Position numbers and translations under genes: made by a program. A model generated the notes under the pieces. The model did no database searches. It was not told the origin of the DNA and was given only the letters and a program-made list of their open reading frames with translations. Of a DNA stretch of 64,000 nt, positions 1 to 64,000 are shown one piece after another. The stretch covers positions 15,562 through 79,561 of the forward strand of contig JBJETJ010000032.1 in the NCBI GenBank assembly GCA_051883255.1, read 5' to 3'. The stretch's first letter is position 1. Every line of letters starts with the position of its first letter. Source of the stretch: Treponema sp. (GTDB lineage: Bacteria > Spirochaetota > Spirochaetia > Treponematales > Treponemataceae).

Positions 1-2
1 TT

Positions 3-1559
3 ATTGAAGCAATTCAATATGGTGATCAACCCGAAGTAAAAGCTCGTCTTGAAAAAGATATAGATTTAAGTTTTGATCCAGAACATTTAAAAGAACTTAT
101 TGAACAGAATGCTTTGGCTAGTCAGGCTTTAACAAATACAGATATTTATAAAATAAAAGAAGAAATGGATAAGGCAGAAGCTCGTAAATTACAGCCTTAT
201 TATATCAGAGACTTCTTTGTAAATGCATTTAATTATTTGAATGGTTCTTATAGACAAGTTCATTCTGAACCAGGACGTTATGAAATTAAACATGTTCCGG
301 CTATTATAATTGAAACTTATCGTCAATTAAAAGAACAGAATAAAAGACATGTTGATTCAAACCCTGTTCAGCAGAAATATGAACGCGTTTGCTTTGAAAA
401 AAATGGAATCCGTATAAAGAATAATCCTGATGCTGCTGTTGCAGAGTTGCTCCATCCTGATCATCCGCTTATGTACAGTTTAACTCAAACAATTGAACAT
501 AAATTTGAAAATCTTTTAAAACAAGGAACTGTTTTCTTGACAAAGAATGAATATACAGAAACACCTTATGTTCTTTATATGTTTACTCATGAAATTAAGG
601 ACGGAACAGGTGCTGTAATTTCTAAAAGATTCCAGTTTGTACGAATGAATCCAGATGGAACAACGGCAGATGCCGGGTATGCTCCTCATTTGGATTTGTT
701 GCCATACCCAGAAGACAAACAGTATTTACTTAAGAATATACTTGCAGAAGACTGGCTTAAAAATAATTTTGGTGACAGAGCAATTCAGACAGCAGTAGAA
801 AAATCTGTTCCAGAACACTATGAAGAAGTTGCGAAACAAAAGAAAGAATACATTAAAAAAGTAAAAGCCCTTGTCCATGAACGCCTTACAACTGAAATTA
901 ATTATCAGAATAAGATGTATCAGGAACAATATAAAAAAGGTGACAAAGGAAATGCTGCACAAACAGAACGTCGTATAGAAGAACTTAACGCCCGCCTTGA
1001 AGGTCGTAAGAAGCTTTTAGATAAACAGGCTGATATTGTAAACCAACAGCCAGTTTTAATTGGAGCGGCATTAGTTGTTACACAACAACAGATAGATATT
1101 CTTGAGCATGGAATGAATGGTGCAAATGACGTACCAAAAGACTATGGCGTAGATGCAAAAACAAGAAAAGAAATTGAACTTATAGGAATGAAAGCCGTAA
1201 ACGATATTGAAATAAAATCCGGAAATATAGTTCATGATGTATCAAAAAATAACTGTGGTTGGGATATTACTTCAACTCCAGCATCGAATGGAAAAAATGT
1301 TCCAGACAATATGCTTATAGAAGTAAAAGCTCGAGTAAGTTCAAATGATGTAATTACAGTCACACACAATGAATATCTTGCAGGATTGAACAAAGGAAAA
1401 CAGTACACACTTGCAATGGTTCTTGTTAATGGAAATGACAAACATATAGAAGAAGTTTGGTATTGGAACAATCCATTTACAACTGAACTGCCAAGTGCAA
1501 TGGATCATGCTGAATTTAGTATAGAAGAAATAAAGAAATTAGGAATAAGGAAGATTTAA
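3..1559 (+). CDS. C-terminal part of SNF2-family helicase with C-terminal DUF3883-like nuclease domain (5' end lies outside the window)
   Basis: Frame is open from base 3 (IEAIQYGDQPEVKARL...) into the listed ORF at 114. RKLQPYYI..FF, PGRYEIKHVP and YERVCFEK are typical of helicases in DUF499/DUF1156 loci. The C-terminal GWDITS...IEVKAR...VTHNE fits a DUF3883/PD-(D/E)xK-like motif. Confidence 0.8.
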   Translation: MEAIQYGDQPEVKARLEKDIDLSFDPEHLKELIEQNALASQALTNTDIYKIKEEMDKAEARKLQPYYIRDFFVNAFNYLNGSYRQVHSEPGRYEIKHVPAIIIETYRQLKEQNKRHVDSNPVQQKYERVCFEKNGIRIKNNPDAAVAELLHPDHPLMYSLTQTIEHKFENLLKQGTVFLTKNEYTETPYVLYMFTHEIKDGTGAVISKRFQFVRMNPDGTTADAGYAPHLDLLPYPEDKQYLLKNILAEDWLKNNFGDRAIQTAVEKSVPEHYEEVAKQKKEYIKKVKALVHERLTTEINYQNKMYQEQYKKGDKGNAAQTERRIEELNARLEGRKKLLDKQADIVNQQPVLIGAALVVTQQQIDILEHGMNGANDVPKDYGVDAKTRKEIELIGMKAVNDIEIKSGNIVHDVSKNNCGWDITSTPASNGKNVPDNMLIEVKARVSSNDVITVTHNEYLAGLNKGKQYTLAMVLVNGNDKHIEEVWYWNNPFTTELPSAMDHAEFSIEEIKKLGIRKI

Positions 1560-1561
1560 AT

Positions 1562-2755
1562 ATGAATAATTCATTATTTGATGAAAATGAACTTTTATTT
1601 GATGGTATTAAATCAGGAGTTTCTGAAGAATATGAAGATACAACTGATATAGAACCATTTGATCCTAAGAAAATTTCTATAACAAAAAAGAATATCGCTC
1701 TTGATGTTGTTATTAGACGAATGAAACGCGGAACTATAAGACTTACACCAGATTTTCAAAGAAATGCTGTTTGGTCTGATAAACAAAAAAGTCTTTTAAT
1801 AGAATCTCTCATGTTAAATATTCCTATTCCTATGTTTTATGTTGCAGCAGATGAAGAAGGAAATTGGGATGTGGTTGATGGTCTTCAGCGACTAACATCA
1901 TTGAAAGAATATTTAATAGATAACTCACTTAAAATAAATAATCTTGAGTTCTGGAAAGAATATAAAGACAAAACCATAGATGATTTACCTCCTGTTATCT
2001 ATAACAGAATTTATGAAACAGAATTTACTTTTGTAATAATAGAGCCAAATACTCCAGAAAATGTAAAATATAATATTTTTAAACGCATTAACACAGGCGG
2101 AAAACCTTTAAGTCCTCAGGAAATTCGCAATGCACTTTATAATGGTAAAGGAACAAAACTATTACAAACTCTGGCTCATTCATATACCTTCCGCATTGCT
2201 ACGGATAACAGCATAAATGATTTGCGAATGACAGCTCAGGAATGTGTGTTACGATATTTATCTTATCTCTTAGTGGGTACTGATGGATATTTTGAAAAAG
2301 ATTTCGCAGATTCATTTTTAATTAGGAATCTTAGAATTCTGAATAATTTGGATAACATAAAGGATAAATCTAATTATGTTATGTTCAAAGATGGAAAAAA
2401 TCCAAAGATTCTTGTGAATTCTTACGATGAGCTTATAGATCTGTTTAATAAAGGTCTAAAGAGAAATAAAGACTTTTTTGAAAAAGATGCATTCCGCTTA
2501 ATGTCTATAAAAACAAAGAAAAGAACTCCAATTAACAGGGCTTTACTTGAAACATTAGGAACTTTATTTGCAAGATTGAGCGATGATGACTTTAAAAAAC
2601 TCTTAACGCTAAAAGAAGCCTTCTTGGAAAAATATGAGAAAGTAAGAATAACAAATGAATTCTATAGAGCTGTTTCAAGAGATCCTTGGACGAAAGAAAA
2701 TGTAGACTATAGATTCAAAGTATTTGAGAAAATAATTCAGGAGACAATACAATGA
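1562..2755 (+). CDS. DUF262 (ParB-like) protein, Menshen NsnA-like
   Basis: DUF262 motifs PDFQRNAVW, IESLMLNIPIP, VVDGLQRLT, FKRINTGGKPL; coupled to the next gene by an ATGA overlap. Confidence 0.8.
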   Translation: MNNSLFDENELLFDGIKSGVSEEYEDTTDIEPFDPKKISITKKNIALDVVIRRMKRGTIRLTPDFQRNAVWSDKQKSLLIESLMLNIPIPMFYVAADEEGNWDVVDGLQRLTSLKEYLIDNSLKINNLEFWKEYKDKTIDDLPPVIYNRIYETEFTFVIIEPNTPENVKYNIFKRINTGGKPLSPQEIRNALYNGKGTKLLQTLAHSYTFRIATDNSINDLRMTAQECVLRYLSYLLVGTDGYFEKDFADSFLIRNLRILNNLDNIKDKSNYVMFKDGKNPKILVNSYDELIDLFNKGLKRNKDFFEKDAFRLMSIKTKKRTPINRALLETLGTLFARLSDDDFKKLLTLKEAFLEKYEKVRITNEFYRAVSRDPWTKENVDYRFKVFEKIIQETIQ

Positions 2756-3789
2756 TAACCAAATTAACACTTAAGAACTTCAAATCTTTCTTAGAAAGAA
2801 CGATAGATTTTTCTCCTCTAACTGTCCTTACTGGTATGAATGGCGCTGGAAAAAGTTCTGTTATCCAAGCAATTCGAATGATTCAGAAAAGCTGTGGCGA
2901 TGGACAAGGAAATCCAATTCTTGATGATCATGTTATGCCTAATCAGTTAAAAACAAAACTTACAAAAGATGACTTTTACTTACTTTCATTTATTAAAGAT
3001 GGAAATACATATACAACAGAAGTAAATGAAATAGAATCTGATTCTTATGGTTTTGCAGCTGATGATGGTCACAGAAAAAATGAACTTACTTGTATTTCTT
3101 ATCTTTCTGCAGACAGATATGGTCCAAAAAATCAGCTTCCTGCTGGAAATACGAAAGAAATAAGTGATGTTGGAAATCTGGGTGAATTTGTAATTTCTTT
3201 TCTCGATAAATTCCAATATTCAAAGGTTCCTGAAAAATTACGTCTAAATTCAGATGATGAAAACCTTTTGGACAATACTAATTCATGGCTCAAGGTTATT
3301 TCGAAAGACTCTCTTTTAACTTACGAAAAAAATCAATCACAAAACGTTTACTATCCATTTTATAATGGAATTGTACCTAGTGAAACTGGCTATGGTTTAA
3401 GTTTTACGCTCCCTGTTATTGTTTCACTTTTGTTTACAGATGATAAAAATGTTGAACGCATTTTGTTGATTGAAAATCCAGAAGCACATCTTCATCCAGC
3501 AGCACAAACTGCTTTAGGAAAATTAATTGCTTTGGCCGCAGCAAATGGGAAACAAGTGATTATAGAAACTCATAGTAACCACATAATAGATGGAATTCGT
3601 ATTGCTGCTAAACAAGGAAATATAAAAGCTTCGGATGTAAAATTCCATTTCTTCCGTCGAGATAGTTTTGAAGAAGAATCTACTGTAGAAACACCAGAAT
3701 TGTATCAAGATGGAAAACTTTCTTTCTGGCCAGAAGGCTTTTTTGACCAGGGATTAAAAGACAAAGCTTTGCTTGCGAGGAAAATGTAA
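2752..3789 (+). CDS. ABC-like ATPase with C-terminal DUF3696, Menshen NsnB-like
   Basis: Walker A LTGMNGAGKSS, signature GYGLS, Walker B LLIENPEAHLHP, H-loop IETHS, C-terminal WPEGFFDQ. Confidence 0.85.
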   Translation: MITKLTLKNFKSFLERTIDFSPLTVLTGMNGAGKSSVIQAIRMIQKSCGDGQGNPILDDHVMPNQLKTKLTKDDFYLLSFIKDGNTYTTEVNEIESDSYGFAADDGHRKNELTCISYLSADRYGPKNQLPAGNTKEISDVGNLGEFVISFLDKFQYSKVPEKLRLNSDDENLLDNTNSWLKVISKDSLLTYEKNQSQNVYYPFYNGIVPSETGYGLSFTLPVIVSLLFTDDKNVERILLIENPEAHLHPAAQTALGKLIALAAANGKQVIIETHSNHIIDGIRIAAKQGNIKASDVKFHFFRRDSFEEESTVETPELYQDGKLSFWPEGFFDQGLKDKALLARKM

Positions 3790-4523
3790 TGACTGATTTT
3801 GTTTTTAATTCGGCATCCATACCTCTGACAGATAAAACTTTGGCTCAGAGTACAACTGACGACGTTTTTCTTGCACTAACAAATTATATTGGAGATAATG
3901 CCAAGCCTAAACTCTTTTTTGCTTCTGAACTAGATGATATTTTTCTTGCAGAAAACTTTTCATTTCAGAATTATAGTGATGATTTAATTACTCGAAACAG
4001 AGAACTAGCAGACTTTATATCAGAGTTTGGAGAATATTTTTCGACTTTTAAGACTAGTACAGTTTTTCAACAAAAAACAGTAAAAGTTGGCGATGATACT
4101 AGATTTTCCGATGATGACTCTTTGAAATATGCATGTTTGAACAACAATATTCTTGTAAGTGTTTCTGAAGAGCATATTTGGCAAAGAAACAGAATAAAGT
4201 TTTGTTTAATTGATAATGTCAAAATCGAGTATGAACTTTACAACTTGTTTTCCTCAGATTTTTCATATTTACCTATTGAGTTACCACCATTTTCACTTTC
4301 AGATAAAACTCGATTTAGAAAAACAAATTTTTTTCATGAAAAACAAGCGATTTATCAAGATCTGCAAACAGGATATTACTGGTATAACGACTATTTTCAC
4401 AAAGATAATAAGGCTCACTTTGAAGTCTTTGACAAAACAGGTAATCACATAGCAGAAGCAAGTATGTCTGGAACAATAGATTATTCCAAAGCCGACAGCA
4501 ACAAACATATTCAAGTAAATTAG
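3789..4523 (+). CDS. Putative effector, Menshen NsnC-like, with possible colicin-E3-type RNase C-terminus
   Basis: Third gene of the DUF262/DUF3696 triplet with stop/start overlap. C-terminal WYNDYFH...HFEVFDKTGNHIAE resembles the colicin E3 cytotoxic domain pattern (W-D-x-x-H...E...G-x-H). Assigned by eye. Confidence 0.5.
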   Translation: MTDFVFNSASIPLTDKTLAQSTTDDVFLALTNYIGDNAKPKLFFASELDDIFLAENFSFQNYSDDLITRNRELADFISEFGEYFSTFKTSTVFQQKTVKVGDDTRFSDDDSLKYACLNNNILVSVSEEHIWQRNRIKFCLIDNVKIEYELYNLFSSDFSYLPIELPPFSLSDKTRFRKTNFFHEKQAIYQDLQTGYYWYNDYFHKDNKAHFEVFDKTGNHIAEASMSGTIDYSKADSNKHIQVN

Positions 4524-4541
4524 ATTATAGGAGCCACAACA

Positions 4542-7442
4542 ATGCCAGAATATCAAATAAAATCACCAAAAAAACTTATAGAAGTTGCATTGCCTCTTGA
4601 TGATATAAATGAAGCAAGTGCTCGTGAGAAATCTATTCGACACGGACATCCAAGTACTTTGCACTTGTGGTGGGCACGTCGTCCTCTTGCAAGTGCGAGA
4701 GCTGTAATTTTTGCACAGATGGTAAATGACCCGCTATGGCGTTTTGAAATGGAAGGTAAAACACCTAGTCCGCAGGAAAAATCTGCTGCAACAAAAAAGC
4801 GTGAGAAGCTTTTTAAGATAATACGTGAACTTGTAAAATGGGAAAATACGACTAATGAAGATGTCCTAAATGAAGCTCGAGAAGAAATAAGAGCCAGTTG
4901 GAAAGAAACATGTGAATTAAACAAAGACCATCCAGAAGCAAAAACGCTTTTTAATCCTGATGTATTACCGGCTTTTCATGACCCGTTTGCTGGTGGCGGT
5001 GCTTTACCGCTTGAGGCTCAAAGACTTGGGCTTGAAAGTTATGCAAGCGATTTGAATCCTGTGCCTGTTATGATTAACAAGGCTATGATAGAAATACCAC
5101 CTCTATTTGCTAATCAAAGACCTGTTCATCCAATAGCAGAAGATACTGTCTGGTATGAAGAAAAAAGAGATTACAAAGGTGCACAAGGTTTAGCAGAAGA
5201 TGTTGCCTATTATGGAAAATGGATGCGTGATGAAGCAGAAAAGAAAATAGGACATCTTTATCCAAAAGTAAAAATAACACAAAAAATGGTTGATGAGAGA
5301 CCAGATTTAAGACAATACTTGAATAAAGAATTAACAGTAATTGCATATATCTGGGCTAGAACTGTCAAAAGTCCAAATCCTGCATTTAAGGAAGTAGATG
5401 TTCCTCTTTCTAGTTCATTTGTATTGAGTAAGAAAAAAGATAAAGAAGCTTGGATAGAGCCTGTCGTAAATGGCAAAAAGTACACATTTAAAGTTCATTC
5501 AGGAATGTATCCTAAAAAAGCAGAAAATGGAACAAAAGCAGGAGGTCGCGGAGCAGATTTTACATGTATTGTTTCGGGTACACCTATATCTGGAAATTAT
5601 ATAAAATCAGAAGGTTGTGCAGGAAAAATGGGAGCTGTATTATTAGCTGCCGTCTGTGAGGGTACGAATGGACGAGTGTATATTTCACCCGACAATGTTC
5701 CTTTACCAAGTTCAGCTGAATACAAAATTACATGGAAGCCTGAAGGAAAAATACCTGCAAGACTTACAGGCGGAACATGTGTCCCATATGGTTTAGATGA
5801 ATGGTATAAAATTTTTACAAATAGACAACTTACTACTCTCGATACATTCTCAGATTTAATTCCAATCTTGATTTCAAAAATAAAGAGTGATGCAGTTAAA
5901 CATGGACTTTTAGATGATAATAAAGGAATTGAACAATTAGGAAAAGGAGCAACAGCTTATGCACAAGCTTTGGCAGTTTATTTGAGTTTTGCTATTGATA
6001 AATTATCAGACTCTAATTCAGCTTTAGCAAGCTGGACTCCATTGCGTGATACAATGAGAAATACTTTTGGAAGACAAGCATTGCCAATGGTTTGGGATTT
6101 TGCAGAAGTAAATCCTTTTTCTGAATCAACAGGAAACTTTTCAAATTGTCTAGATTGGATTGAAAAGTGTTTTGCTTCATTTTATACCTCTTCATTAGGC
6201 TCTGTAAAACAAGCTCCGGCACAAACCCAAACAATTTCAACTAATAAAGTAATTTCGACAGATCCTCCGTATTATGATAATATAGAATATAGTTCTCTTT
6301 CTGATTTTTTCTATGTTTGGATGAGGCATAATTTAAGAAATATTTATCCTGCATTATTTTCAACAATTGCAACTCCAAAAAAAGAAGAACTCATAGCAGT
6401 TTCGTATCGTCATGATTCTAAAGAATCTGCAGAATTGTTTTTCTTAAATGGTATGACGGAAGTAATGGCAAATCTAGCAAATATTAGTAATTCAGCTTTT
6501 CCTGTAACTATATATTATGCATTCAAACAATCAGAAACTTCTGACAGTGGAGCAACATCAAGTACGGGTTGGGAAACATTTTTACAAGCCGTAATAAATG
6601 CAGGTTTTTCAGTAAACGGAACTTGGCCAATGAGAACAGAACGTGAAGGAAGAATGATTGGAGTTGGAACAAATGCTCTCGCATCCTCAATCGTCCTCGT
6701 ATGCCGTCGTCGTTCAGAAAATGCAATAGAAGTCAGTCGTCGTTACTTCCTTCGTGAACTCAAAAAAGTAATGGACGAAGCAAAAGAAGTAATGACACAA
6801 GGAGATGAAACAACATCTCCTGTTGCACCAGTAGACTTGAGTCAGGCAATTATAGGTCCAGGTATGGCCGTATTCAGCAAATATAAAGCCGTCCTCGAAG
6901 CAGATGGTTCTGCAATGAATGTAAAAGAAGCCTTAAAACTCATTAACCGTTATATGGAAGAAGACGACTTTGATGCTAATACGCTGTTCTGCAAAGATTG
7001 GTATGCACAATATGGCTGGAATGAAGGCTTATATGGCGAAGCGGATGTTCTTGCTCGAGCTAAAAATGCAAGCATTCAGATACTTCAGGCAAATGGAACA
7101 ATAATAAGTGGACAAGGAAAAGTTCAGCTTACATCTTGGAAAGACTACAAGAATACAAATGAAATACTTGTAAACTCAACACTTAGTACCTGGAATCTGC
7201 TTCATCAGTTTATTCACGAGCTTAATTTGCATGGCACTGAAGGTGCAGCTGAAGTTTACGTCCGTTATAATAACAGAACAGCAGATGTAAGAAGTCTTGC
7301 TTATACAATGTACACACTCTGCGAGCGCAGCGACCGTGCTGAAGATGCCCGAGTTTATAATGAACTTATTATTGCCTGGGATGATATTGAAGCGGCAAGT
7401 TCTAGCGTAGTTGTTAATAATCAGCCGACATTGTTTGATTAA
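4542..7442 (+). CDS. DUF1156 adenine-specific DNA methyltransferase
   Basis: N-terminal KKLIEVALPL...LHLWWARRPLA hallmark; SAM-binding DPFAGGG; catalytic TDPPYYDNI. Confidence 0.92.
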   Translation: MPEYQIKSPKKLIEVALPLDDINEASAREKSIRHGHPSTLHLWWARRPLASARAVIFAQMVNDPLWRFEMEGKTPSPQEKSAATKKREKLFKIIRELVKWENTTNEDVLNEAREEIRASWKETCELNKDHPEAKTLFNPDVLPAFHDPFAGGGALPLEAQRLGLESYASDLNPVPVMINKAMIEIPPLFANQRPVHPIAEDTVWYEEKRDYKGAQGLAEDVAYYGKWMRDEAEKKIGHLYPKVKITQKMVDERPDLRQYLNKELTVIAYIWARTVKSPNPAFKEVDVPLSSSFVLSKKKDKEAWIEPVVNGKKYTFKVHSGMYPKKAENGTKAGGRGADFTCIVSGTPISGNYIKSEGCAGKMGAVLLAAVCEGTNGRVYISPDNVPLPSSAEYKITWKPEGKIPARLTGGTCVPYGLDEWYKIFTNRQLTTLDTFSDLIPILISKIKSDAVKHGLLDDNKGIEQLGKGATAYAQALAVYLSFAIDKLSDSNSALASWTPLRDTMRNTFGRQALPMVWDFAEVNPFSESTGNFSNCLDWIEKCFASFYTSSLGSVKQAPAQTQTISTNKVISTDPPYYDNIEYSSLSDFFYVWMRHNLRNIYPALFSTIATPKKEELIAVSYRHDSKESAELFFLNGMTEVMANLANISNSAFPVTIYYAFKQSETSDSGATSSTGWETFLQAVINAGFSVNGTWPMRTEREGRMIGVGTNALASSIVLVCRRRSENAIEVSRRYFLRELKKVMDEAKEVMTQGDETTSPVAPVDLSQAIIGPGMAVFSKYKAVLEADGSAMNVKEALKLINRYMEEDDFDANTLFCKDWYAQYGWNEGLYGEADVLARAKNASIQILQANGTIISGQGKVQLTSWKDYKNTNEILVNSTLSTWNLLHQFIHELNLHGTEGAAEVYVRYNNRTADVRSLAYTMYTLCERSDRAEDARVYNELIIAWDDIEAASSSVVVNNQPTLFD

Positions 7443-7466
7443 ACTGTAAATAAGGAGAAAAAAAAT

Positions 7467-10106
7467 ATGTTACCTAGCTATATTGAAGAAGAAAGGAAAA
7501 ATTACAGAATGACTCCAAATGCTTTTCAAAAAAGCCACAAAATAATTCATTTTACAATTACAATAATGAAATACATTACGATTTATACGTATTTCAAACT
7601 TGTTGATGAAGATTCTCCTAAATTGAAAAATATTAAAAAACTTATTTGTGATATTTTTCTTAGACCAACTGAAGGACAATGGATTAATTTATTTGAACAG
7701 GTAATTCTTGCAGATAATGAAGTAAAGAAAAATATAAAAACGACTTTATCCAAAGATAATGATACTTTACTTAATAAGCTCTGTTATACTTTTATTTCTA
7801 AGGATATAAGACCAAATCAAAATAATATACAAGATTTTTTCCAAAGAATTATAAAAATAAAAAATGGATTTGTATCCCATGGAATACTAACTGAAGATAA
7901 TTCAGATTTCTTTGTAGAAAATATTGAACCTATATTAGATGAAGTATTAAGTAAAACAGAATGCTTATTAAATCCTGAATTATTTATGGTTAATTCATCT
8001 TCCAATGAAATCATACCATACAATGATATTGAAATTGATGAAAGTAAATATAATTTCGATGATGTTGAAGATGATGGCCTTTATCTATCTATTAAACATA
8101 GACTTTTATATGCAAGTCCTTTTTTAATTTGTCGTGATGGTGATATTCTCATATACGATAGTTTTGATAATAGAACGCACAAAGTTAATTATATTCGTGG
8201 TGCACAAAAAACTTATATTCATACTGATGTTGATACTTTACCTGAACTTTTTAGAATTGATTACAATTATTTAAATGCTAAACCTCTAGATATTCAAGTA
8301 AAATGTACAAATGGAGTTTCTCATAACTTACCAAATGCTGAATATGAAAAATTTGTTGGCCGTAGAAAAGAAATTGAAGAATTATCAACAGCATTAAAAC
8401 ATAGACGCCATTTTATTACAGCACTTGATGGGATTGGTGGTGTAGGAAAAACAGCTATTGCTGTACATTGTTGTGAAGAATTATTGGAACATAATCAGGA
8501 AGATCCTTTTGAATACATCGTATGGCTTTCTGCAAAAAATACCCGTTTACAAAATGGTAAAATTATTCAACTTGAGCAATCATTTGAGCATTTAGGGCAA
8601 TTGCTTGATACAATCTTAATTGTACTTGGATTCAATGAATATATTTCAATGGATAATTTGAGAGAAAAAATTAAGACTGTAAATGAATTACTAGAACAAA
8701 CCAAAATACTTTTAGTTTTGGATAACTTGGAAACAATTAAAACTGATAAACTGGAAGCAATATGGGACTTTATTAATAATATTCCTGATCCATCAAAAGT
8801 ATTGCTCACTAGCCGTGAGTTTCCACAGAGCGTTCCTCAGACAATACGAATTGAGAACCTATCTGAAGAAGATTCTTATCAGTTAATTGAACAATTTTCA
8901 TCAGAAATTAATATTAGCCCTTCTTATTTGCAAGGAATAAAAAAGGATGTTTACAAACTTTCTTCAGGATTACCAATTGTTATAAAAAGTATTCTAGGTC
9001 AAATTAAACTTGAGAAAAATATTGGCATTATTAAGAGAGAAATCGAAAATAATACAGAGAATATTTCAAAATTCTGTTTTGAACAGCAACTCCGTATGTT
9101 GGATAAAGATCAAAAAACTGTAATTATTGCACTTTGTTTATCAACAGAAATATTGAATCATGACGCACTTCAATTAGTTGTTGGTGATTTGATTACTAAT
9201 AATTTGGTTGATGTAGTTCAAAATCTTAGAAACTTCTCAATTATTAAAATTAGTAATACTTTGGAGCAAACTGAATATACAATCCTTTCTATTATTAAAA
9301 ACTATGCTTTAAATTTTTTTAAAGAGAGTGAACTTATTAATGAAGTTCAAAAGAGATTAACCGAATACTACGAACTTAAAGAAGTTGAAAACTATGCATT
9401 GTTACCCATTGAAGCTGAGCACATTTCTTGTGAGGCATTGATACCAAGAAAGATTGTCGATAAAGCTATGAACTATGCAAATTCTGGAGAACTTGAACAA
9501 GCTGATTTAATGTTTAAAAAAGCAACAAAAGAGTATTCTTTAGAACCATATACTTGGTATATGTATGCACAGTTTAATGCACAATACGAAGGTAAATATA
9601 AAGATGCAATCAATGCTCTTAAGAAAGCAAGTTCTCTTGAAAGTAATTATCTTTATTTAAAGAAAATGGGTGATTATTATTTAAAACTTGCAAATCAACT
9701 TGAATCGATAAAATGTTATGAAGAAGCTTATAACATTGCAAAAGAAGAAAGAAATAAATCCGAAATGCTATATCTTCTTTCTACAGCACAATTTAATTAT
9801 GTAAAAGTTTTACGTAAGCGTATGAAAAATCAGAGTTTTGATAATGAAGGAATTAAACAAGAACGTAATTCTTTGTATCAGCAGATTATTAATAATCTTG
9901 AAAAGTATATTTCAATACAACCACATATCTATGATGGTAAAAAGGAGAAAATCTATCGTATACTTGCAGAATCATATTTTGGTTTGAAAACATACGATGA
10001 TGCTTTAAGAAATATAGAAATGGCTATTGAAATCTCAAATAATAATCCTTATCAAATTAGATATAGAGATTTTATTAAAGAAACACTTATAAATGGTAAT
10101 TTCTAG
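7467..10106 (+). CDS. STAND/NB-ARC NTPase with C-terminal TPRs and an N-terminal HEPN-like domain (NLR-like)
   Basis: FVGR..E pre-P-loop motif, Walker A GIGGVGKT (8430-8453), Walker B LLVLDNLE, sensor LLTSRE, GLPIVI motif, helical TPR-like C-terminus; KNGFVSHG at 7860-7883. Confidence 0.8.
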   Translation: MLPSYIEEERKNYRMTPNAFQKSHKIIHFTITIMKYITIYTYFKLVDEDSPKLKNIKKLICDIFLRPTEGQWINLFEQVILADNEVKKNIKTTLSKDNDTLLNKLCYTFISKDIRPNQNNIQDFFQRIIKIKNGFVSHGILTEDNSDFFVENIEPILDEVLSKTECLLNPELFMVNSSSNEIIPYNDIEIDESKYNFDDVEDDGLYLSIKHRLLYASPFLICRDGDILIYDSFDNRTHKVNYIRGAQKTYIHTDVDTLPELFRIDYNYLNAKPLDIQVKCTNGVSHNLPNAEYEKFVGRRKEIEELSTALKHRRHFITALDGIGGVGKTAIAVHCCEELLEHNQEDPFEYIVWLSAKNTRLQNGKIIQLEQSFEHLGQLLDTILIVLGFNEYISMDNLREKIKTVNELLEQTKILLVLDNLETIKTDKLEAIWDFINNIPDPSKVLLTSREFPQSVPQTIRIENLSEEDSYQLIEQFSSEINISPSYLQGIKKDVYKLSSGLPIVIKSILGQIKLEKNIGIIKREIENNTENISKFCFEQQLRMLDKDQKTVIIALCLSTEILNHDALQLVVGDLITNNLVDVVQNLRNFSIIKISNTLEQTEYTILSIIKNYALNFFKESELINEVQKRLTEYYELKEVENYALLPIEAEHISCEALIPRKIVDKAMNYANSGELEQADLMFKKATKEYSLEPYTWYMYAQFNAQYEGKYKDAINALKKASSLESNYLYLKKMGDYYLKLANQLESIKCYEEAYNIAKEERNKSEMLYLLSTAQFNYVKVLRKRMKNQSFDNEGIKQERNSLYQQIINNLEKYISIQPHIYDGKKEKIYRILAESYFGLKTYDDALRNIEMAIEISNNNPYQIRYRDFIKETLINGNF

Positions 10107-10122
10107 ATAAGGTAAGGTTCAT

Positions 10123-11604
10123 ATGGAATCTATTGAGGCTAAAATCAAAGAACTTAATGCTTACCCGACTGAACGAGAATGGTTTGAGTTCAAGCAAAAC
10201 TGGTTTGACAAAGACCAGTTGGGACAATATATTTCAGCACTTTCAAATAGTGCTGCATTTGAAGGAAGAAGAGAGGCATATTTTGTTTGGGGAATACACA
10301 ACAAAAGTCATGATATCGTTGGAACAAATTTTGATCCAAATTGTGATATTGATAATGAGCCGCTAAAACATTACCTTTCACGGCAACTGGAACCTAAGAT
10401 TAATTTTTCTTTTGAAGAAGAAGTAATTGAAGGAAAGAAAGTTGTTCTTCTTACTATACCTGCTGCAAAGACTGTCCCTGTTGCCTTTGCAAATGAACGC
10501 TTTATAAGAATTGGAAGCAGTAAGGAGAACCTTAGAAAATATCCAGAAAAGGAATCATATTTGTTTGATGTTTTAAGGCATGGACTTCCGACTATAGAGA
10601 ACACACCATCACAGTATCAGGATTTAACCTTTGAAAAATTACTTATTTATTATGGTGCAAAAGGAATCAGACTGAACGAGGAAACATTTAAAAAGAATCT
10701 AGGTTTTTACACCTACGACGGAAAGTATAATATTCTTGCTCAACTGCTTTCTGATAACTCACATTTTGTGCAAAGAGTTGCTATTTTTGGTGGAAAAACA
10801 AAAACAGCGCCTTTGATTTCTGTCCGTGAATTTGGTTTACAATGTATTCTTTATACGCTTGATGAAGTGCTTCGTTATGGGGATGTGTTAAATATTATTC
10901 AGGCAGATGAGCGAAACAGGATTGTTGAACGAAAAGAAGTCGCGCTTTTTGAAAATGATGCATTCCGTGAAGCTGTGATAAACGCTTTTGTACATAACCG
11001 GTGGGTTGATGGAAATGAACCTATGATAAGTGTATTTTCTGACCGAATAGAAATTTTATCACATGGTCCCATTCCACCAGAGCAAACAATTGAAGGCTTT
11101 TTTGCCGGGGTCTCAATTCCTGTAAACAAAAAACTGTCAGAAATATTTTTACAATTGCATATAAGTGAAAAAACTGGTCGTGGTGTTCCAAAGATTGTAG
11201 AAAAATATAACAAGGGAGCATATTCTTTTACAGATAATTATATAGTCGTTACAATTCCTTTTAAATGGATTAATTCTGTGGGCTGGAATGTCGAACCAGT
11301 TGGCGGTGTTGTTTCAGGTGGAAATTATACACCAAAAATTAGGGAAACCCCAGATAAGTTCGATAAAAATACAGAAAGTTCGATGAAAAGTTCGATGAAA
11401 AGTTCGATGAAAATCATCGAACTTATGAGGTTAAATTCGATGATAACGGCTGTAGAACTTTCGTCAATATTAAAAATTTCTAAACGTGCAGTTGATAAGC
11501 AGATCCAAAATTTACGAGAATCAGGTAAACTTCGTCGTATCGGTCCAGATAAGGGCGGATATTGGGAAATAATAGATACAGATGAAATTTCGGAGGAAAA
11601 ATAA
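10123..11604 (+). CDS. Schlafen/AlbA_2 domain + HATPase-like + C-terminal HTH protein (RecG-like 'ATP-binding protein')
   Basis: EREWFEFKQN...ISALSNS (AlbA_2), FREAVINAFVH, EKTGRGVPKI, C-terminal wHTH ending LRRIGPDKGGYWEI. Confidence 0.85.
   Translation: MESIEAKIKELNAYPTEREWFEFKQNWFDKDQLGQYISALSNSAAFEGRREAYFVWGIHNKSHDIVGTNFDPNCDIDNEPLKHYLSRQLEPKINFSFEEEVIEGKKVVLLTIPAAKTVPVAFANERFIRIGSSKENLRKYPEKESYLFDVLRHGLPTIENTPSQYQDLTFEKLLIYYGAKGIRLNEETFKKNLGFYTYDGKYNILAQLLSDNSHFVQRVAIFGGKTKTAPLISVREFGLQCILYTLDEVLRYGDVLNIIQADERNRIVERKEVALFENDAFREAVINAFVHNRWVDGNEPMISVFSDRIEILSHGPIPPEQTIEGFFAGVSIPVNKKLSEIFLQLHISEKTGRGVPKIVEKYNKGAYSFTDNYIVVTIPFKWINSVGWNVEPVGGVVSGGNYTPKIRETPDKFDKNTESSMKSSMKSSMKIIELMRLNSMITAVELSSILKISKRAVDKQIQNLRESGKLRRIGPDKGGYWEIIDTDEISEEK
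11375..11410 (+). repeat. 12-bp in-frame tandem repeat (AAAGTTCGATGA)x3 encoding SSMK
   Basis: Three exact copies read directly from the sequence, in the linker before the HTH. Confidence 0.95.
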
Positions 11605-13500
11605 ATGAGCGCAAACAATAGTATTTGCTTAAAATCAGTCTATGACCTGCTTGATATGAATTTTTTTATTCCTGATTATCAACGAGGGTACCGCTGGTCT
11701 CAAAATCAGGTAACCGACTTATTAAATGATATTTATTCCTTCGCTTCCAAAAAAGGAAAATCAGATGAAGAGTTTTATTGTCTCCAGCCTATTGTTGTAA
11801 AAAAATGCAATCAAGAAACCATGGATAAATATAATTTAGTTGATGGATTTGGAGACAATACTTGGTACGAAGTTGTTGACGGGCAGCAACGATTAACTAC
11901 TATAAAAATCCTTTTTTTATATCTTCTGAAGTATCATTTAAAAACTGATTCATTAAAGCAAGATTATAGAAAAGAACTGTTTAAAATAAAGTATGCAACT
12001 AGACCAAATTCAGAAGAATTTTTAAATTCACTAATTAAATCTGACCATCAGAAAAATTCTGAATATATAGATTATGATTATATAGATAATGCATATTCAT
12101 ATATTGATAACTGGATAAATACAAATACAAAAGATTTACCAGGAAAAGTACGAGCTACACTTTTTGATCCTTTAGTAAACACTAAAGATAATCAAACAGA
12201 AAGAGGAACAATTCAAGTAATCTGGTACGAACTTGAAGAATCAGAAAACTCAATTGATACTTTTACTCGTCTTAATATTGGAAAAATTCCTCTTACAAAT
12301 GCTGAACTTATAAAAGCCTTATTTCTTCAAAAAAGTAATTTTACAGAAGCAGAAGTGGAACCACGACAGAGTGAAATTGCTTTGGAATGGGATAGAATTG
12401 AATACGCATTGCAAAATGATGAATTCTGGTATTTCTTGAATGAAGAAATAAATGATACACCAGCAAGAATTGAGTTCATTTTTGATGTAATGTATAAAAT
12501 TGCTTGTAAAAAAGCCCCTGGACTTCTTGATAAATTTGGAACCGATAACGATAGAACTTTCAGATATTTTGCTTACAGAATATTGGAAGAAAAAGGTAAA
12601 GTTACAGAAATTTGGGCAAAAGAAGTAAAAGCCTTTTTTAATACATTTGAAGAATGGTTTACTGATTCAGTTTGGTATCACTATATAGGGTTCTTAATTT
12701 ATTGTGGTGTTGATATTGTTACTATTTATGATTTTTATAAAGATAAACCAAAAGATGAATTTTTGGCAAAGATTAAGGAAAAGATAAGAGAAAATGTACC
12801 TGTTAAATATAAGATTTTGAAAACACCTGATAACACAAAAGAATATGATGTAAAACTTAGTTATGATAACAACAAAACTCTTTTAAGAAAAGTTTTATTA
12901 CTATTAAATATTGAATACATCGTAAAACAGGAAGAAAAGACTTATATAAGATTTCCTTTTGACCGTTTCAAAAAAGAATCTTGGGATATAGAACACATTG
13001 ACTCTTTTACAGAAAACGATATGAATGATAGAGCATAACAAAAAATGTGGCTAACAGATTCTGTTTCTGTATTAGAAGATGACGAAAAATGTAAGGATTT
13101 AGTAAAACAAATCAATGAGTTCCTTGAATCTTTTGATGAAGCAAAAAATGCAAAAGATAAATTCTTAGAATTCAGGACTTCTATATTACAAGCTGTAGGA
13201 GAACAAGTTTCTGAAAATTCTGAAGATGAAAAAAAATCTATTGGAAATCTAACTTTACTTGATGCAGGAACAAATAGAAGTTACGGAAATGCTTTGTTCC
13301 CTGTAAAACGAAAGACAATAATAGAAAAAGATTCTCACGGACAGTTTATTCCAATATGTACTAAGTATGTATTTTTAAAGTACTTTAACAAAGGTGGAGC
13401 TTCAATTTCCAGATGGAATAACACGGACATAAAATCATACAGAAACTTTGTTGTAGAGACTCTCGCTAACTTCTTTATTTTAGAAGGAGGAAATAACTAA
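11605..13500 (+). pseudogene. GmrSD-like DUF262-DUF1524(HNH) gene interrupted by a single in-frame TAA at 13036-13038
   Basis: PDYQRGYRW, VVDGQQRLTT, FTRLNIGKIPLT (DUF262). The HNH motif WDIEHID lies before the stop and SIGNLTLL...NRSYGN after it, in the same frame (AGA GCA TAA CAA AAA ATG TGG). Confidence 0.85.
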
Positions 13501-15848
13501 TGAATAAAAAATATAGCTTTTATGATTTGCTTACACAAACAATACTTATAGAAGAAAACAACACAGAAAAGGAAATTACAATAAACAAACTTGAAATTCC
13601 AAGGATTCAACGAGATTATGCCCAAGGAAGAAGAATTAATGATAAACTCCTATCTGGTACAAGTTTTTTAACAGCTATTTTTGATCATTTAGAAAACGAT
13701 ACAGAAATGGAAATGGACTTTATTTACGGAGCTGTACATCTTGGAAAATTTGAACCATTGGATGGACAGCAAAGACTTACAACTTTATTTTTGCTCCATT
13801 GGTATTTCGCAACAAGAGAATTTGAAAAGGAAGATTTTGAAATCTTTGCCAAAAAGCTTAAGAAATTTACTTATGAAACCCGAGCTTCTTCACGTATGTT
13901 CTGTGAAAATCTTTGTGAACAACAATTGAATATTCGAACTCAACTACCTGTTGATGTTATTACTAATGCTCACTGGTTTTATAAATCTTATCATAAAGAT
14001 CCAACAATTCAGGCAATGTTGAATATGATTGAGCAAATTGATGAATTGTATAAAAAGCTTGATGATAGTATTTCATATTTTCCACGATTAAATAAATTGC
14101 ATTTTTATATTTTACCCCTTAATAATTTTAATCTTACAGATGAGCTTTATGTGAAAATGAATGCTCGTGGTAAACCACTTACACATTTTGAAAATTTCAA
14201 AGCTGACCTAACAAAATGGATGAAAGCTGGAGATAACCCTTACTGTGCAGATTATTATGCAAAAGTTAAATACGGTGAAAGCAAAACAGAAATTGAACAT
14301 TTTTCAAAAATAAGTTTAGAGCTGGATAACAAATGGACAGATACAATTTGGAATCTTGTAAAAGATTCTGATAAAAAAGTTGATAAACGTTTTATGATGC
14401 TGTTCAAAAGATATTGCCTTGGGAAATATCTTGCTTATACAGACATAGAAGGAAAATCTTTGACATCCGACCCTGTATATAAATATTTCACTGGCAAAGA
14501 AGACACTTATTCTGTCTTTAATGAATTTAAATCTATCTTTGATAATTCTGAAGAGAATGTACTTTTTTCTTTTGAGCGTTTTTTCAACCAATACTCTGAG
14601 AATGTTGAAGTAATAACAAAGGATATACAACCAAACTGGCAATATTGGCAGGAAAAGAAAGGTGGAGAAAAGATGGAATATTCAATCTTTTCTCCAAAAT
14701 TCACTTCAAAAGATAGAATTGTATTTTTTGCAATGGCACGTTATCTGGAATTATTTGATTATAATCAAAAACAATTCAAAGAGTGGATGAGAATAGTTTG
14801 GAATATTACACTTAATACAGATATTAATGATGCGGCAGCTTTTGGTCGTGCAATTAAATTAATAAATGAATTATCTGTAAAAGGTGATAAAATTTATTCT
14901 TTCTTAGCAGATGAGAATTCTGTTATTGTTCTTCATTCATCTGAAAAAGCCATAAGAGAAGAAAGAATAAAAGCTTCATATATTTGCAAAGATAATACTT
15001 GGGAAAATATTTTCATTAATGCAGAAAAACATCCTTTCTTTGAAGGCTCAATTACTTTCCTGCTTACAGAAAATATGACACAAGAAGAGTTTAATCATAG
15101 ATTTGATATGGCTTCATTTATCTTTGATGATAACGGAATTTCATCAAATTACAGAAGGAATGGTCACATCCTTTTACGAGCTCTAATTAGTAATTATGAT
15201 TCTTTTGAAAAGTTTAAAAATGGAAATGGAAAAGGTAGAAGTTTTTACACAGATAAAGATGAAAAAGAGCATTATTTGAAAAAAATGCTTGTTAATGACC
15301 AGTATGTAATCGATGCTCTTATTCGATATTGCAATCAGCCTTCTCAAGATAAAATTCTTGAAATGTTAAAAGCTGATATACAACGACCTTCTTTGATTGC
15401 AAAAAAAGCAAAGGAAACTGGTTCTACTGAACTTGAAATAAGAAAAAAAGCCTTTGCACATGAAGCCTTATATAAGACAGAAACACTCCAGAATTGGATG
15501 CAAGAAGAATCAAGGCAGGCAACAAGATTCCAACATTCATATAACAGCTTAAATGTTTCAAGACCTATGGCACATTATGATTGGGTAATGTTAGATCCAA
15601 TACGCAGTGATGTTTGTAAATTTTTAATTGAAAATGGATATGAAACAACACAACGGTTAGATGATTCTGATTACTTCTGGGGATTCGATATTGAACTGGT
15701 CAATTCTAAAAAGAAATTGACAATTGAAGTAAAATGGGAAGGCACGTTTGAAGTTTATAAAGATAATAAAATTAATAATCTTTTAGACGGATTAAATTAC
15801 CTTAATAACGAAAAAATTATTGATGAATTAAAAGCTAAATTAGCATAA
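13500..15848 (+). CDS. Second DUF262 (GmrSD-like) protein
   Basis: IPRIQRDYAQGR, PLDGQQRLTTLFLLHWY, YVKMNARGKPLTHFENFKA; TAATG overlap with the upstream gene. Confidence 0.85.
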   Translation: MNKKYSFYDLLTQTILIEENNTEKEITINKLEIPRIQRDYAQGRRINDKLLSGTSFLTAIFDHLENDTEMEMDFIYGAVHLGKFEPLDGQQRLTTLFLLHWYFATREFEKEDFEIFAKKLKKFTYETRASSRMFCENLCEQQLNIRTQLPVDVITNAHWFYKSYHKDPTIQAMLNMIEQIDELYKKLDDSISYFPRLNKLHFYILPLNNFNLTDELYVKMNARGKPLTHFENFKADLTKWMKAGDNPYCADYYAKVKYGESKTEIEHFSKISLELDNKWTDTIWNLVKDSDKKVDKRFMMLFKRYCLGKYLAYTDIEGKSLTSDPVYKYFTGKEDTYSVFNEFKSIFDNSEENVLFSFERFFNQYSENVEVITKDIQPNWQYWQEKKGGEKMEYSIFSPKFTSKDRIVFFAMARYLELFDYNQKQFKEWMRIVWNITLNTDINDAAAFGRAIKLINELSVKGDKIYSFLADENSVIVLHSSEKAIREERIKASYICKDNTWENIFINAEKHPFFEGSITFLLTENMTQEEFNHRFDMASFIFDDNGISSNYRRNGHILLRALISNYDSFEKFKNGNGKGRSFYTDKDEKEHYLKKMLVNDQYVIDALIRYCNQPSQDKILEMLKADIQRPSLIAKKAKETGSTELEIRKKAFAHEALYKTETLQNWMQEESRQATRFQHSYNSLNVSRPMAHYDWVMLDPIRSDVCKFLIENGYETTQRLDDSDYFWGFDIELVNSKKKLTIEVKWEGTFEVYKDNKINNLLDGLNYLNNEKIIDELKAKLA

Positions 15849-15860
15849 AGAGGAAATATT

Positions 15861-18704
15861 ATGGCACTTAAAGCATGGCGAGAAATTGTAATTCCACACG
15901 ATGATGTTTTGAATGGTACTTCAACTCAGTCAGAATTTGCAGCTGATTTGAATTCTGTTGCTTCTGGAAAAGCAAGCGTAGAATATCAGGATGCAGAAAC
16001 CTTTTATAGCAGAACTTACATTACAGCAGGTATGTCTCTTTTGCTTAAGAATGTAATTATGCGTCTTAATGAAAAAGGTGGTGAGCCTGTTATCCAATTA
16101 AAAACTTCTTTTGGTGGTGGTAAAACACATTCTATGATTGCTGTATATCACTTGGCTAAAAGAATTTGTCCTCTAAATAATTTACAAGGAATTCCTGCGT
16201 TAATTGATACTTTGGAATTCAGTGATATACCACAGGCAAATGTTGCGGTAATTGACGGAAATAATTTAAGTCCAGGGCAACCTTGGATACGTGGAAAATA
16301 CCAGATTCAAACTTTGTGGGGTGAACTTGCCTGGCAGCTTGGTGGAGAAGAAGGATATAAACTTTTAGAGGAATCTGATAAGAACAAAACTTCTCCTGGA
16401 AAAGATTTGCTTGCATCTATTTTCACAAAATATGGGCCATGTGTTATTTTGGTGGATGAGTTATTGGCTTTTATTCGCCAGCTTATTGGTAATGATAATC
16501 TTCCAGCAGGAACTTTTAATAGTAATATTTCCTTTGTACAGGCATTAACTGAAGCTTGTAAGGTTGTTCCGAATTGTATTTTACTTGCTTCATTGCCGGA
16601 GTCTGAAGCAGAAGTTGGAAACGATGAAGCAAAAGAAGCATTAGTCGCACTTGAAAAATATTTCGGTCGTGTACAAGCCATTTGGAAACCTGTTGGCACT
16701 GAAGAATCTTTCGAAATTGTAAGAAGACGTTTATTTAAGGAAATAACTGACGAAAAAGCAAAAAAAGAAGTATGTAGAGCTTTCTTTGATATGTATCGTT
16801 CTGAAAATAAAATGCTACCTTCAGAAACTCAGGAATCGGCATATCTTGAAAGATTAGAACGTGCATATCCAATACATCCACAGTTGTTTGACTGTTTATA
16901 TGAAGAATGGGCAACTCTTGAAAAATTCCAGAAAACAAGAGGAACGCTTAAATTGCTTTCTACAGTCATTGCTTCTTTGTGGAAACAGAATAATACAGAT
17001 TTATTTATTCTCCCTTCAAGCATTCCTGTTTCAGACGGAAAAGTTGCTACAGAATTATGTGCTGTACTTAATGGTAATGGTTGGGAACAGGTTATTACAA
17101 AAGATATTGATGGCGATAATTCAGAAAGTTCAAAAATAGATATGGGAGATCCAAGAATTGGAAAATATCTTTGCGCTAAAAAAGTATCTCGTTCTATCTT
17201 TATGAAAACATCTCCAATTGCAAATGAAATTAGAACAAATTCTCATTCTGCACAAACAGCTAAGGGAGTTGCTTCTGATTATATTTTGCTTTGCTGTTTA
17301 CAGCCAGAACAGAATTCAGCTTTGTATATTGATGCCATCAAAAAGATAGCAGATAAATTACACTATTTGAATATTAGCGGAAGTGACGAAGGGGCTGATA
17401 AACGCTATTACCGTTTTGCAACCACTGCAAATATGCGTAAAGAACTGGAAGATAGATGTAATCGAATTAAAGATAACGACCCTAAACTTTTAGAATTATT
17501 AAAAGATATTTTACAAAAACTTTCTGATCAGAAAACATTGTTTGATTACATTCATCGTTTCCCAGACAGCTCTGAAATTCCTGATGATGAATCTTTGAGA
17601 TTAATTTACTTGAGTCCATCACAATTTTATAGTTCAACGGAAAACTTTGAATATGCTGAGAAAGCTGTAACTAATTTTGTTAAGAATTGTGGTTCAAATT
17701 TACGAATACATCAAAATAGACTTATATTTGTTGCACCTGAAAGTAAAACTTTAAACGCTGTTGAACAAGCAGCTAAAAAATACATAGCTTGGGAATCTAT
17801 CATAGATGATGCAAAAAGTGGTTGCATAAACCTTGATATGTATAATATGAAAAATGTTCAAAATGATTTTGATGCAGTGAAAAAAGCATTATCAAGTCAG
17901 GTACAGAATTGCTGGAAACATTTATTTGTACCATTTCAGTTACCAGGTGAAACGGATTTTACTATTGAGCATCTTTCTATCAACAATAATGATCTATTCA
18001 TTAAATCAATTGAAACAGCTTGTAAAGAAAATGAATATGTTATTCAAAAATGGGGACCAATACATTTAAATAACATATTAAAAACTGTTTATTGGAATAA
18101 CAGTAATGAACCTGTGGCTATTTCAAAATTCTGGGAAGATTCAACAAGATACATTTATTTTTCACGTTTACAAAAAAAACATGTTCTTTATGCAACTGTA
18201 ACACAAGCTTCTAGCGCTTCTGATTATTTTGGTCTTTCTGATGGTATTGGAAATAATGGAAAATTGACGGGATTGTCTGTTGGTAAACAAGTTGATTTTA
18301 TTACAGATGAAACATTGATTGTTCCATTAGATGTTGCTAAAGCAGTAATTGATGCTGAAAAAGCAGCACATCAAACTCCAACAGCTACAACTACAGGTGA
18401 TACTGTAAAACCTCCAACAATTGGTTCTGGAGTACAAACAGGAGGAACAGCACCAAGCCCAATATCAACTCCTAAAAAGAGTCATTTTTATTTTAATCAG
18501 AAAATCCAATTCGGTGAATTGGCAATTAAGGCTAACAAAATTTACGATGAAATTATTTCAGTTTTGAATCAATCTCCTGATGTAAATTTAGATGTTCATA
18601 TTTCTATTGATGCGCATTTTTCTGACGGAGCTGACGAAAAAATTGTACGAGATGTTTCTGAGAATTTAAGAACTCTCAATATGAATCCTGGAGAATGGAG
18701 TTAA
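15861..18704 (+). CDS. DUF499 AAA+ ATPase
   Basis: LKAWREIVIPHDDV...EFAADL N-terminus, Walker A FGGGKTHS, Walker B ILVDEL, YPIHP and FQKTRGTLKL motifs. Confidence 0.9.
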   Translation: MALKAWREIVIPHDDVLNGTSTQSEFAADLNSVASGKASVEYQDAETFYSRTYITAGMSLLLKNVIMRLNEKGGEPVIQLKTSFGGGKTHSMIAVYHLAKRICPLNNLQGIPALIDTLEFSDIPQANVAVIDGNNLSPGQPWIRGKYQIQTLWGELAWQLGGEEGYKLLEESDKNKTSPGKDLLASIFTKYGPCVILVDELLAFIRQLIGNDNLPAGTFNSNISFVQALTEACKVVPNCILLASLPESEAEVGNDEAKEALVALEKYFGRVQAIWKPVGTEESFEIVRRRLFKEITDEKAKKEVCRAFFDMYRSENKMLPSETQESAYLERLERAYPIHPQLFDCLYEEWATLEKFQKTRGTLKLLSTVIASLWKQNNTDLFILPSSIPVSDGKVATELCAVLNGNGWEQVITKDIDGDNSESSKIDMGDPRIGKYLCAKKVSRSIFMKTSPIANEIRTNSHSAQTAKGVASDYILLCCLQPEQNSALYIDAIKKIADKLHYLNISGSDEGADKRYYRFATTANMRKELEDRCNRIKDNDPKLLELLKDILQKLSDQKTLFDYIHRFPDSSEIPDDESLRLIYLSPSQFYSSTENFEYAEKAVTNFVKNCGSNLRIHQNRLIFVAPESKTLNAVEQAAKKYIAWESIIDDAKSGCINLDMYNMKNVQNDFDAVKKALSSQVQNCWKHLFVPFQLPGETDFTIEHLSINNNDLFIKSIETACKENEYVIQKWGPIHLNNILKTVYWNNSNEPVAISKFWEDSTRYIYFSRLQKKHVLYATVTQASSASDYFGLSDGIGNNGKLTGLSVGKQVDFITDETLIVPLDVAKAVIDAEKAAHQTPTATTTGDTVKPPTIGSGVQTGGTAPSPISTPKKSHFYFNQKIQFGELAIKANKIYDEIISVLNQSPDVNLDVHISIDAHFSDGADEKIVRDVSENLRTLNMNPGEWS

Positions 18705-18726
18705 AGCAATTTAAAAAATTGTTTTT

Positions 18727-19002
18727 GTGGAGACAGACATTATGACATTTGAACAAGTTGAATTGGAATTAAAGAAGATTTTTGATAAAGCTACTGCAGC
18801 TGGCAAAACTGAAATTATTCTTGTTTCTAAAGAATTCTTTGACCAGATGGAAATAAAACCGGAATACCGTGATTGCATTCCGATGTGTTGCCGCGTTATG
18901 AAAAATAATATAAAAGAAGGTATTGATGAAGTTCTTTATCATACTCCTTCATGGCAGAGTCATACTTTGAAAATTAAGTATAAGTTACCAAGGAAAACTT
19001 GA
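18727..19002 (+). CDS. Small hypothetical protein with IPMCC.VM motif
   Basis: GTG start 22 bp after the DUF499 stop, same strand; 91 aa, ends KIKYKLPRK. Confidence 0.6.
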   Translation: METDIMTFEQVELELKKIFDKATAAGKTEIILVSKEFFDQMEIKPEYRDCIPMCCRVMKNNIKEGIDEVLYHTPSWQSHTLKIKYKLPRKT

Positions 19003-19134
19003 TAATACCGGTAATTCTTGGTTTCTTTATTTTTTTTGATTTCACAATCCAGTTTTGACGGATATAATTATCACAAAAAAGAAACAAAGCAGGCTGAACA
19101 TGATAAAAAGAAAAATGAAATCTTCGATATAATT

Positions 19135-19380
19135 GGATTGACGCTTCTTCGTTTAAGTACAAACGGCTCTGGGAAAGAGAAAAAAATTAAAGAACAACTG
19201 GATAAGTATTTCCCTCTCTAGTCCCCATTAAAAGAACAAAAAGAAATTGTGGCTCGAGTGGAAAAACAATTACAAAAAATCTCTGAACTTGAAGCACAAA
19301 TCACCGACCAAGAAAAACTGGCAAATTTGCTTTTTCAGTGTATAATGAAAAATAATTTTAATGATAATGTGAGATGTTGA
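19135..19380 (+). pseudogene. hsdS: Remnant of a type I RM specificity subunit (HsdS C-terminal conserved helix)
   Basis: Reading through TAG at 19219-19221 gives YFPL*SPLKEQKEIVARVEKQLQKISELEAQITDQEKLANLLFQCIMKNNF, matching the HsdS PLPPLxEQxxIV...helix pattern. Confidence 0.7.
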
Positions 19381-19383
19381 TTT

Positions 19384-20415
19384 ATGGAAATTATTATGAC
19401 AAGTTTATTTAAAATTGATTTAGAATCGGAACAGTGTAATGAAGAGGATTTTTCAGATAAGCAAAATATTCAAAACTATCTTGATGAGTTGCTAGATACA
19501 ATAGTTTCTAGTTCGTGTGATAGAGAATATGAATTTGATGAAACTTTGATAACAACAAAAAGCAAAATACTTTCAATATTAAAAAATCTTAATGAACAGA
19601 CTAAACAAAATGAATGTATGTTTCTTGCACAGAAATTGTTGTCTATAGAATTAGATGTTCAAAAGAAAATTCAGAAATTAAATGTCGAGATTCAAAAAGG
19701 CATATTGGTAATTGCAGCCCTAAAGATAACTGATACAGATTATAAGTTCATCATTACAAAAGCAGATTATGCGGAATTTGTCGAAGAAATAACAGGAAAT
19801 ACAAAGAGCGGATTGCCATTAAAAAAGAAAATATTTAAATCTTTTATCGCCGATATTAAGTATATAAACAATGATTATACATTCCAAAGAGTAGTAACTT
19901 ATGATTCCAACATAAATCATTCTGTATATTGGTGGAAATCTTTTCTTGAGTTAAAAGAATTAAGAGATAATACAACAAATACAAGAAATGCTTTTGAATT
20001 AATAAATAACAATGTTTTGGCACCCTTACAGAAAGATTATAAATCTGATTATATAAAACTTTGGAATTCAACAGTTGCTTACTTTCGAATGAAAGGTGAA
20101 TTTGACATTAACTATTATGCAGAAAACGTAATAGGAAATTACACACCATATGATGTCTCATTAGAAATGGAGCAGCTTAAAAGTAAAATAAATGGTTTAA
20201 AAGAGAGAAATAAGTTTGATAATAAATTTGAGAAAGATCCTTCATCTATAACAAAAAAAATGAAAAAAGAATTGAAATTGACAAATGAAATTGATTTGAT
20301 TATAAAACAAGATATTCCAAATTTATCTTCAATAATCAAACCAAAAGAAGAAGATGGAAAAAAGTATATTATGGTATTAAGTACAGAGGGGTATGACTAT
20401 GCCAAAGGACTGTGA
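19384..20415 (+). CDS. Soluble hypothetical protein, possibly nucleoid-associated (NA37/YejK-like) fold
   Basis: 343-aa AT-rich ORF with YWWKSFLELKE motif; overlaps the next gene by 23 bp. Family call is recollection only. Confidence 0.5.
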   Translation: MEIIMTSLFKIDLESEQCNEEDFSDKQNIQNYLDELLDTIVSSSCDREYEFDETLITTKSKILSILKNLNEQTKQNECMFLAQKLLSIELDVQKKIQKLNVEIQKGILVIAALKITDTDYKFIITKADYAEFVEEITGNTKSGLPLKKKIFKSFIADIKYINNDYTFQRVVTYDSNINHSVYWWKSFLELKELRDNTTNTRNAFELINNNVLAPLQKDYKSDYIKLWNSTVAYFRMKGEFDINYYAENVIGNYTPYDVSLEMEQLKSKINGLKERNKFDNKFEKDPSSITKKMKKELKLTNEIDLIIKQDIPNLSSIIKPKEEDGKKYIMVLSTEGYDYAKGL

Positions 20416-21952
20416 AACCTATATACATCCTATTTGTGACTATTTTATCCATCTTTTTTCAGATACTTCCCATCCTATATCTATTGAAGAAGATTTTGAT
20501 TCTGTAAAATATAAATGGGATTTTATTAAGAGTGAAAAAATATTACCACAACAACTAACATGCCCCAAAATTGTCTCTAGAGATTCAATTTATTTAAGTT
20601 TAATTTATGATGATAATCTTATTACTTCATATAATTCTCAAAGTGAAGATGCAATTTGGGAAAATATAATTAATGCGTATGATTCTTATGATATTGGTAC
20701 TAATTTTAGTATTGAATTATCTATTTCAAAAAAACTTGAAAACAATCATATTTCTATATATCAGATAGATTCATTTATAAACTACTTAGCAAAATGTGCA
20801 TTATTGGATTTTCTTTCGATGTTTAGTAAAAAACTTAAGCCATATATTATTTTTGAATTGCAAAATATTGAACCGTTTTTTTTCTATTCACAAAGTATCT
20901 TCTTTCTATCACAAAATATAGATATTTCACAAGTAAAAATATTTGATAATAAAAAAAAAGAAAAAATTCTTAAGCAAGAGAAGGATTTGTGCTGTCATGA
21001 TTGCCCTAAATTTGAATTAATCCCTGATGATTTCTATTTTTTTAATTGTAATAATACTAAAATAAAACAGTTGTTTGATAAAATTTTGATATTTTTATGT
21101 TTTTTATCGATTTTTGATTATATAAAACTTGATAAAAAGTTATTCTCATTTCGATTAAATGGTTTTAAACTTTTAAAAAATGATTTTAATACAGACACAA
21201 TTGAAAATTTCTCTATAGATACTCAAAATAACCATGAATTATACGAAATATATAGATGGATTTATACAGATGGAAATGCTTCTGATAAACTTGATATCTC
21301 AAGAAATATTCTTTCAATAAATTTAAATCAAAATTTATTGAAACCAGAGCCGAATATATTTGAGGCAATAAAATCAAATTATAGAATTTTTCAAAAAGAA
21401 AATGCTGAAAGATATCTTTCCGTAAGAAAAGAGATATCTGAATTACTTATAACTTTGCAAGGAGAAATAAATTCTATTGTCAGTAATTTTATAGATGACT
21501 TTAAGAAAAATATTGTTACAGTTCTTTCTTTGTTTATATCTGTAATTGTAATAAATGTTATTTCAAATGGTAATTTTATAAAAGGTTTTAATAACGATAT
21601 TATTTTATTGATTTTTGCTTTTTTGTTAATTTCTCTAGGATATTTATTTTATTCAAGATGGGAGTTGACTCAAAAAACAAAGTTATATGAAAAACATTAT
21701 AATCAAATAAAACAAAGATATAGTAATATTCTGTCGGAAATAGAATTGCAGGGAATATTTGATGACTGCAATCCTGATAGCGATGGTACTCATGCATCTT
21801 TTAGTAATAAACAACGACAATTTTACAGTGTTTTATGGTTTCTATCCTTGCTTATATTATTTTTTACTACATTGGAAATATATAACTACAACAATGGATA
21901 TGGTTCATATATTTTAAATTTATTTAGATATAGATTTTCTAATCATTGTTAA
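20393..21952 (+). CDS. Hypothetical protein with large soluble N-terminus and three predicted C-terminal TM helices
   Basis: 519 aa; hydrophobic stretches IVTVLSLFISVIVINVI, IILLIFAFLLISLGYLFY, FYSVLWFLSLLILFFTTL. Confidence 0.65.
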   Translation: MTMPKDCETYIHPICDYFIHLFSDTSHPISIEEDFDSVKYKWDFIKSEKILPQQLTCPKIVSRDSIYLSLIYDDNLITSYNSQSEDAIWENIINAYDSYDIGTNFSIELSISKKLENNHISIYQIDSFINYLAKCALLDFLSMFSKKLKPYIIFELQNIEPFFFYSQSIFFLSQNIDISQVKIFDNKKKEKILKQEKDLCCHDCPKFELIPDDFYFFNCNNTKIKQLFDKILIFLCFLSIFDYIKLDKKLFSFRLNGFKLLKNDFNTDTIENFSIDTQNNHELYEIYRWIYTDGNASDKLDISRNILSINLNQNLLKPEPNIFEAIKSNYRIFQKENAERYLSVRKEISELLITLQGEINSIVSNFIDDFKKNIVTVLSLFISVIVINVISNGNFIKGFNNDIILLIFAFLLISLGYLFYSRWELTQKTKLYEKHYNQIKQRYSNILSEIELQGIFDDCNPDSDGTHASFSNKQRQFYSVLWFLSLLILFFTTLEIYNYNNGYGSYILNLFRYRFSNHC

Positions 21953-21957
21953 GGATT

Positions 21958-22050
21958 GTAGGGGCGCAAAGCGTTCCAAAACGAAGTGTAGGAATGGAGC
22001 GATAGCGAAACCCCGAAAAGCCCGACCCGAACGAAGTGAGGGGAACACCA
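21958..22050. other. GC-rich, purine-skewed non-coding segment at the right edge of the AT-rich island
   Basis: Abrupt composition change straight after the 21952 stop (gtaggggcgcaaagcgttcc...cccgacccgaacgaagtgaggggaacacc), with cgaagtg repeated twice. Confidence 0.4.
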
Positions 22051-22080
22051 AAAAAAATACAGATAAAAACACAAATCTCA

Positions 22081-22340
22081 ATCCGTAGTTCTGCTGCGGA
22101 GTACCTTACTTTTGTTGCGGCTACAGGAGATGACAAGAACTGTATTGAAGTTCGTTATGAGGACGAAAATATCTGGATTACGCAGAAGAGGCAACTATTC
22201 AAAATTTTCGAATAGTTCAAACCGAAGGAACAAGGCAAGTTTCCCGGGATGTGGAACATTATAATCTTCAGATGATTATCGCAGATGGCTTTACGGTGAA
22301 CTCGGAAGGCGCTGTCCAGTTCATCATCAGTATAGCCTGA
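22081..22340 (+). pseudogene. RhuM-family (virulence RhuM) gene remnant with internal deletion/frameshift
   Basis: IRSSAAEYLTFVAATGDDKNCIEVRYEDENIWITQK, then a frame change at ~22190 to ATIQNFRIVQTEGTRQVSRDVEHYNLQMIIA.GF.VNS..AVQF; both blocks are typical RhuM segments. Confidence 0.8.
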
Positions 22341-22359
22341 ACTCAAACTCCCCCCCCCC

Positions 22360-22959
22360 TCACACCCCCGTCAAATCCTCCTCCAGCAAACTCAAATCCG
22401 TAACCGCATTCCGCCTGAACCTCGTCACGTGCTCTTCAAGGTTCTTCATCACAGTTTCAGAATCTGCGCCTGTCGTATGGTACATAAAAAACGGCGCGTA
22501 CAAATCCATTGCGTAGACCTCAGGCGTTCCTGCTTTCATATAGCCGAGTGCAATCAGCTGTTCAAACATTGCCGACATCGACTGAACAGGGCCGTCAATA
22601 AAAATCTGCCTGTATATTTTTTTCATCTCCGGGTTTTTAAACTGTTCAATCAAAAGCAGCTGGCGGAATTTTGTAATCCATTCATCTGTAGTCTGATACA
22701 CAAACATTCCCATACAGATTTTTTCGACGTCTTTCCATCGGAGCGTTTCAAGCTTTACTTCCGACTGTTTGTCCTGCAACCGCGTCATGCACACATTTAC
22801 AATGCAGTCTAAAATTTCCTGCTTGCTTTTAAAATGCTTGTAAATCACCGCATCAGACGCGTTTATGCTTCTTGCAATCATTCGCGTAGACACGGCATCA
22901 AAACCGTTGACCGAAAAAAGTTTCAGCGATTCAAAAATAATATTTTCTTTCGTCGTCAT
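22360..22959 (-). CDS. TetR/AcrR family transcriptional regulator
   Basis: MTTKENIIFESLKLFSVNGFDAVSTRMIA...AVIYKHFKSKQEI HTH; start at 22959 overlaps the upstream stop (ATGA). Confidence 0.9.
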   Translation of the reverse strand: MTTKENIIFESLKLFSVNGFDAVSTRMIARSINASDAVIYKHFKSKQEILDCIVNVCMTRLQDKQSEVKLETLRWKDVEKICMGMFVYQTTDEWITKFRQLLLIEQFKNPEMKKIYRQIFIDGPVQSMSAMFEQLIALGYMKAGTPEVYAMDLYAPFFMYHTTGADSETVMKNLEEHVTRFRRNAVTDLSLLEEDLTGV

Positions 22960-24086
22960 ACCAATTCTTTTGAACCCATAATTATTTTTCTTGTGTCTTT
23001 GCCTGCCATACAGCCGTAAGTACACGCACCGCAGCCGATACATTCATTCACGTTGAGCGCTTTTGCCGCTTGCGCCGTCAGTTCATTTTTTTCTGCAAGC
23101 CCGACTACTTTACAAACTTCAACTTTTGCAGGACAGTTTCTGCTGCAAGCTCCGCATCCCCTGCACTTTGAAGCGCCCTCGTAATCTGGCGCGTTGCCGA
23201 GTGCAATGTAGCCTGTTTCTTCGGTGACAGTTTCGCCGTTTTCTGCCTTGTGACTAAAAAGTGCGCCCGAGCCTGTGTAAAGCGTTTTGCCTTTGCGCTG
23301 TTCAATGCTGAACAACTCAGACGCGATTTCTTCAACAGAGTCCCCCACTGTCACTCTGGTAACTTTTGCCTCCCCTTCCGTGATGTCTGCGACCGTAATG
23401 TATTTTTTGCGGCACGAGAACTCGTCGTCAAACGCTTCCCTTATTGCAAGCACTGTCTGAATATTCAAAACAAGAATTCCACATTCAGACGGAAGCTTTG
23501 ACTTTGGGATTTCTTTTCCTGTTACGGCTTTAATGAGGAAGTTTTCGTAGCCGACAGGAAAGCGGTCTGCAACTTTTATCTGGGTGACGTTCAGGGTTGT
23601 GTCGAGAGGTTCTTTTGTTGCAAGGATTACATGCTGAATTTTGAGCGCCTGTTTTACAAGTTCAATTCCTTCAATGACTGTATCAATGCGGTTTCTGTAA
23701 ATCCAGCCGTCGTGGACAAGACCCGGATCACATTCTGCGCCGTTTACGATAAGAAGCCCGTCCTCTGAATTAAAGCTTTCAAGTTTTTTGTACGTTAAAA
23801 ATCCGTTGCCGCTTTTTCCGGTGAGAGCCGTTTTTTTGCAAAGTTCAATTAACTGCCCGCGCGTAACTCCGCCAGGTGAACTTATCAAAGGCGCTTTGTC
23901 CTCTGTCCTAAACTCCTGAAACGCAATGTCGTCAAGACGTGCAATTTTTTTAATCCGCGCTTTCGGGCAATTCTTTGCGCGTTCAAACAATTTTGTCTGA
24001 AAATGCTTTCCTGCTTTTTTCTGTGCAAGCTTGAGTTTCTTATTTGAAGAAACCATTTTTTTGTTTATGAGGCTTATATTTTCCAT
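22956..24086 (-). CDS. RnfC-like iron-sulfur flavoprotein (Complex I 51K domain + SLBB + 2x 4Fe-4S)
   Basis: LTGKSGNGF, IVNGAECDPGLVHD, YP-like FPVGYE, C-terminal CRGCGACSRNCP and CIGCGACTYGC. Confidence 0.75.
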   Translation of the reverse strand: MENISLINKKMVSSNKKLKLAQKKAGKHFQTKLFERAKNCPKARIKKIARLDDIAFQEFRTEDKAPLISSPGGVTRGQLIELCKKTALTGKSGNGFLTYKKLESFNSEDGLLIVNGAECDPGLVHDGWIYRNRIDTVIEGIELVKQALKIQHVILATKEPLDTTLNVTQIKVADRFPVGYENFLIKAVTGKEIPKSKLPSECGILVLNIQTVLAIREAFDDEFSCRKKYITVADITEGEAKVTRVTVGDSVEEIASELFSIEQRKGKTLYTGSGALFSHKAENGETVTEETGYIALGNAPDYEGASKCRGCGACSRNCPAKVEVCKVVGLAEKNELTAQAAKALNVNECIGCGACTYGCMAGKDTRKIIMGSKELV

Positions 24087-24103
24087 AAAATCCCTTCCCT
24101 GTT

Positions 24104-24160
24104 GGTAATCAATCGCTTACCAACACAGACGATTATAGTAATCAACTGCTTACCTGTCAA
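24104..24160 (-). promoter_or_regulatory. Consensus sigma70 promoter (TTGACA-17-TATAAT) with two palindromic operators, probably bound by the TetR protein
   Basis: -35 at 24160-24155, -10 at 24137-24132; GGTAA-N8-TTACC at 24104-24121 and AGTAA-N8-TTACC at 24137-24154. Confidence 0.75.
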
Positions 24161-24201
24161 GAACCTTTTTATAAATTTGTTCATTTTGCAACAAAAATAA
24201 G

Positions 24202-24310
24202 TTGACCATAATAAATAAAATTGATATTATTAACTCACTGGCGGCAAAGAGGTCGCAGATAAGTTTTTATGCAATGTGCATAAAGAATTGTCTGCGGCTT
24301 CTTTTTTTTT
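24202..24310 (+). promoter_or_regulatory. Promoter plus ANTAR-type attenuator upstream of gltB
   Basis: TTGACC(24202)-17-TATTAT(24225); GGCAAAGAGGTC at 24243-24254 overlaps the 5' arm of a terminator hairpin ending in a U-run at ~24302-24310. Confidence 0.8.
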
Positions 24311-24448
24311 GCTCAAAAAATTTGCAGAACGTCCGCAAGAACAAAATTTCGGTATGTGCAGAAAAATTCCTGTGCCGTTACCGATGTATGTTTATCAGGA
24401 GGGTGTAATAAAAACTTTGCCTGAAATAGCGTCAAAGTTTTTATTCAC

Positions 24449-24550
24449 AAGTTTGCGTTGCAGACTTCCTTATCAACAACTGTTCCCCATTGCGTTGCGG
24501 AACAGCGTAAAAAGCCAGCCGATTGTTGAAACAATCTTTTTGACTTTTTA
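24449..24550 (+). repeat. Three-hairpin dispersed repeat, copy 1
   Basis: Aligns end to end with 40653-40755. Confidence 0.85.
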
Positions 24551-24568
24551 CGGGAGAATTCAAAAAAA

Positions 24569-27500
24569 ATGAAGACATTATACGAACCAAGTTTTGAACA
24601 TGATAACTGCGGAATTGGTGCTGTCGTAAGCATCGACGGAATAAAAAGTCATCGTGTCGTAGAAAATGCACTTTCGATTGTAGAAAAACTTGAACATCGT
24701 GCAGGAAAAGATGCCAGCGGAGAAACTGGTGATGGTGTTGGAATTTTACTTCAAATAAGCCACAACTTTTTTAAAGAACTCGAAAAACAAATCGTTCCGT
24801 CTGGCGGACAGCCCGGACAAGTTGAACTTGGTTATGAACGCGATTACGGAATAGGAATGTTTTTCTTTCCTGCTGACAATTTTGAATTTGAAAAAAAACG
24901 TTTTGAAGACTCTTGCAAAAAAGGCAGTCTTGAATTTTTAGGCTGGCGCAAAGTTCCTGTAAATGAAAACGTACTCGGAAAAAAAGCGCGCGACTGTATG
25001 CCTTCAATCTGGCAGGGATTTATCAAGCGCCCTGATAACTGCGAAAAAGGTCTTGAGTTTGACAAGCTTCTTTATAAAGTCCGCCTTGAATTTGAAAAAG
25101 CACAAAATCAGAATGACTCAAAAACTTACGTCTGTTCACTTTCTTCAAGAACTGTCGTTTACAAAGGAATGTTCCTTGTACAGCAGCTGCGCACTTTTTA
25201 CAGCGACTTGCAGTCCCCTGAATACGAATCTGCGCTTGCCATAGTTCACTCACGATTCAGTACAAACACAAACCCGAGCTGGCAGCGCGCCCACCCGAAC
25301 AGATTTATCGCACACAACGGAGAAATAAACACAATCCGCGGAAACGTCGACAGAATGATTGCACGTCTTGGCGAAGTCGACACGACAGGAAGCGACAGTG
25401 CAATGCTCGACAATACACTTGAATATTTTGTAATGAACGGAATGTCACTTCCGCTTGCCGTAATGGTCTGTATTCCTGAACCATGGAAGCACGACGAATC
25501 TTTGTCAGAAAGCAAAAAAGATTTTTATCATTACTGGGCAACAATGATGGAACCTTGGGACGGCCCTGCCGCAATTTTATACAGCGACGGCGATGTTGTC
25601 GGAGCAACGCTTGACCGCAACGGACTGCGCCCGAGCCGCTACTTTATCACAAAAGACAATATGCTCATTCTTTCAAGCGAAGTCGGCGTACTCGACATTC
25701 CAGAAAGCGAAATCGTTTCTAAATCACGATTACAGCCGGGAAAAATGCTCCTCGTAGATACAGTGCGCGCAAGATTAATCAGCGACAAGGAAATAAAAGA
25801 AACTTATTCATCAGAGCACCCTTACGGTGAATGGCTCAGCCAGAATCTGCTTCACCTTGCAGACTTGAAAATTCCGAATAAAAAAATTCCTGTTTCAACT
25901 CTGGAAGAACGCAACAGGCTTTACAGGGCGTTCGGCTGGAATTACGAGGACGTAAACGAAATGGTTTTGCCGATGGCGCGCAATGGAGTTGAACCGACAG
26001 GAGCAATGGGCGTAGATACGCCGCTTGCCTGTATGTCAGACAAGCATCCGTCACTGTTCAGTTATTTTAAGCAGCTGTTTGCACAGGTTACAAATCCGCC
26101 GATTGACAGCCTTCGCGAAAAAATCGTAACTGACACGACAGTCTTTGTCGGAAGCGACGGCGACTTGCTCAAGGCAGACAGAAACAACTGCCGCGTTCTT
26201 GAAATCAACAATCCGATTTTAACCGGCGTCGATTTGCTCAAGATTGCAAATTTAAATCAGCCGGGATTAAAAGCAAAAAAAGTTTCGCTTCTCATAAACC
26301 GCATTGAAGAACCTGCAACAGGCAAAGTTCTTGAAAAAGCGCTCGACAATCTTTTTGAACAAATCGACCTTGCTTACAACGACGGCTACAACATCATAAT
26401 TCTGTCTGACCGCGGAGTTGACAAAGACAACGCTGCAATTCCTTCTTTGCTTGCGGTAAGTTCAGTTGAACAGTATCTAATCCGGACAAAAAAGCGTACA
26501 AAGATTTCGATTATCCTCGAAAGTGCCGAAGTCCGCGACGTTCATCAGGCTGCAATGTGTCTTGGCTACGGAGCGCGCGCAATAAATCCGTACCTCGCTC
26601 ACGAAGCAATCACGGAATTAATTGACCAGAAACTTCTGGACAAAGACTATCACACTGCAATAAACGATTACAACAAAGGCGTAATAAACGGAATCGTAAA
26701 GATTGCCGCAAAGATGGGAATCAGTGCAATTCAGTCATATCAGTCTGCGCAGATTTTTGAAGCAGTCGGAATATCGTCAGAAGTAATCAACAAATATTTT
26801 ACAAATACAATCAGCCGTGTCGAAGGCATCGGTCTTAAAGAAATCGAAGAGGACATAATCTATCATCACAAGCAGGCATGGAATCCGCAGGGACTTACAG
26901 TGAACACTCATCTCGACAGTGTCGGCTCTCACAAGTTCCGCAGAGGCCCGAATGCAGAGGACCACCTTTACAATCCTGAAACAATAATCGCATTGCAGGA
27001 AGCAACACGCAACGGAGATTACGCGCGGTTCAAGGAATACACAAGCCTTGTTGACGACAATTCACGTCCGCACACTTTGCGCGCAATGCTCGATTTTAAT
27101 TTTGACGAACAGAAAGAAATTCCGATTGAACAGGTCGAAAGCGTAGATTCGATTGTCCAGCGTTTTAAAACAGGTGCAATGTCTTACGGTTCAATCAGCG
27201 AAGAAGCGCATAAATGTATGGCAGCCGCAATGAACCATCTTCACGGAAAATCAAATTCAGGCGAAGGCGGTGAAAAACCAGAAAGGCTCGGCACTGAATA
27301 CAATTCTGCAATCAAGCAGGTTGCATCAGGACGGTTTGGCGTTACGGAAGAATATCTTTTGAGCGCAAAAGAAATTCAGATTAAAATGGCGCAGGGAGCA
27401 AAACCGGGCGAAGGCGGTCACCTTCCGGGCAAAAAAGTTTACCCTTGGATTGCAACGACACGATATGCAACTCCGGGCGTTTCGCTCATTTCGCCTCCGC

Positions 27501-29086
27501 CGCATCACGACATTTATTCAATCGAGGACTTGGCGCAGTTAATCTATGACTTGAAAAACGCAAACCGCAGTGCGCGTATTTCCGTAAAGCTCGTTTCAGA
27601 AGCCGGTGTCGGAACAATCGCAGCAGGCGTTGCAAAAGCAGGCGCTCAGGTAATCCTGATTTCTGGTCACGACGGCGGAACAGGGGCTGCGCCGATTTCA
27701 AGTATTCATCACGCAGGACTTCCTTGGGAACTCGGACTTGCAGAAGCACATCAGACTTTAATTCAGAACGGACTTCGCGGTCGGGTAATCATAGAAACTG
27801 ACGGAAAGCTTATGAGCGGACGTGACGTTGCAATGGCGTGCCTTCTCGGTGCAGAAGAATTCGGATTTGCAACAGCGCCGCTTATTACAATGGGCTGTGC
27901 AATGATGCGCGTCTGCAACCTCGACACATGTCCGTTCGGCGTTGCAACTCAAAACGAAAAACTCCGCGCACGATTCCCGGGCAAACCAGAATATGTCGAA
28001 AACTTTATGAAGTTCATCGCACAGGAACTTCGCGAATATATGGCAAAACTCGGCGTTCGTTCTGTTGACGAAATGTGCGGCCGCGTTGATTTGTTAAAGC
28101 TCAAGGAAAAACAGGGCTTTACGCGCGCAGGACTTTTGGACTTGAGCCGCGTCATCGGACAAAGTTCTGGCGAAACGGAAAGCTGGAAAAAATCGCGCGA
28201 CGTATTCAACTTTGAACTTGAAAAAACCGTTGACGAAAAAACTCTCGTAAAAGAATTTGAAAGCGGTAAAAAAATAATTGACGGCATCGCAATCGAAAGT
28301 ACAAACAGAACGGCAGGAACAATTTTAGGAAGCGAAATCCAAAAGAAGTTCGGCAATTCGTTAAACGAAAGCGATTACGTCGTAAATATGACAGGCGGTG
28401 CAGGACAGAGCTTCGGCGCATTCATTCCGAAGGGGCTGACACTCAAGCTGACAGGCGAAGCAAACGACTACTTTGGAAAAGGCTTGAGCGGCGGAAAACT
28501 CGTTGTCGTAAAACCGTCTGACTTTGCAAGTGAAGCAGACGAAAACATAATAATCGGAAACGTCGCTTTGTTTGGTTCAACTTCAGGAAAAGCATTTATA
28601 AACGGTGTCGCAGGCGAGCGTTTCTGCGTTCGCAATTCAGGTGCAACTGCTGTCGTAGAAGGCTGCGGTGACCACGGACTTGAATATATGACAGGCGGAA
28701 CTGCCGTAATCATCGGCGAAACAGGTAAAAACCTCGCGGCAGGAATGAGCGGCGGTATTGCCTACGTTCTCGATGACAAGCACGATTTGTATAAACGGAT
28801 GAATCACGAACTTGTAAAAATGTACGACATCGATGATGAAGTTACGACACTCCGGGATATTTCTGATGCAGACAATCTCCGTTCATTAATTGAACAGCAC
28901 GTAAAAGAAACTGATTCAGAAAAAGGCAAAAAACTGCTTGCCGACTGGAATAAATCTGTCCGCAACTTTAAGAAAATCATTCCGAATGATTATTTGAAAA
29001 TGAAGACAGAAATTTATTCAGGCGAAAAGCAGGGCTTGAAACAGGAAGAAGCCGTAATGGCGGCTTTTGAAAAAATGACAAGATAG
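24569..29086 (+). CDS. gltB: Glutamate synthase large subunit
   Basis: EHDNCGIG N-terminal catalytic Cys, HSRFSTNT, AHNGEINT, KMAQGAKPGEGG, CAMMRVC..DTCP, GXGXG C-terminal domain. Confidence 0.98.
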   Translation: MKTLYEPSFEHDNCGIGAVVSIDGIKSHRVVENALSIVEKLEHRAGKDASGETGDGVGILLQISHNFFKELEKQIVPSGGQPGQVELGYERDYGIGMFFFPADNFEFEKKRFEDSCKKGSLEFLGWRKVPVNENVLGKKARDCMPSIWQGFIKRPDNCEKGLEFDKLLYKVRLEFEKAQNQNDSKTYVCSLSSRTVVYKGMFLVQQLRTFYSDLQSPEYESALAIVHSRFSTNTNPSWQRAHPNRFIAHNGEINTIRGNVDRMIARLGEVDTTGSDSAMLDNTLEYFVMNGMSLPLAVMVCIPEPWKHDESLSESKKDFYHYWATMMEPWDGPAAILYSDGDVVGATLDRNGLRPSRYFITKDNMLILSSEVGVLDIPESEIVSKSRLQPGKMLLVDTVRARLISDKEIKETYSSEHPYGEWLSQNLLHLADLKIPNKKIPVSTLEERNRLYRAFGWNYEDVNEMVLPMARNGVEPTGAMGVDTPLACMSDKHPSLFSYFKQLFAQVTNPPIDSLREKIVTDTTVFVGSDGDLLKADRNNCRVLEINNPILTGVDLLKIANLNQPGLKAKKVSLLINRIEEPATGKVLEKALDNLFEQIDLAYNDGYNIIILSDRGVDKDNAAIPSLLAVSSVEQYLIRTKKRTKISIILESAEVRDVHQAAMCLGYGARAINPYLAHEAITELIDQKLLDKDYHTAINDYNKGVINGIVKIAAKMGISAIQSYQSAQIFEAVGISSEVINKYFTNTISRVEGIGLKEIEEDIIYHHKQAWNPQGLTVNTHLDSVGSHKFRRGPNAEDHLYNPETIIALQEATRNGDYARFKEYTSLVDDNSRPHTLRAMLDFNFDEQKEIPIEQVESVDSIVQRFKTGAMSYGSISEEAHKCMAAAMNHLHGKSNSGEGGEKPERLGTEYNSAIKQVASGRFGVTEEYLLSAKEIQIKMAQGAKPGEGGHLPGKKVYPWIATTRYATPGVSLISPPPHHDIYSIEDLAQLIYDLKNANRSARISVKLVSEAGVGTIAAGVAKAGAQVILISGHDGGTGAAPISSIHHAGLPWELGLAEAHQTLIQNGLRGRVIIETDGKLMSGRDVAMACLLGAEEFGFATAPLITMGCAMMRVCNLDTCPFGVATQNEKLRARFPGKPEYVENFMKFIAQELREYMAKLGVRSVDEMCGRVDLLKLKEKQGFTRAGLLDLSRVIGQSSGETESWKKSRDVFNFELEKTVDEKTLVKEFESGKKIIDGIAIESTNRTAGTILGSEIQKKFGNSLNESDYVVNMTGGAGQSFGAFIPKGLTLKLTGEANDYFGKGLSGGKLVVVKPSDFASEADENIIIGNVALFGSTSGKAFINGVAGERFCVRNSGATAVVEGCGDHGLEYMTGGTAVIIGETGKNLAAGMSGGIAYVLDDKHDLYKRMNHELVKMYDIDDEVTTLRDISDADNLRSLIEQHVKETDSEKGKKLLADWNKSVRNFKKIIPNDYLKMKTEIYSGEKQGLKQEEAVMAAFEKMTR

Positions 29087-29108
29087 CCAGAGCAGATTTC
29101 AGGAGAAA

Positions 29109-30689
29109 ATGAAAATGGGAAAAACTACAGGATTTTTAGATTATACAAGAACAGAAAACGGAAATTTTCCGCCGCTGGAAAGAATAAAAAACTTCAAGGA
29201 ATTTCATCCGTTTCTTGATGACGTAAAGCGCCGTGAACAGGCCGCACGATGTATGAACTGCGGAGTGCCGATGTGTCAGTCTGCAATAAAACTTGCCGGT
29301 ATGGTAACGGGCTGTCCTCTGCACAATTATATCCCTGAGTGGAACGACGCGCTCTATCAGGGTCAGTACGATATGGCAGCCTGGCGTCTTTTAAAGACTT
29401 CAAGCTTTCCTGAGTTTACGGGCCGTGTCTGCCCTGCGTTATGCGAAAAAGCATGCAACTGCGGAAACCCTGTCTGCAATGACGAAGCCGTTACGATTCA
29501 CGACAACGAACTTTACATTATCGAAAAAGCTTTTTCTTCCGGCTATATGCAGCCAGAAATTCCTGATTCACGAAGCGGAAAAAAAGTTGCCGTAATCGGT
29601 TCAGGGCCTGCGGGACTTGCAGTTGCAGACTGGCTTAACAGGCGCGGACATTCCGTAACAGTTTACGAGCGCGAAGACAAAGCAGGCGGACTTTTGATGT
29701 ACGGAATTCCAAATATGAAGCTCGACAAAAAAATCGTTGACCGCCGAATTGAACTGATGAAAGCCGAAGGCGTTGAATTTATTTTTAATGCCGACGTCGG
29801 AAAAAATATTTCTGCAAGCCACATCATGCAAAGTTACGATGCAGTCGCTCTGTGCTGCGGTGCAAAAAAAGCAAGGGCACTTTCTGCAACCGGCATCGAA
29901 AAACTTAACGGCGGTAAAAACGGCGCAGAAGGCGGAATGATGTTTGCCGTAGATTTCTTGAAAGAAGTTACAAAGTGTGTAATTGCCACGACTTCTGCAC
30001 TTGAAAAAATCAAAATCAATCCTGCAAACGAACAAATCGGACAAATGCTTTTAAAAGAAGCCGGCATTGAACTCAAAGACAAAAACGTCATCATCGTCGG
30101 CGGTGGTGACACAGGCAACGACTGCACGGGAACTTCAATAAGGCTCGGTGCAAAAAGCATAACCCAGATTGAAATGATGCCGTGTCCTCCAGCCAGCCGT
30201 GCAGAAAACAATCCTTGGCCGCAGTGGCCGCGTGTTTTAAAAACAGACTACGGCGCAGAAGAATCAATCGCAGTATACGGTCACGATCCGCGCGTTTACG
30301 AAACTACGATAAAAGAAGTTTTCAGCAAGGACGGAAAAATCACGGGCGTAAAAACTGTCGAAGTAGAATTCCAGACAATCGACGGAAAACGCCAGCTTGT
30401 TGAACGCAAAGGAACAGAAAAAGAACTGCCTTGCGATTTGCTTTTAGTTGCAGCAGGATTTGTCGGAGCAGAAGAATATACAGCCGAAAGTTTCGGAACG
30501 GAACTCGGACCGCGCGGAACAGTGCTTTCAAAAAGCGGAAAAACTTTCAGTTCAGAAACAGGCTACCATTCATCAGTTGAAAAAGTCTTTACGGCAGGCG
30601 ATATGCACCGCGGACAGTCTTTAGTTGTCTGGGCAATCGCAGAAGGCCGTGAATGTGCTCAGGAAATTGATGAGTATTTGATGAAATAA
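29109..30689 (+). CDS. gltD: Glutamate synthase small subunit
   Basis: QAARCMNCGVPMC, FPEFTGRVCPALCE, VIGSGPAGL, VGGGDTGNDC, GDMHRGQSLVVWAIAEGR. Confidence 0.97.
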   Translation: MKMGKTTGFLDYTRTENGNFPPLERIKNFKEFHPFLDDVKRREQAARCMNCGVPMCQSAIKLAGMVTGCPLHNYIPEWNDALYQGQYDMAAWRLLKTSSFPEFTGRVCPALCEKACNCGNPVCNDEAVTIHDNELYIIEKAFSSGYMQPEIPDSRSGKKVAVIGSGPAGLAVADWLNRRGHSVTVYEREDKAGGLLMYGIPNMKLDKKIVDRRIELMKAEGVEFIFNADVGKNISASHIMQSYDAVALCCGAKKARALSATGIEKLNGGKNGAEGGMMFAVDFLKEVTKCVIATTSALEKIKINPANEQIGQMLLKEAGIELKDKNVIIVGGGDTGNDCTGTSIRLGAKSITQIEMMPCPPASRAENNPWPQWPRVLKTDYGAEESIAVYGHDPRVYETTIKEVFSKDGKITGVKTVEVEFQTIDGKRQLVERKGTEKELPCDLLLVAAGFVGAEEYTAESFGTELGPRGTVLSKSGKTFSSETGYHSSVEKVFTAGDMHRGQSLVVWAIAEGRECAQEIDEYLMK

Positions 30690-30702
30690 GGACTGGCAGA
30701 CA

Positions 30703-32133
30703 ATGGGTTTTCATGACGAATGTGGCGTTGTAGGAATTTTCAATGCAGAAAATTCCGCAGCGCTTACATATTTTGCAATTACCTCTTTACAGCACAGAGG
30801 ACAGGAAAGTGCAGGAATCGCAGTTTCTGACGGAACTGAAATTCACATTCATAAAGATATGGGACTTGTCAGCGACGTTTTTGAACAAGACCATTTTGAC
30901 TCATTAAAAGGAAACATCGCAGTAGGTCATGTCCGCTATGCAACGGCAGGCGGAAGAACAATCGAAAACGCACAGCCTTTCTTTAACACTTCAAAACTTG
31001 GCGGTATTGCACTTGCCCACAACGGACAGCTTGTAAACTACGAACCATTGCGCGAAATGCTCGAGGACTCAGGCAATACATTTTCTTCAACGAGCGACTC
31101 GGAAGTAATCATAAAACTGATTGCACGCAACTACAAAAAAGGACTTGAAAACGCAGTCGTCAACACGATTCAGCTTATAAAAGGTTCTTACGCACTCTGC
31201 CTTATGACAGAAGACACGCTCATCGGTGTCAGAGATCCAAACGGAATCCGCCCCTTGTGTCTTGGAAAAATAACTTCAAGTTCAACTGAACAGGATTTAT
31301 CAGGTTCATCAAGTTCTTCAAGTTCATCAAATTCGTCAAATCTAAACGAAGAAAAAACGACATACATTCTTGCATCAGAGTCCTGTGCAATCGATTCCGT
31401 AAACGGAGAATTTGTGCGCGACATTCAGCCCGGCGAAATCGTCATCATCACAAAAGACGGCGTAAAATCAATTCTCCTCGAAGAAAAAACACGAAAGCAG
31501 ACATGTATTTTTGAATACGTTTACTTTGCGCGCCCCGACTCCGTCATCGACCAGATTGCGGTTCAGGAAGCCAGATACAAAATGGGAAAAGTCCTCGCAA
31601 ACGAATCTCCCGTAGAAGCCGACGTCGTAATCGGAGTGCCCGACAGCGGAATCGGCGCGGCACAAGGCTACGCAAAAGAATCAGGAATTCCGTATGTCAC
31701 GGGAATAATAAAAAACAAATACATCGGACGAACATTTATTGCGCCGACACAAAAAGAGCGCGAAAATATGGTCTTTGTAAAATTGAACGCAATCAAGAGC
31801 GACCTCGAAGGAAAACGCGTAATCGTAATTGACGATTCAATCGTACGCGGAACTACGAGCAGACGGCTTGTCCAGATTTTAAGGCGCGCAGGTGCAAAAG
31901 AAGTTCACTTTCGGGTATCGTCGCCACCGGTAAAATTTCCGTGCTACCTTGGAATCGACACGCCGAGCAAAAATGAACTTATCTCAAGCACGCACGAACT
32001 TGAAGAAATACGAAAAGAAATCGGAGCAGATTCCCTTGCATTCATCAGTCTTGAAGGAATGATAAAATCATTCGGAGTTGATACATTCTGCAAAGGCTGT
32101 TTTTGCGGAGAATATCCTGTTGCAGGAAAATAG
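30703..32133 (+). CDS. purF: Amidophosphoribosyltransferase
   Basis: DECGVVG, LQHRGQESAG, AHNGQL, CIFEYVYFARPDS, VIDDSIVRGTTS, CYLGID, CKGCFCGEYP. Confidence 0.97.
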   Translation: MGFHDECGVVGIFNAENSAALTYFAITSLQHRGQESAGIAVSDGTEIHIHKDMGLVSDVFEQDHFDSLKGNIAVGHVRYATAGGRTIENAQPFFNTSKLGGIALAHNGQLVNYEPLREMLEDSGNTFSSTSDSEVIIKLIARNYKKGLENAVVNTIQLIKGSYALCLMTEDTLIGVRDPNGIRPLCLGKITSSSTEQDLSGSSSSSSSSNSSNLNEEKTTYILASESCAIDSVNGEFVRDIQPGEIVIITKDGVKSILLEEKTRKQTCIFEYVYFARPDSVIDQIAVQEARYKMGKVLANESPVEADVVIGVPDSGIGAAQGYAKESGIPYVTGIIKNKYIGRTFIAPTQKERENMVFVKLNAIKSDLEGKRVIVIDDSIVRGTTSRRLVQILRRAGAKEVHFRVSSPPVKFPCYLGIDTPSKNELISSTHELEEIRKEIGADSLAFISLEGMIKSFGVDTFCKGCFCGEYPVAGK

Positions 32134-32143
32134 TTAAAACGAT

Positions 32144-32710
32144 TTAAGCGTAAGTTTTGATGACCTGTTCTGCAACCGCGATTTTTTTTATGCAGCGGTC
32201 CATCGCTTCTTTTTCGATGTAGCGGTGGGCGTCCTGTTCAGTCATTTTGAGGTTCTGCATTAAAATCATTTTTGCGCGGTTAATCAGGCGGATTTCTTCC
32301 ATTTTGACTTTGAGCTTTGTCGTCTGACTTGAAAGAACCTGAACTTTATACTGAACTGCAAGCGCAATTTTTATCATATTATAAAAATAGAACTGGTCAA
32401 ACGTCGAAGTTATCGTAAGAATTCCGTACGTTTCAACTTTGTAACTTATCTGGTCAAAAAACTGAACGGGCGAAAGCAACAAAATCGTACTTGCAGAATC
32501 AGAAATATCGATTGCAAAATCAGTTCCTTCGCCGTCGGCAAAATCGACAATCACGATATTATAACTGCGCTCAGAACAAATCCGGCGCGCTTCGTTAAAG
32601 TCTTTTATAATGACAGTTTCAAAAGTCGGCGGAACAAGCATACTGTTAATCAGCGAGGAAATTTTATCATCTCTTGTTACAACTAAAACGCTGTGAGTTT
32701 CTTGAGTCAT
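32144..32710 (-). CDS. ANTAR-domain antiterminator with degenerate receiver domain (AmiR/NasT/NitR-like)
   Basis: C-terminal INRAKMILM...TEQDAHRYIEKEAMDRCIKKIAVA is an ANTAR motif; the N-terminal receiver-like fold lacks the conserved beta5 K-P. Confidence 0.9.
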   Translation of the reverse strand: MTQETHSVLVVTRDDKISSLINSMLVPPTFETVIIKDFNEARRICSERSYNIVIVDFADGEGTDFAIDISDSASTILLLSPVQFFDQISYKVETYGILTITSTFDQFYFYNMIKIALAVQYKVQVLSSQTTKLKVKMEEIRLINRAKMILMQNLKMTEQDAHRYIEKEAMDRCIKKIAVAEQVIKTYA

Positions 32711-32712
32711 AT

Positions 32713-33879
32713 CTAGTTATTGAAAATTCCCTTTATAAAGTCGCTCTCGTCTGCCAGCTTTTTTGCAGCTCCCAGAGTGTCAGGCAAAGTTTTTAAGTCG
32801 CCGACATTGCTGATGTCAAAAAGATTTTTCTCTACAGGTTCTGGCGGTAAAAGATTATTTTTTATTCCGTCCAATGCTGAATAAATCAAAACCGTAAATG
32901 CAATGTACGGATTACATTCAGAATCAGCAGAGCGAACTTCAAGGCGCGTTGAATTTTTACTTGCAGGAACTCTGATAAAAGCAGAGCGATTTTCTGAACC
33001 CCAGCAGATGTACTTTGGAGCTTTGTGTTCGCCAAGCCGGTTATATGATTCTTCTGAGGAATTTAGAAAATACGTAATCTCCTCTGCGTGTTTGATTATT
33101 CCTGCAAGAACATTCTGCATTTTTGAATTGTCAGAACATGAAATATTTATGTGCAGACCGCTTCCTGCTTCCCCGCTCAAAGGCTTTGGAGAAAAGTCTG
33201 CAAAAAGACCGTTGGTTGCAGCCTTTGTCCGTACAATCCATTTAAAAGTTTCTGCATTGTCAGCGGCAATAAGCGGATCTGAATAATGAAAATCAATTTC
33301 GTTCTGCCCCGGGCCTTCTTCGTGATGGCTTGATTCGGGCGTAATTCCCATCTGCTCAAGAGTAAGGCAAATCTCGCGGCGGATATTTTCGCCTTTGTCC
33401 TCCGGTGCAATATCCATATAGCCGGCATTGTCAAAAGGAATTTTTGTAGGTTCGTTTTTTTCGTTCAATTTGAAAAGGTAGAATTCGATTTCAGTTCCGA
33501 TTCCAAATTCAAGATTGAATTTGTCTTTTGCAAAGTTCACTGCATTTTGAAGCATAGTGCGGCAGTCTTTTTTGTAGAGAGTTCCGTCGGGATATTTTAT
33601 GTTGCAGAACATTCTTACGACTTTGCCTGTGTTCGGACGCCAGGGGAGAACGCAAATTGTCGTAGGGTCTGGGTGCAAAAACAAATCAGATTTTTCAGGA
33701 GTTTCAAAACCGCAGATTGCAGACGCATCAAAACTTATTCCCTCGCGAAAAGCGCGCTCCAGCTGCGTGGCAATAATCGAAATATTTTTTTGCCGTCCCT
33801 TTATGTCAAAAAAAGCAAGCCGAACAAATTTTACGTCTTCTTCTTTTATAAAATCAAGTATTTCGCTTTCTGTGTACAT
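32713..33879 (-). CDS. glnA: Glutamine synthetase type I-like protein (short, ~388 aa)
   Basis: FDASAICGF, GTEIEFYLF, HHEEGPGQNEID, PKPLSGEAGSGLHINIS, WGSENRSAFIRVP, RLEVRSAD..CNPY; ATG at 33879 follows GGGAG. Confidence 0.85.
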   Translation of the reverse strand: MYTESEILDFIKEEDVKFVRLAFFDIKGRQKNISIIATQLERAFREGISFDASAICGFETPEKSDLFLHPDPTTICVLPWRPNTGKVVRMFCNIKYPDGTLYKKDCRTMLQNAVNFAKDKFNLEFGIGTEIEFYLFKLNEKNEPTKIPFDNAGYMDIAPEDKGENIRREICLTLEQMGITPESSHHEEGPGQNEIDFHYSDPLIAADNAETFKWIVRTKAATNGLFADFSPKPLSGEAGSGLHINISCSDNSKMQNVLAGIIKHAEEITYFLNSSEESYNRLGEHKAPKYICWGSENRSAFIRVPASKNSTRLEVRSADSECNPYIAFTVLIYSALDGIKNNLLPPEPVEKNLFDISNVGDLKTLPDTLGAAKKLADESDFIKGIFNN

Positions 33880-33939
33880 CGTTTCTCCCATAAAAATCAA
33901 TTTAAAACCAATTTAAGGAAATTTAATTTCCGCAATAAT

Positions 33940-34038
33940 AAAAAATGGCCGGAGAAGCCGACTGAATTTTTCCAGTAAACTGTTCCCGACCTTTCTGCTT
34001 CGAGTTTAAATAATATTTTAAATTTTTACTTTTAGCAA
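33940..34038 (-). promoter_or_regulatory. Promoter plus divergent attenuator-like leader of the glnA-ANTAR operon
   Basis: TTGCTA(34038-34033)-17-TATTAT(34015-34010); AGCAGAAAGGTC(33999-33988) runs into GGTCGGGA...TCCGGCC-ATTTTTT. Confidence 0.6.
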
Positions 34039-34045
34039 TAGTGCG

Positions 34046-34372
34046 CTCGTAAATTTCAATTACCCCACAAACACTGGACTACCTCGCGCCACGAGTTTGC
34101 AAAGGGCAAACTCTGTATGGGGTGTGGGTCGGTGTAACTTTTGAATTTCAGTTGCTTCACAAGCACGGAGTTAGTTCGCGGTACGAGAATTGCATAGCGC
34201 AATTCTCTATGTGGGGTGTGGGTCGGTGTAACTTGTAAATTTCGGTTACCTTACAAGCACTGGACTACCTCGCGCCACGAGAATTGCACAGGGGCAAAAC
34301 TCTGTGTGGGGTGTGGGTCGGTGTAACTCGTAAATTTCGATTGCTCACAAACACGGAGTTAGTTCGCGGTAC
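34046..34372. repeat. Tandem array of ~93-95-bp mosaic units (REP/BIME-like), about 3.4 copies
   Basis: GGGGTGTGGGTCGGTGTAACT identical at 34119, 34213, 34308; alternating TGGACTACCTCGCGCCAC (34075, 34261) and GGAGTTAGTTCGCGGTAC (34167, 34355); each full unit carries a hairpin. Confidence 0.9.
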
Positions 34373-34395
34373 TAGGCTGGAATTTTGCAGGGTAT

Positions 34396-34424
34396 AAAAA
34401 AAGGCTGTCCGACGGACAGCCTTT
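34396..34424 (-). terminator. Intrinsic terminator of the outer-membrane protein gene
   Basis: AAAGGCTGTCC-GAC-GGACAGCCTTT with A-run at 34396-34402. Confidence 0.8.
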
Positions 34425-34443
34425 GTCAGTTTTTTATGACTTA

Positions 34444-35160
34444 TTACCAGTTAAAAGAAATTCCGACATAAATTTCATTGTTGAAGTAGTTTACAGAATC
34501 AGCGTCATATTGTTCTAAATTCTTTGAATATGATTTTGTAGGAATTACTGCAAAACGGTAACCGATAACAGGACTTACAGGACTGTTTGGAACAAACTTT
34601 GCCTGAACTTCTGCACCAAATCCAACTCCGCCAATAATGTACATATCTGTTGTTCTAGAATATCCATCACCACCTTCATCTAAATACTCTGACGAGAACA
34701 TTCCAAATCCATAAGCGAGACCTAATCCAATATCAAATTTTACGACATTTCCAAGATTAATTCCTACAGCAGGTCCGATGATACCGTTAAAATGAGCAGC
34801 TAAAAAAAGATCCTTCTCTTTCATTTGTCTAGAAACAGGGTTTCCTAAAGAATCAGGACCTTTCCAAGCCATTTTTGTAGTACCACCAACTCCGCCATTA
34901 AAACCAACTACAAAACCAAGACCGAATACATCATTAAAATTAAACAGATGCCATGTTGAAAGATCAAAATCAAATGTTACGGAAGATACATCAGTATTAG
35001 TCTTTTTAGTATAATCACTAAATGATTCTGATTTTTCCATTGCAGCAGAATCAAATCCTACACCAAGGTGCAGCTGGATATCTCCGTCATAAGCACCCCT
35101 TGCAAATGCACTGCCTGCCATAACGCACAGTACAGCAAAAATTCCTATAACTTTTTTCAT
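34444..35160 (-). CDS. Exported, probable outer-membrane beta-barrel protein
   Basis: Signal peptide MKKVIGIFAVLCVMAGSAFA; alternating Gly/aromatic beta-strands; C-terminal YVGISFNW. Confidence 0.75.
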   Translation of the reverse strand: MKKVIGIFAVLCVMAGSAFARGAYDGDIQLHLGVGFDSAAMEKSESFSDYTKKTNTDVSSVTFDFDLSTWHLFNFNDVFGLGFVVGFNGGVGGTTKMAWKGPDSLGNPVSRQMKEKDLFLAAHFNGIIGPAVGINLGNVVKFDIGLGLAYGFGMFSSEYLDEGGDGYSRTTDMYIIGGVGFGAEVQAKFVPNSPVSPVIGYRFAVIPTKSYSKNLEQYDADSVNYFNNEIYVGISFNW

Positions 35161-35201
35161 AAAAACCCCCTATAAAATTGTTTTGTAAAAAAAGTGCTTC
35201 T

Positions 35202-35228
35202 ATTATACCCCCCCCCACAAAAAGTCAA
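35202..35228 (-). promoter_or_regulatory. Promoter with G9 tract in the -35/-10 spacer (TTGACT-15-TATAAT)
   Basis: -35 at 35228-35223, -10 at 35207-35202, C9 on the + strand at 35208-35216. Confidence 0.75.
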
Positions 35229-35295
35229 GTATCTCTGGGGCACAAACACGGAGTTATGAGAGCAAACTTGGTGTCGTGGGGGAAACGGAGATTTT

Positions 35296-35700
35296 TTATG
35301 ACTTGGTGAGGTCGGAGAGGGTTACGCTGTCGAGGTAGTCTTCAACAAGTTTGTCGAGTTTTGTCCACATTGGAAGGGTGCGGCAGATTTTTTTACGGTC
35401 GCAGGGAGGAGCGTTTTTGTCAAGACAGGCAACGGGCGCAAGAGTTCCTTCGGTTAGACGGAGAATATCGCCGACACGATATTCCTGCGGTTTTTTGTTC
35501 AATTTGTAACCGCCGCCTTTTCCGTGAACTGCATCGACAAATTTATTTTTTGACAAAAGCGTCATAATTGATTCGATATATTTTTGCGAAATTCCCTGAC
35601 GTTCGGCAATTTCTTTTAAAGGGATTCTTTCCTGATTTGAATTTTCTGCTAAGTCAATCATCACACGCAGGGCGTATCGTCCTCTTGTTGAAACTATCAT
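35296..35700 (-). CDS. Rrf2-family transcriptional regulator (CymR/IscR-like)
   Basis: MIVSTRGRYALRVMIDLA, EIAERQGISQKYIE, GKGGGYKL, EGTLAPVAC. Confidence 0.92.
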   Translation of the reverse strand: MIVSTRGRYALRVMIDLAENSNQERIPLKEIAERQGISQKYIESIMTLLSKNKFVDAVHGKGGGYKLNKKPQEYRVGDILRLTEGTLAPVACLDKNAPPCDRKKICRTLPMWTKLDKLVEDYLDSVTLSDLTKS

Positions 35701-35865
35701 AAATTATCTACCTTCCTTATAGATAAATAGATTATAACAAATTTTTTGAGAACTGAAAAGATTTAACTCAGGCGGAAGTTTTAAAAAGTGATTTCTATTT
35801 TACGAAACAGACTGTATAATAAAACAGTTCAGCAGAAATTCATCTGCAACGCAAAAGGAAAAACT

Positions 35866-36321
35866 ATGGAATACAGAATTGCGACAAAAGACGACATAGA
35901 ACTTCTTATGCAAGTCCGGCTTGAAATGCTCCGGATTGTAAACGGACTTTCTGAGGATTTTATTTTTTCAGATGAACTTACAGAAAACAGCAGGCAATAT
36001 TTTTTGCAGGGAAACCAGAGCACAGCCATCGCCGTCGAAAACAAAAAAATCGCAGCCTGCGCAACAATTTCGTACATCGAAGTAATGCCGACATTTTCGC
36101 ACCCGACAGGAAAGCGCGCACACCTGATGAACGTTTACACAAACACCGCGTACAGACGACAGGGCATCGCCCGCTCCCTCGTCCAGATGCTGATATCCGA
36201 AGCAAAACAAAAAAACGTCACGGAAATCAGCCTCGATGCAACATCTTCCGGCAGACCGCTTTACAAAAGCCTCGGCTTTTCCGATTCCGATGAATGTATG
36301 ACACTGAATCTGGCGCGGTGA
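35866..36321 (+). CDS. GNAT-family acetyltransferase
   Basis: HLMNVYTNTAYRRQGIA, GRPLYKSLGF; likely start ATG at 35866. Confidence 0.9.
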   Translation: MEYRIATKDDIELLMQVRLEMLRIVNGLSEDFIFSDELTENSRQYFLQGNQSTAIAVENKKIAACATISYIEVMPTFSHPTGKRAHLMNVYTNTAYRRQGIARSLVQMLISEAKQKNVTEISLDATSSGRPLYKSLGFSDSDECMTLNLAR

Positions 36322-36325
36322 AGTT

Positions 36326-36376
36326 TTATTTTACCTTCCAACCGACCATTCTCCCTGCCTCGTAGTAATTTTCGCA
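36326..36376 (-). pseudogene. Collapsed remnant of a paralogue of the AAA-ATPase/PD-(D/E)xK gene
   Basis: 36326-36350 matches 37888-37912 (24/25) and 36359-36373 matches 38176-38190; the minus strand reads CENYYE-AGR-MVGWKVK*. Confidence 0.7.
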
Positions 36377-36494
36377 AGTCTGGAAACATCACTTTTTTTT
36401 AATATTTTTTATGTATTAAATAAAAACTCCCTGCGTTATAACAAGGAGTTTTTGGATATGCAAATATTTTTTAATCTGCGATTTTTAGTAAAAA

Positions 36495-37229
36495 TTACTT
36501 TTCTTTTTTTACAAGTTCACCAATTTTTTTTACTTTTCTTGAATCAACAGCATCAAACACTTCAATTTTTTCGATTATGCCTACAATCGGCAGATAATTG
36601 TTTGATAACGCTAAATCCTTAAAATCTTTATATTCTTTTGAATCAAAACCTGCAATTTTATAAGTAATCTGCAAAGTAATTTCTCTATTAACACTACCAT
36701 TACCGTATTTTCTTCCTTGCAGGAATGATTTTGCATTAGATTTAGGCATAGCAAAGAAATTATATTTTTCAAATGAATCTAATTTGAATGCAATCGCTTT
36801 TTTGAACAAAGAGTTGGCAGATGCTTTATAATCATAATAAAATTTGCCTAAAGGGAAAAAGGTTCCTTCACCAATAGAAACAGGGAACCCCTCATCAGTA
36901 AAATTATAATCACCAAATTCAACAGTAGTAACAATTACATATTCAGATTCCAAATCAGCATCCTGAATGCTTTTATTAAATTTTTCTTTAAGCAAAGCGA
37001 ACTGCTCTTCCCATTCAAATTCGTCATTGATATATTTGTCATACGTATCTTTTTCAACTACTTTTGCATAGTTAAGATACTCTTCATCTGTAATCTTAGT
37101 ATTTGTTCCCTTTAAATAAACATAATATGCATTATTTTTATCAAGCGATTTTGCTTGCGCAAACAATGCATTTGCCATCAGCAATAATGAAATTGCAACT
37201 CCAAGAGTTTTTTTCATAAAACACTCCAA
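36495..37229 (-). CDS. Exported hypothetical protein (DUF4852-like)
   Basis: Signal peptide ending ALFAQA; NDEFEW...FGDYNFTDEGFP pattern; AT-rich. Confidence 0.6.
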   Translation of the reverse strand: MECFMKKTLGVAISLLLMANALFAQAKSLDKNNAYYVYLKGTNTKITDEEYLNYAKVVEKDTYDKYINDEFEWEEQFALLKEKFNKSIQDADLESEYVIVTTVEFGDYNFTDEGFPVSIGEGTFFPLGKFYYDYKASANSLFKKAIAFKLDSFEKYNFFAMPKSNAKSFLQGRKYGNGSVNREITLQITYKIAGFDSKEYKDFKDLALSNNYLPIVGIIEKIEVFDAVDSRKVKKIGELVKKEK

Positions 37230-37546
37230 TAAAAGTCAACAGTAAAATTGCTTCAAGGTTAATTCTCAAGAATAACTTTACATAGTGACTTTAAAAACGT
37301 TTCTCAACGAAGACCATTTACATCGAAGATAGAAACAAAGTTGATAAGGAAGCCTGCAACGCAAACTTGTGAATAAAAATATTGAAAGACAAGATTTTTA
37401 TCACACACCCTTAGTATATTTTTAATACACTTAATCAGTATTTGTTAATTTTTAATCCACTTTTTGTATATTGTCAATATCTATTTTTATATTTTAGATA
37501 TTAAAAATCACCTAATTAATACACAGAATTCTTTAGACTGACTGTT

Positions 37547-37870
37547 ATGGAAAGCAAAGACATTCAAAAGCGGCTTGCCGAAAATCTACGAAAAATACGT
37601 AAAACTAAAAAACTGACACAATTCGAACTTGCAATCAAATGCGATTTGTCAGAAGCAATGATAAAAAACATAGAACTGAACCGCTCCTGGCCAAGTGAAA
37701 AAACACTCTCGCAAATAACAAAAGCACTTGAAATTGATGTGTACAAATTATTCCTTCCTTTAGCTGCAGATCTTGAGCAGAAAAAAGAAATAAAAATGAC
37801 AATAAAAGAAGAAATAATAAAAGAAATACGCCGGTACATCGACAGGCAGCTTGACTTAATTGAACTGTAA
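37547..37870 (+). CDS. XRE/Cro-family HTH regulator
   Basis: NLRKIRKTKKLTQFELA...IKNIELNRSWPS. Confidence 0.88.
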   Translation: MESKDIQKRLAENLRKIRKTKKLTQFELAIKCDLSEAMIKNIELNRSWPSEKTLSQITKALEIDVYKLFLPLAADLEQKKEIKMTIKEEIIKEIRRYIDRQLDLIEL

Positions 37871-37887
37871 AACGTAAGGCAAAGTAA

Positions 37888-39459
37888 TTATTTTACCTTC
37901 CAGCCGACCATTCCCTTTCCGTCGCTGGAAAAAACAACTCCCACTTTGAACATCTGCTTTCCGCTTACGGCAAATCGGTCAGCGTAGCCGTTAGCGTCAA
38001 TCTGGGCGAGCGCTTCGTCAGCGACTTCTTCAAACGGGCGGGCTTTGTCCATTTTAAGTTCAAAAATAAATACGCTGTCTTTGGTGGCAACTACAACATC
38101 GCTCCTGCCTGCAACTGACTGCAATTCCGAAACAACACGGCAGCCTGTCATGCGGAACATCAGATGCGTAACTGACTCGTAGTAATTTTCACACATATCT
38201 TTTTTTACGATTGTGGGCAAATCTGCAATAGCGGATTTTACAATAGAAAGAACTTTGTCGATGTTGCGGTTTTTCAAGGCGATTTTCATATTGCCGGCTT
38301 CAAGTCCCATATCATCGTAAGGAACTGTAACAAACTTTTGCAGCAGAACTTCCAGAAAGCCCTCTTCAACTTCGCGGTTGGGAAAATCAAGCGTGTAAAA
38401 CCGAGTTTCCTTTTCAAAATCTTTTATCGTAAGATAGCCGCTCTGGTAAACAACAGGCAGCATATTCTTACTGTCGGGGTCGTAATTTTTAAACTGATTT
38501 TCCGTTGCAAGCCTTCCGTTTACGAGGTTTTCAAGTTCCAGCGGCTGATACTGCAAAGTCTTTACGAGGAACGACGGAGTTCCGCTTTCAAACCAGTACG
38601 AACCGAAATCGCTGGAAAAAAAGCATTTTAAAAGGCAGAACGGATTGTAAACGCCTTCAACATCGTGACTAAAATGATAGCCGTCATACATCTGGGCAAG
38701 TTTTTCCTTTGTTTCGGCGACAGACATTTCCTGTTTTTCGGCAAGCGTTTTTATTTCAGGCTCAAAATACCGTTCAAGTTCGCTTTCTGAAATTCCGCAG
38801 ATGGAAGAATACTTGCTGTCAAGGCTGATGTCGTTCAATTGATTCAGTCCGCTGAAAATGTTTATGTGGCTGACTTTTGTAATTCCCGTGATGAACAGAA
38901 ACCTGATGTATTTGTCAGAGTCTTTTAAAGGGCTGTAAAAACTGCGCAACTCCTGCCGGTTTTGATCTTCGTATTCGGTATAAAGCGCATCAAGAATCGG
39001 CTTGTCGTATTCATCAATGAGGATGACGAGTTTTTTGCCGGTTTGTTCCGCTATTTTTCTTATAATATTTTTGAAACGTGGAGCGAAACGCTTGTCCTCA
39101 ACCTGAATGTCATAAAGTTTTTCATATTCAGAAAGCTGAAGATTCAAGGCAGATTTTAAACTTTCCAAATCAGGATAATTATCTGCACCAAAACTAATCT
39201 TCAAAACAGGATATTCAGTCCACTCTTTTTCAAGCGTTTCAATCGCAAGCCCTTTGAAAAGTTCCTTTTTGCCAAGAAAATAGGCTTCCAGCGTGGAAAG
39301 CAAAAGGCTTTTTCCGAAACGGCGCGGTCGGCTTAAAAAGTAAGGAGTACTTGTGCGTGTCAGCTGATAAATCAGCTGTGTTTTATCAACATAGAGATAA
39401 TTCCCTGTGCGAAGTTTTTCAAAATCCTGAATGCCGATTGGCAAAAATCTTTCTTCCAT
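37888..39459 (-). CDS. AAA-ATPase-like domain + PD-(D/E)xK nuclease protein
   Basis: LPIGIQDFEKLR, YVDKT, FLSRPRRFGKSL, ILIDEYDKP, GRSDVV...IFELK. Confidence 0.92.
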   Translation of the reverse strand: MEERFLPIGIQDFEKLRTGNYLYVDKTQLIYQLTRTSTPYFLSRPRRFGKSLLLSTLEAYFLGKKELFKGLAIETLEKEWTEYPVLKISFGADNYPDLESLKSALNLQLSEYEKLYDIQVEDKRFAPRFKNIIRKIAEQTGKKLVILIDEYDKPILDALYTEYEDQNRQELRSFYSPLKDSDKYIRFLFITGITKVSHINIFSGLNQLNDISLDSKYSSICGISESELERYFEPEIKTLAEKQEMSVAETKEKLAQMYDGYHFSHDVEGVYNPFCLLKCFFSSDFGSYWFESGTPSFLVKTLQYQPLELENLVNGRLATENQFKNYDPDSKNMLPVVYQSGYLTIKDFEKETRFYTLDFPNREVEEGFLEVLLQKFVTVPYDDMGLEAGNMKIALKNRNIDKVLSIVKSAIADLPTIVKKDMCENYYESVTHLMFRMTGCRVVSELQSVAGRSDVVVATKDSVFIFELKMDKARPFEEVADEALAQIDANGYADRFAVSGKQMFKVGVVFSSDGKGMVGWKVK

Positions 39460-39655
39460 AATTCTAATTATAGCACAGTTTGAGTAAGTGTTCTATCAGG
39501 TTTTATCAGGTTCAGTTTCGAGTTTAAACTGTGGTAGGATAGCAGAGGGCACAGAGATTCTAAATTTCCAGCGCAACAACATCGCCACCCCGCGCCCGAT
39601 TTTAACCGAAGCGCCGGAGCAAAAACGTAGATACCCCTACCCGCAATTCTTCACG

Positions 39656-40084
39656 CTAATAAGAATATGGCACGGCGCAAAGATTGCGGAAAAAAGCGGT
39701 CAGCAAAATTGAGCGCGACATTATTCCGCAGAGCAGGAACAGAACTGACGGGATAATCGAAAGCGAAAGCGCGCGGAAAAGCGTATTTTTCCAGAACCAG
39801 AAATACCAAATAATGCAATACGATGCCACCAAAAGCGCCCCGAAAATAACGCAGAACCAAAACGACGCGGAACTTTCAAACCCAAGCACAGTTCCCGGAA
39901 CGTTCACCACTATACAGATAAAACTCCCGAACCTCCCGACCTGTTCAAGCGCCTCAATAATTCTGTTCTTCCATTTTCCGTCAAACCCTTCAGGACATTT
40001 TGATGCGTAAATGCAGTTCGGAATCATAATTATAATCAGAAAAATCAGTCCGTGAATATTTAAGAAGTTAATTTTATCTATCAT
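39656..40084 (-). CDS. Small membrane protein
   Basis: ATG at 40084; several hydrophobic segments; IIEALEQVGRF pattern. Confidence 0.7.
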   Translation of the reverse strand: MIDKINFLNIHGLIFLIIIMIPNCIYASKCPEGFDGKWKNRIIEALEQVGRFGSFICIVVNVPGTVLGFESSASFWFCVIFGALLVASYCIIWYFWFWKNTLFRALSLSIIPSVLFLLCGIMSRSILLTAFFRNLCAVPYSY

Positions 40085-40454
40085 TGCGTTCTCCGTTTTC
40101 CTCTTTGTAAGCATAGCCGAAATCAATCGGAGGCGACGTAACGGAAATATATTCAAAAACAGCCTGACTGTCATTTTTAAGTCCGTGAATGTCTCCGTCC
40201 TCAAAACGAACGACATCACCCGAAGAAAAAGGCTTTTCGCCGTTTTCCAGAAGAAGAAGTCCGCTTCCGCTGAGTGCAATCCAGATTTGCTCGGACGCGT
40301 CGTGCTTATGGCGCGGCTGTTCAAACCCCGGCTGAACGGAAACCCTTGTAATCGTCACGCGCTCTGAAGTACTGTTTTTCGGGTTCAAAAGCTGAAGTGA
40401 CTCCACTCCGGGATTAGACAAAACGTTTATTTCATTCCTGCTAATAAATTCCAT
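40074..40454 (-). CDS. Cupin-domain protein
   Basis: QPRHKHDASEQIWIALSG...GDVVRFEDGDIHG cupin His/Glu motifs. Confidence 0.9.
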   Translation of the reverse strand: MEFISRNEINVLSNPGVESLQLLNPKNSTSERVTITRVSVQPGFEQPRHKHDASEQIWIALSGSGLLLLENGEKPFSSGDVVRFEDGDIHGLKNDSQAVFEYISVTSPPIDFGYAYKEENGERNDR

Positions 40455-40537
40455 AACGTCATTATGTTTTAATTTATGGACAAAATCAATAATTTTAAAA
40501 TGTTCGCACCGCCACAAAAAAAATGAAAATCTTTTTT

Positions 40538-40561
40538 AATATGACACACAGTTGTCATATT
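40538..40561. promoter_or_regulatory. Perfect inverted repeat, probable operator between divergent genes
   Basis: AATATGACA-CACAGT-TGTCATATT. Confidence 0.6.
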
Positions 40562-40652
40562 ACCTATGCAATACTGTTCCTGTAAAAATCAATCAAATTA
40601 TAGGAGAAGTGTAAGATAAAACCGCTGAAATTGCGCGGTTTTATCTTACCTA

Positions 40653-40755
40653 AAGTTTGCGTTGCAAACTTTTATTATCAACTGCTGTTCCTCATTGCAT
40701 TGCGGAACAGCGTAAAAAGTCAATCGATTGTTGAAACAATCTTCTTGACTTTTTA
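40653..40755 (+). repeat. Three-hairpin dispersed repeat, copy 2
   Basis: Aligns with 24449-24550; immediately precedes the GGAG RBS and ATG at 40768. Confidence 0.85.
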
Positions 40756-40767
40756 GAGGAGAAAAAA

Positions 40768-41214
40768 ATGGACTACGAAATCGTAACATTGGAAAAGAAA
40801 GTTGTGGCAGGAGTTTCTGCAAAGACAAGCAACAATTCGCCTGATATGCGCTCAACAATCGGCGGACTGTGGCAGAAGCTTTACGGCGGAATTGCGCAGT
40901 CGATGAAAAACCGCGCAAATCAAAAGGCAGTCGGACTGTACTGCGACTACGCCCCGGACGGCACATACACCGTGCTTGCAGGCTGTGAAATTACCGCAGA
41001 AAGCGCAGACGGAAACCTTGACGTAAAGACAATTCCTGCCGGCCGCTACGCAAAATTCACGGTAAAGGGCGACGTCGTAAAGGCAGTGGGCGACAGCTGG
41101 GGCGAAATCTGGAACACTCCGCTTGAGCGCACATTCACAGGCGACTTTGAAGAATATCAGGAAGACTGCGACGGAAAAAGCGGCACAATCTTCATTTACA
41201 TCGCAATAAAATAA
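40768..41214 (+). CDS. GyrI-like / AraC-E-bind small-molecule-binding protein
   Basis: IGGLWQK, VGLYCDY, IPAGRYAKF, WGEIW...RTFTGDFEEY. Confidence 0.85.
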   Translation: MDYEIVTLEKKVVAGVSAKTSNNSPDMRSTIGGLWQKLYGGIAQSMKNRANQKAVGLYCDYAPDGTYTVLAGCEITAESADGNLDVKTIPAGRYAKFTVKGDVVKAVGDSWGEIWNTPLERTFTGDFEEYQEDCDGKSGTIFIYIAIK

Positions 41215-41324
41215 CGCACCTGATACGCAGAAAAAGTGAAAGGTTTAAAGACGTAAAAATTTTCAAGCCTTTCACAAATCTGCATTAACAGAAATCCGGC
41301 AATCCGAAATTAACAGAGGTGTTT

Positions 41325-41957
41325 ATGACATTCGACTATAAAAAAGAATATAAAGAATTCTACCTTCCGCCCAAAAAGCCGCAAATCATCACAATTCCAA
41401 AAATGAATTTTATCGCAGTACGCGGAAAAGGAAATCCGAACGATGAGGACGGCGACTATAAAAAGGCAATCGCAGTTTTGTACGGCATTGCGTTTACAGT
41501 CAAGATGAGCAAAAAAGGAAACCGCAAAATTGACGGATATTTTGACTATGTAGTTCCGCCGCTTGAAGGTCTGTGGGAACAGGACGGCATACAGGAAATC
41601 GATTATTCGCGCAAAAATGAATTCAAATGGATTTCGATGATAAGGCTTCCTGATTTTGTTACGGAAGCAGATTTTCTCTGGGCAAAAGACGAAGCGCAGA
41701 AGAAAAAAGGCGGCGATTTCAGCACGGCAGAATTTTTTTCATACAACGAAGGTCTGTGCGTTCAATGTATGCACACAGGTACGTTTGATGACGAGCCTGC
41801 AACAGTTCAGTCAATGCACGATTTTCTTGCTGAACAAAACTATGCCCTTGACATCACAAGCGAGCGCCTTCATCACGAAATATACCTTTCAGACTTCCGT
41901 CGCACATCCCCCGAAAAACTGCGCACCGTAATCCGCCACCCGATACGCAGAAAATAA
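41325..41957 (+). CDS. GyrI-like domain protein
   Basis: FDYKKEYKEFY, GKGNPN, YVVPPLEGLW, CVQCMHTG.FD.E, HHEIYLSD.R. Confidence 0.88.
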   Translation: MTFDYKKEYKEFYLPPKKPQIITIPKMNFIAVRGKGNPNDEDGDYKKAIAVLYGIAFTVKMSKKGNRKIDGYFDYVVPPLEGLWEQDGIQEIDYSRKNEFKWISMIRLPDFVTEADFLWAKDEAQKKKGGDFSTAEFFSYNEGLCVQCMHTGTFDDEPATVQSMHDFLAEQNYALDITSERLHHEIYLSDFRRTSPEKLRTVIRHPIRRK

Positions 41958-41999
41958 AACGCACGCCTTGCGCATTGCAGGCATTACAGGCAGGCGGTG

Positions 42000-42908
42000 T
42001 TAATAAATTTTCTCTCCCAAAAGGCGCGACGCAAGGCTTACTGCAAGAATCGCAGTCTGGTTTCTTACGTCAAGGACAGGGTTTACTTCTACGATTTCGG
42101 CAGAACGGACAAGTTTCGTGTCTGCCATTTCTTCCATCAACAAAAGTGCTTCCCTGTTTGTAAGTCCGGCAGGGAGCGGAATTCCTGTGCCGGGCGCAAA
42201 CATCGGATCTAATACGTCCATATCAAAACTTACGTGAACCATATCTGCATGACTTTTAAAAAACACGATTATCTTTTTTACGATGGCAGGAAAACCGTAC
42301 CGTTCGACATCGCTCATCGAAAAAACAGTAACGCCTGCTTCTTTCATAAGTTCACGCTCGCCTTTGTCCAAATCGCGCGTTCCGACAAAACAAACATTCT
42401 TCGGATCAACCTTTACTCCGTCGTAATACAAATTTGTCAGCGCCTTCAAACCGTAGCCGCACGACGCTGCAAGACACTCGCCGTGAATGTTTCCGCTCGG
42501 CGAAGTTTCGTCCGTATTAAAATCGCCGTGCGCATCAACATACAGAACGCCAAGCCGCTTTTTTTCTTCCTTTGCAACGCGACCGATTCCTGCAAGCGAA
42601 CCGAGCGCAATGGAATGGTCACCGCCAAGAACAAGCGGAAAATCTCCTGACGATGCAGTCTTGTAAACTTCGTCTGCAAGTGTCAGGCATGCTTTTGTAA
42701 TCGGCTCAAGATATTTTGCACGCGGATTTCCGGCGCTTTCGTATTCCTGAGGATTTATCGTAATCGGGGTAAGATAATTATTTATCGTATGCCCGAGGCT
42801 TTCAATTTTTTCGCGAATTCCTGCAAGGCGGATTGCAGACGGTCCCATATCAGAACCATGCCGGCTTGCGCCAAAATCAAGCGGCATTTCAAAAATACTT
42901 ACATTCAT
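42000..42908 (-). CDS. rocF: Arginase
   Basis: GSDMGPSAIR, LGGDHSIA, VDAHGDFNT...SGNIHG, SFDMDVLDP..APGTG, EVNP. Confidence 0.95.
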   Translation of the reverse strand: MNVSIFEMPLDFGASRHGSDMGPSAIRLAGIREKIESLGHTINNYLTPITINPQEYESAGNPRAKYLEPITKACLTLADEVYKTASSGDFPLVLGGDHSIALGSLAGIGRVAKEEKKRLGVLYVDAHGDFNTDETSPSGNIHGECLAASCGYGLKALTNLYYDGVKVDPKNVCFVGTRDLDKGERELMKEAGVTVFSMSDVERYGFPAIVKKIIVFFKSHADMVHVSFDMDVLDPMFAPGTGIPLPAGLTNREALLLMEEMADTKLVRSAEIVEVNPVLDVRNQTAILAVSLASRLLGEKIY

Positions 42909-43055
42909 AGTTTTATCCTAAAACTGATTTTTATTACATTCAAGATTAAATTTCAAGAGTAAATTTTAAGAGAGAATTTTAAGTTTGAATTTCACGGCAA
43001 AATTTCAAAATGAAATTCCGCCTGCAAATCGTTCAGCGTAAGCGAAATTGAACTT

Positions 43056-43676
43056 CTAGAAAAAATGAAATCTCAGCGAAACACCGAGCTTGACTCCCGA
43101 ACCGATATAACTGTCGAGTTTCTTTTTTGACTCTTCATCTGCGTTTAAAAAAACTTTTTTATAACCGCAAAAAAAGTCAGCGCTCAGCCATTTAAAAATC
43201 CGAAGCTTGTAACCCAAAAACGGATAGACAGAAAGATATTCCTGCCGTGTGCCTTCGGGAACGTCGGGCACAAGCGAAAATGCAATAAAATCAAAACATC
43301 CGCCAAGCGCAATGTAAAATCCGTCAAGCCCTTCCCTAAAAGGATAGAACTCACCGAACAGCCCGAACGAAACTGACGGACAAAAATTATTTTCGATTAC
43401 AAATGTCGAATGTCCAAAATGAACCTGACCTGCAAAATGATTTCCAAAATACTGTTCGTAGCGAAGTCCAAGCCCCCAGCCGTTGTTTTTCAAACCGTTC
43501 AACAAATACGAAAAGTCAAACGAAAAAAGATTTTTCCTGATTTCATCTTTAGAAGCAAAATACGTCTTTTCTTTTTGAACGGAATTTTCAGGCGGAGTTT
43601 CTTCCTGAGTTTCCTGACAAAAAACTGAAGAAATTAAAAAGAGGATTACGACAAAAAACGAACATAATAATTTCAT
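43056..43676 (-). CDS. Exported hypothetical, probable beta-barrel protein
   Basis: Signal peptide ending SVFC/Q; amphipathic strands; C-terminal LGVSLRFHFF. Confidence 0.6.
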   Translation of the reverse strand: MKLLCSFFVVILFLISSVFCQETQEETPPENSVQKEKTYFASKDEIRKNLFSFDFSYLLNGLKNNGWGLGLRYEQYFGNHFAGQVHFGHSTFVIENNFCPSVSFGLFGEFYPFREGLDGFYIALGGCFDFIAFSLVPDVPEGTRQEYLSVYPFLGYKLRIFKWLSADFFCGYKKVFLNADEESKKKLDSYIGSGVKLGVSLRFHFF

Positions 43677-43731
43677 ATTTTCCGGACATTTAATTTTACA
43701 ATTTATGCGCGGCTTTGAGAACTACAAAAAA

Positions 43732-43783
43732 AAGAAAACCTGTCGGTTTAAAACATCGGTTTAAAACGCAGACAGGTTTTCTT
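43732..43783. terminator. Intrinsic terminator downstream of asnB
   Basis: AAGAAAACCTGTC...GACAGGTTTTCTT perfect 13-bp arms. Confidence 0.7.
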
Positions 43784-43822
43784 CAAGTTCAGCAAAAAAT
43801 GGCTTTATGAAATTTATCTGAA

Positions 43823-45577
43823 TTAATATGCCTTGTCGTGAACTCCAGCAATCGCACGTCCTGAAGGTTCGTCCATATTTTTCCAGGCGGCATCCCACTC
43901 AAGAGCCTTTGCAGTTGAGCAGGCAACTCCGGCTTCGTGCGGTACGACTTTTGCGGCGCTGTCACTCGGGAAAAGGCGGCTGTAAATTTCGCGGTAGTAA
44001 TATTCTTCTTTTGTTTTTGGCGGATTTACAGGAAATCTGTTTTCGCGGCGTGCAAATTCTGCATCGCTTACTTTTTCTTCCGTCATTTTTTTGAGAGTGT
44101 CAATCCAGTTGTAGCCTACGCCGTCAGAGAACTGTTCTTTCTGTCGCCAGCAGATTTCTTCGGGGAGCATATCTTCAAACGCCTTTCTGATAATCCATTT
44201 TTCCATTCGCTGTTTACCGTCTGCGAGGCGGATATTCATTTTGTCTGACGGATTGAGCGACATTGCAATATCGATGAATTCTTTATCAAGGAACGGAACG
44301 CGCCCTTCGACACCCCAAGCCATAAGCGATTTGTTTGCACGGAGGCAGTCGTAAAGATGGAGCTTGCTCATTTTGCGCACGAGTTCTTCGTGGAATTCTT
44401 TTGAATCCGGCGCTTTGTGAAAATACAGATAACCGCCAAAAAGTTCGTCACTTCCCTCACCGCTCAAAACCATTTTTATTCCCATCGATTTTATAACGCG
44501 GGCTAACAGGTACATCGGCGTTGAGGCGCGGACTGTCGTAATGTCGTAAGTTTCGATGTGATAGATTACGTCAGGCAAAGCATCGAGCGCCTCCTGAATC
44601 GTAAAGTGAACTTCGTGATGAACTGTTCCGATGTAGTCAGCCGCTTTCTGTGCCGCAATCAAGTCAGGGCTTCCTTCAAGTCCGACTGCAAAACTGTGGA
44701 GCTGAGGCCACCAGGCTGCTTCTTTTGAATCGCTTTCAATTCGTTTTTTAGAAAACTTCTGCGTAACTGCCGCGATGATTGAAGAGTCAAGTCCGCCGCT
44801 CAAAAGAACGCCGTACGGAACGTCACTCATCAGCTGCTGCTTTACTGCGTTTTCAAGACCGTTGCGCACTTTTTCGATTACGCCCGGATTAATAACTTCG
44901 CCCTTGTCGTCAGTTGCGCGCGGATTGTTTTTTACGGCATCAAAAGTTTCCCAGTCGCGTTTATACCAGCGCGAAGGCTTTTCGTCTTTTGAATAAAAAT
45001 AATGTCCGTTCGGGAATTCTTCGATTGTCTGACATTCGCCTTCAAGCGCCTTTAATTCTGATGCGACATAATAACGGCCGGCTTTGTCCCAGCCCTGATA
45101 AAGCGGAATTACACCGATTTCATCGCGCGAAATAAGATAAACGTCGTTCTCGCTGTCGTAAAGTGCAAACGCAAAAATACCGCTAAGCTTTTCTATCATC
45201 TGCGTAAAATCACCGCTCTGCTGGTATTCCTTGTAAAGCGGAATGATTACTTCACAGTCGCTCATCGTGCGGAAATTATATTTTCCTTCAAACTCTTTGC
45301 GGATTTCCTTGTGGTTGTAAATTTCGCCGTTTGCCGCAAGAATGATTTTTTCGTCGTCACTTACAAGCGGCTGTTTGCCCGAAAGCGGGTCAACAATCGA
45401 AAGCCTCTCGTGACTTAAAATTGCGTTTTCGCCCGTGTAAACACCGCTCCAGTCCGGGCCGCGATGCCGGATTTTTTTTGACATCTCCAGAACCTGATTT
45501 CTTAATTCCTCTTTTAATCCTGCATCAATAGGTTTTGAGCCGCTGCTCAAATCAAACGCACCTACAAATCCACACAT
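43823..45577 (-). CDS. asnB: Asparagine synthetase B (glutamine-hydrolysing)
   Basis: MCGFVG start after GGAGGA, IRHRGPDWSG, ANGEIYNH, LLSGGLDSS, SGEGSDELFGGY, WRQKEQFSDGVG. Confidence 0.97.
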   Translation of the reverse strand: MCGFVGAFDLSSGSKPIDAGLKEELRNQVLEMSKKIRHRGPDWSGVYTGENAILSHERLSIVDPLSGKQPLVSDDEKIILAANGEIYNHKEIRKEFEGKYNFRTMSDCEVIIPLYKEYQQSGDFTQMIEKLSGIFAFALYDSENDVYLISRDEIGVIPLYQGWDKAGRYYVASELKALEGECQTIEEFPNGHYFYSKDEKPSRWYKRDWETFDAVKNNPRATDDKGEVINPGVIEKVRNGLENAVKQQLMSDVPYGVLLSGGLDSSIIAAVTQKFSKKRIESDSKEAAWWPQLHSFAVGLEGSPDLIAAQKAADYIGTVHHEVHFTIQEALDALPDVIYHIETYDITTVRASTPMYLLARVIKSMGIKMVLSGEGSDELFGGYLYFHKAPDSKEFHEELVRKMSKLHLYDCLRANKSLMAWGVEGRVPFLDKEFIDIAMSLNPSDKMNIRLADGKQRMEKWIIRKAFEDMLPEEICWRQKEQFSDGVGYNWIDTLKKMTEEKVSDAEFARRENRFPVNPPKTKEEYYYREIYSRLFPSDSAAKVVPHEAGVACSTAKALEWDAAWKNMDEPSGRAIAGVHDKAY

Positions 45578-45651
45578 ATAAAATTCCTCCAAAAGTTCGC
45601 TTCGCAAGAAACTTGACTCCGGCGTTTTCAAGTTCTCTCAAACCATAAAAC

Positions 45652-45755
45652 AAAAAAAGAGGCCGTAGAAAAAATCTATGCCTTATGCACAAAATTTATC
45701 TACGACCTCTTTGCCGTTGTTCTTTTATAATAGCGATTTTATTCATTTATTTCAA
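45652..45755 (-). promoter_or_regulatory. Promoter plus ANTAR-type attenuator upstream of asnB
   Basis: TTGAAA(45755-45750)-17-TATTAT(45732-45727); GGCAAAGAGGTC(45715-45704) overlaps GAGGTCGTAGA...TCTACGGCCTC-TTTTTTT. Confidence 0.8.
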
Positions 45756-45870
45756 GCAAAAACATAAAAAATATATTTTCAGGATTTCCGCAGGGAACTT
45801 AGGCAACTTCGGGAGCTTTCAGTTTTATATGCCCTTTCCTTATAAACCTCTTTTTGCTATAATCGGACTT

Positions 45871-47292
45871 ATGGAAACACGTAACATTTTTGAAAACCTT
45901 TCATGTATCGACCACAGATATTCTTTATCAGAATCTGAGGCATTTTCAGGACTTTCTAAGTATATTTCAGAAGAAGCTTCTATCCGTTCATGCGCAAAAT
46001 GCGAAGCCGCACTTGTAAAAGCACACCTCAAACTTCGCGGAAAACTCACTGACGAAATTGCAAAGACTTTGGACAGCGTTGCAGAAAACATCGACCCGCA
46101 GGAAGTTTACACCGAAGAAGAAAAAACAAAGCACAATATCCGCGCTTTAGTAAACGTAATGAAAACTAAAGTCAATTCAGAAATCGGCCCGCTCATTCAC
46201 CTTGGCGCAACTTCCGTAGATATTCTTGACACGGCGCTTTCATGCCGTATGCGCGACGTTACGCAAAATGTCGTTCTCCCGGAACTTAAAAAACTCGAAA
46301 ACTATCTTTGCGATATTGCAGAACGCGAATGTAACACTCCTCAGGTAGGACGAACTCACGGACAGCACGCAGTTCCGATTACGTTCGGCTGGTCAATCGC
46401 AGAATTCGTAAGCCGTCTTGGAAAATCAATTTTAAAAATCGAATCGCTTTCAAACGACCTTGTCGGAAAACTCGCAGGCCCTGTAGGTTCATACAACGGT
46501 CCGTCGATGATTGTAAAAGACCCTGAAGAACTCGAAAAAACTTACGTCGAATTTTTAGGACTCAAACCTTCTGAATATTCAAACCAGCTTGTCGAACCGG
46601 AAAACGTCCTTCGCCTCCTGCTTGAAATGAACGTCGCATTCGGAATCATCGCAAACCTTGCAGATGACCTGCGCAATTTACAGCGTTCAGAAATCGGCGA
46701 AGTATTTGAATATTTTGCCGCAACTCAAGTCGGTTCTTCGACAATGCCACAAAAACGCAACCCGTGGAATTCTGAACACGTTAAATCATTGTGGAAAGCA
46801 ATGTGCCCTCGCGTCATTACTTTCTATATGGATCAGATTTCAGAACACCAGCGCGATTTGACAAATTCAGCAAGCCAGCGATTTATTGCAGATTACGTTT
46901 CGGGCTTTACGATGGCAGTTGCCAGAATGAACTCTGTCGTAAAAGGACTTCAAGCAGATAAAGAAGGAATGGCGCGCAACCTCGAAAACGCCGGCGGTAA
47001 AGTTAAAGGAGGAGTTCTTGCAGAACCTGCTTACATTCTTTTGGGAGAAGCCGGCTACAACGACGGCCACGAAGTAATCCGTAAAATCACGCTCGAAGCA
47101 GAACAGACAGGCAAAACTTTCTTTGAAGTTTTAAAAACGCACGAAAAAGAATATGCCGACATTACTGCCCAGCTCGAAAAACTCGGCGTAGAAAATCCTG
47201 CCAGCTTCTTTGAACATCCGTCAAATTACTGCGGTCTTGCTGCCGTAAAATCAAAACGCCTTGCATTAAAATACAGGGATTTGATGAAATAA
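45871..47292 (+). CDS. purB: Adenylosuccinate lyase
   Basis: HLGATSVD, GRTHGQHA, GSSTMPQKRNP signature; likely ATG at 45871. Confidence 0.93.
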   Translation: METRNIFENLSCIDHRYSLSESEAFSGLSKYISEEASIRSCAKCEAALVKAHLKLRGKLTDEIAKTLDSVAENIDPQEVYTEEEKTKHNIRALVNVMKTKVNSEIGPLIHLGATSVDILDTALSCRMRDVTQNVVLPELKKLENYLCDIAERECNTPQVGRTHGQHAVPITFGWSIAEFVSRLGKSILKIESLSNDLVGKLAGPVGSYNGPSMIVKDPEELEKTYVEFLGLKPSEYSNQLVEPENVLRLLLEMNVAFGIIANLADDLRNLQRSEIGEVFEYFAATQVGSSTMPQKRNPWNSEHVKSLWKAMCPRVITFYMDQISEHQRDLTNSASQRFIADYVSGFTMAVARMNSVVKGLQADKEGMARNLENAGGKVKGGVLAEPAYILLGEAGYNDGHEVIRKITLEAEQTGKTFFEVLKTHEKEYADITAQLEKLGVENPASFFEHPSNYCGLAAVKSKRLALKYRDLMK

Positions 47293-47301
47293 AATTTTTC
47301 T

Positions 47302-47964
47302 ATGGATTTTGAATTTATTAAACAGGTAATTCCAATGTATCAGGAGGCGGCGCTGCTTACGCTAAAACTTGCAGGCATTGGAATTCTCCTTTCGATTTTT
47401 GTCGGCCTCATCTGTTCACTTGTCAAATATTATAAAATTCCTGTGCTGCGTCAAATCGTCAGCATTTACATAGAATTTTCAAGGAACACGCCGCTTTTAA
47501 TTCAGCTTTTCTTTTTGTACTTTGCTTTTCCGCGAATGGGAATAAAATTAAGTTCGGTTCAATGTGCAGTCATCGGGCTTACTTTTTTGGGCGGAAGTTA
47601 TATGGAAGAAACGTTCCGCTCGGCACTGGAAAGCGTTTCAAAAATTCAGATTGAAAGCGCACAGTGTATCGGGCTGACTAAATTTCAGATTACAAAATAT
47701 GTAATTCTGCCTCAGGCAATTTCCGTTTCCATTCCGGGATTTTGCGCCAACATTATGTTCCTTATAAAAGAAACTTCTGTTTTCAGTGCAGTCGCGCTTG
47801 CAGACTTAATGTTTGTCGCAAAAGATTTAATCGGACTTTACTATAAGACGAGCGAGGCGCTGTTCTTGCTCTGCGTTTCTTATTTGATTTTGCTTCTTCC
47901 GATTTCTATAATCGCAAGTTTTGCTGAAAGGAGATTGCGCTATGCACAGTTCGGACACAATTAA
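47302..47964 (+). CDS. Polar amino-acid ABC transporter permease
   Basis: RNTPLLIQLFFLYF, EAA-like loop, FLIKETSV. Confidence 0.92.
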   Translation: MDFEFIKQVIPMYQEAALLTLKLAGIGILLSIFVGLICSLVKYYKIPVLRQIVSIYIEFSRNTPLLIQLFFLYFAFPRMGIKLSSVQCAVIGLTFLGGSYMEETFRSALESVSKIQIESAQCIGLTKFQITKYVILPQAISVSIPGFCANIMFLIKETSVFSAVALADLMFVAKDLIGLYYKTSEALFLLCVSYLILLLPISIIASFAERRLRYAQFGHN

Positions 47965-48643
47965 CGCAATCGCTCAGGCATTCAGCGTTTTAAAAATGGG
48001 AACAAATTTTCAAAGGCTTTTGGGCGGACTTTGGGTTACTGTCTGGATTGCACTTGTTTCCGTGGCGTTCTCTCTTGTGCTCGGATTTTTACTTGGAATT
48101 TTGATGACAAGCAAAAATAAAATAATCCGCGCCGCTTGCAGAGTTTATCTTGAAATTATGCGCATTATTCCGCAGCTTGTTTTGCTCTTTGTAGCGTACT
48201 ACGGTTTGACGAGAATGTTCAATATTTCACTAAGCGGTGAAGGCGCTTCAATACTTGTTTTTACGCTCTGGGGAAGTGCCGAGATGGGCGACCTTGTGCG
48301 CGGTTCTTTAGAGAGCGTTCCAAAACATCAGTACGAAAGCGGACGGGCAATCGGTCTTACAGAAAGGCAGATTTTCTTTTACATAATCATTCCGCAGACA
48401 TTAAGGTCGTTAATTCCATTGAGTATGAATTTGATTACGCGAATGATAAAGACGACTTCGCTTGTAGTTTTTGTCGGCGTAATTGAAGTAGTAAAAATCG
48501 GACAGCAGATTATCGAAGCAAACAGGCTTTCAAATCCGTACGCATCGATTGCAATTTACTTTGTAATTTTTATGATGTATTTTTTCGTATGCTGGATTTT
48601 AAGCCTCGCGGCAAGTTACATCGAAAAAAGGCAGAAACAATAA
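47942..48643 (+). CDS. Polar amino-acid ABC transporter permease
   Basis: RIIPQLVLLF, AEMGDLVRG, QYESGRAIGL, MIKTTSL. Confidence 0.92.
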   Translation: MHSSDTINAIAQAFSVLKMGTNFQRLLGGLWVTVWIALVSVAFSLVLGFLLGILMTSKNKIIRAACRVYLEIMRIIPQLVLLFVAYYGLTRMFNISLSGEGASILVFTLWGSAEMGDLVRGSLESVPKHQYESGRAIGLTERQIFFYIIIPQTLRSLIPLSMNLITRMIKTTSLVVFVGVIEVVKIGQQIIEANRLSNPYASIAIYFVIFMMYFFVCWILSLAASYIEKRQKQ

Positions 48644-48707
48644 TTGCCTGTAATGCGAGTTCACCTTGCGGATTTGCATTTACGTACTTTAAACTTTTGG
48701 AGAAGTT

Positions 48708-49460
48708 ATGGCATTACTTGAGATTAAAAATATAAAAAAATCTTTTGACAAAAACCTTATCCTTAACGACGTTTCGCTGAACGTTGAAAAAGGCGAAGTC
48801 ATCGTTATTCTCGGCCCTTCCGGCTGCGGAAAGTCAACTTTACTGCGCTGTATCAACGGACTTGAAACAATCGAAAACGGACAAATCCTGCTTGACGGCG
48901 AAGTAATTTCAAACAGAAAAAAAGATATGCACCTTATCCGCCAGAAAATCGGAATGGTATTTCAGAGCTACGATTTGTTCCCGCACCTTAACGTCATAAA
49001 AAATATTCTCCTCGGTCCTAAGCACGCGCACGAATTAAAACTCGACATCGCAGAATCAGAAAAAGAAGCCGACATGTGGCTGAACCGCGTCGGACTTGCA
49101 GACAAAAAATTCGCCTATCCGCGACAGCTTTCCGGCGGTCAGAAACAGCGCGTTGCAATCGTCCGTATGCTCTGCATGCACCCGGAAGTAATGCTCTTTG
49201 ACGAAGTTACCGCCGCGCTCGACCCCGAAATGGTACGCGAAGTTCTCGATGTAATGATGGCGCTTGCAGACGAAGGAAAGACGATGCTGATTGTCACGCA
49301 CCAGATGCAGTTTGCGCGCGCAATCGCCGACAAAATAATTTTTATGGACGGCGGTCAGATAATCGAAGTCAGCACGCCTGAAGAATTCTGGTCAAACCCT
49401 AAAACAGACCGCGCAAAAAAATTCCTTCACAATTTTGAATTTGAAAGGCGCAAATCTTAA
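48708..49460 (+). CDS. Polar amino-acid ABC transporter ATP-binding protein
   Basis: GPSGCGKST, LSGGQKQR, MLFDEVTAALDPE. Confidence 0.95.
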   Translation: MALLEIKNIKKSFDKNLILNDVSLNVEKGEVIVILGPSGCGKSTLLRCINGLETIENGQILLDGEVISNRKKDMHLIRQKIGMVFQSYDLFPHLNVIKNILLGPKHAHELKLDIAESEKEADMWLNRVGLADKKFAYPRQLSGGQKQRVAIVRMLCMHPEVMLFDEVTAALDPEMVREVLDVMMALADEGKTMLIVTHQMQFARAIADKIIFMDGGQIIEVSTPEEFWSNPKTDRAKKFLHNFEFERRKS

Positions 49461-49465
49461 CTAAA

Positions 49466-49499
49466 ACCTATTGACATAGTAGGTAATAAGTATTATAAC
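49466..49499 (+). promoter_or_regulatory. Internal promoter (TTGACA-17-TATAAC) overlapped by an Rrf2-type palindrome
   Basis: ACCTA-TTGACATAG-TAGGT at 49466-49484; -10 at 49494-49499. Confidence 0.65.
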
Positions 49500-49554
49500 A
49501 TTCATATCCTAAGAAATTCTCATTACTTAGTAAAGTTCATACAAAAAGGAGTGA

Positions 49555-50391
49555 ATGAAATTTATGAACAGATTATCTATTAAAAAACTGATTGCCGCTT
49601 TAATCGTCGGGCTGACTGCACTTTCAGCTTATGCAAAACCAAAATACCGCACAGTTGAACAAATCAAAAAAAGCGGTGTCATTCGCATTGCCGTTTTCAG
49701 CGACAAAAAACCATTCGGCTATGTTGACGAATACGGAAAATATCAGGGCTATGACGTTTACTTTGCAGAACGCCTTGCAAAAGACCTCGGCGTAAAAGTA
49801 AAATATGTTCCTGTAGAAGCCGCTGCCCGTGTTGAAGTTCTTGAAACAGGAAAAGTCGACATCGTTCTTGCAAACTTCACTGTAACGCCGGCGCGCGCAG
49901 AAAAAGTTGACTTTGCACTTCCGTATATGAAATGCGCGCTTGGAGTCGTTTCAAACCAGAAAGATTTAATCACAAGCCCTGAACAGCTTGAAGGCAAAAC
50001 TTTAATCGTCAGCAAGGGAACAACCGCAGAAACTTTCTTCACTGAAAATTACCCTAAAGTAAAGCTTTTAAAATTTGACCAGTACAGTGAAGCATACAAC
50101 GCACTTATTGACGGTCGCGGCGCAGGACTTTCTACAGACAATACGGAAGTTCTTGCCTGGGCTTTGGAAAATCCGGGCTTTGAAGTAGGAATCGAATCAC
50201 TCGGTTCTCTCGACACAATCGCACCGGCAGTTTCAAAAGGCAACACAACTCTCCTTGAGTTCATCAACACAGAAATTAAAAATCTTGCAAAAGAAAACTT
50301 TTTCCACAAAGACTACGAGGCAACGCTCCGTTCAGTTTACGGCGAAAAATCTGATGCTGATGCTTTAGTCGTTGAAGGCGGTCAGCTTTAA
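49555..50391 (+). CDS. Amino-acid ABC transporter substrate-binding protein, cysteine-type (CjaA-like)
   Basis: VFSDKKPFGYVD, GYDV, KVDIVLANFTVTPARAEKVDFALPYMK, C-terminal VVEGG. Confidence 0.85.
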   Translation: MKFMNRLSIKKLIAALIVGLTALSAYAKPKYRTVEQIKKSGVIRIAVFSDKKPFGYVDEYGKYQGYDVYFAERLAKDLGVKVKYVPVEAAARVEVLETGKVDIVLANFTVTPARAEKVDFALPYMKCALGVVSNQKDLITSPEQLEGKTLIVSKGTTAETFFTENYPKVKLLKFDQYSEAYNALIDGRGAGLSTDNTEVLAWALENPGFEVGIESLGSLDTIAPAVSKGNTTLLEFINTEIKNLAKENFFHKDYEATLRSVYGEKSDADALVVEGGQL

Positions 50392-50422
50392 GTTCTACCA
50401 AATTATAAAATGAAAATTCAGG

Positions 50423-50457
50423 AAACCGGTTGTGATTTTTTACAACCGGTTTTTTTT
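50423..50457. terminator. Bidirectional intrinsic terminator
   Basis: AAACCGGTTGT...ACAACCGGTTT followed by a T-run, between convergent genes. Confidence 0.8.
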
Positions 50458-50465
50458 ATGACTGT

Positions 50466-51359
50466 TTATGACTGGGAGATTTTTGAACTTTCTATTTCTT
50501 TTTGAAAATATGATTTTAAAAATTCAAAAAACTTTTTTGTGCGGGTGTCATCAAGTTTATTATTGCGGTAAGTAAGAAGAATGTCGCGGCTGCAAATTGG
50601 GTTTGAAATTTTCAAAAGCTTTACTTTGCTGCTGTTAATTCTTTCCCAAGTAAACTCAGGCCAGAAACCAATGCCTATATTTGCGGCAATCATATTTTTT
50701 ACGGCAGTCGGACTGTCACTTTCAAAAACTATATTCGGGGTAATTCCTACGCTCTTGCAGTATTTATCGCAAATTGCACGGAGCTGTCTTGCGCCCGACA
50801 GAGAAATGAAATTTTCATCTTTTACTTCTTCAAGAGAAATGCTTTTTCTGTTCTGATATTTTTTAATGTTAGGAACGGCAAGATAAATATTTTCTGTGTA
50901 GACCGCCGTTGACTCATGTTCTTCTTCTGACTTCTGGTAAAAAAGTTTTGTCGTTATGCAGATGTCGTTCAATTCATTCTGTTGTTTCTGATTTACCTGA
51001 AAGCGGATTTTCTCATCGAGTTTCTGATATTCAATTATTGCATGCGTTATAAGATTTGACGCGGCAAGAACGTTTAAGTGAATCGTTGAATTTTCTTTTA
51101 AGGCAAGCGAGTGAAGCTGCTCAGGCAAATCGTAAATTTCAGAAAGAAGCGGTTTTAGTTTTTTGTAAAAATATTGTCCGTATTCCGTTAAAAAAATGTT
51201 GCGCCCTTTGTTTACGAAAAGAGGAATTTCAAGTTCATTTTCAAGTCTATGAATTGTCTGTGTCAGTGCAGGCTGTGCAATGTGCAGTTCTTCAGAAGCG
51301 CGCGTTATATGTTCGAGTTCTGCAACTTTCAAAAAATAGCGTAATTGCGTAAGTTCCAT
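50466..51359 (-). CDS. LysR-family transcriptional regulator
   Basis: MELTQLRYF..VAELEHITRASEELHIAQPALTQTI..LE.EL...LF. Confidence 0.95.
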   Translation of the reverse strand: MELTQLRYFLKVAELEHITRASEELHIAQPALTQTIHRLENELEIPLFVNKGRNIFLTEYGQYFYKKLKPLLSEIYDLPEQLHSLALKENSTIHLNVLAASNLITHAIIEYQKLDEKIRFQVNQKQQNELNDICITTKLFYQKSEEEHESTAVYTENIYLAVPNIKKYQNRKSISLEEVKDENFISLSGARQLRAICDKYCKSVGITPNIVFESDSPTAVKNMIAANIGIGFWPEFTWERINSSKVKLLKISNPICSRDILLTYRNNKLDDTRTKKFFEFLKSYFQKEIESSKISQS

Positions 51360-51533
51360 AGAATTTCTCCGTTTTCTAATTCATAACATAAACATTATGA
51401 TTTTAATATTAATAATATATTATACATTATTATTTTTATCTCGTATAGTTGCGTAACAAGACAGCATTACGCAGGCAAAAAAACTTGCGTGAACTAAAAA
51501 TAAAGAGCTTTCAAACAAGCTCGGGAGAAAAAA

Positions 51534-51854
51534 ATGTCTGAATTACTTGAATCGATTATGATGGTTTGTTTCGGTCTTTCCTGGCCGATTTCTCTGGCGA
51601 AAAACATCAAGGCTCATTCGGCAAAAAATATGAGTTTGCGTTTTACGCTTCTAATTATACTTGGCTATGTCGCAGGCATTATGGGGAAAATTTTGAACGG
51701 AGTTTTTAATTATGTTTTGATAGTTTATCTTATCAATCTGGTTATCGTTTCTGCAAATCTTGTTGTCTACTTTGTTAACAAAAGATATGACAGAATTGCA
51801 GCGCAAAAACCACCAGAATTAATCCGAAAGTTTGAACAAGAAAAAGCCATCTGA
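51534..51854 (+). CDS. Small PQ-loop-like membrane protein
   Basis: MVCFGLSWP...KNMS..F..LIILGYVAGI; three hydrophobic helices. Confidence 0.7.
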   Translation: MSELLESIMMVCFGLSWPISLAKNIKAHSAKNMSLRFTLLIILGYVAGIMGKILNGVFNYVLIVYLINLVIVSANLVVYFVNKRYDRIAAQKPPELIRKFEQEKAI

Positions 51855-51906
51855 CACTGGTTTATTCAGAAAGTGGCGTTATTGATTTCTTTATCAGGAG
51901 GAATAT

Positions 51907-52428
51907 ATGAAAAACTTTAGCGTTATGAACAAAATTGCAAAAAAACATCAGGCAGTTTTTTTCGGTTCGACTCAACTTTCTCAAATGGATTTAAACGAAA
52001 TACTGGAAGATTCGTCTTCCTTAAAAGTCTACAACAGAAGCATTGAAAAACTTGATATTGAAAATGTTTCGATTTATGTAATGCCGTGCGTAATTGAACT
52101 TGCGCCTGCAAAACTTTTCATCAACATCGGTGAAGAGGACATAAAATCGCCTTCGTTCAATCAGGATTCTTTCATTTCAAAATACGAATGGCTTTTGTAT
52201 CAGCTTCATAAAAACTGTTCAGGCTGTACGCTTTATATCGTTCCTGTTGTCAGCGCTGAGAAAAAAGTCGCCGAATTAAATTCGGCGCTCGAAAAACTTT
52301 CTTTTGAAAGCGGTTGTATTTTTGTAAAACTGAACGGAATGACAGTCTTTCATCTTTTGACAGCGTTAAAACAGCATCTCCGGGATTTCCCGATTACTTT
52401 TGCAGATGCAATGCAGTATATCGGGTGA
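51907..52428 (+). CDS. SGNH/GDSL hydrolase-like protein (degenerate)
   Basis: AVFFGST block I, VYNRSI, KLFINIGEED block III; no clear C-terminal DxxH. Confidence 0.6.
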   Translation: MKNFSVMNKIAKKHQAVFFGSTQLSQMDLNEILEDSSSLKVYNRSIEKLDIENVSIYVMPCVIELAPAKLFINIGEEDIKSPSFNQDSFISKYEWLLYQLHKNCSGCTLYIVPVVSAEKKVAELNSALEKLSFESGCIFVKLNGMTVFHLLTALKQHLRDFPITFADAMQYIG

Positions 52429-52604
52429 AAAAGCTATAAAGAGTACGGGATTTTGGAGTTTGCTGATGTTGTATGGCGGTATGGTCTGTAATTATAGATT
52501 TGCAGACTGCAAAACAGAAAAAGAGTTTGCGTTGCAAACTTTTATATAAATTTATTTCCAAAGTTTTTGGAAAATCGGAGAGAGAAATTTAACGGAGGTG
52601 TAAA

Positions 52605-53468
52605 ATGATAAAATCGTTTTACAAAATAGCAGTATTAATCAGTATTGTTTCCTTTGCAGTATTTACAAGCTGTGAAAACCCTGCAAATAATGGAGGAAAT
52701 GGCGGCGGTAATAGCGGTGGAAACGGAGGTAATGGTGGAAGTGGAGGAGGCGGTGGTGAGAAAAAAGAAATTTCTTACATCGGAAAAAAGGCACCAAAAG
52801 AACAAAAATATGCAGGTGACATCGTTTTTTGTGATGGAAGTGCAACTCCATATAACATTAATCTTTCTTTGACAAGGGAGCAGAAGGCTAAAGTAATAGC
52901 AGTAATTTTTTATGCAGGAACAGAGTGTAGTGATAATGGTAAAATCAGAGCGCTTGGTATAGGCTTACACCAATGTGGAACGGCATGTTGGTGTGATGCT
53001 AATGCCAATGGATATAAAACTAACATCGAAAATATTCATTGTTCAGATGAGCTGCAAGGTATAAAGGATGGTTCAGGAAATTTTTCAAATATTAAACGTT
53101 TTTTTAACCAAAAGGGAATCCCTGATGATACAGCGATAGAAAGTTACTATCCTGCATTCTATGCTGCAAAAAATTATGGAGATAATTTGCATGCAAGTAC
53201 TGACATTGAATATATAGAAAACTGGTATTTACCGTCAGCAGCTGAAGGGTGGAAAATAATTGAAAATCTGCAGCTTATAAAAAATGTATGCTCTATTTGT
53301 GGAGTAAACGATTTTGACGAACTTAAAGCATTCTGGACTTCCTCACAGAATCCTGATGGTGAACACGAAGCTCAAGTGGCATCTACTCAAAACTTTAAAG
53401 AAAAACACTATATAGGAAAATTTATTAAATGGGGTCCTGGTAATATAGTTGCAATTAGAGAGTTCTAA
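52605..53468 (+). CDS. Lipoprotein with Gly/Asn-rich linker
   Basis: Lipobox FAVFTSC, GGNGGGNSGGNGGNGGSGGGGG linker, GDIVF.DG and WYLPSAAE motifs. Confidence 0.8.
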   Translation: MIKSFYKIAVLISIVSFAVFTSCENPANNGGNGGGNSGGNGGNGGSGGGGGEKKEISYIGKKAPKEQKYAGDIVFCDGSATPYNINLSLTREQKAKVIAVIFYAGTECSDNGKIRALGIGLHQCGTACWCDANANGYKTNIENIHCSDELQGIKDGSGNFSNIKRFFNQKGIPDDTAIESYYPAFYAAKNYGDNLHASTDIEYIENWYLPSAAEGWKIIENLQLIKNVCSICGVNDFDELKAFWTSSQNPDGEHEAQVASTQNFKEKHYIGKFIKWGPGNIVAIREF

Positions 53469-53501
53469 CAAAAAAATATATCGGAGATGATTAAATAGAT
53501 T

Positions 53502-53627
53502 AAGAGAGGAGCTGCTAATAAGTATGACATGTCATTCTGATCTAGCCATAAGATTTCATACATCATATTTAATATGACGTTTGAAATTGATTCAGCATGA
53601 CAAAACTTATTAGACAGCTCCTCTCTT
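53502..53627. repeat. 126-bp long imperfect inverted repeat (MITE-like or structured RNA)
   Basis: AAGAGAGGAGCTG/CAGCTCCTCTCTT, CTAATAAGT/ACTTATTAG, TGTCAT/ATGACA and CTGA/TCAG nested pairings. Confidence 0.75.
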
Positions 53628-53643
53628 TTATAGTTTTGAAAAA

Positions 53644-55320
53644 CTAGTACTGAAGGGCATCGTAGCCTTCTTCACCTGTCCTTACTTTTACAACATTCTG
53701 AACATCGTAAACAAAAATCTTTCCGTCACCAATATGACCTGTGTAAAGAACTTCTTTTGCAGCAGTTATTACCAAATCAACAGGAACTTCAGAAACTACG
53801 ATGTCAACCTTAATCTTTGGAAGCAAAGTCATATCAACTTCTGCACCACGATAAAGCTGAGTTTTTCCATGCTGAACACCGCAACCCAGAACATTTGTAA
53901 CAGTCATACCTGTTACGTTGATGTCGTTCATCGCAGTCTTCAATTCTTCAAACTTGCTCTGACGTGTAATAATAGTTACCATGTGGAACTTAGCATCAGG
54001 CTTGCTCGGTGCTTTTGCAACAGGAACTGCTTTTTCTACAGGAACAGGAGATTCCCTTGCATCGCCCGGAGCACCTTCTGTCATAACCTGAGGAGCCATA
54101 ATAAATCCAGCGTAAGAAGAATCAATACCGTGTTCAAGTTTATCAAGACCAACAACTTCTTCTTCTCTGCTTGCCCTCAATCCGTGTACTTTCTTAATCA
54201 GGCTGAACGTAATGAGCATGCAGACTGTTGTCCAGAGTAAAATTGCTCCGATTCCGAGAGCCTGAACTCCAAGCTGTCTGAATCCGTGTCCATAGAAAAG
54301 ACCTGTATCTACGCTGAACAAACCGCATGCGAGAGTTCCCCATACGCCGTTTGCAAGGTGAACTGCAACTGCACCAACCGGGTCATCAATATGAAGTTTA
54401 AGGTCAAGAAGTTCTACAACAAAAACTACAAGAAGCCCTGCAACAATACCGATAATTGCGGCACCCAAAGCATCACAAGTAGCACAAGGAGCCGTAATTG
54501 CAACAAGACCTGCAAGTGAAGCATTCAACGTCATAGAAACATCAGGCTTGCCGTTCTTTATCCAGGTAAAAATCATTGTAGTTACACATGCAAGAGCCGG
54601 AGCGATTGTCGTTGTAGTAAATACAGCCGCAAGTCCTCCGATACCGCCCATCTGTGTACAAGCCGCACCGTTAAATCCATACCAGCCAAACCAGAGAATG
54701 AATGTACCAAGTGCACCGAGTGTCAATGAGTGTCCCGGAATAGCGTGAACTTTTGTAACCGTTCCATTCTTGTCGCGGTCATATTTTCCAATTCGGGGTC
54801 CGAGGAAAATCGCACCGATTAAAGCTGCTGTTCCGCCTACAGAGTGAATTGCAGCAGAACCGGCAAAATCAATAAAGCCAAGCTGTGCAAGCCAGCCCTG
54901 AGAATTCCATACCCAGCCGGCTTCAATAGGATAAACTATTGCAGAAATTACTGCAGAATAAATACAATATGCACTGAACTTAGTTCTTTCTGCCATTGAA
55001 CCAGAAACAATAGTTGCAGCTGTAGCACAGAACACTAAGTTGAATACAAAACTTGACCAGTCGATTTCAGCAAAGTTTGTAAAAAGCTGCAAATTCGGTT
55101 TACCGATAAAACCAAAGAAATAGTTTTCGCTCATCATCAAGCCAAAACCTAAAAGCATGAACATTGGCGTACCGATACAAAAATCCATCAGGTTTTTCAT
55201 GATGATGTTGCCGGCATTTTTTGCACGGGTAAAACCTGTTTCAACCATTGCAAATCCGCACTGCATAAAGAATACAAGTGCCGCACCAATAAGGAACCAA
55301 ACTCCCCAAACTTCAGACAT
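53644..55320 (-). CDS. amtB: Ammonium transporter fused to C-terminal PII (GlnK/GlnB) domain
   Basis: FMQCGFAMVETG, DFAGSAAIH, ILWFGWYGFN, DDPVGAVAVH; PII motifs GMTVTNVLGCG and TGHIGDGKIFV. Confidence 0.95.
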   Translation of the reverse strand: MSEVWGVWFLIGAALVFFMQCGFAMVETGFTRAKNAGNIIMKNLMDFCIGTPMFMLLGFGLMMSENYFFGFIGKPNLQLFTNFAEIDWSSFVFNLVFCATAATIVSGSMAERTKFSAYCIYSAVISAIVYPIEAGWVWNSQGWLAQLGFIDFAGSAAIHSVGGTAALIGAIFLGPRIGKYDRDKNGTVTKVHAIPGHSLTLGALGTFILWFGWYGFNGAACTQMGGIGGLAAVFTTTTIAPALACVTTMIFTWIKNGKPDVSMTLNASLAGLVAITAPCATCDALGAAIIGIVAGLLVVFVVELLDLKLHIDDPVGAVAVHLANGVWGTLACGLFSVDTGLFYGHGFRQLGVQALGIGAILLWTTVCMLITFSLIKKVHGLRASREEEVVGLDKLEHGIDSSYAGFIMAPQVMTEGAPGDARESPVPVEKAVPVAKAPSKPDAKFHMVTIITRQSKFEELKTAMNDINVTGMTVTNVLGCGVQHGKTQLYRGAEVDMTLLPKIKVDIVVSEVPVDLVITAAKEVLYTGHIGDGKIFVYDVQNVVKVRTGEEGYDALQY

Positions 55321-55333
55321 ACAATCCTCCTCT

Positions 55334-55377
55334 AAAAAGCCGATTAGAAAACATCAGTTTTCAGACCGGCTTTTTTT
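55334..55377. terminator. Hairpin terminator between glnA (type III) and amt-glnK
   Basis: AAAAAGCCG...CGGCTTTTTTT with A- and T-runs on both sides. Confidence 0.7.
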
Positions 55378-55417
55378 GATAAACAAGTTCGCAACGCAAA
55401 CTTGAAACGCGCTCCTT

Positions 55418-57511
55418 TTATTTTACGCTGAACAGCATTTCGCCGTAACTTGGAACAGGCCATTTTTCTGACGGAACAAAACCTTCAAGTTCGTCAACAT
55501 TGGCACGAAGTTCATTCATTGCAGCAAATACTGTGTTTTTGTAGAACATAGCAATTTCGGAAGCACCTTCAATACTCTTTACATCAACAACTGCCTTTTC
55601 AAGAGTCTGAACCTTACCGTAAATTGAACTTGTAAGCTGGCTTATTTTCTTAAGCAACTCAGCTTCGTAAGTATCTTCTACTGATGAAACCGCAGTTTTC
55701 TTTGCGATAATCGTATCAGCAAGTTCTTTTGAATAACCGCTTGCAGCAGGAAGATACATCTTTTTAACCATATCAATCATTGTCAAAGCTTCGATATTGA
55801 TGATTTTTGAATAATTATCATTCTGAATTTCAAAGCGTGAATTGATTTCTGTATCACTGAATACTCCATGTTTCTTGAACAAATCACGGTTCTTCTGGTC
55901 AGTAAAATGTTTCAAAGCTTCCGGTGTTGATTTAAGATTGAGAAGTCCGCGTTTTTCAGCTTCTTTTACCCAGGCATCATCATATCCGTTGCCGTTGAAA
56001 ATAATCCGCTTGTGTTCTTTGATTGTCTTAAGAATCAAAGCGTGCAAATCTTTCTGGAAATCTTTGCTGCTTTCAAGCTGGTCTGCAAACTGGCTCAATT
56101 CTTCTGCAACTGCCGTATTAAGCATAATGTTTGCGCAGGCGATTGAATCGCTTGAACCAAGTGAACGGAACTCAAATTTATTTCCTGTAAATGCAAACGG
56201 AGAAGTACGGTTACGGTCAGTCGTATCCTTGTTAAAATCAGGAAGAACTGTTACGCCAATCTGCATTTTTTCTTTCTGGTGTGAACCGTAAGGTTTGCCT
56301 TCTTCAAGTGCATCAAGGATTGCGCTAAGTTCATCTCCAAGGAACATAGAAATAATTGCAGGAGGAGCTTCGTTAGCACCAAGACGATGGTCGTTGCCGG
56401 CAGTTCCTACAGAAATGCGCAGCAGATCCTGATATTCGTCAACAGCTTTAATTACAGCGCACAGGAACAAAAGGAACTGTGCATTGCTTTCTGGAGTTGC
56501 ACCCGGGTCAAGAAGGTTTTTACCAGTGTTTGTAGAAATTGACCAGTTGTTATGTTTACCGCTTCCGTTTACGCCGGCAAATGGTTTTTCATGAAGCAGA
56601 CAAACCATTCCGTGTTTAGAAGCAACTTTGCGCATAACTTCCATTGTAAGCTGGTTGTGGTCGCAGGCAAGATTTGTCGTGCTGAAAATCGGTGCAAGTT
56701 CGTGCTGAGCAGGCGCTACTTCGTTGTGTTCAGTTTTTGCAAGAATTCCGAGCTTCCACAGTTCTTTGTTCAAATCTTTCATAAAGTCCTGAACGCGCGG
56801 TTTTATCATACCGAAGTAGTGGTCTTCAAGTTCCTGTCCTTTCGGAGATTTTGCGCCGAACAGAGTTCTGCCTGTAAAAATTAAGTCCTCGCGTTTTTCG
56901 TAAACAGACTTGTCGATTAAGAAATATTCCTGTTCCGGGCCGACTGTTGTCTTTACTGAAGTTACGTCCTGATTTCCGAACAGTTTTAAAACACGCACTG
57001 CCTGTTTGCTGATTGCCTGCATAGAACGGAGCAATGGTGTTTTTTTATCAAGTGCTTCGCCTGTATAAGAACAGAAGCAAGTAGGAATACAAAGCGTTCC
57101 GTCTTTTATGAATGCGTAAGAAGTAGGATCCCATGCTGTATAACCGCGGGCTTCAAAAGTTGCACGCAAACCGCCAGAAGGGAAAGAAGATGCGTCAGGT
57201 TCACCCTGTACAAGTTCCTTACCGCTGAATTCCATAATGATTTTTCCGTCGCTTGCCGGCTGAATAAAACTGTCGTGTTTTTCAGCAGTTACGCCTGTAA
57301 GCGGCTGAAACCAGTGCGTAAAGTGAGTTGCACCTTTTTCGATGGCCCAGTCTTTCATTGCGTTTGCAACGATATTTGCCACAGTCGGATCAAGTTTTTC
57401 TCCGCCCTCGATTGTTTTCATAAGTTGCTTAAAAGTTTCTTTTGGCAACCTCGCTTTCATCACTGTTTCGTTAAAAACATTTTCACCGAAAATTGATGTT
57501 ACAGATTCCAT
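55418..57511 (-). CDS. glnA: Glutamine synthetase type III
   Basis: [83 protein letters not shown]; ATG at 57511 after GGAGGA. Confidence 0.96.
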
Positions 57512-57545
57512 AAATCCTCCAAATATTTTTTTGCAATCCATAAAA

Positions 57546-57717
57546 CAAAAAGCGCCGTAAAATTTAAAGATGATGACACACCTTCAAAATTACGACGCCT
57601 TTGCCGATAAAGTACAAATTGTATAAAATTGTATAAAAAAAGGTCGCAGAATAATCACTTCTGCGACCTCATTGCCGTTGTTAAATTGATAATACAGTTT
57701 CTAAAAAAAACTGTCAA
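57546..57717 (-). promoter_or_regulatory. Promoter plus two tandem ANTAR-type attenuators upstream of type III glnA
   Basis: TTGACA(57717-57712)-17-TATTAT(57694-57689); GGCAATGAGGTC(57676-57665)+terminator; GGCAAAGGCGTC(57605-57594)+terminator. Confidence 0.82.
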
Positions 57718-57747
57718 TATATTTAATAATTTTTTTTACATTTTGAA

Positions 57748-58974
57748 CTATTTTTTCCAAGGATTTTTGCGGACAAATGTTTCATTTCGTTCATAACCGA
57801 CAGAAATAATCGTTACAGGTGTTTCGCAGAAATCTTCGATATATTTTACGTAAGCCTTTGCCTGTTCAGGAAGTTCCTCAAAAGAACGGCAGTTTTTCAG
57901 TTCTTTTTTCCAGCCGGCAAATTTTTCAAGAACAGGTTTTGCGTTTTCAAGTTCACTTACATTTGCAGGGAAATCAGTAACTGTCTTTCCGTTTATTTCA
58001 TAAGCAACGCAGGCTTCGATTTGTTCCATTGCATCGTAAATGTCAAGGTGAGTCAAAACAAGTCCGTCAAGCGAATTTACGCGGCAGGCATAACGAAGCG
58101 CAACCAGATCAAGATAACCGCAGCGGCGTGCACGTCCTGTCGTAACTCCGTATTCACGGCCAGTGTCGCGGACATACTGACAAAGTTCGCCTTCGCTTTC
58201 ATTATTGAACTCAGACGGCATAGGCCCGTTTCCGACACGTGTTTCATAGGCTTTAAATACGCCGATAATCTGGTCAAGGTCATGAGGCCCGATTCCACAG
58301 CCGGAAGCAGCGCCTGCCGCACATGAAGCACCCGAACTTACATACGGATAAGTTCCGCTGTCAAGGTCAAGCATTGCACCCTGAGCGCCTTCAAACAAAA
58401 TGTTTTCACCTTTTACTTTGTGCATTTCTGCTGCCATATTGACGCGCATACTCAAAAGCCGGCTTCTGTATTTATCAAGGTATTCTTTGTCCTCGCCGTC
58501 AAATTCTGACATCTTTTCCTGCCAGTCCAGATCTGCAAGGCGAACTCCGTCGCGATGAGCTTTTTCTGCATACGCAATTCCCATTCCGCGGCCTGTCGTT
58601 CCGATAGGGCGTTTGCGTGAAGCATCGCGTTCTTTATCCATTTTGCGATAACGAGGCAAAATCAAATGTGCTCTGTCAGAAATGAATACACGTCCTTCCC
58701 AGTCAATTCCATTGTCTTTTAACATCTGCAATTCATCAAAAAATGCTTCGGCATCGATTACCATACCTGAACCAAGAAAAACTTTTTTATCTGAATAAAG
58801 GATTCCAGACGGAACTTGATGAAGCGCATACTGTTTTCCGTCAACTACAATCGTATGTCCTGCATTAGGACCTCCTGCATAGCGGACAACATATTTTGCA
58901 TCTTCGGCAAGGTAATCGACGATTTTACCCTTACCTTCATCACCCCACTGAGCACCAATTACAACTACGTTCAT
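57748..58974 (-). CDS. purA: Adenylosuccinate synthetase
   Basis: GAQWGDEGKGKIVD, GGPNAGHT, EGAQG.MLDLD.GTYPYVSS, EYGVTTGRARRCG. Confidence 0.98.
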   Translation of the reverse strand: MNVVVIGAQWGDEGKGKIVDYLAEDAKYVVRYAGGPNAGHTIVVDGKQYALHQVPSGILYSDKKVFLGSGMVIDAEAFFDELQMLKDNGIDWEGRVFISDRAHLILPRYRKMDKERDASRKRPIGTTGRGMGIAYAEKAHRDGVRLADLDWQEKMSEFDGEDKEYLDKYRSRLLSMRVNMAAEMHKVKGENILFEGAQGAMLDLDSGTYPYVSSGASCAAGAASGCGIGPHDLDQIIGVFKAYETRVGNGPMPSEFNNESEGELCQYVRDTGREYGVTTGRARRCGYLDLVALRYACRVNSLDGLVLTHLDIYDAMEQIEACVAYEINGKTVTDFPANVSELENAKPVLEKFAGWKKELKNCRSFEELPEQAKAYVKYIEDFCETPVTIISVGYERNETFVRKNPWKK

Positions 58975-59090
58975 TATTTTACCTCCGCGACATATTTAAT
59001 CGCTCGCGAAAAACATTATATATCAAGAGTATAGGTAAATTCAACACGTAACAAGTTTATACCAAGTTGCGGTTATCACGTTTGAAGCGG

Positions 59091-60833
59091 TTATTTTGAA
59101 TTCAACACACAAAAATCATAATAACTAAACAGCCCCTTCTCTTGTATATAAAAATCATCAAAATTTAAATCACCATTTGTATGCAGCTCGCGTTCAGAAA
59201 TAAATATACACGGAATTTCATCTGAATGTTTTTCTTGAATTTCTGAAATATCAGATATTAAAAAGATACGGTTATCATCATTCAGATATGGGATTATTTC
59301 ACCGTATTTCCATCTTGCCTTTCCTTCTATAAATATCGGGAGTTCTGTATTTACGACTTTTTTTATTCTGTCAAAACCTGCATCATCGATATGCTCGACA
59401 ACTGATGGTTTTCCATTTAAATTGATTAAAGACACACACAAGAAAAATGATGCCAGTACAGAAAATGTATAGTTCAAAAATTCTCTTTTGAAAAATCCGA
59501 CAAATGCAAGTGAAAAAATTGGAAATATCGGAGCAATATATCTAAGAGTTTTCCCAGGTGCACACCATAGAATTAAAAATAAAGAAACAAATGCTACAGA
59601 CAGAATAATACTCAATAAAAAATTCTTTACATTTCGTTTTGAAGATAACAGAAATAAAACCAAAAACAAAACAATAAGAATAAAATACAAAGCAAAAAAG
59701 ATATTCTTTGAAAGAATCATCCCGTAAAAACCATTAATAACAGAAAAAAAGTTTGCACTGAGATTTGCCAATCCAAAATTACTGAAAGCTTCTTGTCCAC
59801 GATAACCAGATATACCATCTCCAAAACTTAAATACAACAGTTTTGCAACGATTAAAGAACAAAAAAGCATATATATGAAAAATTTTAATAAATTATAATC
59901 TTTTTTTCGCAGACAGATGATTACAAGTATCAGACCATAAAAACCTATTATAATCATATTAAAATAGGCAGAAAGCATAGTCAGTGCCAGCACAAATATT
60001 CCGATTATAAAATTCTTTTTTGATTCAACTTTTTGATTATTATAGACAGCCTGTAAACAGCAGGTTACATAATATGTAATAATTATTACAAAAAGCTGCT
60101 GAAGTTCGTATGGTCGCATAAAAATCGTAAGAGAAAGACTTGCAGGATTTATAAATGCAATTATGAGGCAAGTAAAAACCAAAAAAGAATTCTTTGTAAA
60201 TATTCTTATCAAAAATATCATGAAGAAAAATGAAACCGCAAAAATCAGAATGTTTAAAGAACAGCCTCTCCAAAATATATAATTTAAATCATTTGTTTTT
60301 ACGCCTGTAAACCATAATCTATAAATTGAATAATATAAATTTGTATGTGGAGAATCTTTGTTATCTATATATAAATTCCAGACATCGTCTAAAGAATCTT
60401 TTACTGACGGATCATTCCAAAGAGATAAATCTTTCAACTCTTTTCCTGAATATTCTTTATCGCCATCAAGTTCAGCCAGTTTTCCCCAAAAGCCATATTC
60501 ATTTCTGTTGGAAATTCCTATACTCAACGCTTCATCAATATGCATGCTTTTCTTGGCATTGATATAAAAACACCTTACACCTATCAGAACGACAAATAAA
60601 AGCAGAAGTTCTATGCCATGTGTTTTGGAATTTAAAATATTTTTAATATCATCTCGTATCTTAAATATGCCAGTGTGAAGTGTAAAAAAATCCAGGAATT
60701 GAAAAAAATACCCTGCAAGAAAAAGGACAGTACAAATACAAATAAAGATAAAGAATTTTATTTCTTTTTGAACGATTATTTCATGCCATACAGAATGTGT
60801 AAGAGGTCTTCCAACATATCGTTCACCAATCAA
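59091..60833 (-). CDS. Polytopic membrane protein, GT-C-fold glycosyltransferase-like
   Basis: About a dozen hydrophobic segments; first loop with HIDE, DSPHTNLYY and MRPYEL motifs typical of ArnT/PMT-like enzymes; AT-rich; TTG start uncertain. Confidence 0.6.
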   Translation of the reverse strand: MIGERYVGRPLTHSVWHEIIVQKEIKFFIFICICTVLFLAGYFFQFLDFFTLHTGIFKIRDDIKNILNSKTHGIELLLLFVVLIGVRCFYINAKKSMHIDEALSIGISNRNEYGFWGKLAELDGDKEYSGKELKDLSLWNDPSVKDSLDDVWNLYIDNKDSPHTNLYYSIYRLWFTGVKTNDLNYIFWRGCSLNILIFAVSFFFMIFLIRIFTKNSFLVFTCLIIAFINPASLSLTIFMRPYELQQLFVIIITYYVTCCLQAVYNNQKVESKKNFIIGIFVLALTMLSAYFNMIIIGFYGLILVIICLRKKDYNLLKFFIYMLFCSLIVAKLLYLSFGDGISGYRGQEAFSNFGLANLSANFFSVINGFYGMILSKNIFFALYFILIVLFLVLFLLSSKRNVKNFLLSIILSVAFVSLFLILWCAPGKTLRYIAPIFPIFSLAFVGFFKREFLNYTFSVLASFFLCVSLINLNGKPSVVEHIDDAGFDRIKKVVNTELPIFIEGKARWKYGEIIPYLNDDNRIFLISDISEIQEKHSDEIPCIFISERELHTNGDLNFDDFYIQEKGLFSYYDFCVLNSK

Positions 60834-61132
60834 AATTATAAGATTTCTGATTTGCGGAATAAATAAAAGGAGAGAAGCCCCCCCCCATTACTATACATAG
60901 AATTGCCAGATATTTAAAAATTTTACTTATTTTGCTTCGGTTTAAATTCACTTTGAGTGCCTCATAAAAAGAAAATATAAAAATATTCTATAAGAAATCA
61001 ACTAAAAAAACAATAAAACCGCCTGACAAATTCACAGAAAATATATCGCAAAAGCAAAATACGGTAAAAATCTGCAAAAATTGCAAAAAAACTTGACAAA
61101 TTAAAAAACACAGGTGAAAATATAACCATATT

Positions 61133-61148
61133 GCGCAATCGGTTGCGC
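61133..61148. promoter_or_regulatory. LacI-family operator
   Basis: GCGCAATCGGTTGCGC has the central CG and AA/TT spacing of LacI-type sites; TTGACA at 61093-61098 upstream. Confidence 0.65.
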
Positions 61149-61199
61149 CAAAAAGAGAGAATTTTCTTTTTGCGCAAACAACTTTTATCAGGAGGAAAA

Positions 61200-61718
61200 A
61201 TGAAAAAAACTACTTTTGCAAAATGGGCTTTTATTGCCACGCTTGCACTTATTACATCATTTGTTTATGCACAGACAAAACAAAACTTCGTTACAGATTC
61301 ATCTTTTGAAAGCGGTAAGCTTGGAGAATGGGTACTTGACGGAGAAAATGCTTCCTGCTTTGTTGAAGAAAACAAAGACAACGCACATTCAGGAAAATTC
61401 ACTTACAAATACTGGAAGGACAAAGCCTTTAAGTCAACGCTCAAACGAAAAATCAAAGGTCTGCAGAACGGAACTTATATTCTTTCTATCTGGGCGATGG
61501 GCGGAGGCGGAGAAAACGAAATCCGCTTTTTTGCAGAAAACTTTGACGCTTCCGGCAAGCAGGTTTCTGTTCAGGTAAAAAACACCGGCTGGCAGAAATG
61601 GAAAAAATATTCGATTGAAGTTCCTGTTCAGAACGGAGAAGTTACAATCGGAATTTTCCTTAACGCAAACGCAGGAAACTGGGGCAACTTTGACGACGTT
61701 ACTCTGGAAAAAAAATAA
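61200..61718 (+). CDS. Exported stand-alone carbohydrate-binding-module-like protein (CBM61/CBM4_9-like)
   Basis: Signal peptide after GGAGG; SFESG.LGEW, AHSG, GWQKW, NAGNWGNFDDV.L typical of galactanase-associated CBMs. Confidence 0.75.
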   Translation: MKKTTFAKWAFIATLALITSFVYAQTKQNFVTDSSFESGKLGEWVLDGENASCFVEENKDNAHSGKFTYKYWKDKAFKSTLKRKIKGLQNGTYILSIWAMGGGGENEIRFFAENFDASGKQVSVQVKNTGWQKWKKYSIEVPVQNGEVTIGIFLNANAGNWGNFDDVTLEKK

Positions 61719-61780
61719 ACGTCACTAACTTAATCTTTTAAAACAGCATTTATGCTGAATAACTTAATGAGGTAATTTTT

Positions 61781-62231
61781 ATGAAGAAATTTTTTGCACT
61801 TTTAACATCGATGATGGTTACATTTTTTGTAATTGGCTGCAGCAACCCGAGCAGTTCAAGCGGTGGAAGTCTGGGTATGGGGGGCAGAGGATAATGGAAC
61901 GAAAATTTACAATAATTCCGTAACTCTTAAAGAAACTCTAGAACAAATTGTTAAAGCAGACGACTTAAAAGATTTAGAAATCAAAGAATTAATTATAACT
62001 GCCTATAATTTTTCTGCTTATAATACAACAGATAGTTGGGTAACATTTACAGCAGATACAAACTGGTCTACAAAATTGGGAAAATCTTCATCCAGTTCTT
62101 ATTCAGATGAAAAATCTGGTTGGTCTTGGAGTGTTACAGATTCTGAAACAATAGCAAAATTTAAAGAAGGTGGAATTTATGTTGCCGGAACAGCAGACTC
62201 AACTGCAACAGTAACAGTTTCATACAAATAA
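61781..62231 (+). pseudogene. Lipoprotein gene frameshifted at a G6 tract (61879-61884)
   Basis: MKKFFALLTSMMVTFFVIGC lipobox from 61781 stops at 61892-61894; the +1 frame continues GAEDNGTK...TVSYK to 62231; deleting one G fuses them. Confidence 0.75.
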
Positions 62232-62310
62232 CCTTCCAACTAATCACCCAATCAATCAGGACTGCGGATTTTCTTCAATAAAATCTTGCGTCCTGTTTAC
62301 AGGAGATTCC

Positions 62311-63876
62311 ATGAAAAAAACTTTTTCCCTTCTTCTGCTGTCATTAATCCTAATTACATTTTTTTTTACCAGTTGCAGTAACCCAAGTACATCAGGTTCC
62401 TCTGCCGGCAATTCCAATCAGACAAATACTTCTGCAAACAACAAAAAAACTTTTACAGGTTCGCTTGAACTCTTAGTTTCTGCAGACGACTTGCAGAACG
62501 CATCAAAAGTTACAATCTCTTTCTCAAACATCTCTGACCCTGACTGCTGGATAACAATTGCAGCAGACACAAAAAGGAGCATACAGGACACATTAAAAAG
62601 CGAAGACTGGTCAACAACTGAGTTTAAATCGGTAATCACAGATTTAGACAATGCCAGTGAATATCTTTCAAACGGAATATACATCGCAGGAACTTCCGGC
62701 GTAACTGCAACCATAACTGTAACCATAATTCCACAGGCAGACAGCCTCGATTCATTTTGTCGTGGCGTAGATGCCTCAATGGTAAAATATCTTGAAGACA
62801 ACGGAGCAGTATACAAAACAAGTGACGGAACGACAGGCGACTTTTTTGCAATCATAAAAAGTTACGGCGTAAACTGGGTTCGCTTCAGGCTTTGGGTTGA
62901 CCCGAAAACTTACGCTTCCCAAGTCGGAACATCTGATTCAACTTATCCGCAGGGCTTGTGCGATTTAGACACAGTAAAAGAACTTGCCGCACGCGCACAG
63001 AATGCAGGATTACGATGGCTTTTGGATTTTCACTACAGCGACACATGGACACATCCGGGGCAGCAGATAATTCCTCTGTCGTGGTCAAGCGTTTCTGCAG
63101 GAAGTGAAATGGCAGAAAAAATAAGTGAATACACAACAGAAGTTCTTACGGAACTGAAAAATTCAGACCTGATTCCTGACATGGTTCAAGTCGGAAACGA
63201 AGTTACAAGCGGAATGTGCGTAGGAAAAACGTCTGATACATCAAACTTACAATCATACCTTGAAGCAGGATGTAAAGCCGTAAAAGAATTTGACAGTAAC
63301 ATTCTTGTCATGATACATGTTGACAAAGGCGGAAGTTCAGCAATTTCATCTTTCTTTAATAATTTTGGCAATGATTATTACGATGTAATAGGACTTTCCT
63401 GGTATCCGATGTATGATTCTCACGGCAGCATTCAAAACCTTGGAAGCAACATCAGCACTTTTGCCAAAACAGGAAAAAAAGTCATCGTCGTAGAAACAAG
63501 CTGGGCATGGGGTAACGGCTATAACGACTGGACAAACAATGTCTGCGGAAAAAGTGACACTGCCACAGCAGGTGACTACCAATATACTGCCGCTTCACTT
63601 TTAGATTACACAGGCATTACAATTTCGACAGACAGTGACAGTGAGAAATACGTCGAGGCAACAGAAGAAAATCAGTACAATGTTCTGAACGCTGTTTTTA
63701 AAGTCGCAAAAGCAAACAATGGAAACGGAGTTTTTTATTGGGGCGGAGAATGGATTGCCTACGGAACTCAAACAGAATCTCCGTATGGTTCAACATGGGA
63801 AAATCAGGCACTGTTTAATTTCAGCGGAATTCCGCTTAAAGCCCTTGAGGTATTCTCAAACTCCGATTATAAATAA
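62311..63876 (+). CDS. GH53 endo-beta-1,4-galactanase lipoprotein
   Basis: Lipobox FFTSC; RGVDAS, NWVRFRLWVDP, LLDFHYSDTW.HPGQQ, VQVGNE (acid/base), IGLSWYP, VVETS (nucleophile), WENQALF. Confidence 0.93.
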   Translation: MKKTFSLLLLSLILITFFFTSCSNPSTSGSSAGNSNQTNTSANNKKTFTGSLELLVSADDLQNASKVTISFSNISDPDCWITIAADTKRSIQDTLKSEDWSTTEFKSVITDLDNASEYLSNGIYIAGTSGVTATITVTIIPQADSLDSFCRGVDASMVKYLEDNGAVYKTSDGTTGDFFAIIKSYGVNWVRFRLWVDPKTYASQVGTSDSTYPQGLCDLDTVKELAARAQNAGLRWLLDFHYSDTWTHPGQQIIPLSWSSVSAGSEMAEKISEYTTEVLTELKNSDLIPDMVQVGNEVTSGMCVGKTSDTSNLQSYLEAGCKAVKEFDSNILVMIHVDKGGSSAISSFFNNFGNDYYDVIGLSWYPMYDSHGSIQNLGSNISTFAKTGKKVIVVETSWAWGNGYNDWTNNVCGKSDTATAGDYQYTAASLLDYTGITISTDSDSEKYVEATEENQYNVLNAVFKVAKANNGNGVFYWGGEWIAYGTQTESPYGSTWENQALFNFSGIPLKALEVFSNSDYK

Positions 63877-63903
63877 AATTAAAGACTGAGTGATGGAGAT
63901 TAT

Positions 63904-64000
63904 ATGAAGAAAAAATTTATAACTCTGGCATCGTGCGTTTTTATTTCACTTGCATTTTGCAAGCCGGCACATTCCTCGCCGCAGCAAAACGCAATCCAGT
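63904..64000 (+). CDS. N-terminus of an exported protein, truncated by the window end
   Basis: GGAG RBS then MKKKFITLASCVFISLAFC signal-peptide-like sequence. Confidence 0.6.
   Translation, partial: MKKKFITLASCVFISLAFCKPAHSSPQQNAIQ

Follow-up and report, generated by a model that had tools for sequence, protein, structure and literature searches.

A short glutamine synthetase paralog strictly paired with an ANTAR protein: a candidate nitrogen-sensing module of Treponema and gut Clostridia

The window, a 64,000-nucleotide stretch of a Treponema sp. genome, carries two adjacent minus-strand genes that encode a short type I glutamine synthetase (GS-I)-like protein and an ANTAR protein (Table 1). 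The open reading frame of the GS-like protein spans 32713–33900 and encodes 395 residues if read from a TTG codon. The start is instead assigned to the ATG at 33879, which is served by a GGGAG ribosome-binding site and yields 388 residues; the homologues all open with MYTESE. The GS stop codon and the ANTAR start codon (...AAC TAG at ATG...) are separated by exactly 2 nucleotides, the spacing given in the initial annotation. An enzyme and a regulator could share an operon of this kind without touching each other. The gltBD-purF-like operon is convergent with the ANTAR gene. The ANTAR gene is the only one in the genome, and the full type III GS already annotated elsewhere in the window, in which three GS-III/GS domains are matched, is one of two GS-III genes. 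The initial annotation had also found no histidine kinase nearby, and this holds for the whole 137-kb contig, on which none of the genome's 23 HATPase_c matches is located.

Table 1. Genes and predicted regulatory features of the short GS–ANTAR locus and its putative targets (positions within the window).
Feature	Position	Strand	Details
Short GS-I-like protein, 388 aa	32713..33879	-	stop TAG 32713-32715; Gln-synt_N + Gln-synt_C
ANTAR protein (predicted antiterminator), 188 aa	32144..32710	-	receiver-like (βα)5 domain, coiled-coil helix, ANTAR three-helix domain
Putative glnA-ANTAR operon promoter, sigma-70-like	34010..34038	-	TTGCTA 34033-34038, 17 nt spacer, TATTAT 34010-34015; inferred by reading the sequence
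gltB 24569-29086, gltD 29109-30689, purF-like 30703-32133	24569..32133	+	predicted regulated operon
Type III GS	55418-57541		GSIII_N + Gln-synt_C + Gln-synt_C-ter
amtB-PII (AmtB-PII fusion)	53644-55320		downstream of the type III GS attenuators
asnB	43823-45631		preceded by a predicted target attenuator
Attenuator before gltB-gltD-purF-like	24242..24313	+	hexaloop hairpin CGGC[AAAGAG]GTCG 24242-24255; z -6.7
Attenuator before asnB	45650..45716	-	hairpin 45703-45716 + terminator; z -7.9
Two tandem attenuators before type III GS and amtB-PII	57548..57677	-	hairpins 57664-57677, 57593-57606; z -5.5, -6.2
Leader of the glnA-ANTAR operon itself	33940..34000	-	AAGC[AGAAAG]GTCG 33987-34000; -20.9 kcal/mol, z -1.85

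The short GS has the architecture of type I glutamine synthetases, a β-grasp Gln-synt_N domain followed by a catalytic Gln-synt_C domain (Pfam E-values 2.2e-25 and 1.5e-78), with the Gln-synt_C match covering only positions 2–314 of the 344 in the model. It scores 346.9 bits against the NCBIfam GlnA model (TIGR00653, model positions 2–429 of 462), below the equivalog cut-off for type I GS (429.15 bits, full-length match), and only 184 bits against the gamma-glutamylputrescine synthetase model. The nearest structures are GS-I-alpha enzymes, and the closest is the Methanosarcina mazei GS (8s59; TM 0.84). The C-terminus, already noted as short in the initial annotation, ends about 33 residues before that of canonical GS-I-alpha, and an internal loop of a further ∼15–22 residues is deleted. 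In M. mazei GS the C-terminal helices H14/15 form the inter-hexamer contact (PMC11957540); judged from the alignment, these ring-joining helices of the dodecamer are absent in the short GS. Truncation and assembly error were discarded as sources of the short length, given that the 120 best homologues are all 385–392 residues long and the short form is kept in two phyla. By these comparisons the short GS is a GS-I-alpha paralog, distinct from the GS-III of the same genome and from the canonical GS-I of its relatives, which in related genomes is a protein of 443–444 residues with the flap Glu, R62 and a full C-terminus.

The active site is altered in its flap. The flap Glu (E327 in Salmonella, E304 in Bacillus subtilis, E307 in M. 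mazei), described as the catalytic Glu (PMC10651883), is replaced by Lys286 in the window protein. Among the short GS sequences, 63/66 from Treponema and 65/68 from metagenomes likewise have Lys here, a conservation of about 95%. The position equivalent to Salmonella S53 is Ala. The metal ligands and substrate arginines are present (E130, E132, E187, E194, H243, E314, R281, R298, R303, R316), and all 11 ligands are retained without deviation in 65 of the 68 metagenome sequences; the E357 equivalent (E314) is Gln in 11 of the 66 Treponema sequences. The active site is under purifying selection and the short GS may still be an enzyme. For the clade as a whole, the metagenome count speaks against a pseudogene in decay or a general pseudoenzyme, and both readings were dropped; only some lineages are degenerate, such as the locus L101, whose short GS has decayed catalytic residues, retains the residues of the putative ligand pocket described below and is still paired with an ANTAR gene. 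The flap substitution, the internal deletion and the conservation of the pair far outside this genome went beyond what had been noted before.

Two possible signals for such a protein were compared at the residue level. A Bacillus-like glutamine-feedback mechanism, to which the initial annotation had appealed, did not survive this comparison: the B. subtilis R62 equivalent is T60, an Arg occurs at this position nowhere in the clade, and the flap Glu that R62 locks is missing as well, so that glutamine feedback is unsupported and a B. subtilis-like glutamine sensor was rejected. The residues that bind 2-oxoglutarate in archaeal GS-I-alpha enzymes were mapped through the B. subtilis alignment, using published residue lists (PMC10799026, PMC11957540; F18', R20', a small residue at 34', R88', R174, R175 and S191 in the M. 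thermolithotrophicus enzyme). Their putative equivalents in the short GS are F18, R20, S34, R81, R167, R168 and S184, which are invariant in 66/66 Treponema and 66–68/68 metagenome sequences, with a small residue at position 34. This invariance makes 2-oxoglutarate a better candidate signal than glutamine. The canonical GS-I-alpha copies of these genomes carry the same residues, and the pocket is therefore not specific to the putative sensor paralog. In M. mazei GlnA1, 2-oxoglutarate alters the oligomeric state (PMC11957540). All coordinating residues of this enzyme and its M. thermolithotrophicus counterpart have conserved equivalents in the short GS, where binding is putative; the archaeal proteins, however, are true enzymes that possess both the flap Glu and the dodecamer-building H14/15, and the short GS has neither.

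The ANTAR protein contains an ANTAR domain at residues 132–184 (PF03861, 5.5e-16). In the predicted model, a long coiled-coil helix (residues 106–154) is followed by two helices, and the predicted fold matches those of EutV, Rv1626 and AmiR (TM 0.70–0.72 to AmiR). The N-terminal domain finds no match to Response_reg in Pfam. Its IVIVD56 segment aligns with the phospho-Asp of EutV, and the β5 Lys-Pro of EutV (...LVKP...) aligns to ITS-T, placing S102-T103 where K109-P110 is expected; the retained β3 Asp and missing Lys-Pro agree with the initial annotation. Set against the acidic pair, Asp57, Thr/Ser87 and Lys109 of a receiver, the window protein has R13-D14, D56, S80 and S102, an incomplete acceptor site. 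Among Treponema sequences, Asp56 is found in 80/80 and Asp14 in 79/80, 71/80 lack Lys109, and Lys or Arg takes the place of the first acidic residue. The T87-equivalent position can be T, A, V, C or S. The phospho-Asp position is Asn in 98 of 131 family representatives and in 77 of 78 clostridial partners. Judged by these alignments, the receiver-like domain is degenerate across the whole family of this regulator and is probably not phosphorylated.

The short GS gene lies directly upstream of the ANTAR gene in all 80 Treponema loci compared, with gaps of -1 to 79 nucleotides that are mostly 4 nucleotides or less. The two genes are also adjacent in 19 of 20 distant Treponemataceae loci and in 79 of 80 metagenome loci, gut and rumen contigs among them. 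ANTAR relatives from Clostridia, at ∼35–40% identity, have the same short-GS neighbour; in four loci taken from distant ANTAR relatives, one of them in a Saccharofermentans (Clostridia) genome, the GS again directly precedes the ANTAR gene. The loci L102 and L104 have the order split GOGAT, GS, ANTAR, as in the clostridial cluster discussed below. Sampling of 151 Treponemataceae genomes found the ANTAR gene in 67; the short GS is adjacent in 63 of these, three are cut by a contig edge and one has no GS, so that presence and absence of the two genes are almost perfectly matched. On this evidence of order and co-occurrence, the GS-like and ANTAR genes are an obligate two-gene module. In the loci compared, the pair has no conserved neighbours for the breakdown of polyamines or other amines. 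One contig in a metagenome-assembled genome labelled Lachnospiraceae is Treponema-like, and a search from it towards the Firmicutes led into the Spirochaetia.

The predicted targets of the ANTAR protein share an RNA motif, cGGC[AAWGRS]GTCG, which occurs five times beside a terminator, in each case on the contig of the window: before gltBD-purF, twice before GS-III/amtB-PII, before asnB and before an aminotransferase gene. The hairpin stems covary. Each attenuator has a single hexaloop hairpin with A at loop position 1 and G at position 4, which starts a few nucleotides past the predicted transcription start. In the gltB leader, the 3' arm of this hairpin is the 5' arm of an intrinsic terminator (24246–24304 plus a T-run). 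ANTAR targets have been described as two hexaloop hairpins with A1 and G4, the second of which overlaps a terminator (Ramesh 2012, PMC3369931). The terminator overlap is common to both designs, whereas the attenuators here have one hairpin only; when the nitrogen-gene leaders were scanned for the classical ANTAR motif with two hexaloops, nothing was found, and Rfam at gathering thresholds had no hit within the window. In Geobacter sulfurreducens, the ANTAR regulator of the GnfK/GnfR system controls nitrogen genes and recognises CAGGCAANGGCGCC, which overlaps terminators (PMC2995071). This element is very like the cGGCAAAGGCGTCG of the leaders in this genome; GnfR differs in being phosphorylated by a kinase, and no GS-like partner has been described for it.

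The closest known arrangement is glnA-nitR(-gltAB) of Clostridium saccharobutylicum NCP262 and its counterpart Clo1313_2030-2036 of C. thermocellum, which are described as a GS-I gene followed by a gene for a ∼190-residue ANTAR protein, beside GOGAT genes (PMC6316151, PMC4676874). The ANTAR protein of these clusters is believed to act as an antiterminator of the GS/GOGAT genes when nitrogen is limiting (PMC6316151 citing Stutz 2007; PMC4676874). The Treponema locus has the same order, with the GS-I gene immediately before a homologous ANTAR gene of similar length, and the same association with GOGAT; it differs in its convergent gltBD, in its spirochaete host and in having a GOGAT of the fused bacterial type. 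The C. saccharobutylicum GlnA is presumably full-length (∼444 residues). To our knowledge, neither a kinase nor a ligand is known for NitR-type antiterminators. The literature on NitR that was searched gives no description of its mode of nitrogen sensing, nor any mention of a sensor role for the GS, a flap Lys, a truncation or 2-oxoglutarate-pocket residues. How NitR-type proteins sense nitrogen has been a standing question since the clostridial cluster was found, and the always-upstream GS paralog provides a concrete candidate.

We propose that the short GS and the ANTAR protein form a metabolite-sensor and antiterminator module for nitrogen control, related to clostridial glnA-nitR, and assign this reading a probability of about 0.5. 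The ANTAR protein would act as the antiterminator of the nitrogen-assimilation regulon of this genome, comprising gltBD-purF, GS-III/amtB-PII, asnB and the aminotransferase gene. It would bind the single 5'-proximal hexaloop hairpin, with A at loop position 1 and G at position 4, whose 3' arm would otherwise be taken up by the intrinsic terminator. Its receiver-like domain would most likely take its signal from the co-translated short GS, which would sense a metabolite, most likely 2-oxoglutarate, through its conformation or oligomeric state. In one of its states the GS would retain the ANTAR dimer or keep it inactive; in the other it would free or activate it. The pair is probably the nitrogen-status switch of Treponema and gut Clostridia. 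The analysis establishes gene anatomy, conservation, co-occurrence, residue patterns and the RNA motif, whereas contact between the proteins, the choice of ligand and the way in which control runs are inferred. The proposal of the initial annotation that the GS-like protein is the nitrogen sensor of the antiterminator thus stands in part: strict pairing, the degenerate receiver, lost catalytic and ring features and coexistence with GS-I and GS-III are in its favour, and its glutamine-feedback component is not retained.

A precedent for such control exists in AmiC–AmiR of Pseudomonas aeruginosa and in NasS–NasT, where an ANTAR antiterminator with a pseudo-receiver that is not phosphorylated answers to the ligand-binding product of the adjacent gene (PMC3369936, PMC3795266). 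The short GS would suit such a sensor role in view of its pairing, the degenerate receiver, its losses with ligand residues kept and its coexistence with GS-I and GS-III, by analogy with AmiC for AmiR. The degenerate receiver and the strictly conserved neighbour are common to both systems, with the complex here a candidate only; the partner is a GS-family protein rather than a sensor of periplasmic-binding-protein fold, and the RNA target is built on one hairpin instead of two. In Bacillus and further Gram-positive bacteria, the feedback-inhibited GS, a GS-I-alpha protein, is the nitrogen sensor and controls TnrA/GlnR by protein contact (PMC6316151, PMC10651883). A GS-I-alpha protein is likewise the proposed sensor here, but the partner in Bacillus is a DNA-binding regulator of MerR type that inserts its C-terminal tail into the active site, whereas the partner here is an ANTAR protein and the GS lacks the Arg62 and flap Glu on which glutamine feedback depends. 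AlphaFold2 was applied to a GS-linker-ANTAR fusion that arises naturally by read-through, using an alignment of 60 paired rows. The GS and ANTAR parts each folded (pLDDT 85), and the pTM of 0.65 (∼389/592) is the value expected without confident relative placement; with a monomer, a 15-residue tether and no GS ring, this is a weak test of docking.

The short GS could instead be a working isoenzyme that shares the operon with a regulator sensing nitrogen by other means, for example via the PII domain that the AmtB-PII fusion carries, or by binding a small ligand in its own receiver-like domain. The conserved metal, ATP and glutamate ligands favour this reading, as do the fusion model without a docking signal, the AmtB-PII fusion encoded in the predicted regulon and the description of clostridial glnA-nitR as an enzyme gene and a regulator gene (PMC6316151, PMC4676874). 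It is nevertheless unlikely in our view, if deserving of real weight, since the flap Glu has become Lys throughout the clade and the ring-joining C-terminus is gone, members such as L101 stay paired without catalytic residues, the genomes already have GS-III and often canonical GS-I, and co-occurrence with the ANTAR gene is nearly absolute. A remodelled ammonium site, with the changes at the flap Glu and at the S53 equivalent, also raises the prospect of a ligase that joins the gamma-glutamyl group to an amine other than ammonium and is linked to the ANTAR protein only through transcription. Kept ATP and glutamate sites and the secondary match to gamma-glutamylputrescine synthetase would accord with such an activity. 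GS-I is by far the better match in both profile score and structure, amine catabolic neighbours are not conserved, and neither the loss of the ring-joining helices nor the strict pairing is explained, so that this is the least probable of the readings considered.

Acetyl phosphate or an orphan kinase could conceivably phosphorylate the Treponema ANTAR protein, given the invariant or nearly invariant Asp56 and Asp14, which would make it a true response regulator. Some 20 HATPase_c proteins are encoded elsewhere in the genome, and in Geobacter the ANTAR response regulator GnfR works with an unlinked kinase and recognises a closely similar RNA motif (PMC2995071). The case is nonetheless a slim one: Lys109 is mostly missing, a basic residue replaces the first acidic one, the T87-equivalent is variable, the phospho-site is Asn in relatives that carry this gene pair, and Response_reg is not matched.

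A stronger form of the sensor-antiterminator reading, which we hold tentatively and with less confidence than the module itself, sees the short flap-Lys GS as a non-catalytic or barely catalytic 2-oxoglutarate receptor. Lacking the ring-joining helices, it would assemble in response to its ligand and in this way trap or free the ANTAR dimer. The pair would then be the main nitrogen sensor in many Clostridia and Treponema of gut and rumen and would work through a single-hairpin attenuator. If so, another metabolic enzyme fold would have turned regulator, and ANTAR proteins would be able to act on a single hairpin, departing from the two-hairpin rule. The residues singled out for the candidate sensor and switch are Lys286, F18, R81, R167 and R168 of the GS and Asp56 of the ANTAR protein. 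With the ANTAR gene in at least 67 of 151 Treponemataceae genomes and a regulator family of at least 848 clusters (50% identity) among public sequences, many of gut or rumen origin, the module probably controls how ammonium is assimilated in a large part of the anaerobes of these habitats.

The leader of the glnA-ANTAR operon itself deviates from the target motif. Its loop is AGAAAG, the degenerate loop reported in the initial annotation, in which G4 is changed to A, and only two stem pairs are possible. It is followed by a weak terminator-like stem (33943–33994) with a U-run at 33940–33945.

The GS-like and ANTAR genes both run on the minus strand. For the former, the ORF was called from a TTG at 33900 (395 aa); since the ATG at 33879 is preceded by a GGGAG ribosome-binding site and MYTESE is the N-terminus of every homologue, the product is taken to be 388 aa. 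Its stop lies 2 nt from the ANTAR start (junction AAC-TAG-at-ATG), so both the ~388-aa length and the 2-bp spacing of the initial annotation hold. Pfam recognizes Gln-synt_N and Gln-synt_C, the latter ending at model position 314 of 344, and the NCBIfam GlnA equivalog scores 346.9 bits (cut-off 429.15) with ~33 C-terminal model positions unmatched, in agreement with the shortened C-terminus noted earlier. The 2.70-Mb Treponema assembly contains exactly one ANTAR gene and three GS-family genes, the short one and two of type III; a full type III GS elsewhere in the window had already been noted. No HATPase_c protein is encoded on the 137-kb contig holding the window, as expected from the earlier remark that no histidine kinase is nearby.

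Coordinates of the gene pair, its putative targets and neighboring features (window positions unless a contig or locus is named)
Feature	Position	Strand	Remark
gltB-gltD-purF-like genes	24569-32133	plus	motif site before gltB
purF-like amidophosphoribosyltransferase	30703-32133	plus	third gene of gltBD operon
ANTAR gene	32144-32710	minus	188 aa
Short GS-I-like gene	32713-33879	minus	flap Lys286
Repeat array	34040-34400		units ~94-125 bp
asnB	43823-45631	minus	motif site before gene
asnB attenuator	45650-45716	minus	
Adenylosuccinate-lyase ORF as called	45685-47292	plus	535 aa
amtB-PII	53644-55320		558 aa; 97 nt downstream of type III GS
Type III GS	55418-57541		two tandem motif sites before gene
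Fifth attenuator, ATGGC[AAAGAG]GTCGT + terminator	contig C32:81787-81884		~2.3 kb past window end; before 398-aa aminotransferase gene
GS of L101 (Saccharofermentans sp., GCA_024403715.1)	L101:4835-6001		

The pairing is strictly conserved. A GS gene of 380–415 aa stands directly upstream of the ANTAR gene in all 80 Treponema loci (gap −1 to 79 nt, mostly ≤4 nt), and the order recurs in 19 of 20 more remote Treponemataceae genomes, with only 27–60% ANTAR identity. Among 151 sampled Treponemataceae genomes, 67 carry the ANTAR gene, with the GS adjacent in 63, cut off by a contig end in three and absent in one; contig ends excepted, no short-GS lineage without ANTAR was found in this sample. With a limit of E ≤ 1e-10, the regulator family comprises at least 848 clusters (50% identity); its named members are clostridial, Saccharofermentans among them. 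A GS of 388–405 aa also precedes the regulator in each of the four loci retrieved from distant ANTAR relatives, and one of ~402–403 aa does so in 79 of 80 metagenome loci, the remaining locus having no upstream DNA. In clostridia the pair has been described as glnA-nitR (PMC6316151, PMC4676874); a split GOGAT cluster lies ahead of it in C. thermocellum (Clo1313_2030-2036; PMC4676874) and likewise in two of the four distant loci. Three Treponema-type pairs (L006, L009 and L012; 74–75% identity) sit on contigs of MAGs labelled Anaerovoracaceae, Lachnospiraceae and Parabacteroides distasonis; a class-level search around the 'Lachnospiraceae' genome returned Spirochaetia genomes, and these records look mis-binned or mislabelled.

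The regulator contains an ANTAR domain (Pfam, 5.5e-16) and has no Pfam match to Response_reg. Its AF2 model (pLDDT 83) shows a (βα)5 receiver-like fold, a ~50-residue helix and the ANTAR helices, matching EutV (TM 0.72), AmiR in the AmiC complex (0.70–0.72) and Rv1626. Alignment to EutV (PDB 6wsh) places IVIVD56 opposite the phospho-Asp and ITS102-T103 opposite the conserved Lys-Pro, confirming that the β3 Asp is kept and the β5 Lys-Pro absent. In Treponema, D56 (80/80) and D14 are kept, the first acidic position is K or R, and Lys109 occurs in only 6 of 80 regulators. Clostridial partners have Lys109 in 78/78, but their Asp position is Asn in 77/78 and the acidic pair is replaced by Ala or Ser; across the family, 98 of 131 representatives have Asn at the Asp position. 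The phospho-site is thus incomplete throughout, though by different losses, a pattern expected of a pseudo-receiver.

The nearest sequences and structures of the short GS are GS-I-α enzymes of Gram-positives and methanogens, the top fold match being M. mazei GS (8s59; target-normalised TM 0.84). Compared with B. subtilis GS, all metal ligands and substrate arginines are kept. The flap Glu, named the catalytic glutamic acid (PMC10651883), is replaced by Lys in 63/66 Treponema and 65/68 metagenome sequences. The equivalent of B. subtilis R62, which mediates glutamine feedback, is T60, and Arg is absent from this position throughout the short-GS clade. About 15–22 residues are deleted behind the HxNxS strand. 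The protein also terminates ~33 residues early and therefore lacks the C-terminal helices through which the hexamers of M. mazei GS are in contact (PMC11957540). The family forms a graded series, from one genus with a canonical 452-aa GS retaining flap Glu and R62 beside its ANTAR gene, through intermediate genera in which flap Glu and some of the tail remain, to the main clade with flap Lys and a short tail. Several genomes with the short gene also encode a separate canonical GS-I (443–444 aa), indicating that the short protein is a specialised paralog. Most members (65/68) keep all 11 ligand residues, indicating that the ligand site is under selection. Judged from its residues, the L101 GS appears to be a clear pseudoenzyme (E129-equivalent to R, D50 to N, NRS motif lost, E357 to Q); it is still paired with ANTAR, with a 1-nt overlap between its stop and the regulator's start.

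The initial proposal, in which the GS-like protein senses nitrogen for the antiterminator, is partly supported. There is good support for an obligate GS-like/ANTAR module whose regulator works independently of phosphorylation. That the GS-like protein acts as the sensor partner is the best explanation, to which we assign a probability of about one half. The glutamine signal proposed with it is less likely than 2-oxoglutarate. The allosteric 2-oxoglutarate pocket of M. thermolithotrophicus GS consists of F18', R20', R88', R174, R175 and S191 and requires a small residue at 34; B. subtilis GS has Y20, E36 and T83 at corresponding positions (PMC10799026). The M. mazei residues are F24, R26, R87, R172', R173' and S189' (PMC11957540). 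By the alignment to B. subtilis GS, their counterparts in the window protein are F18, R20, S34, R81, R167, R168 and S184, invariant in 66/66 Treponema and 66–68/68 metagenome sequences and kept even in the degenerate L101 copy. Canonical GS copies of these genomes carry them too, so the pocket is ancestral and no novelty of the short form. With the pocket kept, the residues for glutamine feedback gone and an effect of 2-oxoglutarate on GS assembly already known, 2-oxoglutarate would be the better candidate. The AmtB ammonium channel with its fused C-terminal PII domain might instead provide the signal.

In 62 loci GS and ANTAR share a reading frame, so that stop read-through would yield a natural fusion. 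An AF2 prediction of the fusion at one of these loci, L022 (15-residue linker; 60 paired alignment rows from both phyla), folded both parts confidently (pLDDT 85) with a disordered linker. Its pTM of 0.65 is close to the GS share of the chain, so the model does not support a defined 1:1 interface. This does not refute binding, since the GS ring and ANTAR dimer lie outside the reach of such a model.

The best explanation joins partner-controlled ANTAR antitermination to GS as a regulatory protein. By its title, Rydzak 2017 (cited in PMC9888227) reports deregulated nitrogen metabolism on deletion of the C. thermocellum type I GS. The gene pair is known; no description of the short flap-Lys paralog, its strict cross-phylum pairing or a sensor role was found in the papers searched.

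The attenuator motif cGGC[AAWGRS]GTCG has four mismatch-free matches in the window, where chance would give 0.77 under the mismatch tolerance applied. A looser genome-wide scan gave five sites with motif and terminator of the same design, all on the window's contig; the aminotransferase behind the fifth resembles LL-diaminopimelate aminotransferase, by eye from its N-terminal sequence. Each site has a 4-bp stem and a hexaloop whose first and fourth positions are A and G, and the hairpin 3' arm with part of the loop also serves as the 5' arm in a strong intrinsic terminator (z −5.5 to −7.9). The stem covaries across Treponema loci (CGGC/GTCG, TGGC/GCCG, GAAC/GTTC, CGTC/GACG), and the Geobacter GnfR recognition sequence CAGGCAANGGCGCC is similar (PMC2995071). 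Good predicted sigma-70 promoters lie so close upstream that the hairpin forms the extreme 5' end of the predicted transcript, leaving no space for a first hairpin; a scan for the dual-hairpin ANTAR motif was negative at the target leaders. From its position, amtB-PII probably shares the tandem attenuators of the type III GS. The asnB attenuator extends over the initial codons of the automatically called adenylosuccinate-lyase ORF, whose real start is probably further downstream. The purF-like protein carries a low-complexity Ser/Asn insertion (…SGSSSSSSSSNSSN…, ~residues 199–213) within the amidotransferase domain, and its gene and the ANTAR gene converge in roughly half of the Treponema loci.

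The glnA-ANTAR leader has promoter, motif and terminator in the same arrangement. Only two stem pairs are possible, loop G4 is A, and the terminator is weak (−20.9 kcal/mol, z −1.85). In related species this leader can match the canonical form, follow a second design (GAGC[AAAGGC]GTTC), or be missing with the pair directly behind pyrG. Autoregulation thus probably varies and, to judge by the leader, has probably been lost here, in line with the weaker or absent autoregulation first suggested. A repeat array (…accgacccacaccccacacagag…) lies immediately upstream of the promoter −35 box. pyrG (CTP synthase) directly precedes the pair with no attenuator in many Treponema (L005, L016, L021, L024, L030-L033, L038, L043 and others) and follows it in L101 and L104, two of the four loci from distant ANTAR relatives, an apparent recurrent link to a gene encoding a glutamine-using enzyme.

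Follow-up and report, generated by a model that had tools for sequence, protein, structure and literature searches.

Poly-G switches in promoter spacers are textbook devices of the meningococcus and of Treponema pallidum, where they are read as means of immune evasion. A sigma-70 promoter is most active with 17 ± 1 nt between its −35 and −10 boxes and weakens as the spacing moves away from that range. In Neisseria meningitidis, the spacer of the porA promoter carries a G tract with which surface expression is high at 11G, 2-fold lower at 10G, and 13-fold lower at 9G (PMC3639595), so that porA behaves as a graded dimmer rather than as a strict on/off switch. In T. pallidum, the gene for the OmpW homologue tp0126 carries a poly-G tract between its −35 and −10 boxes, and the promoter is described as optimal at a spacing of 17 nt (Giacani et al., 2015, as summarised in PMC7864442). 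Poly-G tracts also occur in the promoters of T. pallidum tprE/G/J and tprL, with G9 the commonest length and a within-strain range of G7–G11 (PMC7864442).

The locus described here lies in a window of 64,000 nucleotides (the whole stretch of DNA that was analysed, from contig JBJETJ010000032.1 of assembly GCA_051883255.1), and the host genome belongs to a large gut/rumen Treponema genus. A promoter with a spacer composed largely of nine Gs precedes the gene for a predicted exported protein, P0001 (Table 1). As with tp0126, the host is a Treponema sensu lato, the poly-G tract lies between −35 and −10 boxes of the sigma-70 type, and the predicted product is a small outer-membrane barrel of the eight-stranded type with a cleavable signal peptide; the parallel with T. 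pallidum drawn in the original prediction thus fits, the host itself being a Treponema. Unlike tp0126, P0001 cannot be linked to OmpW by sequence (Pfam and the PDB gave no match), and its host is a gut commensal, not the agent of syphilis; furthermore, tp0126 has measured within-strain variation and transcription that depends on tract length, whereas for P0001 both are predictions. The likeness to porA consists of a G tract in the promoter spacer of an outer-membrane protein gene, with 11G corresponding to 17 bp and 9G to 15 bp in porA, although N. meningitidis belongs to another phylum, PorA forms a porin of 16 strands, and its switching has been demonstrated experimentally. With tprE/G/J and tprL, the locus shares the placement of a poly-G tract in the promoter of an outer-membrane protein gene, but the predicted direction is the opposite: lengthening would activate P0001, whereas tpr tracts of at most 8 are permissive and longer ones lower activity (PMC7864442). 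Three features of porA and tp0126, the closest known systems, are present (a homopolymer between the −35 and −10 boxes at a gene start, over-representation, and a predicted exported product), and the P0001 poly-G promoter is probably a slippage-driven expression dial as in T. pallidum and N. meningitidis.

In our main reading, to which we give a probability of roughly 65%, a sigma-70-type promoter with a slippage-prone G9 spacer serves as a heritable and reversible expression dial for a small outer-membrane barrel gene. The promoter would drive a monocistronic P0001 gene, and the gain or loss of a G at replication would change the spacer (15 nt with G9, 16 nt with G10, and 17 nt with G11), thereby dialling transcription up or down in a manner that is heritable yet reversible. 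With a spacer two Gs short of the optimal 17 nt, the G9 of the assembly would most likely mean low expression, and slippage-born variants with G10–G12 would express more. By analogy with porA 9G, the G9/15-nt configuration is probably one of low expression, because promoters in this genome peak at 17 nt and those of the paralogues that lack poly-G have spacers of 16–18 nt. The original prediction likewise took the present state as low/OFF, a reasonable view in light of the spacer statistics, porA, and tp0126, and it proposed that the product may be a phage receptor or antigen. We infer that the window tract slips at a useful rate and that the P0001 transcript starts at the poly-G promoter.

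Table 1. Features of the P0001 locus (window positions) and promoters of related loci.
Feature	Position	Strand	Basis or remarks
Intrinsic-terminator-like hairpin and T run	34400..34424	minus	20 nt past the stop codon; 11-bp stem with 6 G-C pairs
P0001, 238 aa, predicted signal peptide and small outer-membrane beta-barrel	34444..35160	minus	ORF and model
Predicted 5' UTR, 41 nt	35161..35201	minus	read from sequence
Shine-Dalgarno AGGGGG	35166-35171	minus	read from sequence
−10 hexamer TATAAT	35202..35207	minus	read from sequence; same in the orthologue of the closest species
G9 tract	35208-35216	minus	directly adjoins the −10 box
Spacer TTTTGTGGGGGGGGG (TTTTGT + G9), 15 nt	35208..35222	minus	read from sequence
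−35 hexamer TTGACT	35223..35228	minus	read from sequence; preceded by c (cTTGACT)
Rrf2-family regulator gene	35296..35700	minus	upstream of P0001; Rrf2 match E 4e-39
Promoter-like site of the Rrf2 gene, TTTTCA-17-TATAAT with TG	35731..35759	minus	promoter scan
Promoter in G087 (closest species, 92% identity)			TTGACA-TTTTGA-G9-TATAAT; spacer 15 nt
Promoter in MAG049 (66% identity)			TTGACT-TTTTTCGGGA-G13/14-TACAAT; spacer 20-24 nt over the G10-G14 seen
Promoter in G020			TTGACC + 9 nt + G9 + TAAAAT; spacer 18 nt
Promoter in G017			TTGACA + 7 nt + G9; spacer 16 nt
Promoter in G074			TTGACA + 5 nt + G7; spacer 12 nt
Promoter in G114			interrupted tract GGGGGAGGG; spacer 18 nt
Family members without poly-G			various promoters; spacers 16-18 nt

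The original prediction described TTGACT and TATAAT at 35202-35228, separated by 15 bp that include G9, and held that two more Gs would restore a 17-bp spacer; coordinates, hexamers, and spacer length are all right, as is the arithmetic, since G11 yields 17 nt. On the minus strand, TATAAT lies 41 nt from the ATG (35160), and the transcription start of P0001 is predicted near 35195. The 5' UTR is almost unchanged in the orthologue and resembles those of the paralogues, and a cTTGACTTTTT box is common to the poly-G promoter, its twin on contig C4 (see below), and the paralogue promoters. The consensus promoter scan, which accepts spacers of 16–18 nt only, missed the poly-G promoter because a 15-nt spacer falls outside that range. 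The alternative −35 hexamers that would give a spacing of 16–17 nt, CTTGAC and ACTTGA, agree with the consensus at no more than 1–2 positions and were rejected by inspection. An extended −10 element (TGn) that might compensate for the short spacer is absent, GGG being directly 5' of TATAAT.

The claim that the gene product is an outer-membrane protein was upheld, at the level of prediction, by a signal peptide, an 8-strand barrel model, and structural matches to barrels only. The AlphaFold2 model of P0001, built on 17 homologues (mean pLDDT 89.3), has an N-terminal helix at residues 2–20 (the signal peptide) followed by 8 long antiparallel strands, and the C-terminus (...ISFNW) ends in the aromatic W. 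Foldseek against the PDB matched solely outer-membrane barrels (Ail, OprG/OmpW, OmpA, NspA, OmpX, OmpT/Pla, and OpcA), with E-values of ~4e-6 to 7e-4 and TM-scores of at most 0.59 normalised to the target. Searches of Pfam and NCBIfam at E-values up to 1 gave only noise and no family, and a profile of the 17 homologues searched against PDB sequences at E-values up to 10 gave nothing. We therefore predict that P0001 is a small outer-membrane beta-barrel protein from a family specific to Treponema; as modelled, it is a fold-level analogue of OmpW/OmpA/Ail and not a sequence member of those families.

The dN/dS of P0001 is 0.41 against the 92%-identical orthologue, so the gene is under constraint but evolves fairly fast, a common trait of surface proteins. 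All assemblies compared have an unbroken ORF. Three paralogues are encoded in the genome (57, 45, and 37% identity), none of which has a poly-G promoter. These observations bear on the idea that the promoter belongs to a decaying or permanently silenced copy, the tract having drifted from its functional range while the paralogues serve the function. The presence of the paralogues would suit that idea, as would a spacer two steps off the optimum in every assembly and a spacer of 20–24 nt in all samples of the MAG049 species; we nevertheless consider it very unlikely, given the intact ORF and its dN/dS, the uninterrupted tract, hexamers that are perfect or near-perfect in both this species and the closest one, and the same configuration at the C4 twin promoter.

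The Rrf2 gene lies on the same strand as P0001 across a 135-nt gap and is its upstream neighbour in most contigs of this species and the closest species. Neither a terminator nor a structured RNA was found between the Rrf2 gene and the poly-G promoter (fold z-score −0.62). Read-through from the Rrf2 gene into P0001 is possible; with no terminator between the two genes, an OFF state may be incomplete, and some P0001 transcription may be independent of the tract. It would be a larger step to suppose that P0001 is transcribed mainly as an operon with Rrf2 by read-through and that tract length matters little. The shared strand, the short gap free of terminator-like structure, the recurrence of this neighbour in both species, and the good promoter-like site that the Rrf2 gene has of its own all accord with such an operon, but we judge it rather improbable: a sister-species contig (L042) has a different upstream gene and the same promoter module, sequence conservation between the species sets in again at the −35 box, an unrelated gene on C4 has the same module as its promoter, and the genus-wide association of the architecture with gene starts 18–100 nt downstream speaks for autonomous promoters. 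As a separate observation on this intergenic region, a remnant CTCCGTGTTTGTGCCCC of a ~70-nt intergenic repeat lies upstream of the window's poly-G promoter. The repeat (...GAGTTTTGC...AAATCCGTGTTTGTGAGG...AAATTTACGAGCGC) is conserved and lies just 5' of several barrel-family promoters in two species; its contexts are the upstream regions of L002, L005, and L017, and also C58:14669 and C53:245 in the genome.

In this genome (2.70 Mb, 39.9% G+C), matches to TTGACN-Nk-TATAAT peak at k = 17 (13 matches, against 7 at 16, 6 at 18, and a background of ~2–6), and the 4 matches with k = 15 are at chance level relative to the ~2–6 found per off-peak spacer length. Two of those 4 carry G9, however, and composition cannot explain the G9. 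The window holds 7 overlapping matches to G≥8, in three tracts, against 0.07 expected. Genome-wide, there are 44 G/C tracts of at least 8 (50 of at least 7), and the numbers of runs by length are 11 of 6, 6 of 7, 11 of 8, 21 of 9, 6 of 10, 4 of 11, 1 of 12, and 1 of 23; this bimodal distribution, with its second mode at 9, is the hallmark of contingency tracts that are being maintained. Some 20 of the 44 lie within genes, where a change in tract length opens or closes the reading frame. The poly-G promoter is not a product of chance, and the architecture originally noted is real, recurrent in the genome and the genus, and conserved.

The second of the two G9 promoters, cTTGACTTTTTAC-G9-TATAATAGAA, lies outside the window at C4:4924-4950 (minus strand) and is near-identical to the window's promoter. 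It is 31 nt upstream of the gene for a 322-aa CsgG-family (PF03783) signal-peptide protein, and its tract is G9 in 3/3 other assemblies; a fourth contig ends inside the tract.

Loss of mismatch repair as a source of tract instability is ruled out, MutS1 and MutL both being encoded; slippage rates are thus not raised by missing mismatch repair, and switching rates in this genome are probably moderate. Neisseria and T. pallidum also have MutS and MutL. Campylobacter jejuni resembles the present case in that it is a low-GC gut bacterium with dozens of G/C tracts of 8–11, both intragenic and intergenic and concentrated in surface-glycan loci; it differs in having mostly intragenic tracts and in being without MutS/MutL, whereas the present genome has both (PMC8355987). 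The number of G/C tracts of at least 7 (50) compares with 15 in T. ruminis, a gastrointestinal commensal that had the fewest such tracts in a comparative study (PMC8049484).

Related loci are recorded, among others, in T. bryantii and in Treponema metagenome-assembled genomes from the human gut and the rumen. Among 201 genomes of the genus, the pattern TTGAC-N(4-12)-G(7 or more)-TANNNT with spacers of 10–18 nt gave 247 matches in 88 genomes, against 3 for a reversed-pattern control; spacers of 19–28 nt added 96 matches (4 for the reversed control), for a genus total of 343 versus 7. By spacer length, the counts are ~29 at 14 nt, ~64 at 15, 47 at 16, 25 at 17, ~69 at 18, 60 at 19, 7 at 20, and 8 at 21, those at 14, 15, and 18 nt being scaled from a listed sample of 150. 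The distribution is bimodal (15–16 and 18–19 nt) with a trough at 17 nt, shared ancestry being uncorrected, and counts fall sharply outside 14–19 nt, a confinement that is as expected if both hexamers are used. Among the matches listed, G9 is the modal tract length (80/150), and the combination of a 15-nt spacer with G9 is common (21/150). Homologous promoter boxes carry G7–G10 across species. When one promoter from each of 30 species was sampled, 25 of the 30 had an ORF with a Shine-Dalgarno sequence 18–190 nt downstream, and every one of these 25 encodes an N-terminal signal peptide, in most cases with a lipobox cysteine.

Because the 15-nt, G9 class is common genus-wide, it could be a working configuration and not an OFF state. 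This leads to a reading in which the promoter is real but G9/15 nt is its normal working state, the tract being a stable structural spacer (for example, through altered helical geometry) and no switch at all. G9 as the modal length in both genome and genus is what such a spacer would give, and genus-wide spacers that peak at 15–16 and 18–19 nt, not at 17 nt, would fit an optimum shifted by the tract. We regard it as unlikely on balance: non-poly-G promoters of the same family and genome favour 16–18 nt, homologous boxes vary from G7 to G10 across species, and both porA and tp0126 have their optimum at 17 nt even with a G tract in the spacer (PMC7864442, PMC3639595). Comparison of assemblies, set out below, bears on the same question from both sides.

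As a consensus-level substitute for reads, independent assemblies encoding an identical protein were compared; consensus sequences cannot reveal minority tract-length variants. In this species, for which all compared contigs derive from one study (SRR306168xx), the poly-G promoter tract is G9 in 5/5 other assemblies, and in the closest species, G087, it is G9 with a 15-nt spacer in 6/6 assemblies from several studies. A control coding tract at 60878-60886 is likewise G9 in 6/6 same-study assemblies, with a seventh contig ending in the tract. Consensus invariance in this species' sample set says little, because the control coding tract and the twin tract are equally invariant and the samples come from one study. 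Independent assemblies give G7 in 3/3 for G074, G9 in 2/2 for G017, and G9 in 3/3 for G020. In the MAG049 species, by contrast with the invariant tracts, the orthologous promoter carries G14 in two contigs, G13 in five, G11 in one, and G10 in two, with identical flanks and a 100% identical protein. Length polymorphism is thus documented at an orthologous promoter, only where the tract is long.

The stable-spacer reading can point to G9 in 12/12 assemblies of two species while point substitutions arose beside the tract; against this stand the G10 to G14 seen between samples of the MAG049 species, the invisibility of minority variants in a consensus, and the equal invariance, in the same samples, of a coding tract that is frameshifted. 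The slipped-strand switch of the original prediction was borne out in part, by slippage at the orthologous MAG049 promoter, but not at the window locus or in the closest species, where only G9 was seen. That prediction also took an invariant tract as evidence against switching, and at consensus level the locus has G9 throughout, a level at which minority variants are invisible and the control is just as invariant.

Several further observations concern the related loci. In the MAG049 orthologue (L048-L057, comprising metagenome-assembled genome and metagenome contigs), the spacer is 20–24 nt in every sample, the tract resembles a longer tract split by a G-to-A change, and the gene has stayed intact despite a −35 box too distant to serve. 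In the closest species (L005/L017, G087:C201:10437-12237) the barrel gene is duplicated in tandem: the first copy has the G9 promoter and the second (67% identity) a normal TTGATA-18-TAAAAT promoter, so that the first may be subject to switching and the second expressed constitutively. Logan contigs L069 and L106 end inside G tracts and L026 breaks off 13 nt past the promoter tract on its downstream side, which is compatible with heterogeneity and also with homopolymer sequencing problems.

The mechanism is textbook, and the P0001 locus adds modest knowledge by itself. Literature searches turned up no account of such switches in Treponema of the gut or rumen, and the wider relevance lies in the apparent extent of the device among commensal treponemes of the gut and rumen (~340 sites in 201 genomes), almost exclusively before genes for exported lipoproteins and outer-membrane proteins. 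Phase variation accordingly looks like a general strategy of colonisation or phage evasion and not like a virulence trait, and a metagenome-assembled consensus may misreport which surface genes treponemes express. The T. pallidum switches are difficult to work on, and cultivable relatives such as T. bryantii could serve as an accessible model for them.

We tentatively raise a broader and somewhat doubtful possibility, that gut and rumen Treponema share a genus-wide combinatorial surface-coat system in which poly-G spacers rest either shorter or longer than the optimal 17 nt. Genes for lipoproteins and outer-membrane proteins, in their hundreds, would each stand behind a poly-G-spacer promoter of one of two design classes, with ~6–7 or ~9–10 non-G bases joined to a G9–G10 ‘attractor’; any given gene would be weakly expressed in most cells, and the rare variants that differ by one or two slips would express it more strongly. 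The direction reported for tprE/G/J and tprL fits the class with the long non-G part (18–19-nt spacers). If true, such a system would amount to bet-hedging on a large scale by a commensal whose mismatch repair is intact. The off-optimum spacer distribution across the genus is the sole part that could surprise a specialist.

The remaining G/C tracts of the genome show a variety of arrangements. The G9 at window positions 60878-60886 (minus strand) lies at the 5' end of the gene for a large multi-pass membrane protein (ORF 59091..60833 and upstream): translation from the upstream GTG would end after 42 aa with G9, whereas G8 would yield a 619-aa protein, so that the tract reads as a classic intragenic ON/OFF tract, currently in a predicted OFF state. 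The G10 at 22350-22359 (minus strand) is directly after the TGA of a TetR-like ORF (22360..23043) and upstream of a 63-aa ORF, and is without the TTGAC/TANNNT architecture. Past the window's end on the same contig, C32:101619-136682 contains fifteen G/C tracts of 8–23 in 35 kb, all G on the minus strand, most of them inside ORFs of tract-dependent length, many followed directly by TATAA, and one of them G23; this is probably a phase-variable surface-glycan locus. Four copies of a repeat of >150 nt (C37:15238, C48:12882, C60:36441, and C62:378) contain ...AATTTTGAC-G9(G8)-TACGGCTCTCTTC... and may represent a mobile element with its own poly-G tract. Finally, composite tracts of T9-10 and G8-12 (TTTTTTTTTTGGGGGGGG...) occur in intergenic positions at C36:391, C64:78869, C53:245, and C32:132973, two of them directly after terminator-like sequence, and may be double homopolymer switches.
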